DNA from: Hemiscyllium ocellatum
Taxonomy: Eukaryota
Length of the DNA: 64,000 nt
Assembly: GCF_020745735.1 (NCBI RefSeq)
Contig: NC_083409.1
Span: 6,995,534 to 7,059,533 of the forward strand
Direction: 5' to 3'
This document shows, one piece after another, positions 1 to 64,000 of the stretch. Each line of letters opens with the position of its first letter. The first letter of the stretch is position 1. Below the pieces are notes generated by a model, which worked only from the letters and a program-made list of their open reading frames with translations, did no database searches and had not been told where the DNA came from. The position numbers and the translations under genes were made by a program.

Positions 1-207
1 GAAAGAATAAAGTTCAAAGTTACACGTTACACATCTTTTTACTTTTAAGTAGAAAATGAAGAAATAAAGCTGAAAGTTTAAGCATTACAGCATTTCTTAA
101 GAACTTAGCTACCATGGGATCATACTTTAAGTCATCATCTCAAGACCAGAACTCCACGCTGAGGCCTTCCCGGGAGAAGAGACGACCATATACAGAAAGG
201 ACCACTA

Positions 208-363
208 TGTGGGCTGAGAGACAACCACTCTGGGCCACTCAGAACTCATTGAACTAGGCCGAGTGACCATCACACTGGGCTGACAGTCTGGCATGCTGGG
301 CTGAGAGGCCACCACATCGAATTGAGAGGCCATCACATCGAACTGAGAGGCCATCATGTTGGA
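208..363. repeat. Degenerate 21-bp tandem repeat
   Basis: TGAGAGGCCATCACATCGAAC-like units, three near-exact at 301-363; gives 7-aa repeats (MASQFDV) in the - ORF. Confidence 0.7.
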
Positions 364-654
364 CCAAAAGTCTGCCTTGTCTGGTTGGATGGTCTCCCTG
401 CCAGGCCAGGACACTGCCACACCACCCAAGAGGCCACATCATTAGGTCTGCACTGGGTCAGAGGCCTGGCGACTGAGGCTGGGAGTCCAAGCCCTGGAGA
501 AGAAATAAGGGAGAAGGACAAAAGAAAAACACAAAAGAAAAGGAAAAGAGAAGTGGAATAGAAAGAAGAAAAGGAAACAGACAGAGCAGATGAACTCGGT
601 CTGAAGTATCCTACACTGCGACCATCTTGGATTACTGGGTCTCAGACTACAGTC

Positions 655-2870
655 TGATATTGGTCAGCTGGTAAATTGGGCAGAGCAATGGCAGATAGAA
701 TTTAATCCTGATACCTCTGAGGTGATCCAACTTGGGAGGTCTAATAAGGGAAGTTTATACACAATGAAAGGCATGTGCCTTGAGTGTCCTTATGCATGAA
801 TCACAGAGGGTTTGTCGACAGGTACAACAAGCAATTCGGAAGGCAAATGGAATTTTGTCCTTCATTGCTAAAGGGATTGAGTTTAAAAAGTGGTAAGGTT
901 ATGTTGCAGCTGTACAGAGTGCTGGTGAGGCCACAACTGGAGTACTATGTGCAGTAATGGTCTCCTTACTTGGAAAAGGCAATACTGGCACCAGGGGGGT
1001 GCAGAGAAAGTTCACTAGGCTGATTCTGGGGTGGAGGTGGTTGGCTTATGAAGGGAGACTGCGTAGACTGGGATATATTAATTGGAACTTAGAAGAATGA
1101 GGGGAATCTTATAGAAACAAATAAAATTATAAAGATAATAGATAAGACAGAAGTAGAAACGATGTTCTCACTGGCAGGTGAAACTAAAACAAGAGGGTTT
1201 AAGCTCAAAATTAGGGGGAGCAGATTTAGGACTGAATTGAGAAGGAACTTCTTCACCCAGAGGGTCATAAATCTATGAAATTCCTTGCTCAATGAAGAAA
1301 TTGATGCTACTTCAGTTAATGTTTTAAAGCTAAGACAGATTTTTTTTGAACAATAAAGGAATTAAGAGATACAGTGAGAGCAAATGCCAGGTCTTGCAGT
1401 TTAGAAAAAAGACGACAGGCAAGGACAATTTTCTAAACGGTGAGAAAATTCATCAAGCCAAAATACAAAGGGATCTAGGAATGCTAGTGCCGGATTCTCT
1501 AAAGGTTGACTTGCAGGTTGAATCTGTGGTTAAGAAAACAAATGTAATATTGTCATTTATCTCAAGAGATGAAAAATGTGTTGCTGGAAAAGCGCAACAG
1601 GAATGAAGAAGGGTTTATGCCCGAAACGTCAATTCTCCCGCTCCTTGGATGCTGTCTGACCTGCTGCGCTTTTCCAGCAACACATTTTTCAGCTATGATC
1701 TCCAGCATCTGCAGTCCTCACTTTCTCCTAATTTATCTCAAGAGGGTTGGAATGTAAAATGAGATTTGCTACTGAGACTTTATAAAGCTCTGGTTAGGCC
1801 CCATTTAGTCCAGTTTTCGGCCCCTCACCTCAGGAAGGACATATTGACACTGGACCGTGTCCAGTGGAGATTCACATTGATGATCCCTGGAATGGTAAGT
1901 CTAATATATGATTAACGGCTGAGGATCCTGGGATTTTATTCATTCGAGTTTAGAAGGGGAAATCTAATAGAAACTTACAAGATAATGCATGGCTTAGAAA
2001 GGGTGGATGCTGGGAAATTGGTTCCATTCGGTGGGGGTACCGTGGACACAGCCTTAGAGTTAGAGGGGGTCAGTATAAAACATAACTGAGGAGACATTTC
2101 TTCAGCTAGAGAGTGATGAGCTGAGTCCATGAAAAGATCAGCTATGGTCTTATTGAATGGCAGAGCAGAGTTGAAGGGACACTTGGCCTACTCCTGCTGC
2201 TAGTTCTTATGTTCTTATGTTCCTTGGGAGTAGTGAGGAACAAAGGGACCTTGGTGTACAAGTCCATCAATCCCAGAAGTTATCAGCACAGCTAGGCAGG
2301 GTGGTGAAGAAGGCATGTTGTTACCTGACAGAGCACTGGTTAAGTCATGTCTGGAATATTGTGCACATTTCTGGTCGTGACACTGTTTGAAGGATGTTAT
2401 TGGACTGGACAGGATGCAGTGGAGATTAACCAGAATGTTCCCTCGGATGGAAAGTGTTAGTTCTGAGGAGAGACTGCATAGACTAGGTTTGTTTTCGCTG
2501 CGGGGAATCTGATAGAGGTATCCAAAAAGTTGAAAGGCATAGACAAAGTCAATTGTGAGAATCTTTTCCCCATGTCAGACATGTCTATGACCAAAGGGAA
2601 TAAGCTTACCGTGTGAAGAAGTGGTTTAGAGGGGTTTTGAGGACTGTTTTTCCCCCAGAAGGTGGTAGAAATATGGAATGTGCGGCTTGAGAACGTGGTG
2701 GAGGCAGCTCCTCTCACAACATTTGAGAAACATCCAGACGAGCACATAAATTGCCAGGGCATGGAAGGCTATGGACCAAGTGCAGGTAAATGGAGTTTGG
2801 TGATTACTGATTGGCATCGACATGTTGACAAACAGAAGGGCCTATTCGTTTGCTGTATGATTCTATGAAA
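655..2870 (+). mobile_element. Cluster of CR1-type LINE 3' fragments with an embedded Penelope terminal fragment (about 1575-1725)
   Basis: Several LVRPHLEYC..W / RLNRLGLFSLE..RGDLIE / FFTQRVVNLWN-type RT C-terminal remnants and 3' tails. Confidence 0.8.
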
Positions 2871-4760
2871 ATGATGAGAAGGATGTGGAAGCATTTGTCA
2901 TGTCGTTAGAGAAGATAGAAACACAAGCGAGTTGGGAAAAACAGGTTGGACCTTGCCTGTGCAAAAATAAACTTGAGAAGCACAAGAGGTTTCTACATCC
3001 CTGTCAGAGGAATGTTCTCAGGATCACGAGGAGGTGAAAACGGCTATTCTAAGCACATTTGAGTTGGCTCCAGAAACATACAGACAGATGTTTCAGAACT
3101 TACACAAACAGCCTGGACCAACTTCGATTGAGTTTAAGAGAGTTCAACAAAATAATGTTGACAGGTGGATAAGAGCATTAACAGCTCAGAATTCTTACAA
3201 AGCTCTCAAAGAAGTTATCCTTTGAGAAGAATTTAAAACTTCCTTCCCTTCTGGAATCAGAATTCATGTCGATGACCAAACGACAGTAAGACAAGCAACT
3301 AGAATGGCTGATGATTATAGACTTTGTTAAAACCAAAGCCCTGAATCCAAAGTAGCCAAACAGGAGGCTGGAAGAGCACAACAAGCCAAGCCGCATCAGG
3401 AGGTGGCGAAGCCACTTGATGGGAGACTGATCCAGAAACCCTTTTCCCATCAGGCCCAGAAATGGGAGAAAAATAAAAATTGGGAGAGTCGAAGAAAGGT
3501 AGATACCCAGGGGAGAGAATGGACAGTAGGGAACAGCCCGAAAATTCTTCCTCAGATTAAGAAGGAAATTGCTGAGGGTGGAAGTGATGATTAGAAGCTG
3601 AAATGTTTCTCTTGGAATAAGGTGGGCCATGCATGTTTGGAATGTTGGAAGTTGTGAGGTGAACTCATGGGATTTATAGGAGTTCGTAAAAATGAGTCAG
3701 AGAAGGGAACACAGACAGATAACCCCACGGAACAGGTTGCAGCTGTAACTATAACAAAAAGACTGGAGGTAAATTATGTCATTAGTAAAGGAGGTTGTAA
3801 GGTAGGTGAGAGGTGGACAGGACTTTTATCAACTAAACCCAGCACCAAACTGTGACTTGCAGGAGCAACATAGTCACTTTTACTGGAGAAAGAATTGATT
3901 TTCCCTCCAGAGACCTCGATGGGAGCTAAGGTATTAATCACTGGATTGGTGAAGAATATATTCCACTTCCATTGTATACAGTACAACTGGAATGTGATTT
4001 GTTATCAGGAGAAGTAATTGTTGGAGTGGGGAAACCTTTCACTGTTGAGGGAGTCGATTTCCTTCTGGGGAATGATTTGCCAGGTCTAAAGGCAGTAGCT
4101 TCCCCGATAATTACAGAATGTCTAAAGGAGGTCCAAGAAACAGAACAATGATGGGAACAGGTTCCTGGTCTCTCTCCTTCGTGTGAGGCAACCAGGGCAA
4201 TGGTTAAACAAAATCCATCAATAAGGGTTCATGTGACACCACAGCAAGTGAAAGGATCGCTGAAACTTTCCGAAAGGGTGAAGATAATCCAGGTGGAGTG
4301 GTGGGTACGATGTCACTAATTACAGAAGATCCAAAAAGCAGATCCTGAAAGAAATAAATGAGCAATCAGCTCATAGTGAGGTCGAGGCCGGAGGGGTTTC
4401 AGAGTGTTATTATCTTTAGAATGGAGCGCTGATGAGGAAGTGGAGCCCCCACCCCCACCCCCAACCCCTTCATGGACCCCCAGATGAAGAATAGTCGGTT
4501 AGATATTGGCTAGTGGTACCACCCAGCTATCATAAGGACATAGTACAAGGGGCACATGAGAGTCCCATGGCAGGTCACATGGGGTTTAGGAAAACACAGG
4601 CATCCAGAAACAGGTATTTTACTGAGCCAAAATTGGATAAAGATGTGGTGCAGTTTTATAAAACGTGTCCTACTTGTCAAGTTATAGGTAAACTTCAACA
4701 TAAAACTAGCATCCTTAATTCCTCTCCCAGTTTTTGAGGAACCATTCAGTCATGTATAGG
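2870..4760 (+). mobile_element. Decayed Ty3/Gypsy (Gmr1-like) gag-SCAN / protease / integrase-Zn fragment, copy A
   Basis: FELAPETYRQMFQNLHKQPG..EFKRVQQNNVDRWIRAL..LKEVIL(L)EEFK (SCAN-like), a degenerate CCHC knuckle, VDFLLGNDL, and VVPPSYHKDIVQGAHESPMAGHMGFRKT..CPTCQ (integrase HHCC). Confidence 0.8.
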
Positions 4761-7700
4761 TTTTCAAGTAGTGAGTATAATGGAGCAAGGGATCAGAAAA
4801 AGCTTGAGAAAAAGAACTGGACAATTCTCAAAGTAAAATTCCTGTTATAGGATGAACAGATTCAGTGGTATTAGAGAATTCAGACACTTTTTTTTTGTAT
4901 TTGGAAAACGATCAACAGGTAGATTTAGTGAGGTTGCTCAGAAAATACAAAGATGTTTGTATGAGGAGTCATTGAGGACTTTGGTTCTGTACTTGATGGA
5001 GTTTAGAAGGATATTTCGGAATGACATTTAAACTTACAGAATACAGAGAGGCCTGGATCGAATGGACATGGAGAAGATGTTTCCAATAATAGGAGAGTTG
5101 AAGACCCGAGGGCACAGCCTCAGAGGGAAGAGACAATCTTTTGTTCTTGTCAAAAATTGATTTGTTAAAAAGAATGTTGACACGAACTCACTGATAACTA
5201 GAACTAAGCGAGTGTCTGTATTTATCACACCAAATGAATTATACCCAATGGCAAGTTTTGCTATTTGGACTTCGCAATGCTCCAGTCACATTGGAATGAT
5301 TATTGTGAAAGTGAACAAGGTCACACTCCCCCGCATTACACTCCAACTGCCCAATATTTCTCCAAAGCCCAGCTGTATCTAATATTCAGCAGGATGGACC
5401 TACACTGGGAAAGAGGAATTTGTAACTAGAATAATGACACATCTCTGAGAATCACATGAATAACCTCTTTTATTGAAGCTTTCATTAGTTCTATGTTGAT
5501 TGACACAATGGTCTGGTTTGGGCTTTGCTGTTTGTACAAACCATCTGTCATGTCTTTGCTGCAATGGTTCACATTTACATCATCAAACTCACACTCCAAA
5601 TATCCTGTCATTATTCTTAATGGGATCCACTGGAATTGACTCAGATCAGACTCCCAGCAGCTCAAATTGAGAGAGGGGTGGAGTTTGGAGAGAGCGAGAG
5701 CGCGAGATGGAGTTCAAAGAGAGAGAGAGAGAGAGAGAGAGAGCCGGAGAACTGAGAGAGTGGGGGATAGTGCTTGGAGAGAGAAAGAAGGGTGGAATTC
5801 AAAGTGAGACCTGTGCAGCTGAGGCGGAATCAGGGGTGGCTAGTGGGTGGGGGTGGAGAGGGGGGAGAGAGTAAGACAGAGAGATGGAGGTCAAGGAGTT
5901 GTATATCAAAGATAAATTATACTCTTTTAAAGACTGCACTGGATGAATGCTGTATGACTCTCTGACTCTATTTTCACTACCTGCAATGCTGCCGAACTTT
6001 GTGTCATTAGAAAACTAGAGTATCTGACTTTCTATGCCATTATCCAAGTCATTAATAAATATTGTAAATAATTGAGGTGTAAACACGCATTCCTATTGGA
6101 CATCACTGGTCACATCCTGCCAATTTCAGCACTTACCTATTATCCCTATTTTCGGTGACCTGTCACTCAACCAATTTCCACGTGTGTCAGTACTTTAGCC
6201 TCAATTCTGTGGATTTCTACCTCAGTTGACGGTTTCTTACATGGGACTTTATCAAATGCCTTCTGGAAGTTCCTGTAAATAACATCCACAGACACTACTG
6301 CTTCCAGGACTTTTGTATCCTCTTCAAAAAAGTTCAATGAGATTTTTTCAGCGTGACCAACTTGTCATGAATCCATGCTGACTCTCCCTGATTAACTGAC
6401 CACTTTCAAGGTCTTCAGTTACCCCAATCTTTGATTATAGATCTCAACAATTTCCACACTACAAATATTGGCTTAGTGACCTGTAATTTCCTGTTTTTTC
6501 TCTCACATCCTTGTTAAATGTGAAGTGACATTTGCAATTTTCCTATCCAAAGGTATGACTGCTGTATCCAGGGAACTCTGAAAGATTATAGCTGAAAATG
6601 TGTTGTTGGTTAAGCGCAGCAGGTCAGGTAGCACCCAAGGAGCAGGAGAATCGACGTTTCGGGCTTGAGCCCTTCATCAGGAATCATTCTGAAAGATTAT
6701 AGTCAGGGTGTCTACACTGTGATCTGTTACTACCTTTATCACCCTCAGATGGAAACCCAGGTTCTGTGAATTTGTCACTCTTTAGTTCCATTAATTTCCT
6801 CATTATGGATATTTTACTGACATGAAATTTTGTTCAGTCCCTATCCCTGATCCTCTGTTAATTCGTTTGGGCCTTCAGGCAAATCCTTTTCTACTGCAAA
6901 TCTTGAGGTAAAGTATTTATTTAACATGGCTGTCATTTCCACATTGTCACTGACAAGATCCCTCATTTTCAGTCTTTACTGGCCAACATTGCTCCTGACC
7001 TCCCAGCTTCCCTTTTATGGAACTGTAACATTTCTCCTTATTGATTTTGATTTCCCTTACATGTTCCCTTTCAGAATCCCTTTTGGTGGCTCTCAGAAGT
7101 TGCTTTGTGGCCCTTTGTATCTTTCCCATTCAGCAGAACCTGTTATTTTATTTGCTTTATTGTAAGTCCTTGTTTTTAGTTTTATTCTTTTCCTTATCTC
7201 TTTAATTGTCCATTGTTGTTTGTTCTAAGAAGTGGAGCTTTACCCTCTCAGGTATAAACTGGTTTTGTTTCTTGTTGAATATTTTTTGAAATATTCCCCA
7301 CTGTTCTTCAGTTGTTTTACCCATGAGCAGATTTTCCCAGTTTACAGTGGACAGTCTCTGTCTCATCTCGTTAAAGTCGGCCCTTACCATAATCACAAAT
7401 TCTAGCAGCTGATTCATGCTTTTCACTTTCAAATGTGATATTGAACTCGATCATGTTATGATCACTGTTTGATAAATGTTCATGCACAAATAGTTGCTGA
7501 CTAAATCTAGGTCATTATTCATTACTAATTCCAATATTGATGGTCCCCTTATTGTATCCAGGACCTATTGCTGTGAGAAACTATTCTGGACTCATAGCAG
7601 CGATTCACGACCTTTCTGACAGAGTGCTTGTCTCTCTCCCAATCTAAGTTAAAGTTAAACGTCCCCATTAATAATACAGTGGCTTTGCTGCAAACTTGAC

Positions 7701-8544
7701 TAATTTCTGTATATGCTGGTGGTGGTGGTGGTGGTGTGTGTGTGTGTGTGCGCACGCGCGTGCGGGGTGGCGGGGCAGTGGGGAGGCATACAATATCTAT
7801 GACAGTTTTATATCCTTTTCTGCTCCTCAGTTGCACTGAATGCTTTCCCCTCATTATAACCTCCCTCAACATTGAAGTCTTTGTGTTTCTAATGGATAAA
7901 GCTGCCCCACCTCTTCTGCCATTTCCCCATGTCTATCCTGTGAACCTTCTAACTGGATAAATTTAGTTCCCAATCCTAACGATTCTGTAAATATGTCTCA
8001 GTAATTGATCCTATAGCAAAATCTTTAATTTGAATTTGTGTGTGCAGATTATTGTATTTATTCCTTACACTCAGTGCATTCGTATATTTCGAACTCTTAT
8101 TTGGTCCATTCACTGGTATCTGTTCCTCAGCACTGATGCTGTATTCACCTCTTTCTTACTTCTCTCTTCTGATAGCTTTCCTGATATTGTCCAAATAGGA
8201 CCTTTTGCCGATTTTCACTGAGGTTGTTGGTCCCAAAATGCACAAGAACTGGATCCTCCCCCATTTCCCCCACCCCCGCACTCCATTATACTTTCAAGCC
8301 GGTTCGAGATGCCCCTTATCTTGGCACCAGGCAGGCAACACACCATGCAGGACTCTCAATCCTGCTCACAAAGGATGTTATCAGTTCCCTCATTATCAAA
8401 TCCCCCAATTTTCTTTGTGCTCCCCCAGCCTGAATGGCCTCCTGGCCCATGGTGCAGTGGTTTTCTTTCATTCATAGGATATGGGAATCTCTGGCCAAGC
8501 CAGCATTTCCTGCCCATAGGGCAGTTAACAGACAACCACATGAA

Positions 8545-8870
8545 ATCAGAGAATCATAGGTTCCATGAGTCCACACCAAAATTCTGAGGAGCATCCCACT
8601 CAGATCTATCCCCTTATCCCTGCATCTCCCATGGTTAATACACCTAATCTACACATCCCAGAACACGATGGGTAATTTATCATGGCCAATCCATCTAGCT
8701 TTCACATCTTTGAATTGTGGGAGGAAACCAGAGCACCTGACAGAAACCCATGTAGACATCGGGTGAACGTGCAAACTCCACACAGACGGTAGCCTTAGAG
8801 TGAATCAAACTCGGGACCCTGGCAATGAGAGGCAGCAGTGCTAACCACTGAGTCACAATACCACCCATTG
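8545..8870 (-). mobile_element. tRNA-derived shark SINE (HE1-like)
   Basis: Reverse complement of GTGG..CAGTGGTTAGCACTGCTGCCTC..GTGTGGAGTTTGCAC..GGTTTCCTCCCACA. Confidence 0.8.
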
Positions 8871-9222
8871 CTGTGTGTCTGGAGTCACATGTAATGCCAG
8901 GTAAGGATGACAGATTTTCTCCTCTAAAGGTTATTAGTGAACTGAATGAATTTTCTCCACAATCAACAATGGATTAACACTCACCGTTAGACTCTTAATT
9001 CCAGAACCATTCTTGAATTCAAATTCAACTGATTGCCATGGCAAGATTTGAACCCAAGTCCTCAGAACATTAGCTGAGTTTCTGGATTAATAGTCCAGCG
9101 ATAATACCAATAACCATTGTCTCCCCCGTGTTAGCCTAGCTAATGATGCCAAAATTGGCCTTCCCCCTGTTTTGACACTTAATTTCTGCTCTATCATTAT
9201 CTCTTTACTGAATGCAAGTAAA

Positions 9223-9530
9223 GGGTGGCACAGTAGCTCAGTGGTTAGCACTGGTGCCTCACAGCACCAAGGTCCCACGTTCTATTCTGGCCTTGGCCAG
9301 CTGTCTGTGTGGAGTTTGCACATTCTCCCTGTGTCTGCATGGGTTTCCTCTGGGTCTTCCGGTCTCCTCCCACATTCCAAAGATGTACAGGTCAGGTGAA
9401 TAGCATATGTTAAATTGTCCATGGTTGTTAGGTTCCTTTTGTCAGACGAGGGTGGGTTACTCTTTGGAGGGTTGGTGTGGACTTGTTGGGCTGAAGGGTC
9501 TGTTTCCACACTGTAGGGAATCTAATGTAA
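9223..9530 (+). mobile_element. HE1-like SINE, present in copy A only
   Basis: Full SINE body; the corresponding site at about 18530 in copy B is empty. Confidence 0.85.
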
Positions 9531-10619
9531 ACTAAATGACTTTGAACCTGATAGAGTTATGGTCACTGTCGCCAAAGTGCTCCAAACCATGCTTGCACAT
9601 TCTGCAGTGTAACCGCAATAGTTTCCAAAAGCAATCCTTTTCCTCATTGACACAGGGCGCAAGTACCTCATTCCTGGTGGACAAGGAGCTGAGCTCCTAC
9701 AATACTAAATTCAGTCTGCATCAACCTGCTCACTTATAGTTACACCTTCCTGTCCCTGACCACTGGCCATAATTTGAAGTATTTAACCTACAAGGTGTGA
9801 CTGTCTCCCCAAACACAGTGTCCAGGTAACACCCCCCCTCCCTGATGTGTGGCAGTGTTTGAAGCTCAGATTCTAGATCATCAACTGGAGTGCTTTGAGC
9901 AACCAACACTTGCTGCAGATGTGGTCACTCTGAGCTGCAATGGGCTCCACCAGCTTTCCCATCGTGCAATTACTATACATCGCCTGGCCCTATATGTGGA
10001 AATTGTTTGAGGCGGTTTTAATTTGTATTTTTAAATTTCCTGTTAGCCTTTATTTTTTAATCTGTAAAATATTTCTGCCAAGGAGACAGAGAAGGCTCCA
10101 GCACAGGAGGAGACTGTTCAGCCCGTCGCGTCAGTGCTGGCTGTTTATTAACCTCATTCACAATGAACATCTCCATTGAATGTTTGTTGTCAGGAAGTGA
10201 TTGAATCTGTTTTTAGAGACAGAATGACTAACAAATGACTAACTAACATGAACTATTCCGAGAGAGTCAGTATGGATTTACAAAGGTTCAGACATCTTTA
10301 ACTAACCTGGTTACACTTTGTTAGGAGCTCACTCATGTGGGATACAACGGAATGTCGATGGCTATTGTCCATAGGGAATTCCACAAGACATTTAAAAAGA
10401 GACATGGATTCAGATGGAATTTGAGAAATGCATTTACCTTGGGTCAGGAATGGGTCCGGAGCTAGGAGACAGAGAGGAGGGATAATGTGCATGTCCTCCA
10501 ATGAGCAAGATGTGAATAGTGGTGTCCCCAGGGATCTGTGCTGGAACCTCAGCTTCACACAATATTTCTCAATGACTTGGATTAAGAAATAGAGAGCCAT
10601 ATATCCAAGATTGTTGATC

Positions 10620-11040
10620 ACACTGAATGAGGTGGTTTGGAGGGTGAGATATGGAGGGTGGAAGGACAGGGAGAGGTTTGAGAACAAGGATGAGAACTTG
10701 CAAATCAAGACGTTTCTGGACTGGGAGCCAATGTAGGTCAGTGAGCACAGGGGGAGGGAATGGGGGAACGGGACTTGGTGTGAGTTTGCATACTGGCAGC
10801 AGAGTTTGGGATGAACCGATGTTTACTGAAGGTGGTGGCTGTGATGTGGGCCAGGACAACATTGGAATGGTCATGTTTGGAGTCCCCATCACATAGCTGA
10901 GATTTTCAGTGTCTGACCTTTGTGATGTGGAAGATGTGGGGCTTAGATCAGCCACAAAGATGAGTCTAAGGTCGTAAAGAGTCTGGTTGAGCTGCAGACA
11001 GTTCTCAGGGAGAGGGACCTGAAGGGGATGGCTTTGATCT
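10620..11040 (-). mobile_element. L2-type LINE 3' fragment (duplicated at about 19740-20200)
   Basis: PVLTDLHWLPVQKRLDLQVLILVLKPL, a typical L2 ORF2 C-terminus. Confidence 0.75.
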
Positions 11041-11069
11041 TTTCAATGTGTTTCCCAGCGAGCCAGGCT

Positions 11070-11290
11070 CCTCAGTCCTGACTGCTCTTAGTTGCTGTGA
11101 TTGTCACTGATCGGACACTTATTATTAGAGTTTTCTGACCACAGCAGAAAGCCCCAGTGTAAAAAATAACTGTAAAGACTGTCAGATCGCAAGGTAGAAA
11201 CTTCACCAAGAGAGGAAGTGAAAGAAGGAGCTCGGAGCAGCTGGAAATTTGTTACTGAGATGGGAGAAAACTGTGAACTGTCTGCACTGC
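11070..11290. promoter_or_regulatory. Non-repeat island with EICE/PU.1, RUNX and E-box motifs (copy A)
   Basis: GAGGAAGTGAAA (GGAANNGAAA at 11214-11223), ACCACA 11138-11143, CAGCTG 11238-11243; all kept in copy B. Confidence 0.4.
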
Positions 11291-11429
11291 CTGGAATCTG
11301 ACAGTGCAAGAGGAGGTCATTCAGCCTATTGTGTCTGTGAGTGACCCAAGTAGCCCTACTGCTCCTCTCTCTCCCCATAATCCAGCAAATCTTTCCTTTT
11401 CAGCTCGATCTTAATTCTCTCTTGTAGAC

Positions 11430-13560
11430 CTGGGTAGACAGCACAAGACTGCCCCTAATCTGGGTTCCAAATTGCTATCTCATTCATTCATTGGGAGACA
11501 AACTGCCTGGGCTGGGAAATGGAGCTCAGGATCCTGAACAATCCCTCTCCCCTCCTGAGGGACACTTCATTCGGTTTTGCATATTCACTCATGGGAAGTG
11601 GGCTTCACCGGCTGTCCCAGCATTTTCTACCCTGACCCTAGTTACCCGGGAGAGGGCGGTGGGAAGCTGCCTTCTTGAATCACTATTGTCCACAAGCTGC
11701 AAGTTGACCCACAATGCTCTTCGGGAGGGAATGCCAGCATTTTAACCCAGCAAGGCTGAGGGAATGGCAATATATTTTCAAGTCAGGATGCTAAGCTTTT
11801 CCGAGGGGAATTTGCAGCTCATAGTGTTCCCATGTGTCTGCAGCTCTTGTCCATCGTAATAGAAGTGGACGTGGGTTTGGAATGAAACCAAAAGAAATGC
11901 GGATGCTGTAAATCTGAGACAAATATCAAAATTGCTGGAAAAGCTCGGCAGGTTTGGCAGCATCTGTGAAGAGAGATCGGGTCAAACACAAAACGTTAAC
12001 TCTGATTTCTCTCCCCAGATGCTGCCCGTCCTGCTGAGCTTTTCCTGCGATTTCTATTTTTGTCCATGGGTTTGGAAGGTGCTATCTGAGGACCTTTGGT
12101 GAGTTCCTGCAGTGCATCTTATCGATAATACACACTGCTGCTACTGAGCATCGGGAATGGTGAGAGTGGATGCTTTGAGAATGTGATGCCAATCAAGCAG
12201 GTTGCTTGGCTCTGGATGGTATCAAGCTTTTCGAGTGGATAAGAAAGACATAGACAGGAATGGATTAGAGGGATACGGGCCAAATGCAGGCAAATGAGAC
12301 TTGTTCACTTCAGAAAACCTGGTCAGCATGGAGAAATTTGTCAGAAAGGTTTGTTTCTACGCTGTATGACTCTGTGACACTATCAATCTATGAATGTTGT
12401 TGGAGGTGTACCCATCCAGACAAGTGGGAAGTATTCGATCACACTCCTGACTTGATTGACAGGCTTTGGGGGAATCAGGAGGTGAGTTACTCAATACAGT
12501 ATTTCTAGCGTCTAACCTGCTCTTGTAACCACTGTGCTTCTGTGGTGAGTCCAGTTGAGTTTCTGGTCAATGGTACCTCAAGAATGTTGATAGTGGGGAT
12601 TCAGTGATGGTAATAGCATTGACTGTCAAGGGGCGATGGTTAGATTGTCTCTTATTGCTGATGGTCATTGGCTGGCATTTGCATGACACTGATGTGAAAG
12701 ACTGCTCCTGAAGTGAAACCTGGATATTGTCCAGATATTGTTGTATTTGAACATGGATTGCTTCAGTATCTGAGGAGTTGAGAATAGTGCTGAACATTGT
12801 GCAATCTTTGGCAATCATCCTCTTTTATGAGCTTGAATTTAGTTGCAATATCTGTCCAAAGTCTGTCCTATTTAGTACGGTGATAGTACCACACAACACA
12901 ATGGAGGGTATTCTTAATGTGAAGGTCAAACTTTGTTTCAACAAGGACTGTGTGATGGTCACTCTTACCAATACTGTCAAGGACAGATGCACCAACAGCC
13001 AAAAGATTGGTGAGGATGGGGTCAAGTACGTTTGTCCATCTTTTTGGTTCCTTCACCACCAGCTGCAGAGCCAGTCCCTCAGCTACATCCATTCGGAACC
13101 AACCAGCTCGATCAATAATGATGCTGCCGAGCCACTCTCAGTGGTGGACATTGAAACCCCCCACCGAGAGTGCACTCTCTGCTGTCACCACCCTCAGTGC
13201 TTCCTCCAAATGCTGTTCTACATGGAGGAGAGACTGATTCATCAACTGAGGGAGCAAGATATCGTGTAATCACCAGAAGGTTTCCTCGCCAATGTTTAAC
13301 TTAGTTTTGTGAGTCTTCACGGGATCCAGAACCAACTTCGAGACTTCCCAGGGTAACTCCCTCCTGGCTGTAGACCACTGTGTCATCAGCTCTGCTGGGT
13401 CTGCCTTTCTGGTGGGACAGGACACATGCAGGAACAGTGATGCTGGTGTCTGGGGCATTGTCTGCAAGGTATTGTTCTGTGAGTATGACTGTGTCAGGCT
13501 GTTGCTTGACTAGTCTGTAAGACAGCTCTCCTGAATTTGGCACTAGCTCCCAGATGTTAG
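11430..13560 (-). mobile_element. Decayed CR1-superfamily LINE (APE end) with nested fragments (duplicated at about 20600-23000)
   Basis: VVKEPKRWTNVLDPILTN...SIGKSDHHTVLVE matches the APE C-terminal TR..LD..SDH pattern. Confidence 0.7.
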
Positions 13561-14094
13561 TAAGGAGGACGGAGCAGGGTACACTGGGCTTTCTCTGTCA
13601 TTGTTTTTTCGGTGTCGAGATCGATGCCTGTGGTCCGTCCGGTCTCATTTCTTTGTTGAAACATTGTAATAATTGATACGACTGAGAGCCTTGCTCGGCC
13701 ATTTCAGAGGGCAGTTAAGGGTCAACCACATTGCTGGGGTACAGTTCCATGGACCCTGCAGTACGTTCTGTCCTCTCCCACTTCCCCATTCTGTATGTGG
13801 AAGACTGGAGGTTGCCAGTAGGATATTCAACTGCAGGAGCTATCGCAGTCCCCTGCACAATTCTGTCCCCACATCAAATCCACACAAATCTTGAATTCAC
13901 ATAGCACCTTCAATGTTCAAAACGATCCAAGATGGTTCACCATGTTGCAGTAAGAGGAATGGGGAAGGGTGGTGGATGAACATAAGAACTAGGAGCAAGA
14001 GCAGGCAATTCAGCCCTTCGAGCCCGCTCCATCATTTAATACAATCATGGCTGATCCCATCTCAGACTCAACTCCACTTTCCTGCTCACTCTCC

Positions 14095-14460
14095 AGCGCC
14101 GATACAGTCATCGATGTAGCGGAGGAAAAGGTGGGGGTTGGTGCCAGTGTAGTTGCGGAAGATGGTCTGTTCCACATATCCTACGAAGAGGCAGGCATAG
14201 CTGGGGCCCATGCGGGTGCCCATGGCAACTCCTTTAGTTTGGAGGAAGTGGGAGGATTCCCCGGTCCCCAACGCCTTATTTTCACTATGGACATCCAGTC
14301 CCTGTACACCTCCATCCCCCTTCACGAAGGACTCAAAGCCCTCCGCTTCTTCCTTTCCCACCGCACCAACCAGTACCCTTCCACTGACACCCTCCTTCGA
14401 CTGACTGAACTGGTCCTCACCCTGAATAACTTCTCTTTTCAATCCTCCCACTTCCTCCAA
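14095..14460. mobile_element. Penelope-like RT fragment with internal inversion
   Basis: + strand FPGPQRLIFTMDIQSLYT...NNFSFQSSHFLQ; - strand SSHFLQTKGVAMGTRMGPSYACLFVG...RYIDDCIG. Confidence 0.9.
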
Positions 14461-15089
14461 TGCCTGCCTCTTGGTGAAGAAGGCATATGGGATGCTTGCC
14501 ATCATTAGCCAGGGTGTAGAATATAGGAAGTAGAAATTCTTGTTGTTACCTGACAGAGCATTGGTTAGGTCATGTCTGGAATACTGTGCACATTTCTGGT
14601 CGTGACACTGTTGGAAGAATGTGATTGGACTGGAAAGGATGAGAGGAGATTAACCAGAATGTTCCCTGGGATGGAAATTATTCGTTATGAGGAGAGACTG
14701 GATAGACTGGGTTTATTTTCTCCTGGGGGAATCTGGTTGAGGTATACAAAAATATGAAAGGCACAGGCAAAGTCAATTGTGAGAATCTTGTCCCCATGTC
14801 AGACATGTCTATGATCAGAGGGAATAAGCTTACCGTGTGGAAAAGTGGTGTGGAGGGGATTTGAGGACATTTTCTCCCCAGTGGCTGGTAGAAATATGGA
14901 ATGTGCTGTTTGAGAAGGTGGTGAAGGCAGGTCCTCTCACAACATTTAAGAAAAATCCAGATGAGCATATAAAATGCCAGGGCATGGAATGCTATGGTGC
15001 AGGTAAATGGACTTTGGCGATTACTAACTGGCATCGACACGTCGACAAACAGAAGGGCCTATTTATTTGCTATATGACTCTATGACAGT

Positions 15090-16796
15090 GAAGAGAAGGA
15101 TGTGGAAGCATTTTTAATGTCGTCAGTGAAGATAAAATCACAAGTGAGATGGAGAAAACAGATTGGTCCTTGCCCATGCAAAAATGAACTAGGGAAGCAC
15201 AAGAGGTTTCTACGTCCCTGTCAGAGGAATGTTCTCGGGATCACGAGGAGGTGAAAATGGCTATTCTAAGCACATACGCGTTGGCTCCAGAAACATTCAG
15301 ACAGATGTTTCAGAACTTACAAACAGCCTGGACAAACCTCTACTGAGTTTAAGAGAATTCAACAAAATAATGTTGACAGGTGGATAAGAGCATTAACAGC
15401 TGAGAATACTTACAATGCTCTCAGAGAAGTTACCCATTGAGAAGAATTTAAAACTTCCTTCCCTTCTAAAATCAAAATTCATGTAGGAGACCAAAGGGGA
15501 ACGACAGTAAGGCAAGCAGCTACAATGGCTAATGCTTATAGACTTTGTTAAAACCAAAACACTGCAGATGCTGGAATCCAAAGTAGACAAACAGGAGGCT
15601 GGAGGAGCACAACAAGCCAAGCAGCATCAGGAGGTGGAGAAGTCACCTGATGGGAGACCGATCCAGAAATCTTTTTCCCATCAGGTCCAGAAATGGGAGA
15701 AAAATAAAAATTGGGAGAATCTAAGGACGGTAGATAGCCAGGGGAAAGAATGGACAGTACGGAACAGCCCGAACTCATCCTCAGATTAAGAAGGAAATTG
15801 CTGAGGGTGGAAGTGATGATCAGAAGCTGAAATGTTTCTCTTGGAATACGGTGGGCCAAGTGTGTTTGGAATGTTGGAAGTTGTAGTAAACCCAGGCGAT
15901 TTATGGGAGTTAGTAAAAATGAGTCAGAGAAGGGAACACAGACAGATAATCCCACGGAGCAGGTTCCAGCGGTAACTATAACATAAAGACCGGAGGTGAA
16001 TTCTGTCATTAGTAAAGGAGGTTGTCAGGTAGGTGAGAGGTGGACAGGGCTTTTATCAAAAGGAATAGTGACTCCTTTTTTCTTCAGCTAAACCCAGAAC
16101 CAAACTGAGAGATACAGGAGTAACACAGTCACTTTTACTGGAGGAAGAATTGATTTTCCCTCCAGAGAGCTTGATGGGAGCTAAGGTATTAATCAATGGG
16201 ATTGATGGAGAATGTATTCCACTTCCATTGTATACAGTACAAATGGAATGTGATTGGTTATCAGGAGAAGTAATTGTCGGAATGGGAAAACATTCCCTGT
16301 TGAGGGAGTCGATTTCCTTCTGGGGAATGTTTTGTCAGGACTAAAGGCAGTAGGTTCCCCAATGATTGCAGAATGTCCAAAAGACGGCCAAGAAACAGAA
16401 CAATGACAGGAGCAGGTTCCTGGTCTCTCTCCTTCGTGTGAGGTAACCAGGGCAATGGTTAAACAAAATCCATCAATAAGGGTTGATGTGACACCACAGC
16501 AAGTGAAAGGATCTCTGAAACTTTCCGAAAGGGTGAAGCTAATCCGGGTGGAGTGGTTGGTACGATGTCACTAATTACAGCAGATCCAAAAAGCAGATCC
16601 TGAATGAAATAAATGAGCACAGTCAGCTCATGCTGAGGTCGAGGCTGAAGGAGTTTCAGAGTGTTATTGTGTTCAGAATGGAGCGCTGATGAGGAAGTAG
16701 AGACCCCCTCATAGACCCCCAGATGAAGAATGATCGGTTAGACATTGCCTAATTGTCCCACCCAGCTATCATAGAGAGATAGTACAAGGGGCACAT
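15090..16796 (+). mobile_element. Decayed Gmr1-like Gypsy fragment, copy B
   Basis: Colinear duplicate of 2870-4557. Confidence 0.8.
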
Positions 16797-19000
16797 TTCC
16801 CCATTGTCACTGACAATATCCCTCACGTTCAGTCTTTAATGGCCAACATTGCTCTTGACCTCCCAGCTTCCCTTTTATGGAAGTGTAGCATTTCTCCTTA
16901 TTGGTTTTGTTATCCCTTACTTGTTTCCTTTCAGAATCCCTTTTGGTAGCTCTTAGAAGCTGATATGTGGCCCTTTTGTATCCTTGCCATTCAGAGGAAT
17001 CTGTCCTTTTTTTTGCTTTTCTGTCAGCCTTTTTTTAACATTTTATTCTTTCTCTGATCTCTTTAATTGACCATTGTTGTTGGTTCGCTTTTCCCTCTCA
17101 GTTATAAACTGGCTTTGTTTTGTGTTGAATGTTCCTCTAAATATTCCTCACTGTTCTTCAGTTGTTTTGCCTGTGAGCAGAGTTTCCCAGTTTACTGTGG
17201 ACAGTCTCTGTCGCATCACGTTAAAGTCGGCCCTGACCTTAATCTCAAATTCTAGCAGCTGATTCATGCTTTTTACTTTCAAATGCGACACTGAACTAGA
17301 TCATGTTATGATCACTATTTGAGAAATGTTCATGCACAAATACTTACAAACTAAATCTGGCTAATTATTCATTACTAATTGCAATATTGCTTGTTCTCTT
17401 GTTGTACTCCAGAAATTCGCTACCTTTCTGACAGAGGGCTTGTCTGTCTCCCAGTCTACGTTAAAGTAAAACTTCCCCATTAATAATACACTGGCTTTGC
17501 TACACACTTGTCTAATTCCTCCATTTATATAATCCAGCATCTCAGAGCTGCTGTCAGGGGGGTCTGTATCCAACATCTATTACAGTTTTAGATCCTTTCC
17601 TGCTCCTCAGTTCCACTGAATGTTTTCTCCTCATTATTACCTCCCTCACCATTGAAGCCATTTTTTCCCTCATCAATAAAGCTTCTCCAGCTCTTCTGCC
17701 ATTTCCCATATCCATCCTGTGAACCTTCTAACCCGATGTATATCGTTCCCAATCTGAATGATTCTGCAACTATGTCTCAGTAATTGATCCGATACCACAA
17801 TCTCAAATTTGAATATATGCCTGCAGATTATTGAATTTATTCCTTACGCTCCGTGTATTTGTATGTAGAACTCTTATTTAACCCATTCACTAGAATCTGT
17901 TCCTCAGCACTGATGCTGTATTCACCTCTTTCTTATTTCTCTCTATCTGTTTAATCAATATACTTCTGATAGCTTTCCTGATATTGTCCAAATAGGACCT
18001 TTTGCCGATTTTTGCTGATTTTGTTGATCCCAACACATACAACAACAACTGGATCCTCAACCCCCTCAAACCCCAAGTCTGTTATACTTAAAAGCCGCTC
18101 GAGATGCCCTTACCTTGAAACCAGGCAGGCAACACAACATGTGGGACTCTCAATCCTGCTCACAAAGGATGCTATCGGTTCCCCATATTATCAAGACCCC
18201 TCTTTTCTTTGTGCTCCCCCAGTCTGAATGGCCTCCTGGAACATGTTGCAGTGGTTTCCTTCATTCATTCATAGGAAATGGACATCTCTGGCCAAGCCAG
18301 CAATGACTGCCTGCATGAGTCTGCGAATCATAGAATCCATACCGTGTGAAACAGGCCATTCAGACCAATGAGTCCACACCTACATTCTGAAGAGCATCCC
18401 ACCCAGACTTGTCTCCCTACCTTATCCCTGTAAATCTGCATCTCCCATGGCTAATGCACCTAACCTACACATCCCGACATTTTCCTCAGTTTAGACATTA
18501 TAATTTCTGCTCGATCTTTATGTTTTTAAATAATGACTTTGAAACTTACAGAGTTATGGTCACGATCACCAAAATCCTCAAATTACATTTGCCCATTCTC
18601 CCGACAATGCTTTTCCTCATTGACACAGGGAGCAAGGACCTCATTCCTGTTGGACAAGGAGCTGAGGCACCTGTAAGGCTAAATCCAGGCTGCATCGACC
18701 TGTTCACTTTTGGTCACACCCTCCTGTCCCTGACCACTGGCCATAATTTGAAGTATTTAAACTACAAGGTGTGACTGTCTCCCCAAACACAGTGTTCAGG
18801 TAAGTCTCCCCCTCCCTGATGTGCCGCAGTGTTTGAAGCTCAGATTCCAGCTCATCAACTCTGAGCTGGAGTGTCTTGAGCAACCAACACTTGCTGTAGA
18901 TGTGGTCACTCTGAGCTACAATGGGCTCCACCAGCTTCCCCATTGTGCAATTACTACACATCGCCCGGCCCTGTATGTGGAAATTATTTGAGGCGTTTTT
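16797..19000 (-). mobile_element. CR1 LINE 5' portion, copy B
   Basis: ORF track 18704-18961 is CR1 ORF1-like; colinear with A 6937-10050. Confidence 0.75.
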
Positions 19001-20234
19001 AATTTATATTTTAAAATTTGCTGCTGGTCTTTAGATTTTAATCTGTAAAATATTTCCATCAAGGAGACAGAGAAGGTGCCAGCACAGGAGGAGGCTGTTC
19101 AGCCCCTCGTGTCAGTGCTAGCTGTTTACAAACCTCAATAACAATGAACATCTCCATTGAATGTCTGTTGTCAGCAATTGATTCGGTCTGTTTTTAGAGA
19201 CAGAATAGCGGGCAAATATGAACTGGTTCAAGAGAATCAGCATGGATTGACAAAGGTTCAGACATCTTTAACTAACCGGGTTACACTTTGTTAGGAGCTC
19301 ACGAGTGTGGGATATAAGGGAATGTCGATGGCAATTGTTTACAGGGAATTCCAAAAGACATTAAAGAATGTTTCACTAAAGAAACATTGATTCAGATCTT
19401 ACACTCCACAACCATCTGATGAAGGAGCAGCGCTCCAAAAGCTAATGCTTCCACACAAACCTGTTACATTAGAACATGGTGTTCTGTGATTTTTAATATT
19501 TACACGACAGTCCAACACCGGCATCTACAAATTATGGAATTGGATGGAATTTGAGAAATGCATTTACCTTGGGTCTGGAATGGGTCTGTTTAGGAGATAG
19601 AGAGGAAGGATAACGTGCGTGTGTTCCAATGAGCCAGATGTGAGGAGTGGCATTCCCAGGGATCTGTGCTGGGACCTCAGCTTTTCACGATATTTCTCAA
19701 TGACTTGGATGAAGAAACAGAGTGCCATATATCCAAGACTATTGATCACACTGAGTGAGGCAGCTTGGAGGAGGTCACAGAGACAGGGAGGGTGGAAGAA
19801 CAGGGAACAGATTGAGAACAAGGATGAGAATTTGAAAATCGAAGTGTTGCTGGACCAGGAGCTTATGTCAGTCAGTGAGGTTTGTCGTGGTTATGGTGGG
19901 GTGGGGAGACGTGGGCTGGGGTATGGCGTGGACTTGGTGTGAGTTTGAACACAGACAGCCGAGTTTGGGATGAGCTGATGTTTACAGAAGTCAGTTGCTG
20001 TGATGTGGGCCTGGATAACATTGGAATGGTCACAAAAACATGGTTGAGATTTTCAGTGGCTCATAATTGTGATGTGGAGGATTTGGGCCTCACATCAGAA
20101 CCAAAGATGAGGCCAAAGTTCTAAAGAGTCTGGTTGAGCAGCGGACAGTGCTCAGGGAGAGGGATGGAGTTTGTACCAGGAGCTGAAGAGGATGACTTTG
20201 ATCGTCCCAATGTGTTTCACATTGAGTCTGGCTC

Positions 20235-20452
20235 CTCAGTCCTGACTGTTCTTAGCTGCTGTGATTGTCACTGATTGGACACTTATTATTAGAGATTCTG
20301 ACCACAGCAGAAAGCCCCAGTGTAAAAAATAAGTGCAAAGACTGTCAGATCGCAAGGTAGAAACTTCACCAAGAGAGGAAGTGAAAGAAGGAGGTCGGAG
20401 CAGCTGGGTGTTTGTTACTGAGACGGAAGAAAACTGTGAACTGTCTGCACTC
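20235..20452. promoter_or_regulatory. Non-repeat island with EICE/PU.1, RUNX and E-box motifs (copy B)
   Basis: GGAAGTGAAA 20377-20386, ACCACA 20301-20306, CAGCTG 20401-20406; about 5.5 kb upstream of the V. Confidence 0.4.
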
Positions 20453-22583
20453 CCTCGCATCCGACAGCACAGGAGGAGGCCATTCAGCCCATCATGTCTT
20501 TGAATGACCCAGTTAGTCCAACTGCTCCCCTCTCTCTCCCCTTAACCCAACAAATATTCCCTTTACAGCTCAATCTCCAATTCCCTCTGATAGACCTCAT
20601 GTCCACAGATTGAGACTGCCCTGAACCGTGGCTTCAAATTGGCATCTCATTCATTCATTGGGAGAAAAACTGCCTGGGCTGGGAAATGGAGTTCAGGATC
20701 CTGAACATTCCCTCTCCCCTCCTGAGGAACACTTCATTTGGTTTTGCATATTCACTTGTGGGAAGTGGGCTTCACCAGCTGGGCCAACATTTTTTACCCT
20801 GTCCCTAGTTGCCCTGGAGTAGGTGGTGGGAAGCTGCCATCTTGAATTGTTATCATCCACAAGCTGTAAGTTGACCCACAATGCCAGCATTTTAACCCAG
20901 CAAGGCTGAGGGATCAGCGACATATTTCCAAGTCCGGATGCTAAGCTTCTTTCAAGGGGAACTTGCAGCTCACAGTGTTTTCATGTATCTGCTGCTCTTG
21001 TTCTAAATGGAAGTGAACGTTGGTTTGGAAGGAAACCAAAAGAACTGCAGATGCTGTTAATCTGAGACAAAAATAGAAAGTGCTGGAAAAGCTCAGCAGG
21101 TCTGGCAGCATCTGTGAAGAAAAATCAGAATTAATATTTCATGCTCAACCCGAAATGTTAATTCTGATTTCTCTCCAAGATGCTGCCAGACCTGCTGAGC
21201 TTTTCCTGCAATTTCTATTTTTGTTCATGGGTTTGGAAGGTGCTATCTGACGATCAGTGATGAATTTCTGCAGTGCATCTTATCGATAATACAGCCTGCT
21301 GCTATGGAGCTTCAGTGACGGTGAGTTGGATGCTTTGAGAATGCGATGCCAATCAACGAGTTTGCTTTGCTCTGGATGGTATCATGCTTTTTGAGTGGAT
21401 AAGAAAGACATAGGATACAATAGACATAGATAGGAAAGATTTCAAGGGATATGTGTGAAATGCAGGCATATAAGATGAGTTCACTTCAGAAAACCTGGTC
21501 AGCATGTAGAAGTTTGGCTTAAGGGTTTGTTTCTGTGCTGTATGACTCTGTGACACTATCAATCTATGAATGTTGTTGGAGCTGTACGTGTCCAGGCAAG
21601 TGGGGAGCATTTGCTCACACTCCTGACTTGGTTAACTGACTCTGGGGGATCAGGAGGTGAGTTACTCGATACAGTATTCCTAGCCTTTAACTTGCTCTTG
21701 TAACCACTATGTTTCTTTGGTGAATCCAGTTGTCTTTCTGGTGAATGACACCTCAAGAATGTTGATAGTGGGGATTCAGTGATGGTAATAGCATTTATTG
21801 ACAAGGGGCGATGTTTAGATTGTCTCTTATTGGTGATGGTGATTGGCTGGCATTTTCATGGCACCAATGGGAAATGTCACTTCTCAGGCAAAACCTGGAT
21901 GTTGTCCAAATATTGTTGCATTTGCACGTGGACTGCTTCAGTATCTGAGGAGTTGAGAACAGTCCAGAGCATTGTGCAATCTTTGGCAATCATCCCCATT
22001 TACGAGTTTGCCTTGAGTTGCAATATCTGTTCGGAGTCTGTCCTATTTAGTACGGTGATAGTACCACACAACACAATGGAGGGAATTCTCAATGTGAAGG
22101 TCAGACTTTGTTTCCACAAGGACTGTGTGATGGTCACTCTTACCAATACTGTCAAGGATCGAGGCATCTACAGACACAAGATTGGTGAGGATGGGGTCAA
22201 GCATCTTTTTCCATCTTTTTGGTTCCAACCGCAGAGTCAGTCCCTCAGCTACATCCACGAGGAACCAACCAGCTCGATCAGTAATGCTGCTGCCGAGCCA
22301 CTCTCAGTGGTGGACATTGAAACCCCCCACCCAGAGTACAATCTCTGCTGTCATCACCCTCAGTGCTTCATCAGGAGAGACTGATTCATCAGCCGAGGGA
22401 GCAAGATATCTTGCAATCACCAGGAGTTTTCCTCGCCCATGTTTAACCTGGTGCCATGAGGTCCAAAGCCAACTTTGAAACTGTCTTTCTGGTGTGACAG
22501 GACACATGCAGGGACAGTGATGGTGGTGTCTGGGGCATTGTCTGTAAGGCATTGTCTGTGTCAGGCTGTTGCTTGAGTCATCT

Positions 22584-22900
22584 TTTTTAGATTAGACTTA
22601 CAGTGTGGAAACAGGCCCTTCGGCCCATCAAGTCCACACCGACCCGCCGAAGTGCAACCCACCCATACCCTTACATTTACCCCTACCTAACACTACGGGC
22701 AATTTAGCATGGCCAATTCACCTGACCCGCAAATCTTTGGGCTGTGGGAGGAAACCGGAGCACTCGGGGGAAACCCACGCAGACACGGGGAGAACGTGCA
22801 AACTCCACACAGTCAGTCGCCTGAGTCGGGAATTGAACCGGCTCTCAGGCGCTGTGAGGCAGCAGTGCTAACCACTGTGCCACCGTGCCGCCCACATGCC
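22584..22900 (-). mobile_element. Young HE1-like SINE with 7-bp TSD, copy B only
   Basis: Near-consensus body; GTCATCT at 22577-22583 and 22901-22907; empty site in A at about 13510. Confidence 0.9.
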
Positions 22901-23464
22901 GTCATCTGTGAGACATCTCTCCTGAATTTGGCACTAATCCCAAATGTCAGTAAGGAGGATGGAGCAGGGTAGACAGGACTGTTTCTGTCATTGTGTTTTC
23001 AGTGTCGAGATCGATGCCTGTGGTCCATCCCATCTCATTTCTTTGTTGAAACATTGTCATAATTGATACAACTGAGAGCCTTGCTCGGACATTTCAGAGG
23101 GCACTAGAGAGTCAACCACATTGCTCGAAGACAGTGCCGTGTACCCCGGCAGGAGATTCCGACCTCCCCCACTTCTCCATTCTGTATATGGAAGGACGAA
23201 GCCTGCCAGCAGGATATTCAACCGCAGGAGCTATCACAGCCCGTACGGAATTCTGCCCCCACATTAAATCCACACGAATCTTGAATTCACATAGCAACTT
23301 CAATGTCCAAACATTCTCACTCCTTGGTGTGAGACAGGGAAGGGACCACTCCATTTCAGAAAAGACTGACCATGGAAGGGGAAGGAGACGGGAAGGGATT
23401 GGAACATGCTGTGAATGGACAGGATGGGTCAGTGGTCAGAGCCTGTCCTGTCCCTCCAACTCAC

Positions 23465-23604
23465 CTGAGGATCTGAGGATCTCCTCTCTCTGCTACGCCT
23501 TCACGGAATGAGGTTTGTGTCCAAATCAGTCCCCAGTGAGAATAGGCCAACAGCACAGAACAGCACAGAACTGCTCTTCATTTGACCAGAATCTGTCTAT
23601 CTTC
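23465..23604 (-). pseudogene. Antisense internal exon-like segment upstream of V
   Basis: Acceptor GGTCTCTCTCAG|G and donor CAG|GTGAGT. The frame is broken by a 10-bp tandem duplication (AGCACAGAAC x2) and one TGA. Confidence 0.45.
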
Positions 23605-23719
23605 CTGAGAGAGACCAAACCCTGGTCAACGTGGAAATAGGACCTTCCTCCAGGAGAAGACAGGGGTCAAGGGTTAACATCCATTAGTGGGGCAGAGCAG
23701 AGGGAGATTTATCCTGCAT

Positions 23720-24373
23720 TCAACTGTCACCACCCAGGACACTGTCGGAAAGAGAGAGCAGTGAGACAGAGANNNNNNNNNNNNNNNNNNNNNNNNNNNN
23801 NNNNNNNNNNNNNNNNNNNNNNNNNNNNNNNNNNNNNNNNNNNNNNNNNNNNNNNNNNNNNNNNNNNNNNNNNNNNNNNNNNNNNNNNNNNNNNNNNNNN
23901 NNNNNNNNNNNNNNNNNNNNNNNNNNNNNNNNNNNNNNNNNGTGTAAGATATGTGAGGGGACCAAGAGAGAGGTAGAAATGGTGAGGTTGAGGGATAGAG
24001 AGAGAATCAAGATGTGAGACAGTGTGACTGAGAGGGTTGGAGAGAGACAAAGAGACAAGGAGAGAGAGAGAAAGAGACAGGATGTGTGTGAGACTAAGCA
24101 TGAAGAGAGTTGAGAGGGAGGGTAGGGTTGAGTGTGAGAGAGAGAGATGAGTACAGGTAGATTTATAATGACACAGAGAGAGGGAGAGAGACTGTAAATT
24201 GGGAAGTAGAGAGGGAACGAGAGAGAAAGAGGCAGAAATAGAGAGTGACAGATAACAATTGAGGGTTTTAATTGAAGTGAGAGAGGGAGCGAGTAACAGA
24301 GACAGTGAGAGATGGAGAAACAGATGATAAGATGGAGTGAGAAAGCATCAGTGAGTTGGAGAGTGGCTATGAG

Positions 24374-24442
<69 letters not shown>

Positions 24443-24520
24443 AAATGAAAGAGATTAACAGTGGGAGAGAGAGATAGAGATAGTGAGAAAGAAATGGCAG
24501 ATGTGAGTCAGAGAGAGAGA
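23720..24520. repeat. Purine-rich (GA) low-complexity tract including (GT)13(GA)17 at 24379-24438
   Basis: Direct reading. Confidence 0.9.
23773..23941. other. Assembly gap (169 N)
   Basis: N run inside a GA-rich low-complexity tract. Confidence 1.
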
Positions 24521-25526
24521 GATGGACAGGTCCTGGTCACCACACTCTGTGAAGAATGTGATTGTACATGAGAGGGTACAGGGGGATTTCCCAGGATGCT
24601 GCCTGACTGTGAGGTTTGAGCAGTGAAGGCTTAAAAGGGACCTGATAGAGAGGGATAAGATTATTCAGGACAGTGATAGTATGGGTAGGATAGCACTTTT
24701 TTCATGAGTAAAGGACTTAATAACCTGGTACAGAGATTGAAGGTAACACAGACATGGACACGAAGAAACTTGGAGCAGCAGTAGGCCATTCGGCCCTTTG
24801 AGTCTGCTCTGTCATTCAGTATGATCATGGCTGTATCAATTTTTGAATGCCATCATTTCTTCGAGGGTCGGTTTGGGCTTGTCAGGTCAAATGGCCTGTT
24901 TCCACACTGTAGGCATTCTATGATCTATGGCTGATCGTCTCTCTTAAAGCCATATTCCTGCCTTCTCCCCATTCTCTTCAAGCTGTTAAAATGCAAAACA
25001 ATAATCTCTCTCTTTTTCTTGAATATATTCAGTTCTTTGTCCTCCACAGTCTTCAGAGGTAGAGAATTCCACAGGTTGACCACCCTCTGAGTGAAGAAAT
25101 GTATCCTCAACTCAGCCCTAAATGGTCTACCCTTTTCCCCCTGAGCCTGTGTACCCTGGTTCCAGACTGGCCAACCAGGGGAAATATCCTCTCTGCCCAG
25201 CCCTGTTACAATTTTATATGTTTCAATCAGATCCCCTCTCATCGTTCTGAACACGAGGGAGTCCAAGGCCAGGCGAGTTGGAGAGTGTGAGGAGAGTTGA
25301 GAAAAAATGTTTTCACCAAGACGGTGGTGGGAGTCTGGAACTCACTGTCTGAAAGGCTGGTTGAGTCACAAACTCTCATGACAGTGGAGCAGTGTTTAGA
25401 TATTCCCTTGTGTTGCTGAAGCCCCCAGGGTAACGGTCCAAGAGCAGGAGGATGGGATTAGTGTCATCAGATCTTTGTTTACCACCACAGACACAATGGG
25501 CCAAATGGCTTCATTCAGTACTGTTG

Positions 25527-25758
25527 NNNNNNNNNNNNNNNNNNNNNNNNNNNNNNNNNNNNNNNNNNNNNNNNNNNNNNNNNNNNNNNNNNNNNNNNNN
25601 NNNNNNNNNNNNNNNNNNNNNNNNNNNNNNNNNNNNNNNNNNNNNNNNNNNNNNNNNNNNNNNNNNNNNNNNNNNNNNNNNNNNNNNNNNNNNNNNNNNN
25701 NNNNNNNNNNNNNNNNNNNNNNNNNNNNNNNNNNNNNNNNNNNNNNNNNNNNNNNNNN
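25527..25758. other. Assembly gap (232 N) immediately upstream of the V promoter
   Basis: N run ending 24 bp before the octamer variant. Confidence 1.
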
Positions 25759-25782
25759 ACGTGAGTCTCTCTGCCTGATCCC

Positions 25783-25790
25783 ATTTACAT
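25783..25790 (+). promoter_or_regulatory. Variant octamer ATTTACAT in the V promoter
   Basis: One mismatch to the Ig light-chain octamer ATTTGCAT, about 107 bp upstream of the ATG and about 40 bp upstream of TATAAA. Confidence 0.65.
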
Positions 25791-25830
25791 ACTGAGGAAC
25801 ACCCAGTCAGACTCTCACAGGATGCAGCTT

Positions 25831-25836
25831 TATAAA
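25831..25836 (+). promoter_or_regulatory. TATA box of the V promoter
   Basis: TATAAA about 60 bp upstream of the leader ATG. Confidence 0.65.
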
Positions 25837-25896
25837 GCAGAGCCCAGTGAAGGGAGAGTTTATCAGGAACCAGGCACAGGGACAGGAGCACACACC

Positions 25897-25945
25897 ATGA
25901 TTTCACACGTCCAGCTGTTCTGGCCCCTGGCATTCTGTGTCGCAG
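25897..25945 (+). CDS. IGKV: Ig kappa (NS4/type III) light chain leader exon
   Basis: ATG at 25897, MISHVQLFWPLAFCVA+G, phase-1 donor GCAG|GTAC. Joins in frame to the acceptor at 26132 to give the signal peptide MISHVQLFWPLAFCVAGISG. Confidence 0.93.
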
Positions 25946-26131
25946 GTACAAATCTCTCTCCTTCCACCTTGAATCTTTATCTGCTCTCCATTTCACTCCA
26001 ATTCCACTGACTTGTGATTGAAGGGAAAATGCTGAAACCAGAGGAATGCTCAGTGTCTCCAACAATCTCTCATTTGACCGGCTCTTTCTGTGACAGTTCT
26101 GACTTCACTGTGTTTCTCTCTGACCCCTCAG

Positions 26132-26461
26132 GTATCAGTGGGGACATCACCATGACCCAGTCTCCCCCACTGCTGTCAGTGGGACTGGGCCAGACAGCAA
26201 CCATCACCTGTACGGCCAATCAAAGCATTCGCAGCAACCTTGCTTGGTACCAGCAGCGAGAAGGTCAGAAACCCTCTATCCTGATCAATTTTGCAACAAA
26301 TCGATTCAGAGGAGTCTCCGATCGATTCACCGGCAGTGGCTCAGGGACCAGTTTCACCCTGACAATCAGCAACGTTCAGAATGAGGATGTCGCTGACTAT
26401 TACTGTCAGCAGGGTAGCAGCTACCCCTTTACATTCGGTAAAGGAACCAAGCTCAGAATGA
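26132..26461 (+). CDS. IGKV: Joined (pre-rearranged) V-J exon of an Ig kappa light chain
   Basis: Acceptor CCCCTCAG|GT. Encodes [24 protein letters not shown]35..[25 protein letters not shown] with C23, W35, C88 and FGxG intact; donor A|GTAAGT at 26462. No RSS or intervening DNA between V and J. Confidence 0.97.
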
Positions 26462-38883: not shown

Positions 38884-40769
38884 GATGACGATTCAGTCTC
38901 TGTGTCTGTGTGCTTTGGGAATAGATGACCTTCCACGCCGCCCAGTAGATTTTCTGCATTTCAGCAGATCATTGCCAAGATTGGCTGGTTGGCCTGTCAA
39001 TCAATTAAATCATCCATCATTACTCATTTTCAAATGATCCCTTTGATCAGGAATTTATGTAGATTGCAAGATTCCAAAAAGAACAGAAACTGAAAGCTGT
39101 TAGGACTCAATAAGTACAATCTGATGTATTCCCTCCAGGCCCAGCTGATGGGATCGCACTGTGCAATCTCTGCTGCTGAAACAATCTTTGGCCATTCACT
39201 GACATTGTCAGTTGTGTCTCTCTGAGGGTAAAACAAGGACTGCAGATGCTGGAAACCAGATTCTAGATTAGAGTGGTACTGGAAAAGCACAGCAGTTCAG
39301 GCAGCATCTGAGGAGCAGGAAAATAGACATTTCGGGCAAAAGCCCTTCATCAGGAATATCTTCCTGCTCCTCGGATGCTGCTTGAACTCCTGTGCTTTTT
39401 CAGCACCACTCTAATCAAGAATGTGTGCCTCTCTGAGTGTGAGTGTTTAACTGAATGCTGCTTGGAGGAGTCTCTCTCAGTGTGGATTTGTTACTCAGAG
39501 AGACACCCACAGGCAGCGTTCAGTAACGCACCCACATTCGGAGACACCTATCTGCAGCATGGAGTGTGATCATGTTCCTCAGTGCTACCTATCTCACAGA
39601 GTGAGTGTGTTACTCTGTGCTGTCTGTAGGTGTCTGCCTGTAGTATATGTCTCCGAGTGATGGATTGAGAATGGGCTTTATTCTGGGGATTGAAGATTAG
39701 GCTTTAATCTTCTCAAATCATGAATGGAAAACAGTTCTGCTGATTCAGTCTGAGATGGCAGCTCATTCAGATGGCCAAAGTTAAAAAAACACGCAACACC
39801 AGGCTATAGTCAAACAGGTTTATTTGAAAGTAGAAGCATTTAGAGCACTGCTTCTTCATCAGGTAGCTGGAGGGGCGGGATCATTGGACACAGAATTTAT
39901 GGTAAATTCAGATGGCAGCTGAGAAAGGTGAAAACTGAGAGTGTATTCTCAGTAAGGGAGGGATTCCAGAGGCAGTGGGCACTGCACTCACGAATGCAGA
40001 AATGTCGATTTTCCTGCTCCTCAGATGCTGCCTGACCTGCTGTGCTTTTCCAGCACTACTCTAATCTAGACTGTGCTCCCTAATGTGTTGCCCAATTACA
40101 GGTGACTTTCTGAATCCAGGGTCAATCGTGGCTGCCTGCTCAGCCAATGCTGGCTCCCCATAGTCATATTTCAGTGGTTAATTAACCCAAAACAAGGTGC
40201 AGCAATATCACCTTCCAGGGAGGGGAGCTATCTGAGGGAGAGAGGTTGAATTCTTGTCGCCCCAAGAGAGGTTGCGGTGGATTAATGACAGGTATGACCA
40301 CCATGAAGATGCCACCTTCTCTCCCCCTGCCCCAGCTGTGATGACCCTCAGGTTAAAAGTGTGATTGCTCTCGGATAATGACCACATTCCTGGGTGATGG
40401 AGGGAAGGTCAAAGTCTCCCAAAGGCAGCACAGGCTGGATCGAAGGTGAAACAAGAGTAAGCATGGGGAGATTGAGGGTGACAGAAGGAGGGGGTTGTTT
40501 GGCAGGTTGTTATTCAGAGTCAGGTCCCAGATTATCAGTCCTTCTGACTTGCCCCTTTTTACCTGTCAGCCAGGGCTCCCTGATTGGACAAAGTTAACTG
40601 TCCCTGTCAGGGAACTCATATTTATCAAAAAGAATAAAACATTTATTGAACAACGAGCTCAAGACCTAAATGACAAAATGAATGGTTTGAAAGATTTCAT
40701 TATGGACACCGCAAATGAGATTTAGTGAAGAACATTTTCACTCAACGGGTGGTGGGAATCTGGAATGGA

Positions 40770-41075
40770 CTGTCATAAAATCCCTACAGTGAGGAAACAG
40801 GCCATTTGGCCCAACATGTCCACAATGACCCTTGTAAGAGTAATCAACCCAAGACCCAATCCCTTATCTTATTACTCTACTTTTCCCCTGACTAATGAGC
40901 CGAACCTATGCATCCCTGATCACTGTGGGCAACTTAGTATGGCCAACTCACCTAACCTGCACGTCTTTAGATTGTGGGAGGAAACCAGAGCACCCAGAGG
41001 AAACCTACATAGACACTTGGAGAATGTGCAAACTCCACATAGACAGTTGCCTGAGGCTGGTATTGAACCTGGGGC
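40770..41075 (-). mobile_element. HE1-like SINE
   Basis: Reverse-complement SINE body GGAGGAAACCAGAGCACCC..TGCAAACTCCAC. Confidence 0.8.
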
Positions 41076-44000
41076 AAAACACCCAGACCGGCCTTGACTT
41101 CGCTCCAACCTCTGCCTCCACTTCTGGCCCCTCCCATTCTGCAACCAACACTTAGACTACATTTCCCAGAGTCACCCTGAGTCCAACTGTCTACCTGCAG
41201 CCAGCCTGCCAGCACACTCGCTCTCCCTCCTCACCCATCCAACCCCACAACGCACCCTATTCCTCCACTTCTCCTTCTTCACCTCATCCGCACCTTCCCA
41301 TTCCCACACCTCACTCCACAACCCACCTCCGTTCTCTCCCACACCCATTCTCCCCCATTCTCATCACCCTTGCCCCCTCTCCTCCTTCAGCCATCTCGGA
41401 CCACCCTGAAAATCTCGTTCCCCCAACCCGAGCCTTGCCCCTTATTTGCTATCCCCTCACGACCTCGAACTCTCTGAGGCCAAAAAGTCCATCCTGAGAA
41501 AAGGGCTCACATTCATTCCCCACCACAAAAAATCCCGCACCCACCAGGATATGTAGCTCTTCTTCCGCCGACTCTACCTCCGTGTCTTCTTCTTGAACAA
41601 AAACTCCCAAACTCCCTCTGAGGACCCCTTCTCCCACCTCCAAACTTCATTGCTGACCACTGATGTGACATCAGCCGCCTCAATTTCTCCACCACCCCAC
41701 CCTCTCCAACCACCCCTCCTCCCAACGTGCAGCACTCCACTCTCTCTGTACCAACCCCCGGTTCACCATCAAACCCACTGACAAAGGTGGTAGTCTGGGG
41801 AACGGATCTCTATGTCCCAGAGGCCGAAACCCAACTGTCTGACACCATGTTCTACCTCCCCCTTGCCCATGACCCCACCGTGACCCATCAGGCCAAAATC
41901 ACTCACACTGTCAGTGCCCCCATTGCCTCCAGTGATCTCCCCTCCACTGTCTCCAATCTCATAGTCCCCAGCCCTCCAATGCCCAGTTCTCCCTGCTCTC
42001 CAAGATCAACAAACCCAACTAGACTGGCAGACACATCATCTCAACATGCTCCTGCCCCACCGAACTCCTCTCATCCTACATCAAATCCATCCTCTCCTCC
42101 TTGATTCAGGCACTTCCCACCTACATCCGTGACACCAAGCATGCCCTCCATCTGTTCAGTAACCTTCAGTTCCCAGGCCCCCAGCACTTTACCTTCACTA
42201 TGGACAGTCCTTATATACATCCATACCCAACAAGATCAGCCTCCTGGCCCTCTGCTTTTTTTCTCTCCAACAGATCCATTTACTCCCCCTCCACCAATAC
42301 CCTCCTCCATCTGACAGAACTGCTCCTACCCCTCAACAACTTTTCCTTTAACTCCTCCCAGTTCCTCTAAATCCAGGGATGGCTATGAGTACCTGGATGG
42401 GCCCCAGCTCCCCCTGCCCCTTTATTGGCTATGCTGAACAGTCCCTCTTCAGTGCCTACACAGGCACTGTGCCCCAGCTCTTCTACCATTACATTGATGG
42501 CTGCATTGGTGCAGTGACCTGCACCCAGGCTGAACTGGAGCAGTTCATCGTCTTCGCCCACAACTTCCACCATACCCTCAAATTCACTTGGTCCACTTCG
42601 GACACCTCCCTCCCCTTTATTGACCTTTCCATTCCCATCTCCGGTGACAGTGTTCAGATAGACATTTACTGCAAACTCACAGATTCCCATTATTACCCGG
42701 ACTATACTTTCTTACACCCATTTGCCTGCAAGACCTCCATCCCATTCTTCCAATTCCTCCGCCTCTGCTCTTTCTGCTCGGATGAGGAGACATTCCATTC
42801 CCAAGTATTCCATATGTCCACCTATTTCGAAAAATATACTTTTGCTCCCTCTGTCACCCCTCGCACAACCTCCATTTCCCATTCCACTGCTCTAAACCCA
42901 CACCCCTCCAAACAAAATAAAGACAGAGACCCCATTGTCCTCACCTTTCAACCAAACCAACCTCTATATCCAACACATCATCCTACTCCGCCAAGCCCAA
43001 CAAGATCCCACCACCAAGAATTTCTTCCTCAAGTTACCCCTGTCTGCCTTCCACAAGGACTGTTCCCTTTGACAATTCTTGGTTTGCGCCACTCGCTCTA
43101 CCATTTCTCCTGAACGCCCAGGTACCTTCCCCTGCAAACGGAAAGGATACAAAGCCTGCTGGTACACCAACCCCTGCACCTCTATCCAGGCCCCAAACAG
43201 TCCTTCCAGGTGAGACAGAGGTTCACCTGCCTCTCCTCCAACCTAATTTACTACCTCAGGTGCCCGCGATGTAGTCTTCTCTTCATTGGGAAAACCAAAT
43301 ATAAACCGAGGCAGCGGTTTGTCCTGCATCTCAGCTGGGCCTGTAGTGGCCGACCAGATCTCCTAGTCACCACCCATTTTAATTCCCCTTTCCACTCCCT
43401 TTACTCCGGGTTCAATTCCCGCCTCAGGCGACTGACTGTGTGGAGTTTTCACATTCTCCCCGTGTCTGCTTGGGTTTCCTCCGGGTGCTCCGGTTTCCTC
43501 CCACAGTCCAAAAATGTGCAGGTTAGGTGAATTGGCCATGCTAAATTGCCCATAGTGTTAGGCGAAGGGGTAAATGTAGGGGAATGGATCTGGGTGGGTT
43601 GCGCTTCAGCGGGTCAGTGTGGACTTGTTGGGCTGAAGGGCCTGTTATCATACTGTAAGTAATCTAATCTAATCTAATCAACATGACCATCCTTGGCCTC
43701 CTCCATTGCCACAATGAACCAAACCGCAAATTGGAGGAACAATAACTCATCTTCCGCCTGGGCAGCCTACAGCCCAGAGGATTCAACACTGTGTTCTCCA
43801 ATTTCAAATACTCTCCCTTCCCATCCCCTGACTCCCTCCCCAGCCCCTCCCATCTCTTCCACTCCTCTCTGCCACCAAACAGATTCATTCCTTCCATTGA
43901 CGAACCAGGTCGTGTCCTCTGCCTGTCGTCATCTATCCCCGTTCTCCACCCTGCCTCCGCCACCCCCTTTATCTGCAGCTCCGCCTGAACCCACCACCAT

Positions 44001-44087
44001 TCCTGAAGAAGGGTTACACCCAAAACATTAAATTCTTAACCGCCTGATGCTGCCTGGCTTGCTGTGTTCCTCCAACCTCCTGCCTGT
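41076..44087 (+). mobile_element. Near-complete degenerate Penelope-like element (RT + GIY-YIG) ending in a hammerhead-like terminal repeat
   Basis: KPTDKG, YIRDTKHAL, MGPS.., YIDGCIG, KFTWS..LPFIDL; GIY-YIG region NLIYYLRCPRCSLLFIGKT..RF..H; CTGAAGA core at 44003. Confidence 0.88.
43405..43678 (+). mobile_element. 5'-truncated HE1-like SINE inserted in the Penelope GIY-YIG domain
   Basis: GGGTTCAATTCCCGCCTCAGGCGACTG...(CTAAT)n tail; splits HFNSPFHS from NMTILGLLH. Confidence 0.88.
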
Positions 44088-46642
44088 CATTGAATGGAAC
44101 CAGCAGGAAAGGGCTGAACAATCAAGTGTCAGGGCCATCAACAAATGGGGATGTGACACACTACAGACAGATGCATTGTGACAGTCAATCACAAAGAGAA
44201 GCCCAAACTGGAAATGAAACACTAACGCACAGTGGACGGAATTCAATATCAGAATGTGTGAGATCATGCACTTTGTTCGGAATAATCAAAAGATTGACTC
44301 GTATTTAAATAGTGAGAGATTCCAACAAAGTGCAGTACAGAGTGATCTGGGTTGTATTGTGTATGGTATACTGAAAGTTAGTGCAGGTGCAGGAAGGAAT
44401 TGAGAAGGCGAATGGAATTTTCACCTTTATTGTCTGGGGTTGGAATTTAAAAGTAGAGAAATCTTCTTAAAACTTTATAGGATGTTAGTGAGCCGGCATT
44501 TGAAGTATTGTGTGCAATTTTGGTCCCTGTATTTAAGTAATTGGAGTCCTACATCTGCTTCAATTTCTCATGTTCTTGTGTGCTCCAGTGTCCTTCCCTC
44601 ACAGCAGAACTGGTTTGTCCCCTGCCTGCAGTAGCAGCCTCCAATCTCTGGGTGGTGCTGCCATATGATCTGCCTTGGCCAGGCTGTCACAATTCCCAAA
44701 TCACAACAATGCCTGGGCTTTGGAAGCATTGAATTGGCTGTAAAACATCTTCAAACATCCAAGCTCAAAAATGGCATAATAGAAATATAATTCTCTCTCC
44801 TTTTATGTTTTGTTTCCAAGCCTTCCCACCTGTCATCCAACAACATCGCACACTTGTGTAAAATCTAGAATGGACCATGAATCTCTGGGAGAACTTACTT
44901 TGTGACAACACTGGGTCTAATGACAACATCCTAAGTGGGCTTTGAGGGTGAAGGTCAATAGCAGTCTCATTGGGACTTGATCTGAATTGTCTCCAGTCAG
45001 TCAGTGCTTTTGTCTGGTCCACACAGTACTGACCAACCTTAGACCCCTGTAATCTGATTGAGATGAAGGGTGAGCTGTGCTGGATTTCACACATGCTCAC
45101 ACACATGGTGAAGCAGGGATTCCCCATTTCAGAAGAGTAAATGGAACGAACGAACTGGGTGGATGTGACATCTCCACCTGTCCCTAAGAGAGTGGGGACA
45201 GGAACAGTAATATTCTCACACAGAAAGATGGTAAAAATCTTAACCCACAGAGGGAGAGGAAATAGGAAAAGCAACGCTCCATAAAGACAGGGGACAGTAT
45301 CTGGCTGTTCCCCATTTTCTTGTTGTGTTGTGATCTTGCGAAATTGGTTTGGTTTATATTTTCTTAGTTGTATTTAGGTTTGATGAGGTGATTCATTAAC
45401 AAGGATTCCAATTGCATATTTCCTGTAGCAGCAGATCCATTGATGATCACATTTTCATTTGGAGTTTGCCCATGTTTCTGTCCAAGCTGATACAGCATGG
45501 TCTACCAGTGCTGCTCCTATTGGGCTAAACCATCACACACGAGGGAATCTGATGGACACTTTCTCCTTGTGTTGACAAAGGGAAAGATTTGGTTTTACTG
45601 CGATGGTGGCCAGAGAAATTAGTCAGTGGATGTAGTTCCAGCTGAGCAGAATGTTCTGATGTTCATGATGGGATTAACCTCGACAGTTCCCACTTCCCTT
45701 TACACCGACAGTGCGGCAGGAAGTCACCATGCAGTGGTCTCCTGGCTCACACTGAAAAACCAAGTTGATGGTATAACTGCAGAGAGCACGACAATGGCTT
45801 GAACTCACCGAACAACCAGAGGCTTCAACCAACAACTGGGTCACAGGCAAATGACATGTTGTATAAACTCTCAGTTTCTCGGAACATTCATTGACAAACA
45901 TAACTACAAAATGGAACAGGATATTGTTTATGAAAATGGGCATTGCAAAAATAAAATCCAAACACGTTATAGATAATCTATAAGACTACAGCATTTTCTT
46001 TGAAAACTGGACGATAATGAGATGAGAAATCAAACACCCATCCACTCAGTCACACGGTGTTGAAGATGCACTGTCCTCATCATAACAGGTTTGCAAGCAT
46101 CTGAATAACACGTAAGGGGAGAGAAACATTGCAAACTGTATTATCACGTGAGAGGATCCATTAAAACCTAGAACCATGATGTTAAATGCTCCCTACCATA
46201 AACAACACTGATGCATTCACATCATTGGAATGTTAAATGATTTAAATCTCAAGTGGCATTGATGATTTTTTTCCAAGTCCATAGCAAGGAAGCAGCAGCT
46301 GACATATGAACTCTAACAAAATGATAGCAGCCAGTGAATACAGAGCTGACTCCAGAGACAAAAAAAATCAACTGCCGAAATCTATACAGTGCTGGGAATA
46401 TTTTAGACAAAACAGTTTGTTGTCAGCAAGTTACTGCAGCTTGAAAACTGCAGTACGGTCAGAAAGAGAAAAAAGGACAAAGTGCAGATTGTTGAACAGG
46501 CCCCTACACCTGGGCCTGAGGCAGGAGCCCAAGCTCCAACGCACTGGCCTCACTTCACACCAATCTTCACACAGTGCGGGGTCATGAACTCCGGCCATTA
46601 ATCCCTCTGCACTGTCTCTCTATGGGTCTCTACAGATTGAGC

Positions 46643-46843
46643 TGAAAACGTGTTGCTGGTTAAAGCGCAGCAGGTCAGGCAGCATCCAAGGAACAGGAAA
46701 TTCGACGATTCCTGATGAAGGGCTTATGCCCGAAACGTCGTATTTCCTGTTCCTTGGATGCTGCCTGACCTGCTGCGCTTTAACCAGCAACACATTTTCA
46801 GCTCTGATCTCCAGCATCCCTGCAGACCTCAATTTTTACTCTT
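46643..46843. mobile_element. Penelope-derived fold-back element with 12-bp TSD
   Basis: About 63-bp near-perfect inverted arms; TACAGATTGAGC at 46631-46642 and 46844-46855; absent from the paralogous arm (about 55290-55550). Confidence 0.85.
46708..46743 (+). ncRNA. Minimal hammerhead-ribozyme-like motif (PLE type)
   Basis: CTGATGA-A-GGGC(TTAT)GCCC-GAAA-CGTC: conserved core, stem II and palindromic ACGT stem III. Confidence 0.55.
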
Positions 46844-46914
46844 TACAGATTGAGCCTGTTTGCTCCAAGCAGAGTCCCAGGTGATTTTTTTTCCTGATCA
46901 GGGACAATGAAGCA

Positions 46915-46928
46915 CTACCCTCTAGTGG
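46915..46928 (-). promoter_or_regulatory. CTCF-like site (CCACTAGAGGGTAG) facing cluster 1
   Basis: 13/14 match to the consensus CCASYAGRKGGCRS on the - strand; paralogous to the 55208 site. Confidence 0.5.
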
Positions 46929-49621
46929 TGAAAGGACGGTTGCTGAGGATTATGGGTAAAGTCCCCTTCCATTCGCGCCCACACAAATCAGCAGCCACTT
47001 CAGCTGCTTTATTGAAAACGACAAGCTTCAAGGCGCTGTTCTTTCAACGGTGGAACTGGACACAAGATCAAATGAGTTAATGGCAGAAGAAGGAGATTCA
47101 TCCTCTCGAGCCTGCGCCCCATGGCTGACCTGATTATTCCACATTCTTGCCTTACTCTGATAGACATTTGAAAGCAATGATTGTCTACATCACTACAAGC
47201 ATTCTGAGGTTTCATTTCTATGTTTGATGAAGAGTTCCAACGATCTATGACATTATTCAAGAAAAAAAACCTGCTTATCTCGGTCTTCAATGAGGGAACT
47301 TGTTTTAATTTGTGATTCTCTCCAAAAAGGAAGCTTTCTTTTCACATCGACGCTGTATTCTATGTTCAAGTTGATATGACATCTGGTTTAATCAGCTACT
47401 CTGTTATGGGAACAGCTGCCTATCCTGCCACCTTCAGTGACTGATGCAGATAGACTTCCAGGTCCTACTGCCCCTACACCCATCCATACTTGCACCCTTT
47501 AGATTGTTTTGTCTCTCCACGTTTTCCTTCCAAAATGGATCAGTGACATGTCTTTCCATTAAGTTGTTTCTGCAGCCATCTGCTCATTCCATTAACTTAT
47601 CGGCATCCTTTTTGAAGTTAGACACTATCTTCTTCATCTGCTGAAATACATCCAAGTTTCATACCATCAGCAAATTTTGAAATTATGCCTTGTTCACTCA
47701 GGTTAACATAGATTAAATATTTTAAATAACTTTTAAAAAATGAACTATTTTATAAACTATTGTAAATCAAACCTCAAATTAATTGCCCATTTCTAGTTAC
47801 TCGGACTGAGTTCTGAGCCAGATTAGGGGACCGTTAAGAATGAATCTTGTCACTGTGTGACTGGAATCATAGACCGGGTGATGACTGGGTTCCCTTGTCC
47901 AAACTACATTCAGGAACATGACATTGAGTTTCATAGTTTTTTTGTTCAGATCCCAACGCCTTCCTTCCCAGTTATTACATGGCTCACCATGGCCCTCTCC
48001 AGGACAATTAGGAAAGGGCATCAAATAGCAGCCATTTTTGTGCCCGCCCATCCCAGGAGAAATCAAAATCAATGAGATACTCTTCAAATAATCAAACTGG
48101 TGAGGCTTGAATTCATCTCTTTGGAAGACTGGAGCCTAGGCTGGAAATAGAGCCATGACATGGGTGAATCTGATTTGTCAGACTGAAAGGTGGAGTATCC
48201 TTCGGACTGACACTGGGATCAGATACAAAATGAATTACACTCAAAGACCGAACACATGACTATCAAAGCGGGTCACCAAACTGCAAAGAGCAGCAATTTA
48301 TCTGGGAGACCTCAACAGGTATCAGTGGGTGTAAGAGCATTAGGCCGGCAAGTGTCAGATAATGTTGAACACACCAGAAGCACAGTCACACAGAAAGGAA
48401 AGCAATTGGGATAGAGCAGGGAAATGGGAATAACTGAATTTCTCCACTGAGAGCTGGAAGAGGTTTTCTCCGTTGTAACTCCTCTGAGAATGATAAAGTT
48501 TGAAGGGCCGTTTATTTTATAAACAGCACTGCAGCGCGGAAGAAAGGATGTCGAGTGACATATCTCCTTTAACTTGGAGACAGTATCAGAAATAAAGGTC
48601 AATGCGATTTTAGATTGAATATTGAGAGTGAGGAGATGGAGGGGAGAGTGACCATGGCAACTGTCCTGAAGAATGGTTCGGTCATGGCGAGAATGGTGCA
48701 CAGTTAGGGGCTGCTTTGAGGGACAATACATAATGGGACATGGACAGGGGATCTAGGGTCACAAGAGATGTGCAGGCTAGCAAATGGAAAATACCATGGA
48801 AAATGCACGATAACGGAAATAGGATGGGTGGGATGGCCTTCAAAGGGTCGGTATTGGCTGGCTGGGCTGTGTGGCCTGCTCCACTCTGTAGGAATTCCTT
48901 GATTCTGTGATTCTAAGAAGACCAGAACAGGATTTCGAAAGTGGAGGGAGGGTATTCTGATGTTCAAAAATTCTAAAACAAATGAACACAGTAAATGTAG
49001 ATTTACTCTCAGCGCAGACAAACTGAAAGGCAAAATGACATATTCTCCAGTCATATACAAGGTACAGAAAAGAGATCAGCAAAAAACATTTTGATGTAGT
49101 TATTGGAATTGAATGATGAATAACGGTAAACAGAGTGCTCCATCCAAAAAAAGACAGAATTGCTTTTTAGAATTTCAACAGGCCTGAAGCAAAAGAGGAA
49201 TTCAGGATCAAATAGTCACTTGAGAATATAGTACTTGAGTGAGACAAAACCCTTCTTGTGAAAGCATTTCATTTTGCCTTGCTTTCTCTCCATGGATGCT
49301 GTCTGACCAGCTGGGATCTCCATTTATTTACTGCGTTATTTCTTACAAATTGTCTTGTTGTGTGCAAGACAAAAGCTTTGACAAAATGTCTTTTTTTCAG
49401 CAACACTTGAATTTGGATCAGATTGGAGAGAAAGCAGGGCCATGGAATAATCTTTCCTTGCAGGGATGGAGGGAGTGTGTGTGTGTAGAATCTCCCATGG
49501 GCATGGTTCTCCTAGCTGCCACCACATCAGGAAGGCTGGAGCTTGATGATCGAGCTGAATGGACAGGGCTCACTCTCACATTCCTCAGGGCCATGGAGCC
49601 TCTTGTGATGGGAGCATCTGC

Positions 49622-50495
49622 TTGGTGTTAGGGCAGACAATGACATTGCAGTGGGATTGGAAATGGGACAACTCGACATTGGATGCTGCACAATGGCTGC
49701 ACTGACTCTTCTTCTCTGCCTGATCCCTCCCCACACACAGGAGAAGTTGGATTAGGAAACTGTTCTAAAGGGCTACAACCCACTGCAGCACTCCCAACCT
49801 GCAAAAAGAAGAACAATTCTACAAAGACTTTGCCAAGAACAGATATTCCCGCAACTTCATCCACAGATGCATAACAGACAAACATGCCACGACCTAACAC
49901 ACTAGCCACGCTACCTTATATAAAAACATCACAGAACTCCAACCACTCACAAACTGCCCAGAAACTGACAGCCACGCTCAAACAACCCACGAGAACAAAA
50001 GGCCCAATACCCACCATGTGAAAGACAGATGTGGTTTACAAGAATCCATGCAACGTTTGCACGAAACACCTCGGACAAACAGCCAGACAACTAGCCATCC
50101 ACATCCATGAACACCAACGAGCCACTAAACCACATGAGCAGCTGTCCCTAGTAACTATACACACAGATGACAAGGACCACAAATTCGATTGTGTCAACAC
50201 TATGATCATAGGACAAGCTCAACAAAGGGCAGCCAGAGAATTTCTAGAGGCATGACACTTATCCATGAGCTCCATCAATAAGCACATTGACCTAGACCCA
50301 GTATACCGACCACTGCAATGAACATCAGGAACCAGTAACTTGAAACAGCAGGAATGAAACCAAATAAATTCCAGAAGACACAGCACAACAGCACTTCACA
50401 GGAAGCTCCAAAGCTCTGAAGGTGTCACCTCGACAGGGGACAAAATGTTTATAAATCAACTTCCCAGCTCGGTGAGCATACCCACAACTACAGCA
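49622..50495 (+). mobile_element. Penelope-like 3' fragment (second family), GIY-YIG endonuclease
   Basis: VVYKNPCNVCTKHLGQTARQLAIHIHEHQRATK..HKFD..AREFLEA. Confidence 0.88.
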
Positions 50496-51059
50496 AGAAT
50501 GGAGGATTTTCCTGTCCTACGTTGCTCTCCAAACCCTTACGTGCCATCTTCATAGTCAGATCTTCATGCCCCTCACTACACATGGAATTGGACTGCCTGG
50601 TCCTGAGCCTTATAACATCCTTCTGGAATAAAGTCTCCAGGTATCTCTGCACCTCCCTGCTGTGCCACTAATACTTTCAACGTAGCCTCCAATCCAAACG
50701 CCCCGTGTGGGAGTTGTTGTAGATTTATCCATTCACTTCAGATGTATTTAACCTGAGTCACTTTAACTCAAAAAAGAAATGTTGATCTCATTTACAAATG
50801 AAAGATATCCATTCCTCTATTAAACCAGTAATTGTCTTTAGTTTCTGAATTAAGTTTTAGTGCTTTCCATTTATTGACCTTCCCGAATGGGGGTGTCCCG
50901 AAGCAGTACAAGACGAGATGAGGATATAGATGGGCTGGAGGGTCAGATGGGCTGATCAGTAACAAGTGGAATTTATTGAGATACATGTGAGTCAGTGGAC
51001 TGAGCTCTCCCTGACCATACAAGTGAGTTGAGGGCAGAGTGACAGCAATTGACATCAAG

Positions 51060-51500
51060 ACCACTTTGATGGTGTGTGGCATCAAGGAGCCCGAGCAATG
51101 CAACAGCTTTTCACCTCCTATTCCAGGGAAGGGATCAACATCTGGATCCCTCTGAGCAAGTCCTGGGAATTCTGTCATCCCAAATGGATACGTCCTCCTC
51201 CTCAGTTCCCACAAACAGCAGCAAGTCAGTCACACATTGTCCAAACCCTTTCGGGGAGCTGACCTGAACTCTCACAGCCCTGTGCCATGCTCTGCTGGAA
51301 GATGGAGGGACGATTGGGGAGCCCTTGGCACAAACAACTCCATCAATATTGTTGGTCTTTAAACGTGAAGGTGAACTTGTCCTGATCCTCAGCCTTCCCT
51401 GACCCGATATGGACCAGAACACGTTCAAAATGACCAACTGTGTGAAGACCCACCGCCAGTCTGACAGCAATGAGCGATTCAGCTCTGAACACTCCATCAG
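51060..51500 (-). mobile_element. Degenerate retroviral-type reverse transcriptase fragment
   Basis: FTQLVILNVFWSI / EDQDKFTFTFKDQQY*WSCLCQGLPNRPSIFQQ / QCVTDLLLF in shifting frames; matches the decayed LDxxNxFWSI, LPQG and YVDDLL motifs. Confidence 0.7.
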
Positions 51501-51688
51501 TGAGCTCACTCCATTATGTTCAGATACACTGCCATTGAGTACCCAGGGATCACATCCCTCCACTCCAGGGTTTTGATAGCCCTCCCATCACAGAGTCCCC
51601 CGTGAACCCCTTCGGTTCGTTCTCCACTGGAGGGGGCTGATCCCAGTGGTTTTGATGGATGCATCTGTGTGTGAGATGTAATTATGTT

Positions 51689-51696
51689 TGTGTGTG

Positions 51697-51726
<30 letters not shown>
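51689..51726. repeat. Compound (TG)n(TA)11(CA)n microsatellite
   Basis: Direct reading. Confidence 0.9.
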
Positions 51727-51727
<1 letters not shown>

Positions 51728-52205
51728 TCAATATCTTCCCTGTTCTCCACCCACACACCCATGGACTCGGGCTCTTCCCCTTTCATCGTACAGCATCAGT
51801 CACACGTATTCAGTTCACCCTTCAGAGCACCACCATGGTGGATGGGGGGTTATGGAATGAAAGGTACCCTACCCACTCTGGATTTGAATCTTCCCCATCT
51901 ACACTCTGAGTTCAGCTCAATCTCAGCATCATTCTTCAATCTTTCTGAACTCCAACATACCTTCCTTTTCTTCCCCAGTTATTGGGGATGATTTTCTCAG
52001 GACCCTGCATTCCTGCTGAAAGTGGAATTCTGTCCCTCACTGTAGTATTACCCTCCTGCTCCCGGAACCCCATTTCCCTTTCTATTCTCCCCTCGTGTTC
52101 CGTGCCTTGAGGGTGGAGGTTAACACTTCACACACCCTTTCCTGAGGCTTCAGCTCGGGCCCATTTCCAAAGCACACACGAGACAGAGACTGAATCTTCT
52201 TTATC

Positions 52206-52211
52206 TTTATT
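52206..52211 (-). terminator. Polyadenylation signal retained by the C relic
   Basis: TTTATT on + (AATAAA on -) at the position homologous to 38878. Confidence 0.55.
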
Positions 52212-52502
52212 CCCTTTTCCATAATGACATTGACAGAAACAGGCTGCAATTAACAGCCCAGGCAGAGGAAGCTGCACAAATTCATATCTACAATGTAGCT
52301 TGAGGAAAACACGTGTGGAGATTTTCTCAATAACATGAGAATCCTGTCCCTTTAAACAGTGAGAAAACCTTAAGTTGGAACTGGTGGCTGAGCAGGAAGG
52401 AGATCTGGTTTACTGAAGCAGAGACTTCTTAGGTTCACATTGTTTTTATACAGCAGACAGTTTTCAATATCTTTGAAAGGTTATGCTTGTTATTATAACT
52501 CA

Positions 52503-52710
52503 ACACTGTCCCCAACAAACAGTCTCCTGGACAGGGACAGAATAGGGTTAGCTCCAGAGTAAAGCTCTTTCCGTACTGTTCCCATCAAAGACACGGAGGT
52601 CAGGGGCAGGATAAGAAACAGAATAAAGCTGTCTCCACACTGTCCTCGTCAAACACTCCCAGGACAGGGACAGCACTGGTTGGGTACAGAGTGAAGCTCT
52701 CTTTACAGTG
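52503..52710. repeat. Three units of a roughly 65-bp shark tandem repeat in the C-relic 3' UTR
   Basis: ACACTGTCCCCATCAAACACTCCCAGGACAGGGACAGCA..GGTTAGATACAGAGTAAAGCT-like units. Confidence 0.75.
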
Positions 52711-52870
52711 TCACAGTAACCTGCCTTAACCCCTGAACCTCAGAGTCTCCCATAGGCCAGTCTCAAGAAGGAAGAGTGTTGAAATTCAGTGCTGATAATG
52801 ACCTTTGTCCTGCCAGCTCAGCCCTGTTCTATTTAAAGTTATGACTCCTCTGTGGACTGTCTCAAAAACT

Positions 52871-52959
52871 CTACACACATTCTGATCTCCTGATGCTCTT
52901 GCTGAGGGAAGAGGGGAGGGTCACGTGGGTGAGGGAACAGGAGAAGTGAGAGTTGGACT
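52871..52959 (-). pseudogene. IGKC: Ig kappa C relic: last 29 codons only; 5' exon part and splice acceptor deleted
   Basis: Encodes SNSHFSCSLTHVTLPSSLSKSIRRSECV*, then a paralogous 3' UTR (about 52160-52870). The 5' side is fused directly to sequence homologous to the intron about 70 bp upstream of the C acceptor. Confidence 0.92.
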
Positions 52960-53439
52960 GGCAGAAGTATCAATTTGAATATTTGTATCGAATACCTAAC
53001 AAACCCAATGTTTTTTAAATTCCTTTTTGATTGTGGACATTGATGACTCCCACCCAGAGTACATTCTGTGCCCTCATTACCCTCAGAGCTTCCGCCAAGT
53101 GCTGTTCAACATGGAGGAGAGACTGACTCATCAGTCAAGGGCGGACAAAACATGGACATCAGCCAGAAGTTTCAGAGAATCAGAGAATCATAGAGTGAAG
53201 AAGAGCTCCCTCATCTGATCATGTCGGTCCCACCCAGGCAAAACTAAATCTACTCTCCATCTATTTTCCAGAACTGGGCCCAAAGCATTCAATGTTCGGA
53301 TATTTCAGGTGCCCATCCAGGTATTTTTAAAAGGTATATTTGTTATATATTGACCGGGACACCATGGGGATCTGCTCTGCTCGTCTAATAGTGTCATGGC
53401 ATCTTCTACTGCCCACTGAGAGGGCAGATATCAGAGCAT

Positions 53440-53800
53440 CCCATCTGAAAGATAGTCTCTGAGCACTGAACCTCTGATAGTGTTGCACTCCCATAGTATT
53501 GTTACACCAGCAGTGCAGCACTCCCTCAGCATGAACTATCTGATAGTGCAACACTCCCACGGTATTGACTTTCTGACAGTGCGGCATTCCCTCAGTACGA
53601 ACCCTCTGACAGTGCGGCACTGTCTCAGTACTGATCTTCTGACAGTGCAGCACTCCCTCAGTACACACCCTCTGACAGTACTGCACTCCCTGAGTACTGA
53701 CCCATCATGAGTGCAACACTCCCTCAGTACTGACCTTCCAATAGTGTTGCACTCTCTCAGTGCTATTCTTCTGACAGTGCTGCACTCCCTCAGCGCTGCA
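53440..53800. repeat. 33-bp CAGTACTG minisatellite, about 10 units
   Basis: TCTGACAGTGCGGCACTCCCTCAGTACTGACCC-like units. Confidence 0.88.
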
Positions 53801-54607
53801 CTGCACTCTCAGCCCGGTTAATTTGCTTCAGTGTTAGAATCATGTAATTATGGAATCCGTACAATTTTGAAGCAGGCCATTCACTCCAATGAGTTCACAC
53901 CAATCCTCCGAAGAACATCCCACCCAGATCCAAACCACTGCACTATCCACTTGCTCCCTACCTGACTGGTGCATACTTATCAAAGACATGCAGTCGTTAT
54001 TCCTTGAATAAGCTCCACATTTCAGTTGTGCCCATCCCCTGCAGTTTCCTTCCCCATCCTATTCATCCTAAATCTTGCCTAATCTCATCATAGTAGCCTT
54101 TCCTCCACCAATAACCTTTGCCCTGCAGTATATATCTATCTCTTTCCATTGCTCTGGTAAACAAAACCAAATTGTGGTCACGATCATCAAAGTGCTCACC
54201 TACCTGCAAATCTAATAGCTGGCCAGTTTCATTAACCAGCACCAAACCCAACGTGGCATTCCCATTCTGAGAAGGAAGGTGCTGGGATGAGTACAAACAA
54301 AAACCATGAAACTCAATGCCATGTTCACAAATGTTCTTTAGGCAAGGGATCCCAGTCATCAGCCGGTCTGTGACTCCAGTCCCACAATGACACAATTCAT
54401 TCTTAACGGCCCTATGACCATCCTCAGCAAAGACCTCAGTCTGATAAGCTGGAGACGGCAATAAATATGAGGCTTGTCAATGACATTAATGCCCTGATAA
54501 TGAATAATGCTGCTATTTGCAGTCTGCCTTTTAGCCTCGGGTCCACCACTTTCCCTGTTATGGGTCTCTAATCCTCTCACATTAATTCATTAGGTGATGG
54601 CAATATG

Positions 54608-54828
54608 TGGGCGGCACGGTGGCACAGTATTCAATTCCCACCTCAGGCTACTCTCTGTATGGAGTTTGCACATTCTTCCCGTGTCTGCGTGGGTTTCCTC
54701 GAGGTGCTCTGGTTTCCTCCCACAATCCAAAAATGTGCAGGTTAGGTGAGCTGGCCATGCTAAATTGCCCGTAGTGTTAGGCGTGGATTTGTTGGGCCGA
54801 AGAGCCTGTTTCCACACTGTAAGTAACC
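54608..54828 (+). mobile_element. Internally deleted HE1-like SINE
   Basis: GTGGGCGGCACGGTGGCACAG..GGAGTTTGCACATTCTTCCCGTGTCTGCG..GGGCCGAAG..TTTCCACACTGTAAG. Confidence 0.85.
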
Positions 54829-55207
54829 TAAAAAGAAATGCGTTGAGCTTTTACTTTGAACTGTCAGGTCTCTTTTCTCTTGCTCTCTCCTCCCACCTCC
54901 TTCCAAGCCTTTCACCAGATGTTTCCCATGACAGCCTCGCTGTGCAGAGCGAAAGCTCTCTGTGTTTTCTGAGGCCTCGCTCTGCCTTGTGTCTGTCCAT
55001 CTCCAATTTTCATTTACTCAGGAAGGTAAGGGTTACAGAATTTAGTAGTAATATGTTCCAGGTCAGCCATGGCCTGATTGACTGACTGGGGAACCAGGCT
55101 GAAACAACCAAAAAATCATTCCCACTGGAATGGCTGCTGTTTCGTTCAGATGCTCATGGCCTGGGACTTGACGTCTGGTTCTCAGCAGCGGTACCAGCAC
55201 TCTATAG

Positions 55208-55221
55208 CCACTAGAGGGCAG
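55208..55221 (+). promoter_or_regulatory. CTCF site (CCACTAGAGGGCAG) facing cluster 2
   Basis: 14/14 match to the consensus CCASYAGRKGGCRS. Confidence 0.65.
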
Positions 55222-58200
55222 CTGTTTCACTGTCCCTGAACAGAACAAATGAACTGGGACCCTGCTCGGGTCGAACCAGTTCAATCTGGGGAAATGACGG
55301 GAGAGAGAGAGAGGGGAAAAGCTTCTGAACCAGGATATTTATCCCATCCCAATGAAATGTCCTCTTTGATATGATTGTCTTCAAAGTGTATTTTTTTATT
55401 CATTCTCTGATACACGTAGACAATGTCAGGACTGAGTGGGACAAAGTTTATTTCCTCCTCTAATCCCTTTCCAACACAGCATCTCCATCTTGCTTTACTC
55501 CTTATTGACTCTTCTACAATTGTCTCTGTTCCCTCAATCTGTCCTGGTCCCAGAGGGATTGATGGCCGGAATTCATGACCCCGCACTATGTGAAGGTTGG
55601 TGTGAAGTGAGGCCAGTGTGTTGGAGCTTGGGCTCCTGCCTCAGGCCCAGGTTTAGGGTCCTGTTCAACAATGTACATAGTGTTTTGGTTTTTCTTTCTG
55701 ATCACAGACATTTTAATTCTGCTTAACAAACTAGTGATGGAAATATGTCAGTGCTGGGATCATTTAACATCTTGGTCCTAGTTGTTAATGGACCCTCACG
55801 CATGATCATACAGTTTTCAATGTTTCTCTCCCCTTACGTGTTACGAAGAGCTTTGCAAACATGTTTTGATGAGGACAGTGCATCTTCAACACCGTGTGAC
55901 AGAGTGGGTGGTTGTAGGAATTCTCATCCCACTCCGTCCAGCTTTCAAGGAAAGTTCCCTCCACTGACTCATATCTTTGGCCGCCATTGCAGCAAAAGCA
56001 AATCCCTCCCTTTGCCCGCACAAAGGCAAAATGCCTGTCAGATTCTATTGTGTGTGATGGTTTAGTCCAATAGGAACACTACTGGTAGATCATGCTGTAT
56101 CAGCATGAACAGAAACCTGGGCAACCTCCAAATGAAAGCATGACCTTCAGTAGATGTGCTGCCACACGAAACGTGGAATTGGAATTATTGTTACAAATTA
56201 CCTCATCAAAGCCAAATAAAACTGAGAAAATATAAACCAGACTAACTTCCCAAGGTCCTTCATCAGAACACAACAAGAAATTGGTTAACAGACAGTTACT
56301 GTCTCCTGTCTCTGTAGAGTGTCACTGTAACTGCCCCCTCTCTCTCTCAGGGGAGTGTAGTTGTTCCTCTCCCCTCCCTCTTTGGGGAAATGCTATTTTG
56401 AGCATCCTTTTTGTCTGAGGATGAGACTGTTCCTGTCCCCCAACTCTCTCAGCATCAGGGAGGGGCTTGAAAGCCACCCGGTTTGTTTATTCCAATTACT
56501 TTCTTGTGAAATGGGTTCCCTGCTTCACTATACTGACCCGTGTGTCAATACACGGCACAGCTCACACTCCATCTCAGCCAGATCACAGGGTCTAAGTTGG
56601 TCAGGACTGTCTGGCCCCAGAACAATAACACTGACTGACTGGAGACAACCCAGATCAAGTCCCAATGAGAGTGTTATTCACCTTCACACTCAAAGCCCAC
56701 CAAGAAGGTGGTCATCAGTCTTAAATGTTGTCGCAGTGTAATGTCTCCCAGAGAAGTAGGAGTCAGTCCAGATTTTAAACAAGGAGGGGCTGTTGTGAGG
56801 AGACAGATGGGAATGCATAGAGAGGAAACAATAGGAGAGAGAATTGTATTTCTGTTACGCCATTCATGAGCTCATGATGTTCAGTGCTGTTTACAGTCAA
56901 TGGAATACTTCTGATATGGAGACAATATTGTAATGTGGGGAATGCATCAGCCCATTTACTGTCAGCAGGCTACCACATTAACAGGGAGCTATTGAACAGG
57001 ACATTGGGGCTAGGACACGGAGCAGAGAATGGAAGAGGCTGGAAAATAAAACCCAAGCAGCCAGTGAAGCTTGAGTATTGGGCTGGGTACGAGGGAGAGA
57101 TGGCAAAGCATAGGGGCTTCTTAAAATTCATTCATGAGATGTGGGCATCACTGGCTTTGCCGGCATTTTATACCCATTTCTAGCTGCCCTGTGAAAGTGG
57201 TGGTGCACTGCCTTCTTGAACTGCTGCAGTCCATGTACTGTAGGAAGAAACACAATGCTCTTTGGGAGGGAATTCCAGAATTTATTTCCCAGTGACAGTG
57301 AAGGAATAATGATGTATTTCCAAGTCAGGGTGGTGAGTGACCTGAAGGGGTAGTTTCAGGGTGTGCTGTCCCCATATGACAGTTGCTCCTATCCTTCGAG
57401 ATGGAACAATTGGTGGGTTTGGAAGATGCTTCCTTAAGGAAGCTTGGTAAGCTGGTGGTGATGGTATAGCTGGCTGAAAATGAACGCCTCTCCACAGCCA
57501 GTGGTCACTCCCTTTCCTTTTATATCAATGAAAACAGTCAACAAATACCTCCTGGTCTGTAATAACAAAATAACAATTTCTATTGATAAAACATCTTTAA
57601 TGTAGGAACCATCCAAAAGTTGGGAACATATGGTGTTTTTGTTGATGACCAGAAGCAGACAAAGAGCTCGTTATAAGAAGTGAGAGGGGTTTGTGGAGGA
57701 AATTCCTGTACTGAGGGCCTGGGAGACTGAAGACACAGATGCCAATCATGACGGGGAAGGCCAGATTGGAGAGTTTGGGAGATGGGGAGGGATTGAGGAT
57801 AACAGAGTGTTCCATTGCATCGCCTCCCCACTTGCAGCAGCAGGAGACTGGGGAGAGGAATCGGGAGGCTGGGCAAGGCACCACCCAGCGGCTGGAGTCT
57901 GCTACTGCAGGCAGGCTTCAAACCAGTTCTGCTGTGAGGGAATGACACTGGAGCAAACAAGACCATGAGAAATAGTAGAAGGAAGTGGACTCAAATGCCA
58001 GCCCATCCTTTCTTATATACAGAGACCAAAAGTGCACACAGTACTCCATGTGCAGGATCACTAACATCAAATAGTCACAGGGCAAAGTGGGGAAACTTTA
58101 ACAAACATTAAGAATGTTTCTCTATTTTAACATTCAAACCCCTAACAATAAAAGCCTCAATTCCATTCACCTTCTCAAAGACTTGATGCACCTGCACTAG

Positions 58201-58649
58201 CTTTTTGTGTTTCATGCATAAAAACACTCAGACCCCTCTGCACTGCACTTTGTTAGAATCTCTCTCCATTTAAATAATAATCTGTATTTTGATTATGCCT
58301 ACTGAAGTGCATGACCTTCCACTCTTTGTCTTTAAACTCCATCTGCTGCGTAATAGCGTTACCTTTCTAGTTTGGTCCTCTCTGTGTGATTGTCCGTCTC
58401 TGTATATCTGCCTGTTCCATGTCACATTCCCATTTGCTTACAGCCGAGAGACTTGGTTGTCCAGCCCTTTTCTGCTGGTTCCATTCAATATTGATCAGCT
58501 TCCTCGAGACAACGTAGCCCAGCATGTCATCCCCTCCTTCAATCGGGATTTTCCTTGCTGTCCTCTGATGGCACATTCGAGGCTCGGAGAGTTACTTCAT
58601 GACTCGCTCCCAGACTCTGTGACAGATGGAGGTGATGGGAACAGAGAAA

Positions 58650-58960
58650 GATCCAGGCTCTGTGACTGGGGAGTGAGGGAGAGATACAGGTTCGAGACTC
58701 CGAGACTGGGGAGTGAGGGGGAGACCCAGTCACAGGCTCTGTGACTGGGGATGAGGAGGAGACCTAGGCCCAGGCTCCATGACTGGGGAGTGAGGGGGAG
58801 ACCTAGGCCGAAGCTCCGTGACTGGGGAGTGAGGGGTAGACTCAGGCCCAGGTTCTGTGACTGGGGAGTGAGGGGGAGACACAGGGCTCAGGCTAGTGAC
58901 TGGGGAGTGAGGAGGAGACTCCAGGCCCAGGCTCCGTGACTGGGGAGTGAGGGGGAGACT
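58650..58960 (+). repeat. G-rich 38-40-bp minisatellite, 8 units
   Basis: GTGACTGGGGAGTGAGGGGGAGAC..AGGCCCAGGCTCC units with GACT starting at 58664, 58704, 58743, 58781, 58820, 58859, 58898 and 58938. Confidence 0.92.
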
Positions 58961-60402
58961 GTTGGATGATGGTGAGCTTGAGAGACAAGTGACACTCAGC
59001 ATGTGACCACCTTCAATGACTTTTGAAATTAGTTCCAGGGCAAGATTTAGGGCTCATCTAGAAGACTGGCTGTGTGACAACAGGATTCCCCTCACTGCAT
59101 ACACCATACTGTCAAAGTTCAACATCATTCCCAAATCTCTGGCACAGGCCTTGAAACTTCATAATTCTGGTTGGAAGCTGAGAGCCTAGACTCATCATGC
59201 TGTGTACCCCAACAGAAAGGCCTGTGTGTGATCAGTTATACTGCATGGTGTGCGCACTGATTGGGTGCCCAGGAGCTGGGCAATTGAATGCAGCTTCATT
59301 GCCAGAGCAAGATGTGCTTCCTCCCATCTCACCTCCTCCAGCGGCCTGAAATTGGGAAAGAGTGTCCAGATGTCCGATCATATTATCCGGAAGCTTGGAG
59401 GTCAGCCAAGTGAATCTAACAGAATATGAATTCCCTGATTAGGTCGGATAATCTGATCCAGTCAGGGAGACATGGCTGACAGAAATAAACAGAGTCAGAA
59501 GTCACATGACACCAGGTTATAGTCCAACTGATTTTTTGAAATTATTCACTTGACTAAGGAGCAGCAATCTGAAAGCTTCTGATTTCAAGTACACGTGTTG
59601 GACTATAACCTGGTGTCGTGTGAATTTTGACTTTGTCCACCCCAGTCCAACACTGACACTTTACATCAGAAAGAAACAGGAATGTCAGACATCCCGTTTG
59701 CTCTGAGAGCTGTCTCGGAAGGAACTGGATCAGTGTCAAGGACCCTCCACACAACGGGATACTGGCCCCTGTGCAGTTGTTGCAGTAACAGTGGGACCCA
59801 CACTGACAGACACACACCTACAGACAGCATTGAATGACAGTCACACCCACACTGACCACATGCCGACAGATAGTTTTGGGTAACAGACACACTTATATAG
59901 GGGCATGTCTGCTGTGAGATCCTGACTGATCCTTTCTCTGAATTAAGATTTCCCTCAGTTCAGTTTTGAGCTGTCACTGTGAGGAAAAGGGTCAGGTGGG
60001 AGAAGTGAACGTCACGACTCCAGTGTCCAGCATCTGTGACTGACCTAAGTTCGTTTCAGGTGTTACCCAGCAGCAGCAGAGATGGAACAGTGCGATATCA
60101 CGAGCTGGGTCTGGACAAACAAAGTAAAGAGGAAATGCCTCAGATTGTAATGATTTAGCCCCAGCAGCTTTCAGTTTCTGTTCTGTTTGGAATCATGTAA
60201 ACTCAATAGATTCCCCAACAAAGGGTTCATTTGGAAATGATTGATGATTGGCTGTCAGTCCAAATTTCAGCCAATGTGTCATTCATTGACAGGCCAAGCA
60301 GCCAATCATGACAATCATTTTGCTGAAATTCTGCCAATCTCGTGAGGGGGTGGTGGAACAATTCCAAAGCACTCACAAGTCAGAGACTTAATCTTTTTCA
60401 TC

Positions 60403-60408
60403 TATATT
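60403..60408 (-). terminator. Variant polyadenylation signal AATATA of C2
   Basis: Position homologous to the C1 AATAAA, with a single substitution. Confidence 0.5.
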
Positions 60409-60932
60409 CCCTTTTCCCAGGTTGACATCAACAGCAAAAACTGTAATTAACAGCCCAAACAGAGGAAGTTGTACACGTTCACAATCACAATGGAGTTTGA
60501 GGAAAACACTTGTGGAGCTTTTCTCAATAACATGAGAATCCTATCTCTTTAAACAGTGACAAAACCTGAAATTGGAACTAGTGGCTGAGCAGGAAGGAGA
60601 CTTGGTTTACTGAAGCACAGACTTCTGAGGTTTACCTTGTTTTGTACAGCTGACAGATTTCAGCAACTTCAAGTGATTTTACTTGGCATCACAAGTAAAT
60701 CCTGTCCCTATCAAACACTCACTGCACAAGTTCAGCGAGGGTTAGATACCGAGTAAAGCTCGTTCTCCATGGTACCAATGAACTGGCGTGAGCCCTGAAC
60801 TTCAGAAGTGTCTCTGAGCCAGTCCCGAGAAGGAAGAGAGTTCAAATTCAGTGCGGACAATGACCTTTGACAGTCCAACTCAGCCCTGTTCTATTTAAAG
60901 TTGTTTCTCCTCTGTGGACTATGTCAAACACT

Positions 60933-61261
60933 CTAAACACATTCTGATCTCGTGATGCTCTTGCTGAGATGGGAGGGGAGGGTCACATGGGTGAGGGCAC
61001 AGGAGAAGCGAACGTTGGACTCCCAGTCAGACCAAGAGAGTGTCAGCAGGCTGCTGACACTGTAGGTGCTGTCCAAAGCTCGAAGGTAGTTGCTGGTCTG
61101 AACCCCGTCCGAAATGACTGCACCGTCCTTCTTCCACTGCACCTCCAGCTCATCGGGATAGAAGGGATTGGCAAGGCACACCATGGTGGCAGTGCCCTTG
61201 GCATTGACCTGCTCCGGGAAGGGAGGCAGCAGGGTCAGCTTGGGCTGAGAGTTCTCACAGC
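60933..61261 (-). CDS. IGKC: Ig kappa constant exon C2 of a second, oppositely oriented cluster (VJ not in window; functional status uncertain)
   Basis: Same acceptor and same 329-nt length, open frame (S)CENSQPKLTLLPPFPEQ...SKSITRSECV*; 22 nt differences from C1 by hand count. Confidence 0.93.
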
Positions 61262-61509
61262 CTGAAAGACAAGAGAAACAATTTTAATCCCTGCCATTCA
61301 GCAGGATTTTAACTCTCCAAACATTAACTAGCAGAACTATCAGTTTGAACATTTGTATCTAATACAGAACATACCTAACAAAAGAATGGACGTTTATTAA
61401 AATTCATTTTGCCGGTGCAGTTTGAAGTCCCCCACCCAGTGTACATCCTGTGTTCAACGTGGCCGAGAGACTGATTCATCAGCCGAGGGAGAACAGCACA
61501 TGGTAAACT

Positions 61510-62700
61510 GTGGGAGAATTCATAGAATCATACAGAATACAAGAGGCCCTTCGCCCCATCAGGTCTATGCCATCAAGGCAACACTAAATCAACACTACGC
61601 CGTCATTCCAGAAGTGGGCCCATAACCTGAATGTTCGGTTATTTCAGGTGCTCCTCCAAGTACTTTGTGGAAGTTGTGAGATTTCCCACCTCATCTCCAC
61701 TCCCAGGCATTCCCGACCCCCACACTCTGGGTGAAAAAGCGCTTCCTCAAATTCCCTCTGAAGCTGCTGCCTTTCACACTGAATGTGAGCCAACTTGTTC
61801 TTGACCCTCCCTGTCAGGGGTACAGGTATTTTATATCACCCTGTCCATTCCCCTCATAACCTTGTCGCCCTCCATCAGGATCCCTCTCACTCCCCAAACA
61901 TTCTCTGCTCCAAAGAAAACAACAGGAGCTTACTCATCCTCTTCACATCTGACATGTTCCATCCCTGGGAACATTCTTGTAAATCTCCTCTGCACCCCCT
62001 CCAGTGTAATCATATCCCTCCTACAATGCGGAGACTACAACTGCACACAGTGCTCCAGCTGTGGCCAAAGTACTGTTCTGTATAGCTTTAACATATCCTC
62101 CATGCTCTTTTAAGTTCCACCTAAAATGATTAAGGCAAGTACCCCCGATCGCCTTCATAACTGCCCTGTTAACATTTTACATCTTCAAAAGTGCATCACC
62201 TCACATTTACCAGGTTTGAACTCCAGCTGCCTCGGATCTGCACATTTGACCAGTCCGGTTGTATCCAGCTGTAACCAAAAACCTTCTTCACTGTCAAACA
62301 TCCGACCAATCTTCACATCATCCACAAACCCAGTTATCATCCACCTTCACATTCTCTTCGGCATTGTTCCTTTATATCATGAGCAATGCGGGACCCAACA
62401 CTGATGCCTGTGATATCCCACTGCACCCTGGACCCAGTCATACAAGCAGCTTTCGAGCATCACCTTCTGTCATCTGTCACGAAGCCAAGTTTGGATCCAA
62501 CTTGCCAAGTTACCCTGGATCACATAGCCTTGTATCATCTTTATCAGTCTCCCAAGTACGAACTTGTCAAAGGCCTTAGTGAAATTCATATAAACCATAT
62601 CAACTGCACCTCCCTCATCTACATACCTGGTCACCTTCTCGACAAAATTCCAAAAGATTTGTTTGGCATGGACTCCCTCTGACAAAGCCGCGCTGACTAC
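61510..62700 (-). mobile_element. CR1 LINE RT 3' portion in the C2 intron
   Basis: GAVDMVYMNFTKAFDK..GRLIKMI..GNLASWIQTWL, plus a 3' tail near 61520. Confidence 0.8.
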
Positions 62701-63310
62701 CCCAAAATGGAGATTCATTCGACCTTCAGAATTTTCTCCAATTGTATCCCTATTGCTGATGAGACACCCACTGGTTTCCTTGTCCATGTCTGGCCTGATG
62801 CCATGTGACTTCATCATGCCTGGAGTCAATGTTGAGGATTTCCAGGGTCACTCCCTCCTGGCTCTATATCACTGTGCCATCACCTCTGCTGGGTCTTTCC
62901 TGCTGGTGGGAGAGTACATATACAGGGATGGCGATGGTGGTGCCTGGGACACTCTTCGGTATAATCATGTAAATATTATTGTGTCAGGCTGTTGTGTGTC
63001 AGTCTAGTCTGTGAGACAGCTCTCCTGAATTTGACAGTAGCCCGCAGATGTTAGTAAGGAGGATGTAACAGGGTCGACAGGGCTGTGTTTGATGTTGCTT
63101 CTGGTGCCAAGGTCGATGCCAGGTTGTCCATCAAGTTTCATTCTGTTTCTGAGACTTCCCAGCGATTGTTAGAATGGAAGGACTTGCTCGGCCATTACAG
63201 AGGGTGGTTAACAGTTAACCTCATTGCTGTGGGTCTGGAGTCACGAGTAGGCCAGACAAGGTAAGGATGGCAAATTTCCTTCCCGAAAGGACATCGATCT
63301 TTCGTCTCAA

Positions 63311-63555
63311 AATCTCTTCAACAAACACCCGATCACTCACAGATCAGAACGACTTTATCAGAGAACACTGGAGAGACTTGAATCAATGCACTTTAGGAAG
63401 GAGTCACATTGGGTGCCTGTGTAGAAGGTTTTAGATTTTATTTCAAACCTTGCTGCCCAGCTCTGGACTGAGGTCAAGGGTGAGACTTCAATGAGTCTCA
63501 TTGTCCCAGGGTCAGACAAGGTCATTACTCCTCATGACCTCCTTACCCCTGGAAG
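63311..63555 (+). pseudogene. Paralogous antisense exon relic in the C2 intron
   Basis: NLFNKHPITHRSERLYQRTLERLESMHFRKESHWVPV*KVLDFISNLAAQLWTEVKGETSMSLIVPGSDKVITPHDLLTPG; stop at 63422, donor mutated GT to CT. Confidence 0.55.
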
Positions 63556-63789
63556 CTGAGAGCACACGGAGAATAGATAGTGCCAGGACACAAAGATTCC
63601 AAACTCAAAGAAAGACTTGGATTCGTGAAGCACCTATTCTCAACTCATAATAACTCATGCCCTCACTTGTGCTTGTACACAGCAAGATCCTAGAGAGCAA
63701 ATTGACATGAGCAGAGAATCAGAACACTAGGGGGAGCTGCCATGTTATTTTCTAATTGTGGCTCCTGAGAGGGCAGACATCAGATTGTT

Positions 63790-64000
63790 CCACCTGAAAG
63801 ATGGTCCCTCCAAAAGTGCTGCATTCCCTCAGCACTGGCCCTCTGACATGGTGCGCTCCCTCAGTACTGACCCTCTGATAGTGCAGCACTCCATCAGTAC
63901 TGACACACTGATAGTACAGCACTCCATCAGTACTGATCTACTGATAGTGCAGAATTCCCTCAATACTGACTTTCTGATAGTGCAGCATTCCCTCAGTACT
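63790..64000. repeat. 33-bp CAGTACTG minisatellite (continues past the window end)
   Basis: Same unit as 53440-53800. Confidence 0.88.

What the first reader, a model, noticed from the sequence alone, without database searches (positions are those of the whole stretch)
46915..55221. Divergent CTCF pair: a possible insulator making each Ig minigene its own loop domain
Each arm ends in a paralogous CTCF-like motif: CCACTAGAGGGTAG on - at 46915-46928 (13/14 consensus) and CCACTAGAGGGCAG on + at 55208-55221 (14/14). The inversion makes them point away from each other, each toward its own C/VJ, which is the established geometry of a loop-extrusion boundary and parallels mammalian 3' CBEs. Inference: a built-in 3' CTCF site could explain why shark clusters rearrange and activate autonomously. 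The C relic is left isolated between the two sites.
Basis: partly seen in the sequence, partly recalled or inferred. Interest (0 to 1): 0.75.

Follow-up and report, generated by a model that had tools for sequence, protein, structure and literature searches.

The report
Duplicated CTCF-type site behind shark kappa genes
Two strong binding motifs for the genome-folding protein CTCF lie back to back between two shark antibody light-chain genes. They are two copies of one older site, carried on a mirror-image duplication, so a boundary role is plausible but nobody has tested whether CTCF binds here.

Summary
CCACTAGAGGGTAG (46915-46928, -) and CCACTAGAGGGCAG (55208-55221, +) are the two best CTCF matrix matches in the 64 kb window. 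A match as good as the best one appears in only 2.3% of shuffled windows.

The two sites are not independent. They sit at matching positions in a tail-to-tail inverted duplication of two kappa-type (NS4/type III-like) clusters. The outward-facing geometry therefore follows from copying one ancestral site that faced its own V. The sites lie about 1 kb inside the inner arm ends, not at them. They are 8.6 kb and 5.7 kb 3' of the C exons.

Between the arms, 13/14 identity is ordinary: 24% of aligned 14-mers do as well. Across species the picture differs. A related shark holds 5 of 9 sampled 31-mers from the 131-bp motif block, but only about 1 of 54 from its flanks. Those words are multi-copy there, so constraint and copy number cannot be separated.

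No convergent 5' partner exists. One bamboo-shark kappa cluster lacks any such site.

The scan has already found this arrangement on other DNA of this genome (s1-191592, s1-203492, s1-213650, s1-203520).

Verdict: probably a real 3' CTCF-type element, analogous to the mouse Ig-kappa 3' CBEs. The insulator role is untested.

The parts
55205..55223 (+). Right CTCF-type motif. The core at 55208-55221 matches the consensus 14/14. It faces the right cluster's C exon, 5.7 kb away.
   Evidence: (19.96 bits, best in the window).
46913..46931 (-). Left CTCF-type motif. The core at 46915-46928 has T instead of C at matrix position 15. It faces the left cluster's C exon, 8.6 kb away.
   Evidence: 17.81 bits, second best in the window.
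55140..55290 (+). Right motif block of about 150 bp. It is an island of arm homology, and its exact 31-mers recur in related shark species.
   Evidence: organism B holds 5/9 sampled words of 55150-55280 against about 1/54 outside.
46846..47000 (-). Left motif block, the diverged paralogue of the right block (77% identity over 84 aligned columns).
35599..47971 (+). Left arm of the inverted duplication: the J-C intron end, the C exon and the 3' flank of the left kappa cluster.
   Evidence: About 4.06 kb is still alignable, at 77% identity.
54267..63647 (-). Right arm of the inverted duplication: the 3' flank, the C exon and the J-C intron end of the right kappa cluster.
38005..38352 (+). Left C-kappa exon. 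The coordinates are those of the stop-to-stop reading frame that contains it.
   Evidence: Pfam C1-set, E = 2e-22.
60936..61283 (-). Right C-kappa exon. The coordinates are those of the stop-to-stop reading frame that contains it.
   Evidence: Pfam C1-set, E = 1.6e-19.
52162..53327 (-). C relic in the central spacer: a piece of intron, the last ~86 nt of a C exon and ~800 nt of 3' flank. Most of the exon is missing.
   Evidence: It matches 60359-61021 and 61451-61666 directly, and 38267-38922 in inverted orientation.
26011..26466 (+). Germline-joined, in-frame VJ exon of the left cluster. It ends ...[23 protein letters not shown] and is followed by a GT splice donor.
   Evidence: 86% identical to a Chiloscyllium punctatum kappa chain.
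35464..35482 (-). Weaker CTCF-like motif in the left J-C intron, in the same orientation as the 3' site.
   Evidence: 16.85 bits. One search shows its similarity to the site at 63721-63739.
63721..63739 (+). Weaker CTCF-like motif in the right J-C intron, probably the paralogue of 35464-35482.
   Evidence: (15.87 bits).

Best explanation
One ancestral CTCF-type binding site lay in a block of about 150 bp, several kb 3' of a kappa-type (NS4/type III-like) light-chain C exon, and faced upstream toward C and V. A tail-to-tail inverted duplication of the cluster copied it. The two copies therefore now sit about 8.3 kb apart, pointing away from each other, each toward its own gene.

The right copy is canonical. 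The left copy has a C-to-T change at an informative core position and lies in a more diverged block.

Inferred, not shown: at least the right copy binds CTCF and stalls cohesin arriving from its own cluster. That would make it a 3' anchor or boundary that keeps the cluster's promoter and enhancer contacts on its own side, as the V-facing CBEs 3' of mouse C-kappa do.
For: - Exact motifs at the stated places.
- They are the best and second-best MA0139.1 scores in the window.
- A score of 19.9 bits or more appears in only 2.3% of shuffled windows, and there is a single exact IUPAC match.
- The positions are paralogous and collinear in the inverted duplication.
- Position 3' of C and orientation toward V match the mouse rsCBE and rpiaCBE.
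- A CTCF orientation code, with divergent sites at boundaries, was shown in a cartilaginous fish using the same matrix.
- The motif block holds nearly all the exact 31-mers that a related species shares with this 661-bp neighbourhood: 5/9 against about 1/54, Fisher p = 1e-4.
- A paralogous 304-nt contig of the source species spans the block and its flanks, so the block belongs to a larger duplicated unit rather than a short mobile element.
- The block is not in a high-copy repeat bin.
- It has no Rfam, Pfam or protein relative that would explain it otherwise.
Against: - There are no occupancy, accessibility or contact data.
- This is one independent event, so the orientation toward V is a 50% chance outcome.
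- 13/14 identity between the arms is ordinary: 24% of aligned 14-mers reach it.
- The words shared across species also appear in runs of only 56-160 million letters. They are therefore multi-copy there, and copy number is confounded with constraint.
- There is no convergent partner upstream of V.
- A compact C. punctatum kappa cluster has no CTCF match of 11 bits or more in 24 kb.
- The left cluster needs no rearrangement.
Confidence: 0.55

Rival explanations
1. Neutral motif. A chance CTCF-like 14-mer in old intergenic DNA was duplicated with everything else. It binds nothing and does nothing.
For: - It is one independent event.
- Conservation between the arms is no better than in the flanks.
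- The left copy already carries a damaging C-to-T change.
- L001 lacks any such site.
Against: - The score is very high (zero-order p about 1e-7).
- The block is the only part of the 661-bp neighbourhood whose exact words recur in three other species labels.
- Earlier notes of this scan report the same arrangement at other kappa clusters. I did not verify those notes.
Confidence: 0.22
2. Repeat-borne site. The block is a fragment of a moderately repeated, perhaps transposon-derived, family that carries a CTCF-like motif, as SINE B2 does in mouse. Its recurrence across species would then reflect copy number, and its position behind kappa genes would be incidental.
For: - Runs of only 56-160 million letters from other species hold the block's words, which implies on the order of a hundred or more exact copies.
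- The block is a short island between stretches that do not align between the arms.
- Mobile elements surround it: a MITE-like hairpin at 46639-46804 and a SINE-like repeat at 54630-54783.
Against: - The two copies are collinear with the rest of the arms, so the block predates the duplication.
- A paralogous contig extends well beyond the block on both sides, covering 55105-55397.
- The bin's laid depth is like that of its neighbours and thousands of times below the true repeats.
- There is no third copy in this window or in 49 kb of bamboo-shark kappa loci.
- Kappa clusters are themselves a family of about 50 or more copies in nurse shark (PMC2193156), which could account for the copy number.
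Confidence: 0.13
3. A different regulatory element. The conserved block is a 3' enhancer or other factor-binding module, and the CTCF-like core is only part of it. The right copy has an overlapping CAGCTG E-box.
For: - About 130 bp appears to be conserved, more than a 19-bp site needs.
- A CAGCTG E-box abuts the right core at 55219-55224.
Against: - The E-box is absent from the left copy.
- No other strong composite motif was identified.
- The CTCF core is the longest identical run in the block between the arms.
Confidence: 0.1

Closest known systems
Mouse and human Ig-kappa 3' CTCF-binding elements (rsCBE just downstream of dE-kappa/RS, and rpiaCBE), bioRxiv 10.64898/2026.04.12.717890
   Same: They lie 3' of C-kappa, and their motifs are oriented toward the V domain. 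They are proposed to confine enhancer contacts and insulate the neighbouring gene.
   Different: The mouse elements bound one 3-Mb translocon locus. Occupancy has been shown, and deletions give phenotypes. Here the site sits behind a roughly 12-kb mini-cluster with V and J already joined. It has been duplicated with the cluster, and nothing has been tested.
Igh 3' CBE super-anchor, and the Cer/Sis elements of Igk
   Same: They are CTCF sites that end cohesin-driven RAG scanning and delimit a recombination domain (my own knowledge, plus the titles and abstracts listed).
   Different: Those are arrays of several sites that work with convergent V-associated sites over megabases. No convergent partner is present here, and no recombination is needed in the left cluster.
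Divergent CTCF sites at TAD boundaries in little skate (PMC10115646)
   Same: It is a cartilaginous fish, the same matrix was used, motifs are oriented toward domain interiors, and divergent pairs sit at insulation minima.
   Different: Those are boundaries of domains of about 800 kb, defined by Hi-C and ATAC-seq in fin tissue. Here the scale is about 10-20 kb, and the pair arose by duplication.
The same arrangement elsewhere in this genome (scan notes s1-191592, s1-203492, s1-213650, s1-203520)
   Same: They describe back-to-back CTCF-type motifs between oppositely oriented kappa clusters. One follow-up also explains them as two copies of one site on an inverted duplication. Another places the element 3' of about a third of the kappa C exons.
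   Different: They concern other DNA. The notes are unchecked AI reports, and I could not retrieve their sequences for comparison.

Membership tests
Vertebrate CTCF-binding site | A strong match to the CTCF core matrix (JASPAR MA0139.1). | tested here: met
   The scores are 19.96 and 17.81 bits, ranks 1 and 2 in the window. A score of 19.9 bits or more appears in 2.3% of shuffles. There is one exact IUPAC match.
Vertebrate CTCF-binding site | CTCF occupancy in vivo (ChIP-seq or CUT&RUN) or in vitro (EMSA). | not testable with these tools
   No shark CTCF binding data could be reached. The runs found carry no library description.
Vertebrate CTCF-binding site | Sequence conservation above the flanks. 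| tested here: inconclusive
   Between the arms it is not met: 24% of aligned 14-mers reach 13/14. Across species, the block holds 5/9 shared words against about 1/54 in the flanks, p = 1e-4. That result is confounded by copy number.
Loop-extrusion boundary (divergent CTCF pair) | Two sites pointing away from each other. | tested here: met
   The site at 46915-46928 is on - and the site at 55208-55221 is on +. This geometry follows automatically from the inverted duplication.
Loop-extrusion boundary (divergent CTCF pair) | A convergent partner site closing each domain. | tested here: not met
   The best + strand hit upstream of the left V is 13.6 bits, at 11643-11661. Shuffles give 1.7 such hits per window. 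Two N gaps (23773-23941 and 25527-25758) were left unread. The far side of the right cluster is off the window.
Loop-extrusion boundary (divergent CTCF pair) | An insulation minimum or cohesin accumulation at the site. | not testable with these tools
   This needs Micro-C/Hi-C and RAD21 profiling in shark cells.
Antigen-receptor 3' CBE | Located 3' of the constant region, with the motif facing the V segments. | tested here: met
   The sites are 8.6 kb and 5.7 kb 3' of the C exons, and both are antisense to their gene. This compares with the mouse elements described.
Antigen-receptor 3' CBE | Present as a regular part of the locus or cluster unit. | tested here: inconclusive
Both arms have it. 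A paralogous contig covers the block. L001, a more distant C. punctatum kappa cluster, has none. Other assemblies returned no DNA.

The most novel reading that the evidence does not exclude
A V-facing CTCF anchor is a conserved part of the repeat unit of kappa light-chain clusters in carpet sharks. It would give each mini-locus its own extrusion domain. That would provide a physical basis for cluster-by-cluster activation and exclusion, and it would push the antigen-receptor 3' CBE design back to the base of jawed vertebrates.
Probability: 0.25. Interest if true: 0.7.

Novelty: new member of a known kind. Interest (0 to 1): 0.42.

Why it matters
How sharks switch on and rearrange one of dozens of near-identical Ig clusters independently of the others is an old open question. 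A conserved cluster-facing CTCF site behind each cluster would be a concrete, testable device for that independence. It would also link shark mini-loci to the loop-extrusion logic worked out for mouse Igh and Igk.

This window adds three things:
- a clean case in which the back-to-back geometry is shown to be a by-product of duplication;
- a natural C-to-T variant for binding tests;
- a first hint that the motif block recurs across species while its flanks do not.

I found no paper on CTCF in shark Ig clusters. The scan itself, however, has already reported the same arrangement elsewhere in this genome.

Tried and rejected
- **Fetching 3' flanks of other kappa clusters.** I searched with kappa proteins and looked up their genomic loci. 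The Hemiscyllium ocellatum, new Chiloscyllium punctatum and Scyliorhinus torazame assemblies returned no DNA because the files are too large. Two look-ups failed on queueing. Only the 2018 C. punctatum assembly gave DNA. L001 is a full cluster with no CTCF hit. L002 and L003 hold only the V region and do not reach C.
- **C-domain protein search.** It found only three short hits, two of them mislabelled as bacterial.
- **Using the 91-aa reading frame across the right motif as a proxy for a DNA search.** No relatives were found, and it has no Pfam family.
- **Searching earlier findings.** The search by sequence was blank.
- **Laying reads at 80% likeness.** I used only the contig positions and the coarse contrast with true repeats.
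- **Rfam.** Nothing lies at either block. There were only sub-threshold miRNA-like hits, on a TG-rich simple repeat and on a MITE hairpin.
- **Rejected idea.** The left motif cannot belong to the C relic, because its strand fits the left cluster and not the minus-strand relic.
- **N runs.** They were left as they are.
Full report
**Observation.** CCACTAGAGGGTAG lies on the minus strand at 46915-46928, and CCACTAGAGGGCAG lies on the plus strand at 55208-55221. I scored every position of both strands with the JASPAR MA0139.1 CTCF matrix. The two sites are the best and second-best matches in the whole window: 19.96 bits at 55205-55223 and 17.81 bits at 46913-46931. In 300 dinucleotide-preserving shuffles, a hit of 19.9 bits or more appeared in 2.3% of windows, and two hits of 17.8 bits or more in 1%. 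The degenerate core CCASYAGRKGGCRS has a single exact match, the right site. At one mismatch there are three matches, against 0.83 expected.

**Context.** The window holds two kappa-type light-chain clusters lying tail to tail.
- The left cluster is on the plus strand. Its VJ exon is germline-joined and in frame, ends ...[23 protein letters not shown], and is followed by a GT donor at about 26.47 kb. Its C exon is at 38005-38352 (Pfam C1-set).
- The right cluster is on the minus strand, with its C exon at 60936-61283. Its VJ lies beyond the window end.
- The closest proteins are kappa chains of Chiloscyllium punctatum (86% identity), Hemiscyllium and nurse shark. The family is therefore the NS4/type III kappa of carpet sharks. 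In nurse shark this family has about 50 clusters, roughly 10% of them germline-joined (PMC2193156).

**The duplication.** The two clusters are arms of an old inverted duplication, about 35599-47971 against 63647-54267. About 4.06 kb is still alignable, at 77% identity. The segments are collinear and are interrupted by independent insertions. The spacer of about 6.3 kb carries a truncated third C copy on the minus strand at 52162-53327.

**The sites are one event.** The motifs fall in a collinear aligned segment, 46846-46928 against 55288-55208. They are therefore two copies of one ancestral site. Arm homology resumes about 1 kb further inward, at 47768-47971 against 54476-54267. The motifs are thus inside the arms, not at their ends.

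The outward-facing geometry follows automatically from copying, tail to tail, a site that faced its own gene. The only non-trivial feature is that the ancestral site faced upstream toward C and V, and for a single event that is an even chance.

A second, weaker pair of CTCF-like motifs sits about 2.5 kb upstream of each C exon in the J-C intron, in the same orientation: 35464-35482 (-) at 16.9 bits and 63721-63739 (+) at 15.9 bits. The two are clearly similar to each other around the core.

**Conservation between the arms.** Identity of 13/14 is unremarkable, because 24% of all aligned 14-mers in the arms do as well. The one difference, C to T at matrix position 15, hits an informative position (C 733 and T 67 of 909 in the matrix). 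The left block has diverged to 77% identity.

**Conservation across species.** The result here is different. Runs labelled organism B hold about 10% of 63 sampled 31-mers from 54900-55560. They hold 5 of 9 from the 131 bp centred on the motif, 55150-55280. So about 5 of the 6 shared words lie in the block (Fisher p = 1e-4). Organisms C and D hold 2-3 of the 9. The source species, organism A, holds half to two thirds of the words both inside and outside the block.

There is a caveat. Runs of only 56-160 million letters hold the same words, so these words are multi-copy in those genomes. Copy number and constraint cannot be fully separated.

Three points argue against a short dispersed repeat:
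- the two copies are collinear with the arms;
- a 304-nt paralogous contig of the source species spans 55105-55397, well beyond the block;
- the laid depth of the block's bin resembles its neighbours and is thousands of times lower than the real repeats at 54500-54899 and 53500-53699.

Nothing else explains the block. It has no Rfam family. The reading frame across it has no Pfam family and no protein relatives.

**Tests of the loop-domain idea.** There is no convergent partner. The best plus-strand hit upstream of the left V is 13.6 bits at 11643-11661, and shuffles give 1.7 such hits per window. The two N gaps were not read. The only other full kappa cluster I could fetch is L001, from the 2018 C. 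punctatum assembly. Its C is 78% identical and its gene is compact, at 4.4 kb. It has no CTCF match of 11 bits or more anywhere in 24 kb, and it shares only the first ~530 bp of 3' flank with this window. The element is therefore not universal among kappa clusters. Chromosome-level shark assemblies returned no DNA, so I could not run the genome-wide positional test.

**Comparison with what is known.**
- In little skate, CTCF motifs scored with the same matrix are enriched at TAD boundaries. They are oriented toward domain interiors and are divergent at insulation minima (PMC10115646).
- In mouse Ig-kappa, two CBEs 3' of C-kappa (rsCBE and rpiaCBE) face the V domain. They confine enhancer contacts and insulate the neighbouring Rpia gene (bioRxiv 10.64898/2026.04.12.717890).
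- The shark site has the same position and orientation on a miniature scale. A full-text search found no paper on CTCF in shark Ig clusters.
- The scan has already reported the same arrangement on other DNA of this genome. Note s1-203492 explains it as two copies of one site on an inverted duplication. Note s1-191592 describes a conserved element 3' of about a third of kappa C exons. Notes s1-213650 and s1-203520 are related. These are leads that I could not verify.

**Verdict.**
- It is shown that the two sites are paralogous, strong CTCF-type motifs that face their own clusters.
- It is likely, at about 0.6, that at least the right one binds CTCF.
- It is plausible, at about 0.3, that it acts as a per-cluster 3' boundary.
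- The finding is a new member of a known kind, of moderate interest, and it needs occupancy and contact data.

Noticed in passing
window 35464-35482 (-) and 63721-63739 (+): A second, weaker pair of CTCF-like motifs (16.9 and 15.9 bits) lies about 2.5 kb upstream of each C exon in the J-C intron. Both have the same V-facing orientation as the 3' sites. A further single site at 36638-36656 (+), 14.5 bits, has no partner in the right arm.
   Followed up: partly
window 2316-13921 and 14541-23311: A large tandem direct duplication (78-87% identity, about 9-11 kb per copy) lies upstream of the left VJ exon. None of the long reading frames I tested in it has a Pfam family.
   Followed up: partly
window 46639-46804; relatives at 39236-39425 and 28581-28782: A MITE-like perfect hairpin (73-nt arms, 96% complementary, 20-nt loop) lies about 100 bp from the left motif. 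It has only a sub-threshold Rfam mir-2007 hit.
   Followed up: partly
window 54630-54783; copies at 43411-43564, 40921-41078, 22686-22837 and 8627-8798: A very high-copy SINE-like repeat lies about 450 bp from the right motif. It is the deepest bin in all four laid runs, from three species labels.
   Followed up: partly
window 53456-53800 and 63806-64000: A minisatellite-like tandem array is present in the spacer and again at the window end. It is very high-copy in the laid runs.
   Followed up: no
P0121, P0122, P0110: Shark-like Ig light-chain fragments (74-81% identical to this window's V or C) are filed in public databases as Aeromonas veronii and Salmonella enterica proteins, on contigs of 299-990 bp. 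This is most likely vertebrate DNA contaminating bacterial assemblies.
   Followed up: no
L001 (C. punctatum BEZZ01000502.1:639326-663753): This is a compact 4.4-kb kappa cluster whose C is 78% identical to this window's. It has no CTCF-type motif of 11 bits or more in 24 kb, which suggests that kappa subfamilies differ in whether they carry the 3' element.
   Followed up: partly
window 55219-55224: A CAGCTG E-box overlaps the 3' edge of the right CTCF core. It is absent from the left copy, which reads TAGTGC there.
   Followed up: no
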